A stretch of DNA of 64,000 bases from Azolla caroliniana (lineage: Eukaryota > Plantae > Polypodiophyta): positions 19,964,001-20,028,000 of the forward strand of contig JBHGNT010000002.1 in NCBI GenBank assembly GCA_043228905.1, read 5' to 3'. Position numbers and translations under genes: made by a program. Of the stretch, positions 1 to 64,000 are shown piece after piece; position 1 is the first letter of the stretch, and the number at the start of each line of letters is the position of its first letter. The notes beneath the pieces were generated by a model, which did not search any database, was not told where the DNA came from, and was given only the letters and a program-made list of their open reading frames with translations.

Positions 1-202
1 GTTCCCTTTCCTGGATCATACATAACATGTCCATGTTGAGGTATAGAAAGAACCCCAAGAATTTGTGAATCTCTCTCACACTCCATGGAAAAAGTCATAA
101 TTCTGTACTGACACAGAGTGAATCTCTCCCCCAAACCATGGCAAAAAAAAAACCATTAATTTTTTAACTGCACATATATCCTAGAAAGCTAACAAAACTC
201 AC

Positions 203-2065
203 CTTTTCCATTCTTCTCATTTCACCCCGAGCATATTGTGCGGTACAATATATGGCTGTTCACAAGATGTTCAGAAATATCAGAAATTTAATGAATCGAG
301 TATATATAAGAATGAGCCAACTTTTTTATATTCACACTAGAACATAATTGCAATGAGCATATAAATTTTACCCTTCCAGAATTGTCAAAAAATGGTGTTC
401 CCTTGCTACTAGAGTTATTTTCTGGGTTTAAAATTTATTTTCCAGATGATTTATTTGTGAATTTATTTTCCCAAATCTGATGCTTGATGTTTGTCTATTC
501 TGTAATAACTCTTTATGACAAAAACTCATTGAAAGTTACATGCAACATGTCAGCGAAATTTTCATGGTATTATTGTTTTGTTTATTTATAATGGATAAAC
601 CAGTTAGTTAGCAGAATCATACCAACAGAAGGCAAACAAGCAACAAACAATTGCCATAAGTGAAAATCCCACCTGGAAAAAAATATATAAACCATCAGAC
701 ATAACAAAAATATGAATTTTAGGGACTTGCAGAAGCAATGGAAACATGATGGAAATAAAATCTCTAGTTTTTTCTGTTGCGCAGTAGGATCATTCTTCAC
801 TGCGGTTATTGGTAAACCAACTCTTTGCAAATATTTTTAATCAAGAAGCTTTTGGATTCTAACAATGATGCTGTTTAATAAGGTCCAAATCCCATTTGTG
901 ACTATAGATTTACTTGTGATTTTATTTGTGACTATAAATTTACTTTTGATTTAAGGCATTGTGTCTAAAGAGAGAAAAAGATTGTTACAGGTTTTGCAAG
1001 GTGTAGAGAGATTGTAAGACCATGCTTCGTCTATGAGTGAAAACTCAACACTCAAGATTATATTGCTGATATAGAGAATGAAATTCTATTTTTTCCCAAA
1101 CCACCACAATGTAGTAAAACAAATCTTAAGTGAACCAAAGGCTTCATCATTTCCAGTGATTTTCTACGAAAAGAAATAAAACAGCCTGATTAAAACAGTT
1201 TTACTTCCTTAAATATTCTCCCCATAATATTACCCCCAAATTTTATTTCCTCAGCCACACTACCACAGTGTAGTTAAAATCTAATGCATATCATGATTCA
1301 TCGCATGATGTGAGAAAAATGCTGAAAGCTTAAATATAAAACAAACAAAAGCAAAACTTGAGCCAACAACATGCATATATTAAGGAGGTGATTTGCACCC
1401 AAATTTTCAGCTTCAAATGCACAAGAACAAAGAACAAAGCAGACATGGTAAATACTAGGAGGATGTATACATAAGCCCAAAGTTTCACTTTAATATACTA
1501 ACAAAAAACAAAAGAAAATATGAGCCTGCAGCATATACAAGAAAGATGCATGCCCAACTTCACCTTAGATATACAAAAAGAAAACAAAGCATAGTTCAGC
1601 GTCATGCATACATACATATATACATGTAGGTCTGTCATGTGTGTGTGTGTGTGTGTGTGTGTATTTGCATTTATGACAAGCATGACCCAGCATGCATACA
1701 TATATAAGTATGTATGTAACATATGTATATGTATGTCACGTATGTACGTAGGTAGGCATGTACATATGTAGGTACATGTGTATGCTATGTATTCAATTCA
1801 TGAAAAAGAGCGAGGAGAAATACCCAAACTTCTTCTGATTTGGAGCCTCTGAGAAGAGAATGTCAGCAGCCTTCCAGAAGTCGAGATCCTGTTTCTTGGT
1901 GGAGGTGGAGGTGGAGGTGGTAGGGGTAGTGGTGGTAGTGTTTGTTGAATGAGGAGATGTGTGGAGCCATGACAACCTAAGCCTATGCCTATCCCTGCTC
2001 ATGTTCCTGTTCAAGTTCAAGTTCCTGTTGGCATTCCTGCTGAGGATTCCTCCGCTGCCTCGCAT
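203..2065 (-). CDS. Partial gene (5' three exons; 3' end lies left of the window) for a small conserved plant protein with one hydrophobic segment, function unknown
   Basis: Exons 2065-1824, 672-623 and 255-203 joined by GT-AG introns in consistent phase give MRGSGG...KAADILFSEAPNQKKFG-WDFHLWQLFVACLPSV-AIYCTAQYARGEMRRMEK. This matches from memory a conserved plant motif (KKFG-xDFHLxQxFxACxPS-AVYxxAQYARxEMRxME). Confidence 0.8.
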
Positions 2066-2133
2066 ATTTCACAAGGGGCATGGACTCTGCCCCCCCTACC
2101 CATCAACCATCACTCACCATTTCTGTTTGGACA

Positions 2134-2322
2134 TGGGCATGGGAATGGGCATGGGCATGGGCATGGGCATGGGCTTGGGCTTGGGCTTGGGCTTGGGTGT
2201 GTAGTTATATATATACATATACATATGTATGTATAAGCTATATTATATATATATATACATATGTATATATACTTTTATATATTTATTTATATCTATATGT
2301 ATGTATGTAATAAATAATGTAC

Positions 2323-2357
<35 letters not shown>
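2134..2357. repeat. Compound microsatellite (GGGCAT)n(GGGCTT)n, (TA)n/(TATG)n, (TG)n upstream of the first gene
   Basis: Read directly from the sequence; it generates the spurious MGMGMG/HGHG/WAWA ORFs. Confidence 0.95.
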
Positions 2358-2362
<5 letters not shown>

Positions 2363-4620
2363 CTTTGTTTTCCTTTCTTCTTCTTTTTCTTCTCTCTTCT
2401 CATTATGGGGGAGCTTGAGGCAGCTATAATATGCAAAACACGCACCCCCCTTGGATGGTGAAACATGCTCCTTGGAGCCTTGAGCCCCCCAGATAATAAA
2501 AACAAAAGTTTGAACCACCCATCGTTTCCTTACATGCTTCAAACTTTTGCTTAATGATCACGATTATCAAAGAGTTTGTTGTCGCTGGCTAATTGATGAT
2601 GTAAGAAATCTGACCCGTCAAACATACATACTTCGTATATTCGCGTGTCATCGTCAATGTTTCCTTGTCGACAAGAGGTTTAACACGATAGAAAGCCACA
2701 AAATGTTAGTACAACTAAATCTTTTCCAAATGGCATTGAGTTATTTAGGAGGTGCCTACAAGCTACAACATCAAGTTGGTAAACAAAAGAAGATATTCTA
2801 GCTTCATGTGAAACATCTATACCAAAACCCTTCCAAATATCTTCAAAGAATACAATGCAATATTGCATTTTTTGAGATTTGCAAAGACATCCATGATTGA
2901 TTCATGAACAATGACTAATTGTTAAAAACTTGTTCTATGAATCTCTCGCTAACAATAGTTGTTGACCCAAGTACATTTACTATCATATGCAACTCAATGC
3001 CCATATTGTAATTTACAAATATTTCCTCAATATACTTTCATTACTTATGTGATTATAAAAGTTAAAAATGACAACATATAAAGGAGGAAAATATATGAGA
3101 AACCAAGGAAAAAGCATCATGGATGAGCAATTGTAGTTTCTCCTAGACTTTCCTCAATAAGGTGAATTACTTCGAAACTTTAGCGTGCTCTCACCTTCTT
3201 CTATTCTTATTTTTTAAACCACGACTCTTCTTCGTTAAAGAAAATATATCCTAAAAAAACTCTCTCTAGCCTTTGAAATGCGTCCTTCAAAATCCTCCCA
3301 AAGAACCTTAGCACGAAGCATGCACCTCATGCTAAACTGAACCAAATTGATCTATTTTTTGTTGCCCCTCTCCCTAGCTTCAAATATAACATCAATAAAA
3401 ATATAATTCTTGTTAAACCAAACAAAGAGAAACCTCATTGCCAAGTGTAAGGACAATACTCTCTTGCACCCATCAACCCAATGACTTTCTAGTAATTCAT
3501 AGCAAACTCCATTCCTCCATAATTTACTTAAGGTAAAGAAATGTAGGATGTGCTAGTGTATGAGGAATCCATATCCTCTTTTGCCGATGGAAGTTGAGAT
3601 CCAAAAGCAAAACTTTCATTCCTTTGATCTCTCAAGAAAGTCATCATCCTAAAAATTCTCAAACAACTCCATGACCTTGTGAGATATCAACATATATTCA
3701 TCCATTAAAGAAGTTTAAGTGATGTTGATATTTGGTATACATGACTACAAACAAATAAGAGGAATGATGATGATTTTCACTTGTTTGATATGGGCAAGAG
3801 AAATGTTATATTGGTTACATATTGTTTGACAATGCATGCACTTGTTTGAATAAATATATGCATATACATACTTATTTTTACTCACATGGATGTTACAAAC
3901 GAGATTTCTAATCCTACACAAGGTCAGTGTAGATGCAAGGTATTTGTTCAAATTTTACTAATAGCCATGGGATTGAGCAAAAAACACATCATACCCAAAA
4001 AAATTCTTGAGCAAGTTGAAGAATTTGAGAGGATGTTATCACATTGTAGGTACAATTAAGTTTGGTGTGTCATGAAGAGGAAAAAACATGCTTTTTAAAA
4101 GTCCTGGAATATTGGTCAAAAGCTTATCTTCATGTGTAAAACTCATATACTAAATTACGCATGCCAAAAAGGAAAGGCTGAAGTATGAAGGTGACAACAT
4201 GGAATGTAAGAGGGATTTGTTCCCGATTTAAGATGCATGAGGTGTGGAGTGCTTTGTTACACAATCAGTAGTGGGATGTTTTATGTGCAGTGAAGCATAA
4301 AGAACATAAAAATGCAGGTTTAATGGTTAACACTAAGGGTTATATGCTATGTTATTCAGGAAAAGTGAAAGGTGATTTTTCAGGAGTTGTTATGTTTATA
4401 AGAAATGTGTTTTGTCCTCAAGTTATATTTAGTGATGATCTTGGTCGATTTTTGGTTGTACAAATATCTTATGAAGGACAAATTTTGTGGTTGGTTGGTG
4501 TATATGCTTCAAATCTATCTCAAAAATGAAAGTTGTTGTGGCAAAATTTGGCTTTGTTTCTTAAGCAAGGTCGAGTAGGAATAATGATGGGGGATTTTAA
4601 TGTTTGTTGTGAGGAAGCGT

Positions 4621-5282
4621 TGTCGTAGTGTGAATCACACACTACGTGAAATATGTAAAATACTATATCCGATTTAAAGTACGTATAATAAATAAAATAA
4701 AATATTAAAAATATTTATTATATGCATAGGCCAAGGTTCAAACACTATACCTCCACATAGACAAACCCCAACATTACCACTATACTAGCATATTATGAAT
4801 TTTAAAGTTATAGTAAACTTTATTCCATTTAAATATTCTAGATATGCATGGTACAAAAAGTTATGCATGCATACACACTCGAGTTAAAAGAAAAGATGGG
4901 ATAGAAAGCTAATCATGCACATGTAGAGTGCATGAAAACTAAAGTTAGGAAAAGCATGATGCTTGCATATGATAAACTTAGACTCTTCCAACACTATATA
5001 AGGAAGAGAGAAAGATGTATAGGGGTTGTTGATTTTTTATAAGGATTGATTAATACAAAATATTCGTGGGATTCACGAATTTGTGATAAAAATTGTCTCT
5101 TACTATCTAAATATTGATTAAATACACTAAACTCGTGGGATTCACGAGATTCATAACTTACCTATCTTTCTAACAATCTATCCATAACTATAAACTTGTC
5201 TCAAATTCTTCTTTCTCCTAGTCCAAAACCTCAGTGGTTCCCACCCGACTCACGCAACGATCCGGAGCCAAAAGGCACGACA
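4621..5282 (+). mobile_element. Solo LTR of the TGTCGT...ACGACA gypsy-type family, inserted in the LINE endonuclease
   Basis: Begins tgtcgtagtg and ends ggcacgaca, homologous to the LTRs at 58404-63982. 4-bp TSD gcgt/gcgc; removing the LTR and one TSD copy restores the LINE frame (CEEA-QSTS). Confidence 0.92.
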
Positions 5283-7933
5283 GCGCAATCAACTTCTATG
5301 CATTCTATAATGAAAAGATTTGAAAATCAATATTGGGAACAATTAGAAATGGATGTTCTACATTGTGATGTGTGGCCTTAGATTCATGGTGATGAGCCAG
5401 GTTACACTTTTCAATCAACACAATACACATCTACTTGGAGTAGGTTAGATTGTATGTATATTATGCATACTGATTCTTTCTTGCCAGAGATTTTGGATAT
5501 TTCCATTTCTTATGATTTGGTTCTTTCAGATCATTTTCCATTAGTGTTTGAGTTTGTGCATCAATCAGTTGACCAATTTAAATATTTCTTAAGACAACCT
5601 CCTATTCGTTTTAATTCATCTTTTTTAGACCATGAAGTATTTCATGGTTACATGTGTCAATTGATTGAGGAATTCAATTTACATGTTAAAGATGTTGGGT
5701 TTGAGGCTTGCGATGTATTTGTTGTAAATGTGCAAAAGCTATCCAGATTTTATGGAATGTATAATGCCTTTAAGAGAAGAAGAAAAATAAAGGCTTTGGC
5801 TACATTGTTGGGATGATGTAATGCATTACTAAGTTATTGGCGAATGGATGAGCAATTATTGGATATTCACAAAATATTATCAACCTCTTTATGTGATATG
5901 AAAGTTAAGCGTTATTAACAAGCTAGATTACATAAGTTGAGATAAGAAGTGGATGACTGTAATTGTCAATCACACAATTTCTTTCATGCCCTTCATGAAT
6001 CACATGCAAGGTATAATGTGGTGCAATTACAGGAAAATGGGAGGATGGTTATGGATCCTCATATGATTGTGACAAAATGTGTGGATTATTATAAGCAATT
6101 GTTATATGTAGAAACTCACCACATTTAATTATGCTCAAGAGGTGTTCTTGAAGGAAGTTACGAATCATGTATCAACAGAGGTTTCTAATGTTTTGGATGC
6201 GTATATATCGGAGGTTGAGGTAGAAAATGTGATTTCTCATCTTGCGAATGGTAAGAGTCCTGGTTGGGATGGTTTAACAAATGAATTCTTCAAGAAATAT
6301 TATACATACTTGAAGAGGTCCTTTGCAATTCTATTCCAGAATGTTTGGTCCACAGGGCACATGCCACAATCTTGGAAGATTGGTTTAATAAAACTGTTAC
6401 CTAAAGTGCCATCTCCAATGTCTTTTGCTCAATGGAGACTTATATCTTTGATGGGAGGAATCTATAAGATTTTCACAAAGATTTTGGCTAATAGATTACA
6501 TACAATATTGCCAACTATTATCCATAATGCTCAATATGGTTTTTTGGCCAACAGAGATATTTTGCATAATATTTTAAATGTTCAAATGGCAATAGATTTT
6601 GATGTGGAAACTAGGCAAGAGATTGTGGTGTTGCAATTGGATCTAGAGAAGGCATATGATCATGTTAATTGGTCTTTTTTATGTCAAGTGATGCATCGAA
6701 TGGGGTTTGGTGATCGTATATCAAATTTGATATATATATTAGGGGATGATTCAATGTCACATGTCATGCTTAATGGAGGAGTAACACAACCTATTTTGGT
6801 TCGACGGTTAGTTAGACAAGGGTGCCGCCTTAGTCCACTTTTGTTTACTATTGTCACTCATTCTATACTTGTTAAGCTACATAATATGGCAGTGGATGGA
6901 GATTTAGTTGGGTTAAGATTGTCATCTGGGAGACAGTGTATTGCTCAAGTGCTAGCAGATGATCATTTTATGTTTTTGGGAGCTACATGTAATAATGTTA
7001 CAAAGGCTACAAAGGTGTGGGAATTGTTTTCTCTTGCATCAGGATTAAAGATTAATATGCGTAAATCAATTATTATTTCATGTACTAAGCAAAATATATT
7101 AGAGCTTGGGTGCTCAAGAAAGATTGTTAATCGTGGGGAAATTTTTCGACACTTGGGTTACCCTATTGGAGTACAAGTTTCACATGTTAAACTAGTTAAT
7201 TGAGTGGCGAGAAAGATTGAAAGTAAGTTCATCTATTGGAGATCTCAGTCATGGCCATTTCATATAAGGGTTAAAGTTGTGCAATCCATTATGATACCCA
7301 TGGTTTCTTATTATCTTCCATTGTTGCCATGGTCTAAGAAGGCTGTTGAAAAGGTAACCCAATCAATGTGTTCATTATTATGGAAGAAAAAAGGGAAACA
7401 TGGCATTTCTTGGTTGGGAGGGGATCATATTTGTACTCCAAAACGGCTTGGTGGAGCAACATTATTGAATGTATATGAGCATATGGTAGCTCAGAGGTTT
7501 TCATTACTCATCTCTATGTTTGCAAACACAACCATGGATAGATATGGTGATTTTCTTTATTGAGAGAATTGGCATCAAGTTTGGAAATGTAAGAGTAGAA
7601 AGACATTGGTGGAATGTAGTCAATTCCAAAAGGCAAGTGAAGTGTTCAATGTCTTGGGTTGTTAATCAATTATTATCATCTTGGCAGAATGTGTTAGAAT
7701 TTGTCAAGTGGGATCCCCCACCACAAAGAGAGCATGCAAATTCTCTACAACTAGAGATTTTGGCAACATCAAGGTTGGATTGGGAAAGTAAACAACCTTT
7801 GCAACATCAATTTAATCGAATGGCTCGATTAAGATTGGTATCACTAAAAGATGCAAATTTGACTTCTCAAAGAAGGTTGATGGCTTTTCGTAATGCTAGG
7901 TCAACATTTGGAATTCCACGCAATTATCGACAC

Positions 7934-8077
7934 TTCTTTTTCTTTTCTTTTTTTCCCCTAAAAAGATACGCCTTGGTATTATGAAATCATAATAAATACA
8001 AAAGTTGTGTTGGATAAACAAATATACCAACCGATTCCCTTGTACTCTCATCATAGCCAATTTGTTGAGCATAGCCA
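7934..8077 (-). mobile_element. 5'-truncated non-LTR retro-insertion with A-rich tail inside the LINE
   Basis: Flanked by a 14-bp TSD gcaattatcgacac (7920-7933) / gcaattatcggcac (8078-8091). The T-rich run at its left end is an A-rich tail on the minus strand. Confidence 0.75.
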
Positions 8078-9789
8078 GCAATTATCGGCACATTTGGGAT
8101 ACATTACAAGGATTATTAGTGTTGCAAGGGCATGTGCCACATTTGAATGAAGATTCTTTATATCTTGATTGGACTTTTGTGGGGGGGAACAACTTAAGTA
8201 TGGTTTCAACGAATGAGTTTTATCATACAATTTGGGAAGCATATGTGGTTAGAAAAAAAGGGCAATTAAGGTATGGTCTTTTCATAGGCCAACAATTTGG
8301 TGGAAAAATGTACTCCAGAAGGGTTGGTGTTCACATTTGTCATTTAGAGCCAAGGTGTTTATTTGGAGGATTATGGTTTGTGGATTACCATTGGGTGATG
8401 CTTTATGCAAAAGAAAAATTGCTAGTGGCCTCTGTTTCTTTTGTATGGTGGAAGTAGAACACAGTCGACATCGATTTATTTCATGTCCTGTTACAAAGAT
8501 GGTTTGGAAATTTATTAATGCAACATGGATGTCCCTGACAAGAGGGATAAATTCTCCTTTCAAATGGGTTTTTGCACAAATGGAATTAGGAGGTCTTTCA
8601 CCTTCTTTTCAGATTATTTTGGATTATTTGAGGTATTATAGGCTTTGGTTTATTTGGCATATGCGAAATGCTTTTATATTTGATGAACAAAGGGGAGTAC
8701 ACCGTTGTGTGTTGACATTAAAAGGGTTCCTTTTATGGCAATTTTCATTGTTGGAGATGTCAAGCATATTCAATCACGAAGAGAGACAAGTATGTAAGTT
8801 AGTTGGGCATCACATTTGTCATTTGGTTTGATAAGAAAGGTTATGGGATGTTGAGAGACATATTCATGGTTTGTAATGATAGGAATATGTATCTCTCTAT
8901 ATAGATACATGATGACTTACAAGTTGTAATAGTGGTTTTTTTACATGCAATTAATATAATTGTGTGATTTTACCAAAAAGGAATCCATTTAAACTTTTTT
9001 CTTTTTGTTCTACCATTTGAACATCCCCCTCACCTACAAAATTGCAAAAGAGGACTTTGTAGAGACGATTGATCCCATGGGTGATGTTGGAGTTATATTT
9101 GCAAACATAACTTAGCAATCACAAGGTGCAATCGTTCCATTAAAACGGTGGTCAAACTCTTTAAACTCGTGGATAGGAAAGATTTTGCAAAGTGAACCTA
9201 ATATGTCGTATATAACCTATATTAAAAATCTTGAATTTGTTGGTTATTCCTCATAAACTTACACCATTTCATGCATGGAAAAAGAAACAACACATTAGAA
9301 AACGTTTTTGTTTTGTTTTGAGAACATTGGTTGATAGGTTCAAAGACTGTAGACCATAAGTTTGCTAGAGAGTTCACAACAAAGTAGTGTCGAAGGATCG
9401 AGGTAAAAACTTTGAAACACCCACAATTTTTGTCTTTACTCCTCGAACACCCTTGGCAAACCCAACCCATTCTCAGGCAATTAATTATATGTGCTAATTG
9501 GGCAAGCACATGTCAGCTCATTTGGCTTTCATTTCATTCGAAGCGGGATTGACAAGAGGAATTCAGGGGGTTGTGGGGGGCAATGAGAACTTAGGGGGTA
9601 TTCCGGGAATAATGAAAACCCGGGGGTATTTCCGAGGTTTACCTGAATGTTTATGTGATTTGCATGTGGCTGTCAATGCATATTCATTCTTCATTCTTCT
9701 TCTTCGTGCATGACTCATGAGCCCAAAGAACATTTGTAAAGTTTCTTTAACCATGTCTTTGAACACACATAAATAATATTGTTCATAGA

Positions 9790-12480
9790 ATGGATTGCTT
9801 CTTATCACAGGCATCCCTCACCCAGCCCATCGAAGCCAATTCGAATCGCCCACAAACCAATTTGGATCGAAATGTTCTTCTCAGTCTCCTCCAGTCTTAT
9901 GGTAAGCACAAAAGCCTTCAGAAAGCCAGAAAGCTACACACAGAAATCCTCCTCCAAAAAAAAGAGATGCTTCATAATGACATATATATTAGCAATGCGT
10001 TGATTAGCACGTATGTCAAATGCGGTGCCTTAGGCGATGCAAAGAAAGCGTTTAAGGAGATTAGAACGAGAAATGTTGTGTCTTGGAACACATTGATTTC
10101 TGGCTATGTCCGTGGTGGCTTATATGATGAAGCCTTAAATCTCTTCCAGAAGATGCAAGAACTCTGTTTTCACCCAAATGCTATCACTTTTGCCTGTGTT
10201 CTGAAAGCTTGTGCTAACACTGGGTCTCTTCACATGGGAGAAGAGATGCATAAAGAGGTATTAAAGCTAGGTTTATTGGGGAAAAACATAGTTGTTGGGA
10301 CAGCATTGGTAGATATGTATGCTAAATGTGGCGAGCTTGGAAAAGCCCAAGAAGTATTCGATAAACTCATCGAGAAGGATGTGGTCTCTTGGAATGCATT
10401 GATTGTTGGGTACATCCAACACGGTCTTCCTCATGAAGCTATGAAGTGCTTTGTTCGCATGCAAGCTGAGAATTTCTCTCCCAATGAAGCCACATTTACT
10501 TGTGTTTTGAAAGCTTGTGGAATCTTAGGATCTATTGGAATGGGAGAAGAAATCCATACTGAGGTTCTGAAGAAGCATTTATTGGAAAAGAATGTGGAGC
10601 TTGGCAATGCATTAGTAGACATGTATGCCAAGTGTGGAAGGCTCGATAAAGCCCAGGAAGCATTCGATAGGCTTTCTCTACGGAATGCTGTAACTTGGAA
10701 TGCATTGATTTCGGGGTATTCTCAGCATGGATTTGGTGAAGAAGCTTTAAGGCGCTTCAGAGAGATGCGAGATGAAGGGGTTTTCCCGGACAAATTTACC
10801 TTTAGTTGCATTTTGAAAGCTTGTGGGACCATAGGATCATTGAAGATGGGAGAAGAGATACATGTTGAGATAAGAAGACAAGGTTTATTAGAAAAAGATG
10901 TGGTAATTTGCACTGCCTTGATGGATATGTATGCCAAGTGCGGTGTGCTAAGCAAAGTGCAAGAGGTATTTGATGAGTTTCCAATAAGAAGTGTTGTATC
11001 ATGGAACACACTAATTGCCGCATATGCACAACATGGACTTGGGTATGAAGCTTTGAATTTCTACAAGTGTATGCGTGATGAGGGATTCTCTCCAAATGCA
11101 GCTACATTTTCTTGCATTTTGAAGGTCTGTGGCAACATAAAATCTCTTGAGATCGGAGAAAGTATCCATGACGAGGTTAGAAAAGATGGCTCACTCAAAA
11201 GAAATTGCTTTGTTGGGACATCATTGGTGGACATGTATGCAAAATGTGGTGTGCTGGGAAAAGCTCAAGAAGTATTTGATAAGCTACCAGATCGTGATGT
11301 GGTAGCTTGGAACGCGCTGATTTCAGGGTATTCGCAGCAAGGTTGCAATACTGAAGCTATCAATTGTTTCTTGCGAATGCAAGATGAGAATGTCACTCCA
11401 AATGAAGTTACCTTTGTGTGCATTTTGAATGCTTGTGGCAGTATGAGATCTCTGGAGTTGGCAGAGGAGATACATGAGAAAATTTGTGAGCAAGGATTAT
11501 ATGATAAAAACGTTGTGCTAAACAATGCATTGGTTGATATGTATGTCAAGTGTTGCATGCTAGAGAAAGCGCAAAAGGTATTTGATGATCTTCTGGTGAG
11601 GAATATTGCTACTTGGAATGCACTCATTGCTGGGTATGCCAAGCATGGGCTTTATGATGAAGTTCTTAGCTGTTTCCGACAGATGCAAGATGATGGTCTA
11701 TCCCCAAATGCAATTACATTCTCGTCCATTTTGAAAGCTTGTGGCAATGCTGGATCACTAGAAATTGGAGAGCAGATACATATGGAGATTTGCAATCAAG
11801 GGTTGCTGGAGAAAGATGTAGTGCTGTGTACTTCATTGTTGGACATGTATTCCAAGTGTGGTGTGCTAGAAAAAGCACAAGAGGTGTTTGATCAACTTCC
11901 CATTCGAAATGTTGCATCATGGACTGCCCTCATGTCTGGATATTGCCAAGCAGGGCAAACAAAGAAGGTTTTGAAGTTACTCAACAAAATGACTGAAGAA
12001 GGTATTGAACCAGATGTGGTTACCTTTGTCGTTGTACTGAGTGCATATGTCCACGCAGGCTTAGTGGAGGATGGTCAAATGCTCTTTGATGATATAAGCA
12101 GAGTATATTGTCACATGCCAACTTTAGAACATTATAGCTGCATGGTCGATCTTTTTAGTCGTGCAGGACATTTTGATAAAGCTATAGCTGCAATTGAAAA
12201 AGTGCCAGTATCTAACCGACTCACATTGTGGTTATCGCTTTTGGGCGCCTGTTCCAAATGGGGAAATTTGGCAATTGGCAGATTGGCCTTTGCACAGTCC
12301 ATATACTTGGATGAAAAGTGCAATGTTGCATATGTCTCAATGGGTAACATATATGTAGCTGCTGGCATGCACGTGGAACCAGAAGATATTGAATTGTTGG
12401 GAGTGAAAAGTGAAAGGACACTAGGGCATCATTTGTGGACTGATAAGAGTGTATATTGTGCATTTGTTGATTATGGTTGA
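9790..12480 (+). CDS. PLS-class pentatricopeptide repeat protein with C-terminal E domains and no DYW domain (probable organellar RNA editing factor)
   Basis: Intronless 896-aa ORF with repeated P-L-S triplets (ALVDMYAKCG..KAQEVFD..RDVVSWNALI.GY...G...EAL..F..M..EG..PN..TF..ILKACG). E-type motifs EHYSCMVDLFSRAGHF, WLSLLGACSKWGN and AYVSMGNIY follow. Confidence 0.96.
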   Translation: MDCFLSQASLTQPIEANSNRPQTNLDRNVLLSLLQSYGKHKSLQKARKLHTEILLQKKEMLHNDIYISNALISTYVKCGALGDAKKAFKEIRTRNVVSWNTLISGYVRGGLYDEALNLFQKMQELCFHPNAITFACVLKACANTGSLHMGEEMHKEVLKLGLLGKNIVVGTALVDMYAKCGELGKAQEVFDKLIEKDVVSWNALIVGYIQHGLPHEAMKCFVRMQAENFSPNEATFTCVLKACGILGSIGMGEEIHTEVLKKHLLEKNVELGNALVDMYAKCGRLDKAQEAFDRLSLRNAVTWNALISGYSQHGFGEEALRRFREMRDEGVFPDKFTFSCILKACGTIGSLKMGEEIHVEIRRQGLLEKDVVICTALMDMYAKCGVLSKVQEVFDEFPIRSVVSWNTLIAAYAQHGLGYEALNFYKCMRDEGFSPNAATFSCILKVCGNIKSLEIGESIHDEVRKDGSLKRNCFVGTSLVDMYAKCGVLGKAQEVFDKLPDRDVVAWNALISGYSQQGCNTEAINCFLRMQDENVTPNEVTFVCILNACGSMRSLELAEEIHEKICEQGLYDKNVVLNNALVDMYVKCCMLEKAQKVFDDLLVRNIATWNALIAGYAKHGLYDEVLSCFRQMQDDGLSPNAITFSSILKACGNAGSLEIGEQIHMEICNQGLLEKDVVLCTSLLDMYSKCGVLEKAQEVFDQLPIRNVASWTALMSGYCQAGQTKKVLKLLNKMTEEGIEPDVVTFVVVLSAYVHAGLVEDGQMLFDDISRVYCHMPTLEHYSCMVDLFSRAGHFDKAIAAIEKVPVSNRLTLWLSLLGACSKWGNLAIGRLAFAQSIYLDEKCNVAYVSMGNIYVAAGMHVEPEDIELLGVKSERTLGHHLWTDKSVYCAFVDYG

Positions 12481-14289
12481 AACAGGATCCCACTCGTATT
12501 CTATTGGTCAGTGCACACATTTGATGGTATGGTTCTTCATAAACAAACAAATATTGTGGTGGGAAAGGTATGGGCGAAATTGTAATGAGGATGTATTTTG
12601 TGAATAATACCAAAATGCCATTCATGTGCCTTGGTCGTTGTACCAAAATGAATGCAATGTATATGCATATTTATACCTAAGAGCAATGAAAGGATCAGGC
12701 CACAGAGTCAAATTTCAACCACTGTGAAAATGCAGAAATTTTACGTCAAGATATGTTGGACAGGGAACATCTAAGAAAAATGGATGTACATCGATGTATT
12801 TTGTCATAAATGATGAGATCATTTATCATCCATGTTAATTTTCCATACAAGTTACATTGATACTATCTATACATCCATTATAAAGAAGCATCAAAATTGC
12901 ACAACTTTGCTTATAATCTGCTGACGTTTGGATTCTTCCACTATTCATATAATCAATGTTATTAATTTCATTGAGTTTCTCCCTTTTTATGGTAGGCCCA
13001 TAGGGGCCCTTGGTACTGTCACAAAAGGGGTTTCATGCTTTTGAATGGTTTTATATGATGCTTGCATTCATGTTGGCACTGCGGTCCTAGATTATGGCCA
13101 TACTATCATAAAGATAATACTCTCGAGTAATCCTTCCTGTGAAGCAATAGAAATAATTCAGAAAGAATTTTAGAGAGAACCAAGGAAGAAGCAACACCCA
13201 GTTACCCTTGTACAATTCTAACTAAGTTTATACATTTGTGTTTTGGGAATTTCCAAACATTTCGACATTTGAACAAGTTTCCACCACCATGTGAATGGGC
13301 ATGGCAGCCAGAAGTATTCGTAGTTTGGGTAATCTTTCAGACTGCTTTGTAACTAGGTACAGAAATCACATGGCAACTTTTTTTTATCTAGCAAATAGGC
13401 ATTCTCACATCTTGATCTTGCAAATCAGCAGTCTCAATTGTCCTCAACCTTTGGGATCTGTTATTACATAGGCACATTATCACTTCGCTTCTGTAATTAC
13501 TGAGCTTTGGTGTGGTGGTATGGTTACCTATGCATGCAAACTTCTTGGCATTTTCATCGGCATCATACTCCCATGTTCTTCCTTCGGATCTGATCTGCCG
13601 TTGAGATTTAGAAAACAAAATAAGGAAGCCCATGCAATTTCATGACACAACATCAAGAGGCTCCCCTGGTGTTCTAATGCTTGGCCAATTCTAGCAACCT
13701 TGGTTTGATATAACTCTAATAAATTGGCATGCATGGTCCGATCGAGTTCAATTTGAAGGTGGTACAAATCTTGTGAGCCTCATTTAGTCAAATAAAAAAC
13801 CAATAGTTGCCTTCGCATCGTCCAATGACCTTATGCCTCATGGACTCTCTTGATCCAGGGAATTGACCTGAATGAGGCATACTGACTACTCTATTAGAAA
13901 GACATATAAATGTTTTTTAGGCCAAATGAATAATCATTTGCTCATTCTCTAGTGATCTTACACCACACCAATCCTGTTTTTAACCAAGACAAATAAATTG
14001 GGGGAAGTATAATGGTTGCATACAATAAATTTAGGTTTCCATTATCCCCCAAAAGTGCCATAATGGTTAATCATAATCCCAGATTGTTTGTTTGGTTTAT
14101 TCTAACTCCCACAATGCTAAGTTATCTTTTTTATCTTGTTTACAGTAATTCCCAATATGTCATAACGATTAATCATAAATCCCAGATTGTTGGTTTAGTT
14201 TATTCTAACTCTCGGAATGCCATACAAGTTATCTCTTTTCATAATTTGGTAGGGCTATTCACATATGGGAAAGTTCTAGCATTTTCAAA

Positions 14290-15000
14290 GAGAGAAAGAA
14301 AGAAAGAAATATTAACGTCTTCTAAGGCCAAAAGTGGCCCATGAGACAATTGGTACACAACAAAATAGGGTATTTATCCAATCATAAAAAAAAAAAAAAA
14401 AAAAAAAATAGAACTTAAGCCAAAAGAGTTTTAGTATTGTACAAAACGTGTTATGATGTAACATATTCGATAAAGGAAATGACTTTGTTCTGGGCCTAAT
14501 GTCATTTCCATTCAAGCCTCTCGAAAAGAAGTGGGAGGTCAAAGGGTTTTGGTGTGGGTGTGACCCATGGTCCCGGTCTAGAAGGTACCCCAACCATGGC
14601 TTCTAGGTGGTGTAGCTCATGTTCCCTTATTTTCTTAATTGCTTCTACACCACGTCCAATTGCTTTGAAACTCGACATCTGAGGGCGTTTGGTTCTTCTT
14701 TGGTTTTCTACTTCATCAAGGAAGAGGTTGAGTGGTGCAGGTGTGTCCACATTCGTCGTCTCCCCTTGTCCCTGAAAAACTTCATTTGTTACATGTTGGT
14801 GAATCTTAGAAACGTTATCATCAACATTTTGTAGTTTATTTTCTTTATGTTGTTTTAGCTCTAAGATATATCTGTCTAGCTTCTTTATATGTAGAGTATT
14901 TAATAGTTTGGAGGGTGGGAGAGGGACCGAGTATGTCTCGGTATTTTGCCCTTATCTTGGTGTAAGTTGGACGCTTGCATGTAAAGTGGTACTCATCCTC
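14290..15000 (-). mobile_element. 3' remnant of a non-LTR retroelement ending in the dispersed ggccttagaagacgttaat-(TTTC)n tail
   Basis: The tail motif at 14290-14342 recurs at about 16985-17030, 17650-17705 and 42890-42945. The right boundary is approximate. Confidence 0.45.
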
Positions 15001-15499
15001 TATCTCTATGTGACATGATCTACATATCCTTTCCTCTCTAGGGACGCCATTAGTATGACCATCCTCAATCTCAAGTTAGTGAGATGATATTCTAAGTTGT
15101 CCAATGGCAACCCTTAGTGCATTTGGTAAGAATGCATCTAGATATTTTGATCGTGTAATAAAACCTAACTTAGAGAAGTGCCATGAAGTGTTCCTTATAG
15201 TACAACATTTTAGTTGGGAGTGGCTCTAGTGAGATGATCCATTTATACCATGTGCCATATTGCTTGGTGTATTACTTTATTACGGTCCTCATGAGAGATT
15301 AAAGTGTTATCAATCGTGTGGTTGTACCTAAGGGGTGGTAGGTTATTAATGTATAAACCGTTTGCAAGAAGCCAACTCACCATCATGCCATACCATGAGC
15401 TAGTATAGCCGGACTCATATAGTGATCGAGATACCTCAAAAGCTTAATGAGATATCCTATCATGTGGTTGGATATGTATCCTATGAATAAAGACTACAA

Positions 15500-16565
15500 T
15501 TTAAAAGAGTGCTTCTACTAACATCGAGGGTAATTTGAGAGAGAGAGAATTTTGTAATTCGTTACAAAATGAATTGTTTGTTTCTTCTCAAGTGTTGTTT
15601 TGACATGGAAAAGAGAAGTTGAGGTCTCAATTCAATCATTTATTTTGATTTGGGGTTGTACATTTGGGAGATGTGGTTGATAATGAATCTCAAAGGTTGT
15701 CGAAATTTTATGATGTCAAACAATGGTTATGTATTCCCCCAAATTATGGATTTATTTGGGAGAAATTACAAGATATACCATTGTTGCATGGATCGTTGCC
15801 ATTGAAAACAAATTTTGCACCTTGGGTGGATTGACGGTTACAAGATGGTACACGCTTGTTACAAGTCACTACAAATATATTGTATCATCATGCAATGAAA
15901 TCGTTATCTTGGTTATCACCTAAAGTAGAAAAGGTATGGAATGTAAGTCGACTGCAAGGTGGTGGAAAATATTAGAAAGTGGTTGGCATTCCCATTTGCC
16001 ATTTTGTGTAAAGGTATTCATATGGAGAGTCAGTGATTGATGGGCTTCCATTAGGTTCAACCTTAAAGAGACGAGGACTAGGGTCAAGCACTTGTTTCTT
16101 TTGCACTGTTCCATTGGAGGATAGTACACATAGGTTCATTAAATGTCTTATAACGTGTATTATTTGGAAGTATTTATTGAATGTTTGGCAAGTTTTAAGG
16201 TCCCTATGTTATTTGAGACCTTAGCAATGGGTTTTTTCTCATTATGTTCAAAATGGTTCAAATGATGAGATAGAGATATTGTTCCAATTTTTTCGTTATT
16301 GGGGACTGCAACACAATTGGAATATGTATGCATAATGCTTTCATGTTTGATAGTAAACATGGGGGGTGAAAGGCTGCCTATATGAAGAAGTTGAAAGGTA
16401 ATCTTATGTGGAATTTTTGGATGTTAGTTAGAGTAGGTGGGGGGGATCATTTCTTCAAATGTATATTCGGGTTTTCTAATGGCATTACAAGACCTAAGAA
16501 GTATCGTAACTGTGGATTTTACATACAATCAAAATATAATCGTGTGTTTTTACCCAAAAAAAAAG
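15500..16565 (+). mobile_element. 5'-truncated L1 LINE fragment related to the 4185-8980 element
   Basis: GLPLGSTLKRRGLGSSTCFFCTVPLEDSTHRFIKC parallels GLPLGDALCKRKIASGLCFFCMVEVEHSRHRFISC. The 3' end aatataatcgtgtgtttttacccaaaaaaaaa resembles 8953-8980. Confidence 0.8.
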
Positions 16566-16574
16566 AAAGATATA

Positions 16575-16909
16575 GGGAAAAGTACCAGGATACCCCTGTA
16601 AGTTCGTCTATTGACCAGAATGCCCCTGGAAGATCCAAATTTATCAAACAACCCCTATGTCCAAAATATTACACTTTATAAAGTAATTATACATTCAAAT
16701 CAACAAGCCCTATTTACCAAAGATGGAAGAAATAGACCCGAACTAGCCCTATTTCTTCCATCTTTGGTAAATAGGGCTTGTTGATTTGAGTGTATAATTA
16801 CTTTATAAAGTGTAATTTTTTGGACATAGGGGTAGTTTGGTAAATTTGGAACTTCCAGGGGCATTTTGGTAAATAGACGAATTTCCAGGGGTATGCTGGT
16901 ACTTTTCCC
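16575..16909. mobile_element. Mutator-like foldback MITE (nearly the entire element is an inverted repeat)
   Basis: Ends gggaaaagtaccag...ctggtacttttccc, arms of about 160 bp, and a perfect 9-bp TSD aaagatata (16566-16574 / 16910-16918). Confidence 0.93.
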
Positions 16910-17207
16910 AAAGATATATATATATATTGTGGTGTGCATGTGTTTTATGTGCATTTCACAATATAGAGAGAGAGAGAGAGAGAATGAATGAAAGATATAT
17001 TAACGTCTTCTAAGGCCAAAATTGGCCCATGCCATTTTTGGGGGGTAATTATGTACTAATAATGACAATAGGCCAAGATCGATGGGGGGTATTTTTGTAA
17101 TTTTCAGAAACCCAAGTCTGTCTCTGCAGAAGACACCATCCATTATCTTCTCTCCCACTCTTTTCAAACTCTGAGAGCTGAAGTGAGTGAGTGAGTGCCT
17201 GACGGAT

Positions 17208-17569
17208 ATGGCGCTTCAGCTAATGTCCGCCTTCCTTCCTTGCAGCTACAACAGTTTCCCCCCTCTCAGAGCACCCTTCTGGAGACACAGCCTATCTTTC
17301 AGGGCCTCATCACACAATCTCTCCGAAGCTTCTTCATGTGAAGGAGGATTAACCCTTCCTCATTCCCCTTCGACAGATATATCTGCCCTGAAGATTCTAC
17401 TGGACCAGGAATTGGCTTCTGGTAACGAAAGGAGAGCCCTAGATTTGATTGCATCGAGTGGCCTCCGAGGCTTCGGCACTGCTTCACAGGTTCTAACTTC
17501 ACATTGTTTGCAGACTTTGTACTCCTCCCCACACTCACGTTTCTTGAGTTTCTGAGACCTATATGTATG

Positions 17570-17603
<34 letters not shown>

Positions 17604-20600
17604 TTTGCGCTTCATAAAATCGCAATATGCCTAGATAGGAATTAATAGAAAAGAAAGAAGAAGATATATTAACATCTCTAGAAGGCTATAGTGGCCTATC
17701 CCATTGGAAAAAGATCACAACTGTTTATGTTAACATGTCAATGTGAGTAATAAAAGAAAAATATATCTTTCCATTCTAGCTCCGTAAAAGTAAATGGTTG
17801 GAAAAATCTAATCATGAAGATAACCACCAGTTGGGTTTGGTGCCTGAGCAACGGGAGCTCGAATTTCTGCCTTGTGAAAATATCCATCACGGCTTGATCC
17901 TATATAGAAAGTTTGGTGGGGCAAGGAGGATGTTTCCATTCCCACGAGTCATGTGAGGATGAATCTGTCCCTATATGAAGATACGACATCAGGATGTCCT
18001 GGTTGGTGTTTACAACATCCATGACAAAGAGCAATGATTCTAGCATTAATGACTCAATGCTGGCAGGGATGTTTGGTCAAGGATTTTACTCTAATGAGCA
18101 GTGTGATAAAAGGCTTTTGATGCTGAAAAAGGTCTACTCTAATAAGCTTTGCAATTGGAAGTTCACATTGTCTGAGGGAGAGAATGCTGTGTGGGATAAT
18201 AGAGCATAGGACATGGCCAAAATATTTTGGAAAAGCAAAATTTAATGCGGTTGAAGGTTGAGCAGTAAAGTAAAATGTGATACTAATCACACACTCTCTC
18301 CGGCATCATGTGCATTTATAAAGAGATCCCTTGCTTGTAGCATAACACCCTAATTTTCAACAGAAGAGAGGTGTTGGTGATGCTGCAGTATTGCCCTCAG
18401 AAGGCCTGTGATGTGGCCTATGAGACCCATAAGACAATGCTACAGGAGGGTCCTCCTTTTGAGGAGAGATGTTGATGATTCATTATCTTCTTCGGAAGGC
18501 TTGTGGGACCCATAAAACAATTTTTGAAAGGCGTTTGGAGGTAGTGGCTGGGGAAGTGTGCCTGCACATATGCTGTTGTCAATTTTGAGATCATACAATG
18601 TCCGGCATCCAGTGAGATGCCTTCTCTAATTGTAACTCATGCTTTATGGTGGGGTGTTTTTTATTCTTGGGGCTTATGGCTGGGGGAATGTGCCAGTCTA
18701 TACCTGTTGTTAATTTCGAGATCATACAATGTCTGGGGAGGTGCTGTTGTTTCACACTTGCATGAAGCATACTAGCGATCTATTATAGTGATTACAGGAT
18801 TGCTCTTATCGCTTTCTCACCTCATTGTTTGAACCATTTGCATGTATCATGTACTCAACGCTAAGAGGTAATTTCATTCGTGCTGGCCAGCGGTATTTTG
18901 CTGCTACATTACTTTTACAGTTGGCGAGATATTTGACACCACTCAAGCATGGGTAATGAAATCAGAACCAATTTTGTCCCCATCTAAACATGACCAAGGC
19001 AGAAAAGAATAGAGTGATTTATTAAAGTTGATAATGGAAGAACATGGATAACCTCACAATGTCTCGTGGTAGAAAGATGACCGACTATAAGGCACACAAT
19101 TTACATACATCTGAGGATGGATTCATCATTAGGCCCTCTTATATGAACATACATTGATTCCATGCATTGTTGTAGAATACTTAGCATAAAATACGTATGC
19201 TAAGTATTCTACAAGCATTCGAACTTTTTTTTTTAAGAATACTTAGAATACGTATTTTATAGATAAAATACGTTAAATACTTAGAATACGTGTAGAATAC
19301 TTGTAAAATATGTTAAATACTTCTTAACATTTAAAGTTTTTTTCTTCAAAAAAATAAATTTAAAAGTTAAAAAAAATTTAAAACTTTTTTGAAATGATAA
19401 ATAGTTGTTAAATTTGTAGAATACGTAAAATATGTCAAATTTTAAAAAACGGCAGTTCTAAAACGTAGAATACATGTAGAATACTTCAGAGTATTCTAAA
19501 ATGTATTCTAAACGTAATATAAGTGTTTTTTAACAACTATGATTCCATGTGCTGTGCAATGTGATATTGCAGCTGGGGATCTCTTCACAACAATGAAATA
19601 TTGGGTAGGGTGCTATGCTCACTTACCTCTGAAAGAAAGAATTTGCCAATTGTGTCATTAGGGATGGAATATGAAGAACACTACATGTATAAAGGTTTAT
19701 AAATTTGTCAAAACTTATAGATGGTTTTTACACCTTTTCTATCTTCTCAAATGCCTTGTAATGATTTTGGCAGGTTCCGCAGAGGCAGTATTCAATTGCA
19801 GATTTGCGTTTAAATGATATTGAACCAAGTTCATTCTTGTCTCCTGTTGATTCAACACTTGGTCAAGTCCAGAGGAACTTACAAATAGCTGCTGTAGCTG
19901 GCTCTATAGTGCTATGGCAGACCTTGCATCCAAGTCAGTTTCAAGTGCTCTCTGCTTTTTTGGCTCTTACTTTCATCTCAGGTGTTGATCTGGTTAGATA
20001 TCCAGTCCCTTAATGCCATGTCCGTCCAAACAACTCATGCTATCTTTTTGTTAACTTGTTTACTAGTGTTTTTATTTGTTCTACATGACACCATTGATTT
20101 CATGACACTTCAAGATTGTTAAAAGCTTAAACGTTTTGGATAATTTGGGAATGTGATTCATGACATTACATAAGAGTAAGAATCTCAAAAAATTCCAAAA
20201 GAAATCTGTTAATCAAGGTCTTTCTGACGATATGCCAAACTACTTTAGTGCATTAAAAGCTAGTTTATTTCTCAAGTGTGAAATGGGAAATTATGAAAAT
20301 TTTGAATCGGGTGTTATTGGTAATATGTGTAGGGGAATTTGTTGAATGAACTGTATTATGGGAACTTTCTTAACTTGTTTTCTAGGCATGATCTGGCAGT
20401 CAGAATTATTTGCACAGGCATTGTTTGTAGATCCTTTGGAACTGTTGATAGTTACTGTGTGTTTTTTTGTGCTCATATTCCAAATGCATAACATGAAAAA
20501 AACTCCCTGAAGCTGATTTGTTCACCTTTCATTGCACAAAACTTGTTGATAATGTGGGGACATCATGGTTGATGATGACAGTGATGGGATTCCTGGTAAG

Positions 20601-23600
20601 GTGGATGGGAATCAACTGGGTAAATAGAGAACCAGTTCGTGGATAATTCTTTATCCATAAAATGAAAAGGTTGATGCTGACTAGGGAACTTTATAGAAGA
20701 TCTTGCTGATGTCATAAGAAGAGGTATAAGTGATCAGGGTTCTTTCTGGAAGCCACATGACTGGCCTTCTGGGAGAAAGAAATTAAAAAAGAAAAGCTCT
20801 ATAGTAGCCAAAATTGCCCATGGCCTTTAGTCATGTGACCCAAAATTGCCACCATTATGATATATATTGATATCTCACGTGTCCTCTGTATAGATGTTCA
20901 ATTTCCATTCTGATGATAGTGTGTCATATTGTTAAGCTTAGAAGGTTTAAGTGTAAGGTAGTGATTAACTCTGACTGAAGGTAGCCCTTGAACCTGATCC
21001 ATTGGGTCACTTGTATAGAAATCCTCAGGTAGTAGGTTAAACTATAAGAATCCTGGTCCTAATGGGAAACATTTAACAGAATTCTTGGAGCTTGATAAAT
21101 AACTTATAAAGCATGAAATAATTCAAACTTCAAACAATCCTCTCAGAGTGCTGTAAAAAATTCAAGAATGGCCTGTGTGATTGGGGGGGGGGGGGATTGT
21201 TTCCTGCTTTATGAATATGGGTTTGAATCAACAATGTTATTGGTGGCTAGTCATAGAATAGGTATCATATGAATAATATTTATACCTACAAGTATTTTTG
21301 TTGCAAAGTGTTGTGTTACTCCTTTGTGTCTACAAATGGTTAGACACTGAGATATGAACTTCTAATTTGCTTCCATAAGGGTGACTTTGGAAATATATCA
21401 TGTGCCATTGAATCCAAAATCAGCTGATATCGAAGTCTGTTATGTTGATGAAATGTGTATATCTACATGTGCTATGCAGGAAACAAGTTTGTTTAGTGTG
21501 AAATTTTGCTTGATTAAGAATGGATTCAGCAACTTGTGTTTGTAATAAATTTGTTTCATGTCATAAAGGTACTCAATAATGGAGGAATGGAAGCGTTAAT
21601 TCTTGATACTATTGGAAGGGTTTTAAGCAGAAAGTACAAAAGTAGAGTTGCGCAGGTATTTGAGGCTATGGTTTTTAATCATGGATAAAAAATGCAGCTT
21701 GTGTGGTTGAATGAAATGTCATAAACAATGAAATATTACAGGAAAAGAATGGTGAACCCCAGTTCCCATCTATAGAATGCGATAGGTGGAGACAGGAGTT
21801 TGCAGTAGCTGTAAAATGCAGACATGGGATCTTGATAATCGCGTAAATAGCTGCAAGAAGCACCTCAGGTCTGAGATGGCACAGATCATATTCTTCCTTA
21901 TTTTATGAGTAGAATTTTCAGGGTTACAACTAGGGTTGCAATTCTGAACCAACGAGAGCCTATAAACACTTGCCACTTATCTTTTTGACTGCCTATGTAG
22001 TATGACTGCTGTCTATTCAATAGAGAAATGGATGGCATTGGATTATGCTAATTTATACTAATGGCAGCTGAGATCTAAGAGTTTTGGCGTTCGATATGCA
22101 AACCACTTTGTTGCTAGCTTCACTTAGATGGCCAATATCACAAGAAAAAGTTGTCCCAGCCTTTGTCATTTTGAAGTGGTGGTGGTGATGTTGATGATGA
22201 TATATTAACATCCGCTGTGTGCCAACATGACCCATGGAACCAATAATCCTTAGAAAACACTCTTCCCAACTCTGTAGCTGGAGGATTTTTAAAATGAAGA
22301 GAGAATGAGAGAGATTCTCCTCACATACTTGGTGATGAGGCCCCATGGTTGATCTACATTGGAGATACTGGCCACTGTATAGCATGAGTCTGAAGGGTCA
22401 CTGCTGGCTCAATGCTCATACAGCAGATCAGAGAAAAGAAGGAAGAATTTCTTTTCAGCTTGGGGATACTCTCAGCTTTTCTATGATTTAACTTGCTTTG
22501 ATGTCTCCTTAGTATTCTCTTTGCTTTCACCCTTGTGATATTCCTTTTCATTACACATCCCTCAATGGTTTATTGTTTGCGTCCTTCTTTAAATCGTATC
22601 CTGACAGAATCACTTTGCCAATATATGGTTCCATAAAAATATTCTATGTTTATATATCTCTCTCTTTAACATCCAAAACTTGTTTTGCTTGGAAGCATGA
22701 AGCAGGCCATTTTCTAATCGCTTATTTGCTTGGAGTACTTCCAAAGAGTTATACACTATCGAGTTTAGATGGTTACCTTAAAGAGGGTTCTTTGAATGTT
22801 CAAGCTGGCACAACATTCATTGATATTGATTTCCAAGAAGAGGTACCGATAGATTTTTCTTGTGTTTCTGGTCTGATATTTATCTTTTTGATTGAATATG
22901 AAGAGTGTGATGCAGGTTAAATCTGGAAAGCTTTCATCAACGGTAAGTAATGTCATTTGATAGATATTCAATAATTCTCAGATTGTTTGTAGAACAGTTT
23001 CGGCATACTACATGCATACCCAAGTGCAGCTTCTACACTGCTCAATATAATTGTCTAACAAGTTGGGTTATCTTTTAACAATTTTACGCAACATATTGAA
23101 AGCCTTTGTTATAGCTGGTTTTTAGATATGTCAAACTTTTTGAACGAGTGCCAATTTATCTTTTTCACACCTCGCAGTTAGAAGGGAGACATTCTATGGG
23201 ATTGACAATACTTTTGCAGAATTTGTAGGACAGTTTATTTTAAACTACGCTACTGCTGAGGCTGGTTGAGTGTCATCTCCTTCAATTAGGATAATGATCC
23301 ATTGCTAGCACCATGGTATCAACCATGATAATTATCTTGGTGAGGAAGAACTAGAGTAGTAATGTCTCATCAGAACTGTAGACAATATAAGAGATAGATA
23401 GATATCATTAACATCCACAGGAGAGCAATATGGTTTCTATTGCGCACAGGGCAGAGCCCATCATGAGGATTGAACTTCGGTTCTCTCAATTTTATGACTT
23501 TGAGATGTATTACCTTATACAGGCTTAGTGGATGAACAACCTTTGAGTTGGGATCTAAAATATTTGTCTTTGTTTCATTTTTGTGAAAATATGATTATCT

Positions 23601-24772
23601 ATATCTCTGGAGTCTCCATGAAGTAATAATACTCCATGAAATTATTGGATGCAGGAGAATGATTTGATATTCATGAAATAACTTGAAAATCATTATTTTT
23701 TATTTGCTAATCTCATGTCATTCCGAACATTCTCTTTGTGAATAAATACTGTGTAGACATTGAACAAATATACATGTATAGCATTGGCGGGTGTGGCAAC
23801 AGAATATCTTCTATTTGGACTAGCAGAAGGTGGCATAGGAGACGTACAACAGGTTTTATCCTTAAAAACATATAAAAATAACTTAAGAAAGTCTTATTTG
23901 TCTGGTGTTTGTATTTCCTTTAGCTGCAATCCATTACTTGCCATCAAAAGTGACAATTTTGGTAGTGATTGGATGGTAACGGTTGAAAACAAAACCATTC
24001 TCTAATGGCAATGCTATGTGTTTATGTTTTCAAGCATAATCACTATCATGCAATAGTTGATTGTATAAAATGTAAGGTAATCTATATGGGGTCTTGACTA
24101 TTTGAAAGCAGGAGATTCTTTTCCTATTGAGATGGATTACCGACATCTAGCTCTCTTGTTAAAATATATAGGAGTGTAGAGATAGCTGAATAATGATGCC
24201 CCATATCATGTTTGAAGTAGGGGTAATTTAAATATGGAAAATTGCTGAAATATGTGTATAAGTTACAGAGATTACATTAGTATGCTTGTTTGATTTTCAA
24301 AATTACTGAAATATGCTTGATTAGAGCTGAAACTCCTATTCACATGAAAATTAATATATTTATAGTGTACATTAGTTTAAAATGCCTAATGTAATCATAA
24401 TTAAGGATTACTGTAATTTTCCTAACAATATTGATTAATGTAACATTGATTATTATCGCTGCTTCTAATTCAGATTAAGAATTAATTGGATAGTTGATTG
24501 ATGGACCTAAGAGAGAAATAACTTTTGAATATACAGAGCATTTTGTAACCATGTTGTGTGTCATGCAGTTGGACAGCCTCTTCAAGAGTCTGAATTTCAC
24601 ACAAATGAAGGCCGATTCACAAGTTCGATGGGCTGTTCTTAATACAATAACTATTCTGCGAAGGCATAAGAGCACACTTTCAAAACTTGCATCCGCCATG
24701 TTATCACAAAAATCTATAGGTGAGTGCATTGAGCTTATTGAAACTGAACTTGCCAAGACATCTGAGATATAA
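17208..24772 (+). CDS. Plastid-targeted peptidase M41/FtsH-like HEAGH protein (At5g27290 'stress regulated protein'/VIR3-related family), about 353 aa
   Basis: Exons 17208-17489, 19774-19992, 21569-21655, 22696-22842, 22916-22942, 23757-23852, 24569-24772, all phase 0 with GT-AG introns. Motifs RGFGTASQVPQR, LSPVDSTLG, RVAQHEAGHFLIAYLLG, CIALAGVATEYL, QVRWAVLNT; Ser-rich transit-like N terminus. Confidence 0.92.
19165..19541. mobile_element. hAT-type MITE in intron 1
   Basis: Imperfect TIRs cattgttgtagaa / ttttaacaactatg, an 8-bp TSD attccatg on both sides, and repeated subterminal tagaatac motifs. Confidence 0.85.
19555..19690 (+). mobile_element. Small RTE-like LINE 3' fragment (same family as 40180-42100)
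   Basis: Encodes AHLPLKERICQLCH...EYEEHY, matching the IPLEE..CQLCH..EEH motif near 41100-41200 on the minus strand. Confidence 0.6.
23390..23530 (-). mobile_element. Possible tRNA-derived SINE in an intron
   Basis: The minus strand has a B-box-like aagttcaatcc and ends gatgttaatgatatct(atct)n, similar to the dispersed gacgttaatatatct tail. Confidence 0.35.
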
Positions 24773-25340
24773 AGATGGCAATTGTATTGAATTGAAAACC
24801 ACTGTTCTTGTTGATATATGATTATTGTAATGTAAATACTATAAATCAATAAATGCCCAGCATTCAATAGGAAACAACTCATCCCAAATATGAAATGTAT
24901 AAAGCAATTTCATGCAACTGTTATTCCCTACTAGAGAAAAGTTATGTGATTATCCCTAGCATAAGGGTAATTATATTGAATTTTTTAGTATGTAAATCTG
25001 CTGTACTTTTCTAGCTGGTGAATGTGGGTTCCATCCACACTGACAGGCTGTGTCATGTAACCACGATGATTGGACCTAGGGCGTGGGTTCAACGTGCATG
25101 TTTACGTGCTAAAATGGTGAGTTTAAGGAGTCCTTGTCACTGTATGATGATGCAGTTAAGATTTGAAGTGGACAGGTGGGAATCCAAGTAAAAAATTGTA
25201 ATGTTCACACTAATATGAAGGGTGTTTACATTAATACTTAGGTGTAAAAGGTACCAAAATTCGGACCCTGCATGTTAGCTCATGATAGAAAAGTAGAGCT
25301 ACTCTTACTTTTGCTATTATTAGGCCGAAACTATTGAACG

Positions 25341-25375
25341 GGCCTCAAATCAGGCGAGACTACCCGCTGAGTTAA
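25341..25375 (+). pseudogene. Isolated fragment of the 5' end of 25S/26S (LSU) rRNA
   Basis: ggcctcaaatcaggcgagactacccgctgagttaa matches the conserved LSU start (gacctcagatcagg...acccgctgagtttaag); no other rDNA is seen nearby. Confidence 0.65.
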
Positions 25376-27313
25376 AAAACGCTTGGTGGAGTGGGGGGCG
25401 CAATTAAGAAATTTTCTTGAAAGTAAACTGTCTCATGAAGAGAGTACCAACTGCTATCATATTTTTTATTCCAAATTACTGACATTGCAGCCTCTAATAT
25501 GTTGTGTTAGAATTTAAAAACCAGGGTTACTGTTGACAGATAAGAAATTAGGGTTTTTGAAATATCCTAAGAATCTTTGTGATTGTAGTTGGATTTATAA
25601 AGAAAATAAATGGGTGCCAACCTTTGGCCAATCACCATATTGTTTCAAATGATTTAAATTATTCCTCTTATCGAGCATACTTTCCAAGATTATAAATTAG
25701 GTCAAAGTTAAGTATGGGTAAAGATATTAATCATTGTCCTTGAACATTGATGTGGTCGGTTTCAAGAAGATCAAAGTTGTTAGCATGGTTGGTTACATCA
25801 AACAAACAACCGGTTAACGTGGTTAGTTATCAAGTTTTAAACTTCTTTCAGCAAAGGCATGAATACAAATCAATTTGACCTTGAAACTATTGTAAAGTGT
25901 CAAAAGTTCATTTATGAGTATCAATCAGTTTGATCATGGAGAATGTGTTAAGCATCCATTGCAAATCATGGGGTTTAGAATGTGTTTCCCTTGGGGATTA
26001 ATCATAATGATTTGTTTACAAATGCTTGTAGTGATTCCTTTTGTTGGTTTCAATGTAAGGGATGGATTGGTTCCCACATATATAGTGTGTGGAATAGTCA
26101 CATCTTTTGACACATGGTGCAACTATACACTCGTAAAGTATGGTCAATCTATCTCAAAATGCTGATTCCCCTGTCACATGAAAAAGACATTAGGAATTTC
26201 TCTAATCTCTTCATGTTTAGAATCATTATCTTAGAACCAAGCCTCGAACCAACTCAGAAATGGTTCGTTATCTTAGAAATCATCACCAACTATACAACCT
26301 AACAAAATAAGTGATTTCCATAGCAAAAAACTAACCATATGGATTATTATGCACAACTTAGAGTATAATATTTATCTTGCACAATTAATACCACGTCTGA
26401 ATAATGATTACTAAGATGTCCTACATAGAATGATGACTATCCATGTAAATGGGTTGTGGACCGTGCTAACGTGTTATACATATGCTTTGCATATAATATA
26501 TCTCATTCTCTACTTAACAAAGCTTTCCTATAATATATACTTCTTATGAGGAAACATGCCCCTCTCAAATTCCATGTTACCACTTTCATTCAATCAACAA
26601 TGTTATGGCTTCACTTGATGCCATGAAACTTATAAAAGTATGTTCTAATGTTGCAGATGGGTTTTCATGCCTAGGGTTTAGGTCCACATCCTTAGGATCA
26701 TCTACAAAAACTTTTTGTTGAGGTCCTCCCCCCCTAATGAAAACGTTGAGGGGTTTGATAGATTTGCTGCATGTCCCAATGAATCAAATTGAAGTTGAAG
26801 GGGGTAATCCCTTATCTCTAAATTGTTGTTGCCAAGGAGTTTTTCAAGGACCCTTCCTTGTTCTTGAAATACCTTGGCAAGTAGTGGGTATTATGTTGCA
26901 TATTCATTGATTTTCCCTTGGACTTGCAACATGATGCCAATCTTTATTAACAACAACATAAATACTAGGCTTATCTAATGGTTTTTCCCCTTTATCTTTA
27001 AGCATTAAACTTTGATTTTCGATATCCATAGAATCTTTAAGTGGGACCTCTTCATCACTTGCTCCAAATGATGTTCCTTCATCCATAACAACCACAATAT
27101 TAGACATACCAACATCTCTCCCCAACTCCTTCCTTACCATCCCCTTCATTAGGAACCTCCAAAGCCAAAGGCAAACAATGGTGTAAACATTCCACCATAA
27201 AGTGGCTCCATTCACCACATCCAAAGCAATTACCTAAAAATGTCTCCCACTTCAATTTAAAACAAAGTCTTTTCATACCAATTGTGTTCATATGCACCCA
27301 TCTCGACCACTAA

Positions 27314-27547
27314 TGACTTATATCCTATAACACACAAAATCTACACCTATTTATACATTTGCATATGGGGATGCTGTAAAAGTATATGTGTGCGGAAGCA
27401 TGTGCAATAGACACCGAGTACACAATCGATTGACTTATATCCTATAACACACAAAATCTGCACCTATTTATACATTTGCATATGGGGATGCTGTAAAAGT
27501 ATATGTGTGCGGAAGCGTGTGCAATAGACACCGAGTACACAATCGAT
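27314..27547. repeat. 117-bp tandem duplication spanning the left flank/LTR junction of the copia element
   Basis: tgacttatatcc...ggggatgc-tgtaaaagt...cacaatcgat occurs at 27314-27430 and 27431-27547. Confidence 0.9.
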
Positions 27548-30500
27548 TGTTTAGAACTTGACATTTAGGTAAACATAGAGAATGGATACATGGTGAGTGA
27601 GAGAGAGACAGAGAGAGCAGACAACAATACTTCAATTTCAAATAATGAACACTCTGTACATACACCGTGCTTAGTGAGCACTATTTATACAAGCCTTGAC
27701 GAGCGGGTTGACACAAGTTCCATCAGTACTTGAATGCTCATAAATGAGCTTGACACTAATTCTGCCTATAATATTCCAATTTACTAAAATATAGGCCTCC
27801 AACGGCCTGTTAGAATCCCTCTGATTCGGCTCTCGTCTTCTTTAACCGATTCGGGCCTAGTCAATTGATCTTCAACCGATTCGGCTATCGGCTTCTACAT
27901 CTCTGCGTCGGCTTCCACTGCCTTCTCATCCGCTTGGCATTTGTGCGATTCGGTTCATCCGAATCACCTTCCACAATCGAATCGATTGGTTTCGATACGT
28001 TCCAGCTCTTGTTCAAATCGACTCTCTCTTATTCGCCCTCCTTCAGGCCCTTGACCACATTTGCCCATGTCTTGGTCAGCTCTGTCCTTTTCAACTCTAT
28101 TGCCTTTCTCGGCTCTATCCTTTTCAACTCTACCGCCTTTCTCAACTCTACCTCCCCTTGGTTTGGTTGGCTCTGTCTTTGACCGCTCCCCCTACATGTG
28201 ACTAGTCTTTGCTCAGTTGGTCTTCTTCCACCTATCCATGCATCCTCGGCTTCTCTAGCCAATCCGGAGAGTCCGACTTCTTCATTCATGCCAAAATCAA
28301 ATTCTTCATCCGATTCGGCTTTTCGGATTTCATCTCTCTCCTTTTCGGCTTCGCTCCTCCCCCTCAAGTTCGGCATATCGAGGTGTTGTATGCCAAGCAT
28401 GCCCGAGGATTGTTGCAACTTCATTTGGGAACGGAAGTTGGTGATGCTTCCCTAACCAGAAGGCTTTGCAGACTTGGCCCTTTCGGCCACTGAATTTCGG
28501 CAAGCCGAAAACGATGTTTTTCGTCTGCATCTCCCGAAGCTGCGGAGAAGTTGACGTGACCAAACCACTTGTGCCACAAGTCGATGTCCGATTCGACTTT
28601 TTTCCCCTTGGTGAATATAGCGGTGCCTACGTCATTCCTTTCGAGGATAAACATCCTCCCTTCTCAGCTCCCTTGCGCGATGATTTGGCCTTCTTCCTCT
28701 ATGAAGCACCCGAGGTAAGTAAATCGAACTTGCATGCCCTAGTCGACAATCTGTCCAACTGACACCAAATTCTTGGTGATTGTCAACACATGCAAGACAT
28801 TTCTCATTATCCCTTTCTGGCCAACATGGCTCAAGGGGACATCTCTGATGTGTCCAATTGGGTGAGGGATGTCGTCGCCAGTTTTGACGACCCCCGACTG
28901 CTCCAGCTTCTCTAGAGTCGAGAACCACTCCTTGTGATTCGTCATATGGTTCGATGTGCCCGAATCCACATACACACCTCGTTTGACCTTGAGGTGTTCA
29001 CCGCCATTGAGTTGGCTTTGTGCTTCATTACGATGGTTGGGCCCATTTCAGCTCGCACTGAGCCTTCGATGTAGTGCGATCTCTTACCCCTATCCGCGCC
29101 TCCTCGGCTCAATCCAGCTTTGTCTGAATTGGAGCGGTTCTTCCAGCACTCACTCTCCTTGTGGCCTTTCTTGCCACAATACTAGCATTTTGAGTAGGCC
29201 TTTGCTTGCCAATTTTCGGCGCCGCCCTGACTCCCCCTACTTCCGGAGGGTTCAAAATTATTGTCGGCATTTCGATTATGCCTCAAGTTCTGCTCTTGTT
29301 GGCCGCCTCCATTGTGCGTCGACCTTCCTCGTTCACCATGACCTCGGGGCCGATCCGCCTCCGTGTACAACATCTTGTTGTCGATGTGTGTACTCGTCGA
29401 CACGCCTGGGTAGTTTCCTTCTTTGAGCAACATCGATTGTAGCTCGAAAAATGAAGGCACATTCTCCTCATGCAGACCGTAGTTTGGAATGCTTCGAACT
29501 TCAACGCCAACCCTCCTACCGCAAAACTGCACCCATCATCCTCCTTGATGTTCACGTTGACAGAGGCGAGGGAGTCGCAAATCTCCTTGATCTTGGAGGT
29601 GTAATCAGCCATCGATGTCTCTCTCTACCGGACATTGCTCAACTCATGTTTGAGTTGAAGCTTTCTGGCTGTGGTGCTTGTGGCGAAAATCTTCTTCAGA
29701 TTTCCCCAAGCATCCTTTGGCGTCCTAGCATCTTGAATGTAGTTCAAAAGCTGGTCGTTCACACAGGATACAAAGCAGTACAGAACTCTACTTGCCACCC
29801 AATCCCAGGTCGGGAAATCGTTGTGTGTCGATTCAAGTGCTACATCATTAACTCCTTCAATATAACTCCAGTAATCATGCCTGAACAAGTATTGGTGCAT
29901 CTTGTACGACCAAGATGCATAGTTGCTCCTATCGAGCTTTTCGGTCAGAAGCGAGCTTCCCATTCCTCTGTCCATGTTCCTGTCTTTTCTTTTTTGAAAA
30001 ATGAGAAACTTGTCTCTATCTTGTTCCCTTGCTTTTCTATCGGCTGCAGAGGAGTCTCAACCGTCGCGCTCTAATACCATGTAAAAGTTTATGTGTGCGG
30101 AAGCGTGTGCAATAGACACCGAGTACACAGTCGATTGTTCGGAACTTGACAATTAGGTAAACACATAGAATTGATACACAATGAGTGAGAGAGAGACAGA
30201 GAGAGCAGACAACAATACTTCAATTTCAAATAATGAACACTCTATAATTTCAAATAATTTCAAATACATCGTGCTCAGTGAGCACTATTTATAGAAGCCC
30301 CGACAAGCGGGCTAACACAAGTACCATCAATACTTGAACACTCATAAATGAGCCTGACACTAATTCTGCCTATAATATTCCTATTTACTAAAAGAGGAAT
30401 ATAGGTCTCCAATGGCCTATTGAAATCCCTCTAACTCGGCTCACCCAAATCGAACTCCCTTCGATCCGGCTCTCGGATTCTTTAGCTGATTCGGCCCATG

Positions 30501-30818
30501 TTGAGCTTGTCTCTTAGCAAATGCCAACAATACTTCAATTTCAAATAATGAACACTTTGTACATACACCGTGCTCAGTGAGCACTATTTATAGAAGCCCC
30601 GACGAGCGGGCTGACACAAGTACCATCAATACTTGAACGCTCATAAATGAGCCTGACACTAATTCTACCTATAATATTCCTATTTACTAAAAGAGGAATA
30701 TAGGCCTCCAACGGCCTATCCAAATCCCTCTAACTCGGCTCACCCAAATCGAACTCTCTTCGATCCGGCTCTCGGCTTCTTTAGCCAATTCGGCCCATGT
30801 TGAGCTTGTCTCTTAGCA
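27492..30818 (-). mobile_element. Internally deleted Ty1/copia LTR retrotransposon (gag, protease and pre-integrase region retained; RT absent)
   Basis: LTRs begin tgtaaaagt at 27492 and 30080. tRNA-iMet-type PBS tggtattagagc (30068-30079, minus). Gag KLDRSNYASWSYKM, protease YVDSGTSNHMT, LWHKWFGHVN. TSD gatgc/aatgc. Confidence 0.88.
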
Positions 30819-30823
30819 AATGC
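30210..30823. repeat. About 300-bp tandem duplication of the right LTR end including the TSD
   Basis: acaatacttcaatttc...tgagcttgtctcttagca-aatgc ends at 30524 and again at 30823. Confidence 0.88.
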
Positions 30824-31772
30824 TAACACTTTACCCTTTTGACTCATCAAATCTAGTAAACGGGGCCATAAAAACACATGCTTACAATCTGCTATCACTC
30901 AAATGATGCATTTTTGTTTGAATAGAGCATATAATAGTCAACTACAAGGGACCATGCCATTACATACACTAACTGTTTATCAAAGAACTTTATCGAACAA
31001 TGTACTGAATCTATGTTCAAGGGAATGAATATACAACATCATAAAACCCTTTGGGCCTACATATATATTCTCAATACAATTCGGTGACATGATTGTGTTC
31101 AACCATTGTTTAATCCAATTTATGAATTGGAGTTTCCGAGTTAAAAAAATATATAACCACGCAATCATAGAATACATTAAAAGGTTGCAAAACCACCTTA
31201 GCATTAACTTCCACATAATGCACATCCTTGCTGATGCTTTCTTTTACTTCGTTTTCATTTTAATGCACAATATCAGACAACAAGGTATTGGCAATTCCCC
31301 ATAAATTGTCTCAAATTTCAATTATGATTATCCTTGTGAACCTCGTGAGCATTTATTCCCTCAACAGATGTCAATTTCTTTCTTCTCACTGATTTCCTCG
31401 ATACCTTTAAGCCTCTTAGAGCTCCTATATGCTTCCCTTGCTCGATTACATTCTAACATAATATTGCTCTTTATTGGAGCAATTGTTCCCTAATCAATGT
31501 CCCCAACAATTTGTAAGGTAGCCATGTTAATGAACGAGGATAAAAAACACATATATTTCCATGAAGAAAGAGAGAAAGCCAGAACTCACCGGATTCAATT
31601 GAAGAGAACGAAGATGAAGAAGATGCCGACACGACAACACACATGTTAAGTATGTATACATATGTAGTTGTGAGTTCTCGGTTTCTGGTGTCTATTTGTC
31701 GGGGTGCTCGCGGCGAGGCCACCAATTTTAACTCAAAACTTGCTATATGTATGTATGTATATGTATACATAC

Positions 31773-31805
<33 letters not shown>

Positions 31806-32049
31806 TGTATGTATGTATGTATACATATATCGTTAGGAAGCTCTAATCAAAAGGGAGTGAGGCTTTCCAACAGCAAAGAGCACACCACCAAAACCACAAA
31901 CCTCTCTTCTTCTTCTTCTTCTTCTTCTTCTTCTTCTCTCTCTCTCTCTTTCTCCTGTTTTTGTGGGCCTTCCTTCCTTCCTTCCTGCCTTTCTGCCTAT
32001 CAGAACGACGACGACGTGAGATTCTTCTGCAGAGCCAGCTGCTCCCCCC

Positions 32050-32157
32050 ATGGCTGCTGCTGCCGCCGCCGCCAATGGAACCACTGCTTCTTCCCTCTCC
32101 CTGCTTCCTTTCCTTTCCAAATTCCTCCCTCAGGTGTGTCAATCTCTTCCACCTGCC

Positions 32158-32188
<31 letters not shown>

Positions 32189-35100
32189 ACTGCTTCGTGG
32201 TTGCACAGATATTAATTCGCACGGACTTCCACTCCTTATCCGTTTTCTGCGTCTTCTTCTTGCAGGATCGTTTGAAAGAATGGAAGGATCTTGATCTTCC
32301 TGTGTCGTTTCCACAGAACGGAGCTGATGAAGCTTTTCTGGACGAGGTATTTTCAGTTTTCTGGACAGACGAGATGTTGTTTGAAATAAATGCTCTGTGC
32401 ATCGCAAATTTGGTTTGTGGAAGAGCTAGAGAAAAAACTTCATGGATTGTAATGGGAAGATTGTTGGCGTTTCTGTTTTCTTAAGAGTTCTTTTGGATGA
32501 TTTTCTCTTGCAGAGATAGGGTAAATATTTTGTCTGCGCATAGGAAAGGTTCTTCTTTTGGATGTGGTTACACAGAAGGCTGTTTGTTTTAGAATTTCTA
32601 GAAATGGATTCAATACGAGGATAAGGAAGGATGTTTTTGTTCTAGACTTCTTTTGCCACGATTTAACTTTAGTGATAATCGCTAAAGATGTTTATCTTAG
32701 ACTAATCTGGTAGAGATAATCAACTTCTCGATAGCAGAGGTTTCTTTTCGAAGTGAATTGAAGTGTGGATGACAAAGATTGGTAGTTTCTGCATTATGAA
32801 CTGAAACTATCACACTCTGGATGAGACCATAAAAGCCTGTCTATTTTTTGCACTTTAAACATGATTCCAATGTTTATCTGTTTGTGTTACATTGTGAATA
32901 TAAAAGCCTGCTTTTTTTTGCATTATGAATCAAAATCGTAGCTCGTTATGTATTTATTTTAATGATTGAAGTGTGGATCATGAATGCTGTGCTGTATAAA
33001 CTTCTTTCAACATGATTGCAGTGTAGATCCCAAAGGCTGTTTGTCTTTGCATTGTGAATCAGAATGGTAGTTCGTTATGGAATTGTTTTAATGATTGAAG
33101 TATGGATCATGAATGCTGTTTTGTGTAAACTCCGTTCAACATGATTGCAGTGTAGATCACAAAGGCTGTTTGTTTTTGCATTGTTAGTTGAATGGTCACA
33201 GTGTGGATTCAGAAAGGATGTGTGCTATTGCATCACAAAAAAGCTGGTTGTTCCAGCCTTATTTTGACATAATTGCAGTGCAGATAATAAAAAGGAGGAA
33301 GTTTTTCTCCACATTGTAAACGATAATAAAACAGCTGGCTGTTTCTAGTTTGACATGATTGCAGTAGATAGTCAAAAAGAGGACGTTTGTCTCCACGTTG
33401 CAAACCAGAAAGGCTGTTCGGTTTAGACTTGTTTTGACATCGTTGCAGTGTGAATAAGAGAACGTTTTTATATTGTGATTCATAAAGGTTTTCTGGTTTT
33501 CCTTCAGGCAAAGCATTGGCTTGAATTTGCCAGTGGATTCCAGGACGGAGATGGGTGGTCAAGAAAGCTAAAAGCATTGGATGACCATTTGGTCAAACAA
33601 TCAGTTATATTGGGCCATGGCATGACTATCTCACCAGTGGATGTAACTGTCTTTGTGGCTGTGAGAGATACTGTGGTAAAGTCTGAAGAGCGAATGAAAC
33701 AAAAGAAGTAGGAAGAAGAATACTCTCTTTCCCTCACACCTGAAAAACGTTCATGTTTCTGTAGGTACATCATGTCATTACCATGCCCAAAGTTGCATAT
33801 CAAAATGTATTGCGTTGGTTTGACTATGTGCAGGTAACAATTTGCAAGGAAATCTGAATAGGAGCAGAAATGGATTGTTTTATTTGCTAGTACATTAATA
33901 CAGTCAGCATCTTCTGACTTCTTATCTGTTGTTCGTAGAATGAAGAGAAAGTTGCTGTCTTCTGTAATAACATTCCCATTGCAAAAGGGGGATTTGAGCC
34001 TCAGGTAATCTCACCCCACATCTGTTTAGAGTGCTGTTTGAGGAGTGTAATCTTAGCATACAACATTTTCATTGCTCTTAACCATTCAGGAATTTTCAGA
34101 TTTGAGTGACATTTGAGAAGATTAATCTTAATATACCACATTCTTCTCTTATAATCATTCAGGAATTCTCAGATTAGAGTGATGTTTGAGAAGATCAATC
34201 TTAATATACTACAGTTATTGCTTAATAATCATCGTAGATTTTCTGATTGGAGTGATGTTTGAAAAGCTCGATATTAACATGCTGAATTTGTTGCTTAAAG
34301 TCATCCAGGATTTTCAGTTTAGAGTGTTTAAAAAGTTCGATCTTAGCATACAACATTTTGGTTGCTTCTAGACTTCGAGAAGTTTTCAGATTAGGGTAAT
34401 CTTTGAGAAACTTAATCTCAATATACAGCAGCTAATCCTTAAATCATCCAGGACTTTTCAGATGCCATCATAAAGAAACCACTAAAAGCAGAAGCCGCAG
34501 CTGGAGTTGAACCAAATAAAGGAAATGCAAAAGATGCAGCAAAGTCTACAGAGAAAGACATTGACAATGTTAGTTGTCTTTAGTACTATATTTATTGTGA
34601 AGATAGACAATTAAATTTTTTATCTGTGTGCATGATATAGGGTGATAAAGCAAATGATAATAAAGGGAAGAAAGCTACACAAAAGAAAGAAGAGAGCCAA
34701 GAACAAAAACGGAATGAAGATATGGAATCCATGAAGGAGGAAGAGAAAAAGGATAAAGAACACGATAAGTCTGCAAAGAAGGACGAGAAAAAAGATAATG
34801 AAGTCAACACTTCTGCAAAGAAGAAAGAGAAAAAAGAGAAGGAAGATAACTCTTCTTCCAAGAAAGGAGAGGGGAAAAAAGATGAGAATAAAGGAAAAGA
34901 AGAGACACAGGTCAATGTGAGTGTATTGGACATTCGAATTGGACAGGTGATCAAAGTATGGAAACACCCTAGTGCCGACTCGTGAGTATATTATTGTTAG
35001 TTTTCAAACTCAGGAATTTATGAGGGGAGCACTCCTCATCACCTTTACAATTATGAATGACAGTTTATTTGTGGAGGAGATTGACCTCGGAGACGTTGGA

Positions 35101-36613
35101 GTCCGTCAGGTTGTGAGTGGACTTGCAAAATATATGAAGGAAGAAGATATGATGGTATATATAAATTTTATATATCATTCATCAAATGCTTGATTTGTGA
35201 TTAATGGATGTTCTCTGCTCATATTCCAATGAAATTTCAGAACAGGAAAGTTGTGTTGATAGCAAATGTGAAGCCTGGGAAACTAAGAGATGTTGTTTCT
35301 GCTGGTTTGGTAAATTCCTTAGTCCAATTGCTATGTGGGATCCCTTTTGTAAGAGTCTGGATTGTTTCATTTGAATTTAAGTTGGACAGTTGTTTGTTTA
35401 GGTACTTTGTGCATCAAATGCAGATCACACTTTGGTTGAACCACTCTTACCACCTCCTGCAGCTGTAGTAGGAGAGAGAGTAATGTTTTCTGGGTGAGTT
35501 AATGGTAGCCTTATATTTTGTTGAATATGTGATATACCTGAGGAAATTTTTATCAATTCTTTGATCACTCTTTATTCTTGTGCCATGTATCCATATAGGT
35601 ATGATGGGAAGCCAGAAGAAGTGCTTAACCCTAAGAAAAAGCAGCTTGAAAAGATTTTCCCTGTGAGTATACCATAATTGTAAAGTTCCTAAAATGCTTA
35701 GGTGTGTCTGTAGCCTGTAGGTATATCAATGAGCTTTATGAGGGAATCTTGCTTTAACTTCAATTGCAACTATTTGTTTTTTGTCAATGAGCTTAGCAAG
35801 GAAACTATTGTTGTAAAATTTTTATGTGCTATACTGTTTTTTATCTCCATTTTATTTTGGGAAGTAATTTATTGGGAGGGACAAAATAAGGGACACTAAG
35901 TTTGTAGGATAATCTGAAGCAGTTTCAAAGACTTATGGATTAGGACCAAGTGCACAAAGACCTTTGCTTGTGAGCAAAGTTAGTGATTTACAGGAGAACC
36001 ATAGAAGCTATACCAAAATAGGGTAATCACTGATGTGGACTTATGTTTAACAATTGGCAACAGTTCGGTTCGGTTCGGTTCGAGAGGGTCAAAACCTAAC
36101 CGTTTAAAAATTTTGAAACCTGAACCGAACCATGAAACTGTTAAACCGAACCGTTAAACATTTTTCAAACTGTTCAACCATTAAACCCTTAAAACTGCGG
36201 CTTTGTGGTTTGGTTTCGATTTTTAACTTAGGTCAAATTTAAATTTTTTTAAATTATAATATTTCATTTATAAAATTTTTAAAATTTTTATATATGTTCC
36301 TAAAATGTGAGAATAAGGTCTAAAAATGAAAAGATTGTTTAAAAACAAAATTTTAAAAATTTTTAAATAATAAATAATAAATAAAAAACCGGTAAACCGT
36401 TTAAACTGTGGTTTTTATGACCTGTTTGTTTCATGCTATTCTATATTATCAACATTCTATTTGCATTTAAAAGCACTAAACTTCTGTACCTTTTGGTATG
36501 ATTCATAGGATCTCTTGACGGATGATAACGGTGTTGCCACTTACCAAGGGATTCCTTTTATGACATCTGCTGGGCCATGCACATCATCGATCTCTAAAGC
36601 GCCAATCAAATAA
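32050..36613 (+). CDS. ARC1/AIMP1-like aminoacyl-tRNA synthetase cofactor (GST-like N-domain, Lys/Glu linker, EMAP-II/Trbp111 OB-fold tRNA-binding domain; At2g40660-like)
   Basis: Exons 32050-32133, 32266-32346, 33508-33675, 33765-33833, 33939-34004, 34452-34568, 34641-34981, 35064-35154, 35241-35309, 35402-35493, 35599-35662, 36509-36613 with consistent phases. Motifs [79 protein letters not shown]. Confidence 0.93.
34025..34462 (+). repeat. Six degenerate ~72-bp tandem units filling intron 5 of the ARC1-like gene
   Basis: Each unit approximates tt(a/g)gagtga..tttgagaag...aatctta..ata..aca.....tcatYcagga.tttTcaga. Confidence 0.8.
36048..36415. mobile_element. Truncated hAT MITE (aaaccg-rich family) in the last intron of the ARC1-like gene
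   Basis: TIR taacaattggcaac at 36048; the body is the reverse complement of the 45780-46263 copy; the other end is missing. Confidence 0.8.
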
Positions 36614-37741
36614 ATGAAATCACCATGGTTGTTGGGAACACATGTTATCTCAATCATTCATTATCTTCCAGCTTTAGAGTTCAATTTATTGTATCCATTA
36701 TATGGTGGTTATCTATATGTGTGCATCTTGGTTAAGGTCTTCAAATGGAACATTTTGAGGTTTACATACTTTAGCGGTATCTTTTGGCTGTTGATTTTGA
36801 TTGATTGTATGCAATTTTGTTGTTACCTGTTCGCATGTGATAAGAAGAGAAATTTGTAATGTGAAGAGAATATTCCCTTCACTTATTTGTTCAGTAAGAA
36901 GCTTCTATAGGTGAGACGTACAATTTTCAAATCCAGTGAAAGGTGAAGGCAATAACTCAGTTATAGCTGTTTTCATTTCAGTATCACCTCATTTGGGTTC
37001 GACCAGATGCTATATTAACATATTTGTGTCTGAAATGATTTTGCCTACAACATAGCATACTGTTTATGAAACAATTTGATGATTTTGCCTACAACAGTTT
37101 GAAATATCTGAGAGCTAATTGTTCCCTCAAGCAGCAAGATGGGAAAGTACAGAGTATACATTTTCTATATCATATCTTCTGATATATTCCATATTTTTTA
37201 TGTACTCCATGTGATCATTTTTCTTAGCACTTGTTTGGCAGGAGATATCAGTTCCTCATTAACACATATGTTGATGATAGCATCTCATATCTTTTGATGT
37301 AACACATACTGATAATTTTTCTTAGCGTTTTCTTTGATTGGAAGTGGGGTTTATGCCATGCTTGTATGAATTAAAGTTAAATATTTTGCCATTAAAAAGA
37401 TTTTATCCAGAAGTGTAGAAACTTGTAAGATTAACGAGATACAAACACAAGCTCCCTAAGTTTTTATCCACAAGTGTAGTAACTTGTAAGAATTACCTTT
37501 AATGAGATACAAACACAAGCTCCCAACATTTAACCCAAAATGCGATGTAATGGGCCTAATGGGTAGTTTTCCAAATGTTGCATGATTCCGTTTAACAAGT
37601 GAAGAAAGCATATGGGGAACTAGAAGGCCAACTGTTGTGAACAGATCTTGCATTATGCAAAACTGATGAAAAAATAACTCAATGGCCAACGGACGTGCAA
37701 AAATTCCATTTCATAATGCCATGGTGTTCATTTTCTCTTTT

Positions 37742-40700
37742 CTATTTAGCTCCAAATCCTTTACCCACAACACGTACCCTCTTCCTTTTTGCTGTTCCAG
37801 GAGGAGCCTGTAATCAAATAAAACTTCATAAGGAACTTAATTAAGTTTTTGATGCAAGACATTGTAATCAAAGGTATATATACACAGTGAAAAGGAAGTC
37901 AATGGAGTTTTTCAAACATAATATGTGCAGCGTTGCAGGCAAAAACCAACATTAACCTGTATATAGTAAATAAACAAAGTACGTGTTTATATTATACCTT
38001 CCTAGATCCCTTTAATGACTCCTCGAGATTGTCTAGGCCTGGTATAGAGCCCCCTTGCATCATGGACATGAGATTCTTCATTCGAGCCCGCATCTGGAAG
38101 AGCTGAGAAACCATTTGACTAACTTGCTCCTGTGACCTTCCTGAACCATTGGCAACCCTTCTTCTCCTTGATGGCGACTTAGCTAATAAATCGGGAATCT
38201 CCCTCTCCTCTACATAAAACAATAAGCTCTTCAGGTGCGATTGAAGTACTAGGTACCCTAGTTGGACAATTATTTCGTTGCATAACCTGGAAAAGAACTC
38301 AATCTAAAATGTTCATAGCTATTCAGCATTGACGTAGGACATGGAGCTCCCACTGTAGTTTTACTTCAAAAGCTCCATAGTCAACTACGGATTTTCCAGT
38401 TAAATACAGGCATCCCCAGAAATATGGTCCACCTAAATTAAAAAATAATAGTTCACAGAATAAAGCAGCAGAGAATGAAAAATGATATGCACAACATTTC
38501 ATCTGTTCATCTTGCAACATGAAAGTTCCTTACGAAACAAATACATGAATGCAGATTACATTAGAAGACAAACAAGCAACAAAATAAAAATAAACAAGGT
38601 CAATAACAACTACTGAACAGTTAAAGGACTTCATGCAAAATATTTATATACTGTCGTGCTGATGAAGACAAGCCTAGTTTTTGGAAAAAGGTGTTCAAAT
38701 ATGAGCATCAACATGATTTAATGCAAGGTTTACCACTATCATTGAGAACTCACTCGGTGTCATGGAGTTTATCATCGATTCTACAATTTTCAGACTCTTT
38801 TCTGCTTCCCGAATTTGTTCTGGACTCACCTGTCATTATCAAGCATAATCTACTGTAACTTGAGAATTGATTCAAAACCATCAAATTTTCTTATTAGCTG
38901 GCAAATGAACATAATAACATTGATATTTGACACATACTTTTCCCATGCCTGGAATCATGCCAACAAGTTTGTTCATTGGTCCCATTCGAGCTAGTGCTCG
39001 AGTTTGCTTGAGGAAATCATTGAAATCAAACTTTGCTTCCATTATTTTTTTCTGCAGTTCTTCGGCTTCTTCTTTTCGCATCTAACATCACATAATATTT
39101 TAAGATTAGATCAAAACATGAAATTTCAAATGCTAAAAGATGATCCAGTCCACCAAAAGAAAAGTCAAGGAATCAAGCATAACATAATTTGTTATTTTAT
39201 TTGCATAGCTAAGACTGTCATGCATGCACATTGCACAAGCAGTATTCACATATCAAGGTTCAGAACAGAAACTTACAACTTCTTCTGCTTTCTCCACGAA
39301 TGATAATACATCACCCATTCCCAATATGCGCCCTGCTAAACGGTCAGGGTAGAATGGCTCCAAAGCTTCCATGCCTTCACCTTGTCCAACAAATTTTATT
39401 GGTTTTCCTGAAACCTGTTCATTGTTACAGATTTAGAAATCACTTTTTAAAACTTTGTAGATCAAAATAGGTGAATAATTTTGACGATCGCACATTCAAT
39501 TAAATCACTGCAGCCTTGATTATGTACATCATGGGAACAACATGGACCATTAATGTAATGCTTGCTACATACGCAAACACTTCAATTACATTTCAAAATG
39601 AAAGCCTAAACCTGCAAAAAATTACCAAGAATACCTAATGAACTTACCTTATCTTCAATTCGAGCTTATAAATGGCATTCTTGTATTGTGCTATTTATAA
39701 AAATACAAATAGGCGGATGAAGACGTGAAGAAAGTTTTTAAAAACCAGTCTTCGTAAGACTCTGTAAGTGAGAAACACAAACCTCTTTAACACTCAATGC
39801 AGCTCCACCTCTCGAGTCACCATCAAGTTTTGTTAATATAGCCCCCGTGATTCCAACTTCTAGGTTGAATGCAGACACCAAAGCTGCTCAACCAATGATA
39901 ACAAATAAAAACAATCAAAAGGTGTCCTAACTTCCTCCCTTACTATTTGTAGCTATTTATTCAACACAGAAAGAAGTAAATACTTTATTTAACAAGCAAT
40001 ATATACTTATATTGGGATTAAAGAATAAGCTTTAAATAAGCTTTATACAACGTGAGATTAATGGGAATTTTGTTTTTCTTTAAGCCAGGTCTGGGAGGCA
40101 TAAGGCAGGTGATATTGGATTGTGATCCCAAGGAAACCCTCAAAAGGCAGACACTTTAATCCCTAACTTATGTATCTGATATTTCCATGGAGGAGGAAGC
40201 CCTGGAAGACCTTTAATCCATCCTGTGATGCAGTTAGTGCAAGATTTCCTTCAGCAGCTGTCCACCCTCACGAATACGTCATGAGAGGTAGCTTGTTACT
40301 CACCACTAAAATCCCTTTTGTTACTATGCAGAATTCCATACAGAAATGACATACCCATGGTCAGGCATCTACTTACAAGTGGTATCACACTATGCCATGA
40401 GGATCTATACCCCACTCGATGTGAATTTCAAAACTCTCATCACAAGATTGGAACCATCAATTGTTCCCAAACCTGCACTTTCACTTGCAATGTGAAAGTC
40501 TGCTTCCATAAAGTCTACTATCGTAACTATTTTGCAATGTCCTCGCCAAGGACCCACTTGTGTAGCCCTTGATTGTAGGAGTAATGAGACTAAAGAAAGT
40601 TATCATTGTTCTTGGTTGATGAGCTTGTGTGGCTGTATTGTTGCCCAACTTCTCCATGTACCTCTTGAGTTCTAGCAAGAATACCCCCTGCACCATTGGT

Positions 40701-43700
40701 TCACATATTCCATTACCAAAATAGCCTGCTTCCATAAAGTCTACTATCGTAACTAATTTGCAATGTCCTCGTCAGGGGCCCACTTGTGTAGCCCTTGATT
40801 GTAGGAGTGATGGGGCTAAAGAAAGTTACAATTGTTCTAGGAAGATGAGCTTGTGTGGTTGTATTGATATTCAACTTCTTCATGTATCTCTTGAGTTCTA
40901 GCAAGAATACCCCCATGCACCATTGGTCCCCATATTCCATTACCTTCCATGTTGCGCCAAAGCCTTCGTTAAAGAGGCAATGGCATTTCCCTCTTATTAT
41001 CCAACATTGGTCCTCATATTCCATTACCTTGCATAATGGGCCAAAAGCTTGGTTAAAGGAATGGCACTTCTCTCTTATTTCATAAAAAACAGTATAGTGA
41101 CAAACAATGTTCTTCAATTTCTACTACTTGATGACACAATTGGCAAACTTGTTCTTCGAGAGGTATCATACATATCTTCCTGCCTCATTCTCTAACTGAT
41201 GTGAAGAGGTCTGCAGCTGCCCTATCACGTTGTGATGTGCATAGGATAGATGTATGTCCATATAAGAGGGCTCGATGATAAATCCATTCTCTAACTGTAC
41301 CCGATAGTGGACCATCTCCCTGCCAAGAGATGTTGTAGGGCTGATCCATATTCTTCCTTTATCCAAGTTGATAGTATCAGTTCAGAACACTAGATTCCTT
41401 TTCTCTTTGGTTATGTTTAGATGGGAACAACTCAAGTTATATTGGAACAGGGGTAGTGCATTTATGCTTATGCCATGCAACTCAAACCATTGTTGCATTT
41501 CATCATAATAACAATGACTCTCTCTATGTTCCACAAGTTGTTTTGATAACATAAGTGACAACCTTGTGTGCCTTCATTTAGGGAGCTCCCAAAGTTGTTG
41601 AATGCTGGTTAGTGATCAGAATAATGCCTTAATGATTATTGGGGCTGCTCCTACCTCAGCCCAAGTTATATCATGGGGCATCAATGCTTTGCTCCTTTTC
41701 ATATGGGCAATTATTGAGACTAAAGGTCTCTCTAAATCTTTTCAATAATTTTCCTTATGAAGAATCGGTCCCCAAGTTTCTACTCCATAGAGAAGATTCA
41801 CTATGACAAGTGTATTAAATAGACACAATTTGGTTTGTGGCTCTCAAAACTATATACATGAGCACCAAGAGTTGCATATCTACATGAAATTCAAGCAAAA
41901 TCAGTCTCCCTAAGGAGAGTTGAGGCCCTATGCAAGTTACTCCTAGGAATGTGTAGGATTGTGTGTATGCCACATTTTCCTCTCGTATGAATAATTTTGG
42001 TTCTGATATTGTCTCCCATGCTTGTGTGGAGTTACACCATCTTTAGTTTCATCTATACCTACTGACAAACCTTTGTCTATACAAAATGATTTAAGACATT
42101 TATCTTCCTTTGTAGTCCCTCTGGAGAGTCGGAGATCAGTAGCGATCGGCAACAATTCGGTTTGAACCAAACCAAACCGCGGCTTAACAGTTTAAACGCT
42201 TTGGTTCAGTTCAAGTTCAAGTTTTTGTAAACGGTTTGGTTCGAGCTTTTACGGGTTTAACGGTTTTCGGTTTAAACAGCTTGACAGTTTAAGATTGACA
42301 CTTGATAATTTTCTTAAATATTTTTTTGACCATTTTAAGCCTAATTTTGATATTTTCAAAATAATCTTTAAATTTTGAAAAATTAAAATTTGAGATGTTG
42401 AAAATTATAAAAAAATTTAAAATGAAAATGTGGAATTTTGAATTTTGACCTAACCCTAAACCCTAAACCACTGTCTCAACTGTTTAAAGGTTTAAAGGTT
42501 TAAAAGTCTCTAAAACCATTTGTTTTGAGCTTAAATTTGTGATTACGGTTTGGTTTAACTGGTTTCATGGTTCAGTTCGGTTTAAGTTTCAATTTTTTTA
42601 AACGGTTCGGTTTTACATTGTTTGAGTTTGACACTCTCGAACCGAACCGTTGCCAATTGCTAGAGATCAGCACAATATCATCAGCATGACATAGTATTTG
42701 TGTGGCTACACCGGCAATGCATGCTCTTGAACCATCAAAGTTCTCTTATGTTATGTAAAACCTCATCTATATACATGGCATTGTATACTTCACAACTATA
42801 CACAACAATTGTCTCCAAGGTGAATTGGTATTTAGCCAGACCATTCCCCTTTATACATCCTGTGTGCATCCATCCTTCACCTCAGAGAGAGAAAGAAAGA
42901 AAGGAAGATATATTAACATCTTTTAAGAGGCCAAAATGTCCTATAAGAGCAAACAAGAGATTACATCTTAAGTGTTGTGTCGTCTTTAAGAGAGAGAGAG
43001 AAAGCAAGATTAGACGTGTCAAGACAGACCCACCCAATGGGGTCCTTAAGAAAAATGCTCTGACAATGTAGATTCTAGATTCCGATAAGCATGTCCAGTT
43101 TCGTCTAGAGATTCCCAGATGCATCATTAAGCAGTTGGACTGGGTTGGTAACATCCCCTTTGCCCAAATAATTAAACTGCATAACTTGTAAGACATTGAC
43201 CTCTTTTGATCAGTCAATCACGAGCCTTCATGTCATTTGGAATGACCACAACACTTAACATTCATTTTCCATTGCAGGATATATGATCTGCCCATCTGAT
43301 TCTATTTCCAAGTGATTCATTATTGGGTGATCAAGCTTGAACACGGGATTCCAGGCATCTCCTACAGCAGGGTCTAGATAAGAATTTACATGGCAAAAAG
43401 CTCCAACTTCAACTGCAATGCACTTTTCCATATTATCAAGTGAACCAGAAAAAGTGTTGGTAGATGATTTCAGGGAGATGGAGCAATATACCTCCCAACC
43501 TCATCAATTTGGAACGCACATTCCACAATGATATTACTTTACCAGAATTCTAGTTTAGCTCAGTCAGTTGTCTCTTGTCTCTAAGACCATGCCTCCTATT
43601 CACACACATTTCTGATGAGGTGGGAGGCTTCTTGGTTCATCAATGGTCACCAAGACGTGGTGAATATGCCTATCCAATCTTGGAATGGAAGGGAACACAG

Positions 43701-46700
43701 ATCAATGTACCCTAAGCACAAAAACTCGAAGCAGTTCCCTATTATTCATAGAATAAAACAAAATGTTGAAATGCAACTTGGAACTTGAAGAAAAGAGTAG
43801 CCATAAATGATGGCTGAAATTTACATATCGGTACACAAGGAGATAAAAAAGGAAAAGTTGGGAGACAATTGAGATGGGCACAAGCTGCAAGTGTGCTCCA
43901 TGAACCCTCAATTTGCAGAAACCTTGGAAAATGTTACTAGAGTGAGGCATTAAGGTATTGAATGATGCATCTAAAATTGAAACACTTAAACAAATTTGCA
44001 ATGAGTATGGAATTTTACAAGCTGCCTCTTGTCCTGTCATCGCATCTACGACGAGGAAAACTTCTGTGGGATTAAGGACTTGCTTCATCTGCTTCAATTC
44101 ATCCATCATGCCCTTGTCTACCTAGACCATAGAAGAAGGGTGTATTCCAAATAACAATCAGTAACACCCATAAAATTATATGTGATGTACATCTATTTAC
44201 ATATCCATTACAAAGATAATTAGATTTAACTTGCATTATATTGAACGACAATTTCCATCAACAAAATATCTACCCACTTGGATATCAAATTTATGTATAA
44301 GTAAAAGTAGAACAGACCTGAAGTCTGCCTGCTGTGTCAACTATGACAACATCAACTGATCTTTTCTTTGCCTCTGCTAACCCTTGTCTTGCAATCTCTG
44401 CTGGTTTAACCTGGCTTCCAACCTCAAATACATGAACATCCACCTACAAGAAAAATACAACAAAGTATGGGGCAACATAGTTTCATGAGAAATAGGAAGA
44501 AAAATATAAGGTAAAGAAGGATTTGTTTGCCAAGTATAATAAGCTAAGAAATAGGAAGAACAAGGATGAGACAAAAGAAGAACCTGTTTGCCAAGAGTAA
44601 CAAGTTGATCAATAGCTGCAGGACGATAAACGTCTGTAGCAATCATCATACATTTCTTTCCCTGGATAACAGAATAAACTGTCAAATTGAATTCTATACA
44701 CATGTTGAAAAAACTAACATTCAGACACTCCATTATAATTCTAATATTTACATGCCTTTTTCTTCAGATACAAAGCAAGTTTCCCACAAGCCGTGGTCTT
44801 TCCAACACCTTGAAGCCCAGCCATGAGAATGACAGTAGGTTTAGTGCTGGCATACTCAATATCTGCAACCTCGCCCCCCATTAATTTAACAAGCTCGTCG
44901 TTCACAACCTAGTTTAATGCAATTCAAGAAAGTTTCTGAGTTTAAATGATTAATTAGCAAGTCATGAAAACTCTAGGTTTGCATGAATTAGCACAATTCA
45001 CAGAAGTTCACCACAAGTTTATCAAATTAAGATGATTCAAGAAATTTTGGCTGTTTTTATACGATGATTGATTATCACACAATCATAAACATTTACCAAC
45101 TGTTTGTCAAGTCTCACACTTTTGATAACACCAATTCTTTTACACGATGATTATTACATAGAAGAGCTATCTTCACATAATCATATACCTTAACCAATTG
45201 TTGATCCGGTCTGACTCCTTTGATGACACCAACACCTACAGCTTTTTCTGTCACATTTTTCACAAAGCTTCTGACAACGGGAAGGCTTACCTGCCAGAAA
45301 AAGCATAGTATGAGTTGCAGGTTTAATTCATACATCTATAAGTTCAAATGACAAAGACTTTGAGATGCTACATCTGCTTCAAGTAGAGCTCTTCGAATGT
45401 CTCGCATAGGTTCCTTTATGTTTTCTCGAGTCAGCACATCTGTATGAGAATTAAAAACCTTGAGAAAAATGCAAAGATTCAAGAAAGTAATAGATGTTGA
45501 GAACGAATGCTGGGGTTAAAAACATCACAGGCATTGAAAAAGGCTAATATTAAAAACAACTACAGCCCTTGAAAAAGACTTACGGTTTAAGCCAAATACA
45601 GGTTTTGAAAAACTTCTAAGATTAAGACAGTTATGCCTTGGAAATAACTAACATTATTGGAAATTTTAGATTTTGAAAATGGATAAAATAATCAAGATAA
45701 TTACAGATGTTCAGAAAAAGGCTAAGCTTAAGACATTAACAAACATTGCAAGAGCCTGATATCAGAAACAACATCCAATTAACAATCCGCAACAGTTCGG
45801 TTTGAACCGAACCAAACCGCGAAACCGCGGCTTAACGGTTTCAACAGTTCGGTTCAGGTTTAGGCTTTTTAAAACGGTTTGGTTCGGTTTTAACAGCCAA
45901 AAACCGCGGTTTAAACAGTTTTACAGTTTTTTAATTTATTTATTTTTATTCTTTTTTTTTAAAAAAATTTAAAAAATTTTAATTGTTTTAAAACAATCTT
46001 TTCATTTTTAGACCTTATTCTCACATTTTAGGAACATCTTTAAAATTTTAAAATTTTAAAATAATGAAATATTATAAATTTAAAATTTTGACATATGTTG
46101 AAAACCGAATCCGAAGCACGAAACTGCGGTTTTTACAGTTTAACGGTTTGAAAATTGTTTAACGATTCGGTTTAATGGTTTCGTGATTTGGTTTGGTTCA
46201 GGTTTCAAAAAAATTTAACGGTTTGAACCCTCTCAAACCGAACCGAACCGTTGCCGATTGTTACATCCAATCTTGAAAAGAGGAGGGATTGCCGCTAAAA
46301 GATTAAAAACCTCCAAAAAAGGCTAAGATAAAGAACAGTTCCAGAACTTGAGAAGTTACAAGGATTAAGACAACTATATCCATTGTAGAAAGGCGGAGAG
46401 TGAGACATATTTGAAGAAAAATGAGCTAAAGATTTTGATTTAAAATTGTACCTTCTTTCCTGAGCTTGGTCCAGGCTGCTTCAAGACTAGTTGAAAGTTG
46501 ATCGAACATAGCCATGGGAGTACTCACAGGAGGAATATTTCTCCTCGGCCATCTCTTGCCGAAAGAAGATTTTTCTATCTCAGAAGAAAATGATAAACCT
46601 GCCTGTTTCATTGAAGCTTCATTTTCATGCATTTCGAACAAAGAGAAAAGAAGCATGAACGGAAAGACAAAGCAATGAATGCAAGCACGAACAAATGAAT

Positions 46701-47345
46701 GATAGAATGAGAATATTCGTTTGCTCAACTCTTTTCGGAAAGAAAACAAGAAAGGTAAGCGACGAGAACTAAATGAGAAGAATCATTTCTGCGAGAGAGG
46801 ACCACTTGGTCAGAAGGAGAAGGAAAAGAGAAGGGAAGAGGAAAGGAGTGTCATTTCTTCCAGAGAACAGCATACAAAAGAAAATCAAGGAACAAAGGAA
46901 TCAAGAGGAAGAAGAAGAAGAGAAGAGGAAAGGAGTGTCAATTCTTCAGAGAACAGCATACAAAAGAAAATCAAGGAACAAAGGAATCAAGAAGAAGAAG
47001 AAGAAGAAGAGAAGAGGAGTGTCATTTCTTCCAGAGAATGGCATACAAAAGAAAATGGAGGAAAAAAAGGAATCAAGAAGGAAATATATAAAGAAACAAA
47101 GAAGCAAAACGGAATCAAGAAAAAAAAGAAGAGGAGGAGCAAAGATGTAAGCAGACCTGGAAGAAATGGCTGCTTCGGAGGGGATGGGCGAGGGAGGTGG
47201 AGGTGGAGGTGGAGGGGAGCTTCACGGAAGACACAGAGGAAGGGATGGCGAGGAGACGGATGGATGAGGGGCTGCATTTGGTCGACAGATTGATGGCGCA
47301 GGGAGACGAAGGAGAGATGGTGTGAAGAAGAAGGGGCGGCTCCAT
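37742..47345 (-). CDS. FFC: Chloroplast signal recognition particle 54 kDa subunit (cpSRP54), about 568 aa
   Basis: 14 exons: 47345-47157, 46602-46452, 45439-45372, 45290-45189, 44908-44756, 44661-44584, 44443-44318, 44121-44019, 39883-39783, 39414-39277, 39081-38938, 38829-38754, 38209-37998, 37807-37742 (1707 nt). SRP GTPase motifs [37 protein letters not shown], then the M domain and C-tail [10 protein letters not shown]. Confidence 0.96.
40180..42100 (-). mobile_element. Decayed RTE-like LINE 3' portion with an internal duplication, in a cpSRP54 intron
   Basis: [16 protein letters not shown]...CQLCH...[12 protein letters not shown]; the blocks at about 40497-40700 and 40726-40930 are duplicates. 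Boundaries are approximate. Confidence 0.65.
42140..42662. mobile_element. hAT MITE (aaaccg-rich family)
   Basis: TIRs tagcgatcggcaac / gttgccaattgcta and a perfect 8-bp TSD gagatcag. Confidence 0.92.
45780..46263. mobile_element. hAT MITE (aaaccg-rich family)
   Basis: TIRs taacaatccgcaac / gttgccgattgtta and a perfect 8-bp TSD catccaat. Confidence 0.92.
46835..47075. repeat. About 88-bp purine-rich tandem repeat (about 3 copies) in cpSRP54 intron 1
   Basis: ggagtgtca.ttctt.cagagaa..gcatacaaaagaaaat occurs three times. Confidence 0.85.
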
Positions 47346-50244
47346 TGATCCTCCGTCTCCTGTTCCTTTCTTCTTCTCTGGGGTCCATAGAGCCAAGTAT
47401 GTATCAGTATGTATGTATGTATGTATGTATGTATGTATGTATAAGATGGGGATGAGGCTTTTGTTTTAAGTCACGAGTGAGACTCGAGAGAGAGCCAAAA
47501 AAAAAGCCCCCCCACCTCCCTATCCACTTAAAACTACATACATACATACATACATACATACATACATACATACATTTGCATTACATACATATGATACTCT
47601 CTATGTCTATCACCACACCACCACCACTAGGGGGAAACCAAAAGGTCCTTCTTCTTCTTCTTCTTCTTTTTTGTCTATGGACATATATCATCATAACACA
47701 AGCCCCCCCCCCCCCACCCCACCATTTACGTACGCCATGGTTGTCGTAGTGACGACTCTCTTACCCCCCCCCCCCCCCCCCCCCCCCCGATGCTTTTATT
47801 TGTCACGTTGTATCCACACACACATACACGTGATGTGACGGATTGATCCTTCAAGATCGATATTAACACATGATTGTCCACACATGCTAGGATCCGAAAC
47901 CTAGAGACACAATTGAATGTGAAAGCCAAAAGGTTCACATCGATGGTGTTTGTTTATAATAATCACACCAGTTCTTCTTATGCCTCCAAAAATCTTATGG
48001 CAGTCATTCTCAATCGATATGGTGGAATCGGGAGACAAGCTTGCCGAGAAGTGGTGGTTTATGTGGCATATATCGAGATATGGGAGGCCCTCTCCGATTT
48101 GGATGTAGATAATTGCCCCGGAATCGATGGCCTCACTCCTCACTTTTTCATGTGCCTTTGGGACACTATTAAAGAAGACCTCCTCCCGACATATGAGGAG
48201 ATCATCACCTCTAGAAACATGTCGGAGGAATTTGGACATGGGATGATACATTTCATTCCTAAAAGTGATGGGAGTGCCAACGACATTAGTAAGTGGCGGC
48301 CCATAACTCTTCTCAATATTGTCTATAAGTTGCTTGCAAAAACCATGGCACGCCGCTTAGCACCACTTCTCTCTCAACTCATTCATCCGTCCCATACAAG
48401 TTTCGTTAGAAATCGGAGCATCCTAGACAACTTTTTCTCTGTTTGGGAAGCAATAGCCCTTGCCAAGCGTACCAACAACAAGGTAGTTATGGTGCTCCTA
48501 GATTTTGAGAAAGCATATGACAAGGTATGTTGGAACTTTCTAGAAAGTGTGATGGGGAAACTCGGCTTTCAGGATTCATGGATCCAAGGCATTGCATGCC
48601 TTTATAGGAACGCCAACGATTGTGTTTCATTAGCAGGTGAAAGGGGCCCCTTCTTCCAAATATCGCGGTCTGTACAACAGGGATGCCCACTAACTCCATC
48701 CTTATTTCTATTATACGCCGAAGCACTCTCTAGCTTTCTCAACTCACAACAACTAAACCTATGTGGTCTTCGTGTGCTGCATTCTCACCAAAGCCTCCTG
48801 GATATAGAATTTGCATATGACACCGCGGTCTACCTACAAGGGGACTTGGAAAATCTACAAAAGCTAGAAAGTGGTTTAGACGTATTTTGCAAGAGATCCA
48901 ATGCCATGATCAATTGACACAAATCATGTGCAATATGGTTGTCTCATGAAGCACATCCTACGTGGCACCCCCATCCCGCTTTCAAGTGGATCAATCAAGG
49001 ATCGAGCACCAAATATTTGGGTTCAACATACCTCCGGAGACTATGATTGCACTAGTTATTCACTCCATTTGACAAAAGTTGATACATTGTAGTTCAAAAA
49101 AACTCTTGTTAGCGGGGCGCATCAAAGTGGCAAATTAGGTATTACTCACAACTACGTGGTACAACCTATCATGTTGGACAAACTCCAAGGAAAGTATACA
49201 CCAGATTCAGCGATTGGTACACAACTACATTTGGTCTGGTAAGGAAGATCATGCAACTCGGGCCAAGGTGGTGTGGCCTATACTCACATCACCTAAGACG
49301 AGAGGAGGATTGGGTCTTATTGATCCCCTCTCACAATCAAAAGCCCTCCTTGTCAAATTTGTGGTGCGAGAACTCCAACCAGGGAATGATTGATGGAAAA
49401 TGCTATTGCGGTTACATTTCGCTTGCTTTAAGCCAAAGAAAGGGGCCAATTGGGACCCCCAAACTGGATGGATTCTAAACATGGATCTCAAACCTAGTTT
49501 CTCCCACAAATTGGAGGATAGATTCAGTGCATTCATGTGGAAGGCATGGTGTGACATTAGATGAGGGATCAAGTGTGATCAACCTAACTCTGAACCTGCT
49601 TGGCTCAGTCAACGTATCCTATGGAACCCATGCATCAAAGATGAATCTAATCAACTAATTGAATCAAGTAAGGGGTTTTCATGGGGATACATTGCGGAAG
49701 GTCTAGGAAAAAATATAGAATGTTGGAGACGGTTTATGTCATTGCCAATACAAGACCAAGCCAACATACTCCATGGAATCAGGGGTAGATGGGCTATGAG
49801 ATCTGAAATCATTAACGGTCTACTGATTAGGGAAGCTGCTAATTAAAGGACGGCAATAGAGAAATGGATAGGCTACGAGGAGGGCTCTTTGATCCCAAGA
49901 GGTAGGGAAACACCAGATAGGATTGCAAGCTCTGAATTGCAAGACAATGAGACACCAACATAGAATAAAGCAATTCGAGTACTAGTGTATACTAGGCATA
50001 AATGGATTGTAGATCCTGATCCTATCAAAGTACAACCAGATTGGCACATATGTACTCACAAAAACACATGGCTACGTATGGTCAGTTGGGACCCTTTGCA
50101 ATGGACATGGCATCAGGCATGATCCTTATGCAGGGCAAGGAAGCAAACCCATCCTTTTCTTTCAATTCACAACTAGATTGGGTCGCCATATTCTAGCTGC
50201 TCAAACCGCCCGAGAGCTGTCTGTTGCAAAGGTCTGACACACAT

Positions 50245-50905
50245 TGTTGGGATTACGGTCCCTCCGGATGGGATGGTCAGATGTCCGGGAATCGGGAATG
50301 AAGACCCGAATGAGGAGTACCCGGTATCGGAACCGGATGATGAAGACCCGGTTTCGGATCCGGATGATGAAGACCCGGTTTCGGATCCGGATGATGAAGA
50401 CCCCGGCTACGGAGCCGGATGACGAATGTACCCGGAGAGAGATCCGGATGCGGGGACATATTTGTGAATATGTTTGCCAAGGGCCCTCTAGGCTATATTT
50501 GTAAATAGCCCGAAAGTCATATGTGTATAAATATGACTTAGGGCAAACAGTTTTGTTGTTGTTGCTCATTTTTCTGTTTTCCACTTAGAGGGAGCGAAGT
50601 GAGAGCAGCCGAGAGAGAGAGTGAGAGAGAGAGAAAGGAAGAGGTCGACGCCTCTGTGTAATACCGCCGCCTGTGGCGAGGACAGCGAGCTCAAGGTCGT
50701 CGCCTTGCAGCTCGCCATTGTACATTCCCTACGTATAGTGATAGTTGGAGTCTTGCACTCCCGTGGTTTTTCCCGTCTAGGGTTTTCCACGCTAAACCCT
50801 GTGCATTCGAGTCTCTCTCTGTGTTTTCGATTTACTGCTGCATTGACTCGTGTTTCCTCGGTTGTGGCCGAGAGGTGAAGGTTTTGAAAGCGTCAATTTC
50901 TAACA
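50245..50905 (+). mobile_element. Solo LTR (copia-like) with an internal 27-bp GC-rich tandem repeat
   Basis: tgttggg...ctaaca ends, perfect 5-bp TSD cacat, TATA (tataaat at about 50526), the cccgtggtttttccc...agggttttccacg motif, and ccggatgatgaagacccggtttcggat repeats at about 50300-50420. Confidence 0.9.
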
Positions 50906-51578
50906 CACATATCATGTTCCTCACACAATTATCACCAAGTTTTGGTAGAAAATATGGAAATAACAACACGCATGACGAATCGCCACTTTCCAATGGCTAT
51001 TAATACATAGGTCACTACTGGTTGGTGCATGGCAACGTGGGAACCTTAACTCTCCTAATTGTGTAGCGTGCCCAAATGCAATAGAATCAATCCAATGCGC
51101 TCTATGGGACTGCCCAAAGTCCCATCGAATATGGCAGGGGGTTGGCTGCTTATTGCAATTATGCCAGGTGCAAGGCTTAATCAAGTGGGGAAATATATGT
51201 TGACTATCATGGCAGACCCCAATTGACAGAAACGAGCATTAGGAGGAGGGGATGACTTTGGTGATAAAAACCCAAGAGGTTTTTTTCTCCACCATCGACA
51301 ATGTCCACTCAACTCCTATCAATGCCAAATCTCAAGTTGTGTTGGAATTGGTCAGCCCAATAACTCTTTGGATTCTATGGAAACAACGATGTAGACGGGT
51401 CTTCTCCAACCAAACCACGCAACCAATAGTGTTAATGCAAGAGATATGGAGTGAAGTTGTAGCCACTCTAAAGAGCCAATATGATGGCCTCAAGGGCGAC
51501 TCCGATGGAATTGAAAGACAACGACTAGCCTTCAACCAACAATGGTCGTCCTCCCCCTTTATTGAGTCGGTGGGCATT

Positions 51579-54500
51579 TGTTACGAAGGCGCTACGACAC
51601 TTCTGTGTGCACAACGGATCGTGATGTGTTGGTTCGTTTAGTGCTCAAGACAGAAAGGGGAAAGGGGAGGAGACTTACATTTGCACAGTCCAAAAGCTTC
51701 TACTTAGTTACACGCAGAGCTCAACTCACTCTCGTCAGTTTTTTTGTTTTTTGTTATTTTTTCTTCTCTACTCTCACTCTCACACTTTTCTACTTACTTC
51801 TTACCTAAGTTATAAGTGACTTATATATGCAACTAATTAGCTGCCATTAGCTAATTAACTGTTAGTAGCTAAATAGTTGTTTCACCTTTATGTCCACTAG
51901 TAGCTAATTAGCTAATAGCTACTATAGCTTATTTCTCAATAAGCATCACATACCTTTGTTGAGCTTGCTTCTCAACACTCCCCCTCAAGCTCAACTTATC
52001 CTTTCTTTGGATAATTTCCAATCTTCTTTTCTTCATGTTTTTCAGCTACCATGCCGATGGTTATAACTCCCATCATGTCTCTAAATTGTGTATGTTTTTC
52101 CATGCTCAATCCCTTCGTAAGAATATCAACCACTTCCTGATTTGTACTTACATACAACAAATCCACTTCTCCATCAATCACTTTTTCTCTAACGAAGTGT
52201 TAATGCACTTCAATGTGCTTTGTTCTTGCATGGAACACTGGGTTTTTTGCCAACTGAATGTTGCTCATATTATCACACGAAATTGTGAATGTACCATCTA
52301 TATATTCTCCCAAATCAGAAAGCAATCTTCTTATCCATACCTCTTCTTAGGTGGCTATTGCAGCTCCTCTATATTCAGCTTCAGTACTTGATAATGCAAC
52401 AGTAGCTTGTTTCTTGCTACTCCATGAAATGACTGCACTTCCCAATGTAAACATATATCCACCTGTGGATCTTCTGTCAGTTTAGCTTCCAACCCAATCA
52501 ACATCAGTATGTCCTTCCAGTTTTATGTCCAAATCAGCCCTGCAAAACAACCCATAGTTCTGAGTAGCTTTTACATACCTCAAGATTCTTCTAATGCAAT
52601 CCAAATGTGGCTTTGTGGGCTATTGCATAAACTGGTTGACTAATCCAACCATAACTCAAATCAGGTCTTGTTATAGTCAAATATATGAGGTTGCCCAGCA
52701 TAGACCTGTACATGTTCACATCTTCTATTTTGGCTCCCAACTCAGCCCTCAATTTGTAGTTCTTATCTAGTGGTACACCAATAGGTTTGCATCCAAGCAT
52801 ACCATACTTCATCAACATAGTTGTTGCATACTGTTTTGTGACATATATATACCACTTTCATATCTGATCATCTCAATGCCAAGAAAGTATCTCAGCTCTC
52901 CCAAATCCTTCATATGAAATTGCATTTCTAGAATTTTTTTCAGCTTTCTTATTTCATCCATGGAATCACCTCCAATGATTAAGTCATCAACATATATCAA
53001 GATAACAACAATGCAATCATTTATCTTCTTTACATATAATGATGGATTGGTCTTTGACATTTTGAAAGCAAATTTTTTCAGAGATTCTGAAAGTTCTTTA
53101 TTCCATGCCCTTGGTGCTCGTTTCAATCCATAGAGAGCCTTTTTCAGCTTACAAACATATTCTGGATGTTTCTTATCTTCAAAACCTGGTGGTTGACACA
53201 TATACACTTCTTCTTCTAAGTTACCATGTAAAAAAGCATTTTTTACATCCATATGGTGCAGAACCCATCTTTTGGCTGCACTCACAGCAAGTAGTGTCCT
53301 CAATGTTGCCATCTTTGCAACCGATGCAAATGTTTCATCATAATCAATTCCATGCATTTGGGCATATCCCTTTGCCACAAGTCTTGTTTTATGTCTACTA
53401 ACATTTCCATTGGAATCATGCTTTGTCTTGTAGACCCATTTGCAACCTACAACATTTTTTCCTTTCGGTAACTTTACCAAATCCCATGTTCTGTTTTCAG
53501 CCAATGCATCTATTTCTTCTTGCATTGCATTCACCCATTTTTTCTCAGCTTTTGCTTCATAAAGATTGTTTGGATTAGGGATTTGTACCACTTTAGACAT
53601 GTATGCATAATTCATAGCCATATATGTGTCATAGCCAAATCTTTCAACAATCTTTTTCTCTCTATTTGATCTTCTCAGTTTTTGATTTGTATCCTTCATT
53701 GCTTTTTCCATACCAGGGATTTTCAGGGCTCCTATACCAAGCTCATGGTCCAATGATGTATCTGAATCTATATCTTCCATGTTTCTAGAACCATCATCAA
53801 GCATTTCATATTCTGGCATCTTTTGTTTTCCCTTTTTATCATCATATTTTTTGTGGCTTGCATTTTTTCCACTCCATGCATTAGATTTAGATTTACTACC
53901 TAAGCTGTTGATGTTGTCCAGTACATTCCATTGATGTTGAACTTTGCTGTCCAACATTGTTTCCATTCCCATGGCAATCGCTAACATTTTCAGATTTATC
54001 TCTGTCTTCATTTTCATTGTCTTCATCAATTTCTACATTTTGTTTTGGGTTGTACCAACTGCCCAACTTATCAAATATTACATCCCGACTTACCTCAATC
54101 TTTTTTGTCACAGGGTTATAACATCTATACCCTTTTTGCTCCTCTGAATATCCAACAAGAACACATTTTTCAGCTTTTGGATCAAGCTTACTTCTTACTT
54201 CAGCAGGTACATGAACATAGGCAAGGCATCCAAACACTTTTAAGTGTTTTAAACTAGGCCTCTTGCCATAGAAACATTCTTTAGGAGTTATTCATGCACT
54301 CCAGTTGTTATACATCTATTTAGAATATAATTTGCCATGTTTACAACTTTTGTCCAGTAATACAATGACATATTTTTTTCAGTCATTAAAGCTATTGCTA
54401 TGTTCGCCAAAGTTCTGTTTTTCCTCTCAGCAACTCCATTTTGTTGTGGAGTATATCTACATGTATACTGTCTCCTTATTCCTTTATTACATAGAAAATC

Positions 54501-56886
54501 AGAAAACTCATTTGAGAAGTATTCTCCTCTTCCATAATATCTTAGGCATTTTATTCTAGTTCCAACCTGCTTTTCTACCACGCATTTAAACTTACGGAAA
54601 CAACCAAATACTTCACTTTTTTCTTTCATGAAGTAAACCCATGTTTTCCTTGAGCAATCATCAATGAAAGTTACATAAAACTTACATCCACTAATTGATG
54701 CATTTTTTGTTGGTCCCCATACATTTATATGTACAAAATCCAACAAATTTTTGCTTACATGTCTTTCATGAGGGAAAGGCAACTTGTTTTGCTTTCCATA
54801 TTGACATGCTTCACATATTTTGCTCATTTCATAGTCTTTAACTTAGGTAGTCCAACCACTGCATTTTTCCTCAACATATTTTTCAATGTTTGCATACTTA
54901 TGTGGCCGATTCTTTTATGCCACATTTCCACATCTGAGATTACACTCATTCCTTCTACAAACATGGTTGTAATCTTTTTAGGCATATCCACATCTAACAC
55001 AAACATTCTTCCTTGACGTTTTCCTTTTGCAATAAGCTTTCCCAGTTTCTCTATAAAGCATCCACTTTGCTTAAACTTAACTTGCATTCCTTGCTCCACT
55101 ATCTATCCAACAGAAATCAATTTTTTTGCAAGGTTTGGCACATGCATAACATTCAACATATATTTTGTTTTCCCTTTTTCTTCCCACAATGGGATATCTC
55201 CCACATGCTCTATTTGGTGAGTAGTATTATCACCTATCTGTACATAACCAAGAATCTGTGGTTCTCTTAGACTTTCAAACCTGTTTGCATGTCTTGTCAT
55301 ATGATTAGATGCCCCAAAATCTACATACCACATAAACTCTTCATTGCATCTTTGTGAACATTCAACCATTGCTGTTGTTTCATGTTGCACCACAAATGCA
55401 CCATCTTTATCACAGTCTTCATTGGTTGAGGCATAATTATTTTGCTGTCTCTTCCCTCTTTTTTCATCATTTTGCTTTTTATAACATTCAGCCTGTGTAT
55501 GGCCTGGTTTTCCACAATACCAACAACCATCATCATTCAAATAAATTTGCTTACCTCTGCCCCGATTGCTCCCCCTGCCTCTAATGTTGTTTCTTCCACT
55601 TACAACCTGTTGTCCTCTTCCTTGATAATTGTTGTTGGTTCTGGCTAAACCAAATCTTCCATGGCCTCTTCCAGCACTATTGTAGAGGGCTTGCCCCTCA
55701 GTCTCAGAGTTTCCTTTGTTTACATTATCCATCTGATGTCTTTCTTCCACTACAAGCATTGAAACTAGATCTGGAAAACTTGGGATGCTATCCCTTGTGA
55801 GAATAGATGTTTTGAAGCTTTTATATTAAGGTCCTAAGCCTCTTAAGCATATTTCCACCTTATCATCATCTTCTACCTTCACATTGATAGAAGCAAGTGA
55901 TTCACATATGCTCTTTATTTTCAGAGCATACTCATTCACTGACATCTTACCTTTTTCCAAGGTATTTAGCTCAGTCTTCAACTAAAGCTTTCTAGCCTTT
56001 GTGTTCACTGCAAACAGTTTTACTAAATTGTCCCAAGCTTCTTTTGGAAGCATAGCATCATGTATGTGTCCAAGCATCAAATCTGAGATGCTAAGTGAGA
56101 GCCAATGCAATACCTTTCTTGCCCCTTGATTCCATTCCTTAAATGCTTTAATCTATGCAACAGTTGCATTTTCTTCAGGGATCTCTGGAGCCTCTTCTAG
56201 GTCTCCTTCAATGTAATCCCAATATCCTTTTCCCATAAGGAAATTTGTCATTCTGAATTTCCACATAGGGAAATTATTTTTGTCCAATCTTTCTGTGACT
56301 ATTTGGCTTCCATTCTCAGCAGCCATTCTCTCTTTCAATTAGGCTTAACTTCATAGACAACTCTCTCTCTGATTCAGATAAGCAACCAGAACCAAACTTC
56401 TCAGATCTGTACTGCTCTAATCTTCTTTAAGAGCAACTTAGCTCTAATACCATGTTACGAAGGCGCTACGGCTCTTCTGTGTGCACATCGGATCGTGATG
56501 TGCTGGATTGTTTAGTGCTCAAGACCGAAAGCGGAAAGGGGAGGAGACTTACCTTTGCACAGTCCAAAAGCTTCTACTCATTACACGTAGAGCTCAACTC
56601 ACTCTCGTCTGTTTTCCTGTTTTCTGTTCTTTTTTCTTCTCTACTCTCACTCTTACACTTTTCTACTTACTTTTTACCTAAGTTATAAGTGACTTATATA
56701 TGTAGATAATTAGCTGCCAGTAGCTAATTAGTTGTTAGTAGCTAAGTAGTTGTTAGTAGGTAAATAGATGTGCATAGCTAAATAGATGTTTCACCTTTAT
56801 GTCCACTAGTAACTAATTAGCTAATAGCTACTATAGCTTATTTCTCAATAAACATCACATACCTTTGTTGAGCTTGCTTCTCAACA
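51579..56886 (-). mobile_element. Full-length but frameshifted Ty1/copia LTR retrotransposon
   Basis: LTRs 51579-51977 and 56453-56886 (tgtt...aaca), PBS tggtattagagc (tRNA-iMet type), PPT gagggggag. Gag with CCHC (CWYCGKPGHTQAEC), protease WYVDFGASNHMT, integrase PQQNGVAERKNRT, RT YVDDLI, RNase H. Degenerate TSD gcatt/acatc. Confidence 0.95.
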
Positions 56887-57220
56887 ACATCCACATAAGA
56901 TGGACCTATCGCGTCCCTACAAGGATTTGTATATATTAATCTCATATGTAAAACTTTATAACTAATGGAAGGAGTTTTTTTTTGGAAAAGAAGAAGAAGA
57001 AGAAGAAGACCAAACCGGAGATTACATCATAAAGTGTTGTCTTGTCTTCAAGAACAAACCAAGATACATGTAAACAAAGTAAATCAAATCAAGTGTCACT
57101 AACAAATCTCATAATCAATACATGTAAGATTCCAAAAACACATAATTTGAAACTTATTGTCTTCTAGATAACTCTATCACCTATAATGCCCAAAGATAAT
57201 GGCCTTTATATGTTAACTGC

Positions 57221-58399
57221 TGTCGTGAAGATTTTCGGCAATGATGTGAAAATCACATAAAACGTATAAAATCGAGTATGAATCACATAAAACAATAATA
57301 GTGAAGATAACATTTTAAATAAGTTTAATATCTAAGTACAAAATGATGGAGGTCTTCAAGAGCTTTCGAATGCACTTTATTACACGAGAAATGGACAACT
57401 AGATGTCAAGATATGAGGGTATAAAGTTTGTGAAAGGAAAAGAGAAAATTGTGAGATATCCCACATAGGCATGACAAATACGACTCTCATCATATATAAG
57501 GTAGAGCAAAAGTTATTATCTTTGTGTCTATGTGTTGAGCATAAAGAGTTCAAGGTAACTTGAACTAAGAGTGGAGGTGGCCTAGCTACTTGTAAAGGTT
57601 TTGGCCAACAAAAACCGGACCGACGACGGAACCGTCATCCGACGGAGCCGGCGAGCCGGTGGAACCGACATCCTGCGAGGCGGCGGCCACCGATAACCGG
57701 CGGCAACCGGCGAGGCGGCAGCCACTAGTAACCGGAGACATCCGGCGTTGGCGCACCGGCATCCGACGGCAGCCACCAGTAACCAGCGGCATCCGGCGAA
57801 CCGATTAGATAAATAAATATATAAATATATATACATATACAAGGAGGGCAAGTAAGTATTCAAACCTTGCACCTCCAAGTTGAGAGTCTATAGGCTTACC
57901 ACTAAGCGAAGACATTTTCTTGAAATAATTATTTTATCATTGTAACTTTACATGTAAATTCTCATACATGAGAGCTAAAATGAGTGACGTGGTTATCATG
58001 CACCACATGTAATACATGAGCGCCAAATGGCAAACATGCATTTTATGCATGTCTTGAACCCTCAAATGCATAAGGGTATCTATAAAAGAGGGGATAAAAA
58101 AGATCAAAAGGGGGGTTTTTTTTTGAAAAAAGAAAGCTTTGTACTTTAAATCAAAATTAATATTAAGAAGAAAATTCGTTATCCTTTTGATGATATACCT
58201 TGTTCTTGAAATCTAAAGTCAAGAATTCTTAATCTCTCTCTCAATCTAAAATCAAGCGTTCTATCTTTTCTCAATCTCTCTCTTTCAATCTATCTTAATT
58301 CCTTTCTCGCTAAAGCTAGTGCCAACGTTGAATCCTTCCTGTCCAGAACCTCGACGGTTCTGCCTCGCGATCCGTGCATAGTGACAGATCTTCACGACA
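57221..58399 (+). mobile_element. Element A: 1179-bp solo LTR of a related TGTCGT...ACGACA family
   Basis: 12-bp terminal inverted repeat tgtcgtgaagat...atcttcacgaca and TSD ctgc/ccgc. Shares the 3' motif gtccaRaacctcgRcggttc and the tRNA-like module with the neighbouring LTRs. GC-rich repeats at 57615-57802. Confidence 0.8.
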
Positions 58400-59081
58400 C
58401 CGCTTTCGTAGTGTATTCCACACACTACGTGAAAACCGTAAAATAATATATTCGATTTTAGATACATATAAATAGATAAATAATATATCAAAATATTTAT
58501 CACGTGCATAGGGCAAGATTTGAACCCTACACCTCCACGTAGATAAACTTCAACTTTACCATTAAAATAACTTATCTTTAGTGTTATACATATAGATTTA
58601 ATACGTATAAGACCTTTATTTACACATACCTTTATAAAAAGGTAAAAATCATGTATTCTTTAGGGTGTGAATATTTTATTTACACGTGACATTGAAAGTG
58701 ACTCATGCACATCTAGCGTGCATGAGCCCTATATTTAGGAAATGACAAAGCATCACATGCACATTTAGTGTGCATGGACACTTTAGGTGAAAAAGCATGA
58801 AGCCATGCTTAGCCTCTTCCATCTTTATATAAGGAGGAGAGAAATATGTATAAGGTTGTTGATTATTTTTCTATAATGATCAATCAATCTAAAATATTCG
58901 TGGGATTCACGAATTTGCTAAAATAATTCTCTCTTACTACCTAAATATTGACTAAGTATACTAAACTCGTGGGATTCACGAGATTCTTATCTTATAACTC
59001 TTTATACCTATTCTTTACTAGCCTTATTTGTATTTTTCTTTCTCCTAGTCCAAAACCTCGGCGGTTCCGAAAGTCGTTGAC

Positions 59082-59642
59082 TTGCTCAAGGAGAAGGTGG
59101 CGAAGGGGATTCTAGAGCCATCAACTGCTCCATACTCAAATCGATGGTTTACGGTTCCGAAGAAGAATGGGTCACTCCGATTTATCCAAGACTTGCAACC
59201 GTTGAATAAGGTCACGATCCGGAACTCGATAGTCGGTCTGATAGTGGACAAATTTGCGAAAGCAATACGCCGACAACAAGAAGCACGATTTCGGAACAAA
59301 AGCCGGTTCGACACAAAGCACCGACTACGACCGAGGAGGATTGAAGAAGGAGATTGGGTGATTGTCTATGACAGTAGTTTGGACCATCAACATACAATGA
59401 TGCGGAAATTCGCGAAAAGGTGGTTCGGGCCATACGAGGTTCGGAAAGTCTTCGACAACGGAACGTACCGACTGTTCGAGTTGGATGGAACAATACTACG
59501 ACTGCCTATAGCCGGGAAGCGGGTGAAGATTTTTAAGAAGCGAACCGACGACAAACCCTATGTGATCCAAGCCAAGGCCGACAATGAGGAGCAATCGGAT
59601 GAAGATCACGGTGATGCGGGAAGCGAAGAAAGTGAATTATAA
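59082..59642 (+). pseudogene. Gypsy pol remnant: RT N terminus fused in frame to the integrase C terminus (GPY/F region)
   Basis: GILEPSTAPYSNRWFTVPKKNGSLRFIQDLQPLNKVTIRN is followed directly by RQQEARFRNKSRFD...GDWVIVYD...KRWFGPYEV...NGTYRL. Confidence 0.85.
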
Positions 59643-60419
59643 CTCATAGTCGACATAAGGGGAGAATCAGAGGAAGCTTTGGGTGAAGACGGATATGAGG
59701 AATCGAGAACTTCGGCACATACCGGAGGATGTGCGGGTTCGGAGGGGGCGAGTGTCGTAGTGTATTCCACACACTATGTGAAAACCGTAAAATAATATAT
59801 CCGATTTTAGATACATATAAATAAATAAATAATATATCAAAATATTTATCACGTTGTCGTGCCTTTCGGCGTCAGATCGTTTGCGTGAGTCGGGTGGGAA
59901 CCGCTGGGGTTTTGGACTAGGAAGAGGAGAGTTTTAAGGCTAATAAGAATATAAATATGTTGTAAGAAAGAGTTATAGCAAACTCGTGAATCCCACGAGT
60001 GTATTGTATTAGATTAATCAATATGAATATAAGAATATAAACTTCGGTTGAAAGAGAATGATATAGAATTCTCGTGAATCCCACGAGTATAGTTTATTAA
60101 TTGGTGTTTTTTAGAAACATATCCAGTTTCCAAATATTTTTCACACCCAATTACATTGTGCTTCCCCATCCTTATGTAGTGATGAGGAAGTCTTAGTAAT
60201 CCATGCTTTTTCTCTAACTATAGACCCCATGCTTTTCCTATAGATAGACTATATGCTTTATCTAAAGTGATCATGCTTTTTTTTCTAACTTGTGCGTTTT
60301 TTATCATGCACGTTAGATGTGTATGTGTAGCTTTTTCTTTTGTTATGCGTTTTTCTAATGTTTATCCTAGCGTGAATTTACCTTTCTATGTGGGACATCT
60401 ATGCTTTAACACTAATGAA

Positions 60420-60488
60420 ATGCTAGTGTAATGGTAAGACATTACATTATTAACATGGAGGTGCAAGGTTCGAATCTTGCCCTATGCA
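60420..60488 (+). promoter_or_regulatory. tRNA-like Pol III A-box/B-box module inside the LTR, antisense to the element (second copy at 63213-63281)
   Basis: A-box tagtgtaatgg (60424-60434) and B-box ggttcgaatc (60467-60476) at tRNA-like spacing; T-arm-like stem gcaag/cttgc; T-run at about 60500. Confidence 0.65.
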
Positions 60489-60587
60489 TGTTTCATTTAT
60501 TTTGCTATTTTCTTCTATTTCTTCATTTTTTATTGAATCTAATACTATATACGTTTTTCACGTAGTGTACAAAATACACTACGACAC

Positions 60588-62609
60588 TCACCCCCTCCAA
60601 ACCCGCACATCCTCCGGTATGTGCCAAAGTTGTTGGTGTTTGTTAGTCTCCTCCGTCCGGTCTCTACCCGATTGGTTTCGTTGCCGGCTCGTAGTACCCT
60701 CGACTTCTCTTGTTATGTTGACTTTGTCTCTCCATTTGGAGCACATCCATTCTTTCCACCCGAACCATTGTCGACATCCGATCCACCATAGTCTTCGTTT
60801 GCTTTTTGCATGGCCCGCTTGGTCCTTGTCATCCGCGGTAGTATCTTTTCTTGCCCTCTTTCTTTTCTTCATCAATCTCGACTTCTTTTCGGATTTTCGG
60901 TTTAGTCGGATTAGCTTACTTCCGATTCGGTCTCGTCGAATCGTCTTTCGTTTAGTTCGGCTTCCTTTCCGATTTGTATTCGGTCGATCCGGACTCGGTT
61001 GATCGGTTTTTACCGATTCAGTGCTCTTTCGGGTCGGTTTCTTTTCTTTTCTTTTCGTCCGGATTTGCTTTCTTTTCTTCGTTTTCACCTGCCTTGTCCG
61101 GTTTGACTTTCGGCACTTCTTTCCGTTGTTCGCCACGTAGGTCCTCCGATATGTGCTCGTTGTTCGGTCCTCGTGTGGTTGTAATGCATGCTTCTTTTCT
61201 CGCCGTAGCGCGTGCTTCTTTATTCGCCATAACACGCGTTTCTTTATTCGCCGTAGAGCGTGCTCTGTATTACGCGCTTCTCCCGTCGTAGACCCGACCT
61301 CCGCATTGTCGCACTTTCTTTTAGATTGGAATTTCGGATGGATCATTTTCCATCCGAACCGACTTCCGACTTTACCTTCCTCGTCGCCATCTCCCGTCTC
61401 TCCGGTCTCACGTTGGTTCTCGGACACAACCGCCGAAGTCTCTAGATATTGTTGGCATGAATCCTCGGTATTACCTTCTTTCATAGTTTCACCCTTAGCA
61501 TTCTTCTCGGCTATCTCTTCATCGTATTCGTCGGCTTCGACATTCGTTTTCTCTCCGCCACCTTCCGTCTCTTCGGTCTCACGTTGCCTTTCGATCGCAA
61601 CCGCCGGAGTCTCTGGAATTAGTGGTGGGGAAGTCTCGATATGGCAATCCGCCATTGATTCGTCCATAGCCACCTCCGATTCGATTTCGTCTTTTGTGGC
61701 TACCTCCTTAATCACATCCGCTTCACACTCTTTATCTGCATCAATTATGCAAACATCTATTATGCTTACCCCTTTTTGACCCGATGTCTCGGGCACTTGT
61801 ATCCCGAAATTTCCTTCTACACTTGAATTATCGGCCTTATCCTTCGCCATCGTTCTTTCACAAGACGAGTGGGTGTCTTGTTCCACTCTTTCTCCCGTGG
61901 TACCATCATGTTGTATTTCGGCCTTCATATTGGCTTCATCGTTTTTCCTCAATCGACCATCCTTCATGGGCCATGTCGTTGTTGACGAGATTCTCAGCTT
62001 CCTTTCATCATGTCTTCGGCATACCCTTTCGACTTTAGCCCAATCCTCGGTAAGGCCGTTCGCACCGTCATCATCTTCGAGTTCGATCCCAATGTCCATC
62101 CTTTCTTTTCGATCGATCGATTTTACGAACATTAGGACTTTATCTTCTCCCACCAATCGTTGTTCCCGCTCCGAGAGTCGAGCAAAACGATGCTCGAACT
62201 CTAGGAATGCTTGTGTTGCACTTCGGTGGGTCTTCTCCGATGCCACCCATTCGTCAAACTCGCGTCGATCTCGTCCCTTCGATCTCTCGTAGTCATATGC
62301 CTCTCGTAAAGCTTCTTCAAATGATCCCCATGTCGAGTTTTGTTGCCGTATCTTGTAGATTCTTTCTTGTAACTCATCCGTGGCTACCCGACTGAAGGAT
62401 ATCACTTGCAATTCTTCTGGTATCCCACATCGCATCATCTCCCCTTTGTAGTCACGTAGATAGCGTGACACATCATTTCCGTTGAATTCCCCATTTCGTC
62501 GCACAAGCCGCTCTACTGCCGCCTTCATCTCCGTCATCGCGCGTTGTTCTTGTTGCATCCGCTCAACCATCATCATCATCATGTTCATCACCTCTTGTTG
62601 ATTCTCCAT
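60588..62609 (-). CDS. About 673-aa ORF of element C: gag-like N terminus followed by an acidic and then a Lys/Arg-rich low-complexity region; no PR, RT or IN
   Basis: Open from the first ATG at 62609 (the ORF track extends it to a GTG at 62630 inside the PBS) to TGA 1 bp before the 3' LTR. FNGNDVSRYLRDY...WGSFEEALREAY resembles a gypsy gag capsid; no pol motifs seen. Confidence 0.75.
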   Translation of the reverse strand: MENQQEVMNMMMMMVERMQQEQRAMTEMKAAVERLVRRNGEFNGNDVSRYLRDYKGEMMRCGIPEELQVISFSRVATDELQERIYKIRQQNSTWGSFEEALREAYDYERSKGRDRREFDEWVASEKTHRSATQAFLEFEHRFARLSEREQRLVGEDKVLMFVKSIDRKERMDIGIELEDDDGANGLTEDWAKVERVCRRHDERKLRISSTTTWPMKDGRLRKNDEANMKAEIQHDGTTGERVEQDTHSSCERTMAKDKADNSSVEGNFGIQVPETSGQKGVSIIDVCIIDADKECEADVIKEVATKDEIESEVAMDESMADCHIETSPPLIPETPAVAIERQRETEETEGGGEKTNVEADEYDEEIAEKNAKGETMKEGNTEDSCQQYLETSAVVSENQRETGETGDGDEEGKVGSRFGWKMIHPKFQSKRKCDNAEVGSTTGEARNTEHALRRIKKRVLWRIKKHALRREKKHALQPHEDRTTSTYRRTYVANNGKKCRKSNRTRQVKTKKRKQIRTKRKEKKPTRKSTESVKTDQPSPDRPNTNRKGSRTKRKTIRRDRIGSKLIRLNRKSEKKSRLMKKRKRARKDTTADDKDQAGHAKSKRRLWWIGCRQWFGWKEWMCSKWRDKVNITREVEGTTSRQRNQSGRDRTEETNKHQQLWHIPEDVRVWRG

Positions 62610-62625
62610 CCCCTTGCCACCCGTC

Positions 62626-62643
62626 TTCACGTCGGGTTCACCA
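62626..62643 (-). promoter_or_regulatory. Primer-binding site complementary to the 3' end of tRNA-Trp(CCA)
   Basis: The plus strand reads ttcacgtcgggttcacca, the 3' 18 nt of plant cytosolic tRNA-Trp as recalled; it lies 4 nt from the 5' LTR. Confidence 0.85.
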
Positions 62644-64000
62644 ACTGTGTCGTGCCTTTCGGCGTCAGATCGTTTGCGTGAGTCGGGTGGGAACCGCTGG
62701 GGTTTTGGACTAGGAAGAGGAGAGTTTTAAGGCTAATAAGAATATAAATATGTTGTAAGAAAGAGTTATAGCAAACTCGTGAATCCCACGAGTGTATTGT
62801 ATTAGATTAATCAATATGAATATAAGAATATAAACTTCGGTTGAAAGAGAATGATATAGAATTCTCGTGAATCCCACGAGTATAGTTTATTAATTGGTGT
62901 TTTTTAGAAACATATCCAGTTTCCAAATATTTTTCACACCCAATTACATTGTGCTTCCCCATCCTTATGTAGTGATGAGGAAGTCTTAGTAATCCATGCT
63001 TTTTCTCTAACTATAGACCCCATGCTTTTCCTATAGATAGACTATATGCTTTATCTAAAGTGATCATGCTTTTTTTTCTAACTTGTGCGTTTTTTATCAT
63101 GCACGTTAGATGTGTATGTGTAGCTTTTTCTTTTGTTATGCGTTTTTCTAATGTTTATCCTAGCGTGAATTTACCTTTCTATGTGGGACATCTATGCTTT
63201 AACACTAATGAAATGCTAGTGTAATGGTAAGACATTACATTATTAACATGGAGGTGCAAGGTTCGAATCTTGCCCTATGCATGTTTCATTTATTTTGCTA
63301 TTTTCTTCTATTTCTTCATTTTTTATTGAATCTAATACTATATACGTTTTTCACGTAGTGTACAAAATACACTACGACAACGTGCATAGGGCAAGATTCA
63401 AACCTTGCACCTCCATGTAGATAAACTTCAACTTTACCATTAAAATAACTTATCTTTAGTGTTATACATATAGATTTAATACGTATAAGACCTTTATTTA
63501 CACATACCTTTATAAAAAGGTAAAAATCATGCACATCTAGCGTGAATATTTTATTTACACGTGACATTGAAAGTGACTCATGCACATCTAGCGTGCATGA
63601 GCCCTATATTTAGGAAATGACAAAGCATCACATGCACATTTAGTGTGCATGGACACTTTTGGTGAAAAAGCATGAAGCCATGCTTAGCCTCTTCCATCTT
63701 TATATAAGGAGGAGAGAAATATGTATAAGGTTGTTGATTAATATACAAGGATTGATCAATCTAATATATTCGTGGGATTCACGAATTTTGCCACCTAAAT
63801 TACTCTTATAATCTAAATATTGTTTTAAATACACAAAACTCGTGGGATTCACGAGATTGCTATCTTACTTCTATTTCTACTATTCCTAACTAGCCTTAAG
63901 TTGTATTCCTCTTCCTCCTAGTCCAAAACCTCGGCGGTTCCCACCCGACTCACGCAATGATCCGGAGCCGAAAGGCACGACACCGCTCTTTACTGCATCA

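What the first reader, a model, noticed from the sequence alone, without database searches (positions are those of the whole stretch)
60420..60505. LTRs carry an antisense tRNA-like Pol III cassette (possible tRNA analogue of Cassandra's 5S-in-LTR design)
Seen: every LTR of the TGTCGT...ACGACA group contains a ~70-nt module antisense to the element. In the youngest element (C; 60420-60488 and 63213-63281) it reads atgc-TAGTGTAATGG-taag...gaggt-gcaa-GGTTCGAATC-ttgccctatgca followed by a T-run. This is an A-box and B-box at canonical tRNA spacing, with a variable-loop-like GAGGT and a T-arm-like stem. Older copies show both CpG-decay variants of the same B-box: ggttcaaatc (about 58515) and ggtttgaatc (about 63395). 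The solo LTR at 4723-4790 has A-box tagtatagtgg, and the otherwise different LTR A (57846-57908) keeps the module too. Known: Cassandra TRIMs carry 5S-rRNA Pol III promoters in their LTRs, and A/B boxes recruit TFIIIC. Inference: the module is retained across two LTR subfamilies, so it may make a short antisense Pol III RNA, act as a TFIIIC insulator against silencing, or guide insertion. Element C inserted exactly at the 3' end of this module in element B.
Basis: partly seen in the sequence, partly recalled or inferred. Interest (0 to 1): 0.78.

Follow-up and report, generated by a model that had tools for sequence, protein, structure and literature searches.

The report
tRNA-promoter relics in fern retrotransposon ends
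Several families of jumping genes, likely from a fern, keep a decayed tRNA-like promoter, usually pointing backwards, in their terminal repeats upstream of their own predicted promoter, where it likely recruits the tRNA transcription factor to keep that promoter open; tRNA-bearing terminal repeats were described in 2024, but in tiny non-coding elements.

Summary
The module is real. All six LTR copies of this group in the window carry an antisense A box and B box at tRNA spacing (p at most 0.013 against shuffles). The elements are Phygy-like Ty3/gypsy (4-bp NCGN target duplications), and the host is likely a fern.

Of 26 complete related LTRs, gathered without reference to the module, 13 carry it. 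Carriers span Gag proteins only 27-78% identical to element C's. Some families carry it in sense, or carry two or three copies in both orientations. The boxes are better conserved than surrounding U3, and the cloverleaf is lost. Thirteen LTRs lack it, one subfamily by a clean 148-nt deletion, so it is dispensable.

The 'tRNA analogue of Cassandra' is already published (Helenus, 2024), and this scan noted such elements in other genomes. What differs here: long LTRs, coding elements, and a mostly antisense position upstream of a TATA-like motif. C's insertion beside the module is explained by the NCGN target preference.

Best reading (about 45%): an orientation-independent TFIIIC landing pad that helps keep the LTR's Pol II promoter open. 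No expression or binding data were obtained.

The parts
60417..60503 (+). tRNA-like cassette in the 3' LTR of element C, antisense to the element. A box from T8 at 60424, B box 60467-60477, first T4 at 60500-60503
63210..63296 (+). identical cassette in the 5' LTR of element C (T8 at 63217)
58490..58576 (-). cassette in the 5' LTR of element B (T8 at 58569; B box with CpG to CpA)
63380..63454 (-). cassette in the 3' LTR of element B (T8 at 63447; B box with CpG to TpG); its tail lies on the far side of element C
57830..57916 (-). cassette in solo LTR A (T8 at 57909)
4708..4794 (-). decayed cassette in the solo LTR (T8 at 4787)
59855..63379 (-). element C: two 732-bp LTRs, 100% identical (59855-60586, 62648-63379), 2061-bp interior with one Gag-like ORF and no pol; 4-bp target duplication ACGT
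60588..62609 (-). Gag-like ORF. No Pfam hit of its own; 2 of 12 homologues continue into an aspartyl protease. Gag identity is inferred from position
62627..62643 (-). primer-binding site of element C (tRNA-Trp type by recall; the dominant Phygy type in Neumann 2019)
60587..60598 (-). polypurine tract of element C
58404..63982 (+). element B: truncated 5' LTR 58404-59068, fused RT and integrase C-terminal fragments 59069-59752, 3' LTR split by element C; target duplication CCGC
57221..58399 (+). solo LTR A, 1179 bp, 12-bp terminal inverted repeat; flanks CTGC/CCGC
4621..5282 (+). solo LTR of the B/C group; flanks GCGT/GCGC

Best explanation
These LTRs carry a degenerate tRNA-like A-box/B-box cassette in U3 that likely works as DNA, not as a tRNA: it would recruit TFIIIC upstream of the element's predicted Pol II promoter and help keep that promoter open against silencing. 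Shown: the boxes, their 43-45 nt spacing, their conservation across distant families, either orientation, up to three copies per LTR, loss of the cloverleaf, and loss of the whole cassette in about half of the LTRs. Inferred: origin from tRNA or SINE heads captured more than once; the TATA assignment; TFIIIC binding; any barrier or chromatin-opening effect. A short (about 85-90 nt) Pol III transcript may be made as a by-product.
For: (1) Deep retention. Carriers include elements whose Gag is 27% (L077, L045), 34% (L013), 51% (L034, L038) and 56-78% (L063, L067, L074) identical to C's, in three parts of an unrooted 37-row tree.
(2) Box-centred conservation. In 6 B/C-group LTRs, column identity is 0.83 for the A box and 0.81 for the B box, against 0.63 for the anticodon part and 0.62/0.52 for flanking U3; the two-box layout ranks 4th of 525 placements. 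In 6 A-group LTRs: 0.73/0.72 against 0.39/0.55 for the flanks.
(3) No tRNA fold. D, anticodon and acceptor stems pair at shuffled levels (0.67/0.53/0.58 against 0.61/0.60/0.57; 24 cassettes).
(4) Orientation-free. Of 27 cassettes, 21 are antisense and 6 sense. L038/L079 carry a different, sense cassette in the same U3 slot; L047 and L077 each carry two antisense and one sense.
(5) Position tracks the promoter. The nearest upstream cassette starts 94-267 nt before a TATA-like motif in 13 of 13 complete carrier LTRs where my pattern found one (none found in 5), while its distance from the LTR 5' end ranges from 135 to 689 nt.
(6) Precedent. Pol III complexes limit the spread of silencing in yeasts (review PMC13578239, passage).
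Against: - No binding or expression data.
- 13 of 26 complete LTRs lack the cassette, and L023/L030/L032, from three assemblies at high depth, share a 148-nt deletion of it, so elements spread without it.
- The variable-loop/T-stem 5' strand is as conserved as the boxes (0.82 and 0.86), which the TFIIIC consensus does not explain.
- In the A group the boxes barely exceed the anticodon part (0.72-0.73 against 0.66).
- 6 of 27 B boxes have lost C56.
- A CAA motif upstream of the predicted start is present in only 11 of 27, and no T4 was found within the 42 nt scanned behind the B box in 10 of 24.
- The outside LTRs come from short-read metagenome contigs in which repeats can be collapsed or chimeric, and several are near-duplicates (about 11 carrier and 10 non-carrier types).
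Confidence: 0.45

Rival explanations
1. Passive relic: old SINE or tRNA-pseudogene heads landed in U3, were copied with the LTR and moved between families by template switching, with no current function.
For: Half of the complete LTRs lack it; one subfamily deleted it cleanly; several different cassettes in both orientations look like repeated insertions; many copies show CpG decay. Kojima notes that 'not a few LTRs' in Repbase hold partial tRNA sequence.
Against: Boxes and spacing survive while neighbouring U3 becomes unalignable. An intact CpG B box is present in the youngest element and in 9 of 27 cassettes. No free copy in 64 kb + 171.7 kb, though that sample is enriched for these elements.
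Confidence: 0.2
2. The cassette is a small Pol III gene whose roughly 87-nt two-hairpin RNA, complementary to the 3' end of the element's RNA, regulates the element or acts as a tRNA-elbow decoy.
For: The C, B5' and A cassettes fold into a D-like and a T-like hairpin (z -3.4 to -3.7). The stem around the B box pairs in 31 of 35 cells (C group) and 54 of 63 (A group), with different 3' partners (registers chosen after seeing the data). A T4 lies 24 nt behind the B box in most B/C-group copies.
Against: Cassettes fold no better than other 87-nt windows of the same LTRs (mean z -1.4, n = 25, against -1.6, n = 55; p = 0.76), and the opposite strand folds as well (-1.9). Only 2 and 1 two-sided changes were found. 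The solo copy does not fold (z 0.4). Sense cassettes would make a different RNA.
Confidence: 0.15
3. It acts in the genomic RNA: the tRNA-complementary stretch in U3 pairs with the primer tRNA, or forms a hairpin, to aid minus-strand transfer or packaging, as reported for HIV-1 U3-R.
For: The antisense orientation in U3 is the one needed (21 of 27). The best-kept stretch is the variable loop plus T-stem 5' strand. An HIV-1 precedent exists (title and one sentence of a review seen; the paper itself was not held).
Against: The cassette does not resemble the primer tRNA that the PBS implies: 2-7 of 12 identities at positions 61-72, and its 49-53 strand could close only 1-2 of 5 primer T-stem pairs in 25 of 28 cassettes. 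Sense cassettes cannot pair with a tRNA. The primer's D and variable loops could not be compared.
Confidence: 0.12
4. The conserved words are Pol II transcription-factor sites that only mimic tRNA boxes.
For: They sit upstream of a TATA-like motif, and conservation extends beyond the B box.
Against: Cassettes unrelated in sequence share the same T8, GG and T-loop geometry at 43-45 nt, and the Rfam tRNA model aligns over positions 8-63 with a single 1-nt insertion. A tRNA origin is therefore likely, even if another factor now binds.
Confidence: 0.05
5. The cassette guides integration of sister elements, as Pol III factors guide Ty3.
For: C's target duplication falls at positions 73-76 of B's cassette; a second insertion lies inside the cassette in L076.
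Against: Both sites are NCGN, the lineage's published preference. The other three window insertions are not at a cassette. Ty3-type targeting is at the Pol III start site, the opposite end (recalled).
Confidence: 0.03

Closest known systems
Helenus / TRIMp3 (Kojima 2024, PMC10886601; parts 1-4 of 6 of the text, figure legends and supplement passages read)
   Same: [quoted passage not shown]
   Different: Helenus elements are non-coding, 311-1263 bp in all, with LTRs up to 323 bp. The four consensus LTRs I saw in the supplement are in sense, and the cassette is proposed to drive the element's RNA. Here the LTRs are 432-1179 bp, the elements carry Gag or Pol sequence, and the cassette is mostly antisense and upstream of a TATA-like motif, so it cannot transcribe the element.
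Cassandra and Ajax (5S rRNA promoter in TRIM LTRs; as described in PMC10886601 and bioRxiv 2023.07.14.548913, abstract and one section read)
   Same: A Pol III internal promoter retained in LTRs; related elements without it also exist.
   Different: 5S-derived (type 1) promoter that starts the element's own transcript; non-coding TRIMs.
Phygy clade of non-chromovirus Ty3/gypsy (Neumann et al. 2019, PMC6317226; passages and supplement rows read)
   Same: 4-bp NCGN target duplication; PBS of the tRNA-Trp type (assignment recalled); the integrase fragment's nearest named relatives are gypsy-type polyproteins of a liverwort.
   Different: Phygy was defined from Physcomitrella; this host is likely a fern. 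No LTR tRNA cassette is mentioned in the passages read.
tDNA/TFIIIC chromatin barriers of yeasts (review PMC13578239, passage; primary papers seen only as listings)
   Same: A/B boxes acting as DNA elements beside Pol II transcription; this is the proposed function.
   Different: Shown in yeasts at fixed loci; not described in plants according to the review; here carried by a mobile element and untested.
tRNA-Lys3-like sequence in HIV-1 U3-R (Piekna-Przybylska 2010; title and one review sentence only)
   Same: tRNA-related sequence embedded in U3.
   Different: There it resembles the primer tRNA; here the cassette does not match the primer's 3' part and occurs in either orientation.

Membership tests
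Helenus (TRIMp3) | tRNA-derived sequence with boxes A and B in the LTRs | tested here: met
Helenus (TRIMp3) | Miniature non-coding element (311-1263 bp; LTR up to 323 bp) | tested here: not met
   element C is 3525 bp with 732-bp LTRs and a long ORF; carrier LTRs 432-1179 bp
Helenus (TRIMp3) | Cassette placed to transcribe the element (sense) | tested here: not met
   21 of 27 antisense; the sense cassette of L038 meets a T-run 16 nt behind its B box; the sense cassettes of L045/L047/L077 are not excluded
Helenus (TRIMp3) | Pol III transcription from the cassette | not testable with these tools
   no usable RNA data
Cassandra/Ajax | 5S rRNA-derived promoter | tested here: not met
   no 5S match in Rfam scans
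Phygy | 4-bp NCGN target duplication | tested here: met
   4 of 4 in the window, two with one changed base; definition
Phygy | PBS complementary to tRNA-Trp | tested here: inconclusive
   PBS present; the Trp label is recalled, and no host tRNA sequence was obtained (one search found none)
Phygy | RT/RH/INT phylogeny within the Phygy clade | not tested
   no reference set on hand; nearest named relatives of the integrase fragment are Riccia polyproteins at about 58-72% identity
tRNA gene | Cloverleaf and covariance-model score above threshold | tested here: not met
   ARAGORN finds none in the window and, in 20 loci, only one tRNA-Leu outside an LTR cassette; 13.4 against 29 bits; stems at shuffled level
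Free tRNA-derived SINE | Copies outside LTRs with own target duplication and tail | tested here: inconclusive
   none in the window or 171.7 kb of element-centred loci; whole genome not available
TFIIIC boundary element | TFIIIC occupancy and barrier activity | not testable with these tools
   needs ChIP and a reporter assay

The most novel reading that the evidence does not exclude
A lineage of coding plant LTR retrotransposons has repeatedly captured tRNA-type promoters and uses them, in either orientation and in up to three copies, as portable TFIIIC boundaries that shield its own Pol II promoter from silencing. This would be a Pol III chromatin barrier in plants, scattered through the genome by transposition.
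Probability: 0.3. Interest if true: 0.75.

Novelty: new variant of a known kind. Interest (0 to 1): 0.5.

Why it matters
tRNA-bearing LTRs were interpreted as Pol III promoters that let tiny elements transcribe themselves. Here the cassette points the wrong way for that and sits in long LTRs with a TATA-like motif, so its retention needs another reason.

[quoted passage not shown] Nature supplies the controls: sister LTRs with zero, one or three cassettes, flipped cassettes, and a clean deletion subfamily.

Tried and rejected
- Whole genome: not held, so there is no genome-wide copy census or free-SINE search.
- RNA: no RNA holder listed. Laying four possible RNA or unlabelled contig sets was uninformative: one looked like DNA, one laid nothing, one laid 12 partial contigs, one is of unknown kind. 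Contigs cannot show strand or a short RNA. Not used as evidence either way.
- DNA contigs of four runs laid on LTR C showed higher summed depth over the B-box bins than on either side, but that depth is not a copy number, so I did not count it.
- Rfam scans of 57000-64000, L047 and L009 gave only chance matches.
- Parent tRNA not named: a search for a host-type tRNA-Trp gene in viral contigs found nothing.
- The LTR-PBS pattern found nothing in viral contigs and one bacterial match, taken as chance and not examined.
- One search used a misregistered structure on a mixed alignment, and a wrong gap length; both are void and were replaced.
- The two-hairpin fold looked significant until the same-LTR background was run.
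- The Gag profile matched no solved structure.
- The idea that these cassettes explain the more than 7500 tRNA genes reported for one fern is not supported, because ARAGORN does not call them; the host species was not determined, and I found no tRNA discussion in the supplements of PMC6786969 that were searchable.
- Literature searches found no report of such a cassette in Phygy or fern LTRs. Subscription papers, Repbase entries and bioRxiv supplements were not visible.

Full report
Anatomy. The window holds a nest of Ty3/gypsy elements with TGTCGT...ACGACA ends. Solo LTR A (57221-58399) is followed directly by element B (58404-63982), which landed in A's right target duplication. Element C (59855-63379, minus strand) sits inside B's 3' LTR; its 732-bp LTRs are 100% identical, and it encodes only a Gag-like ORF. 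A further solo LTR lies at 4621-5282. All four target duplications are 4 bp with a central CG, two of them with one changed base. Neumann et al. 2019 give 4-bp NCGN duplications and a tRNA-Trp PBS for the Phygy clade, so I call these elements Phygy-like; no RT tree against reference Phygy sequences was made. The integrase fragment of B has liverwort gypsy-type polyproteins as its nearest named relatives. The PPR gene's named homologues are mostly from Adiantum and Ceratopteris, so the host is likely a fern.

The observation. The module is present at the stated places in all six LTR copies, antisense, with 44 nt from T8 to G53. The Rfam tRNA model aligns to 60424-60480 over its positions 8-63, but at 13.4 bits, far below the gathering score of 29; ARAGORN finds no tRNA. 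To avoid circularity I built an A+B matrix from 12 of 24 phage T5 tRNAs. All five distinct window LTRs beat their shuffles (p 0.003-0.013); three control segments did not. A and the solo copy are individually no stronger than the best background sites in the window.

Related LTRs. A scan of metagenome contigs for the LTR end plus PBS, which does not involve the module, returned 97 loci. Thirty-two had a TGTCGT at least 300 nt upstream. I kept 26 as complete LTRs and dropped 6 (L001, L010, L023, L026, L036, L075) whose hexamer was not an LTR start in my judgement. Thirteen of the 26 carry a cassette (p at most 0.007) and 13 do not (p at least 0.11); L050, counted as lacking, keeps only the A-box half. 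Near-duplicates reduce this to about 11 carrier and 10 non-carrier types. Over 87 LTR-side sequences, complete and partial, 30 sites passed the score cut-off. I removed three (a shadow hit on C's other strand, a weak hit in L052, and a real tRNA-Leu in L042), leaving 27: 21 antisense and 6 sense, spacing 44 nt in 21, 45 in 5 and 43 in 1, where the matrix allowed 42-48. Carriers span Gag identities of 27-78% to C and three parts of the Gag tree. L038/L079 have a different cassette, in sense, in the same U3 slot. L047 and L077 each have two antisense cassettes upstream of the TATA-like motif and one sense cassette about 130 nt downstream of it. These contigs are short-read assemblies of repeats, and several show a polypurine tract before the '5' LTR', a sign of collapse, so LTR-Gag links hold at family level only. 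All may come from one fern genus.

Conservation. In six B/C-group LTRs aligned whole, the A box (0.83), B box (0.81) and variable-loop/T-stem strand (0.82) exceed the anticodon part (0.63) and flanking U3 (0.62, 0.52). In six A-group LTRs the values are 0.73, 0.72 and 0.86, against 0.66 for the anticodon part and 0.39/0.55 for the flanks, so the contrast inside the cassette is weak there. Between LTRs C and A the cassette is the only substantial match. The cloverleaf is gone. A hairpin around the B box persists with different 3' partners in the two groups but with only 2 and 1 two-sided changes, and cassette folding does not exceed the LTR background. A subfamily seen in three assemblies has deleted 148 nt covering the cassette.

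Mechanism. An antisense cassette in U3 cannot start the genomic RNA, unlike Cassandra's. Kept boxes, a lost cloverleaf, free orientation, multiple copies and a position tied to the TATA-like motif point to a DNA element. I favour TFIIIC recruitment that helps keep the Pol II promoter open (45%); binding and effect are inferred from yeast precedent, not shown. A passive relic (20%), a small Pol III RNA (15%) and a role in the genomic RNA (12%) remain open. The last is weakened because the cassette does not match the primer tRNA implied by the PBS. The conserved variable-loop strand and the fixed spacing are not explained by the favoured model. Insertion guidance is unnecessary given the NCGN rule and 86 CG sites in element B.

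Comparison and novelty. Kojima 2024 described Helenus, TRIMs with tRNA-derived LTR sequence, and remarked that other Repbase LTRs also hold partial tRNA sequence, but analysed only the short ones. These elements fail Helenus membership on size, coding capacity and orientation, while sharing the basic design. Five literature searches found no description of this arrangement in Phygy-like or fern LTRs. Earlier notes of this scan report Helenus-like elements and antisense tRNA-like cassettes inside fungal Gypsy elements in other genomes. None of those shown for this genome concerns this cassette, and a look-up by sequence found nothing. Verdict: a real, lineage-level feature; a new variant of a known kind; function untested; interest 0.5.

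Noticed in passing
window 58400-58403: Element B inserted into the right-hand target duplication of solo LTR A, so two elements share one NCGN site.
   Followed up: partly
window 5064-5082, 5133-5151, 59982-60000, 60073-60091 (approximate) and matching places in element B: A near-palindromic 17-18-nt word occurs twice, about 70-90 nt apart, downstream of the TATA-like motif and is as conserved as the cassette in the B/C group.
   Followed up: no
about 55-60 nt from the LTR 3' end (window 59897-59905; L014, L024 and others): A conserved GGTTC word in U5 scores as a B box in some families but could instead pair with the primer-binding site.
   Followed up: no
L024, LTR 3' half: An array of plant-telomere-like repeats follows the TATA-like motif in an LTR family that lacks the cassette.
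   Followed up: no
L042:2529-2612: A tRNA-Leu(CAA) gene lies about 900 nt upstream of the end of a truncated LTR of this lineage.
   Followed up: no
window 59855-63379: Element C is a Gag-only element with identical LTRs, so it moved recently with borrowed Pol (resembles TR-GAG elements; name recalled).
   Followed up: partly
window 57610-57805: LTR A holds a GC-rich short tandem repeat just upstream of the cassette, much expanded in L009, L030 and L032.
   Followed up: no
L047 LTR: The B-box half of one antisense cassette is tandemly duplicated at a 45-nt period, giving four B boxes in one LTR.
   Followed up: partly
window 16575-16909: 161-bp inverted repeat, 94% complementary, with a 13-nt spacer.
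   Followed up: no
window 9763-12480; 51579-56886; 6112-8831; 47874-48917: An intact PPR gene, a decayed Ty1/copia element, and two ORF groups that read like non-LTR reverse transcriptase remnants.
   Followed up: partly
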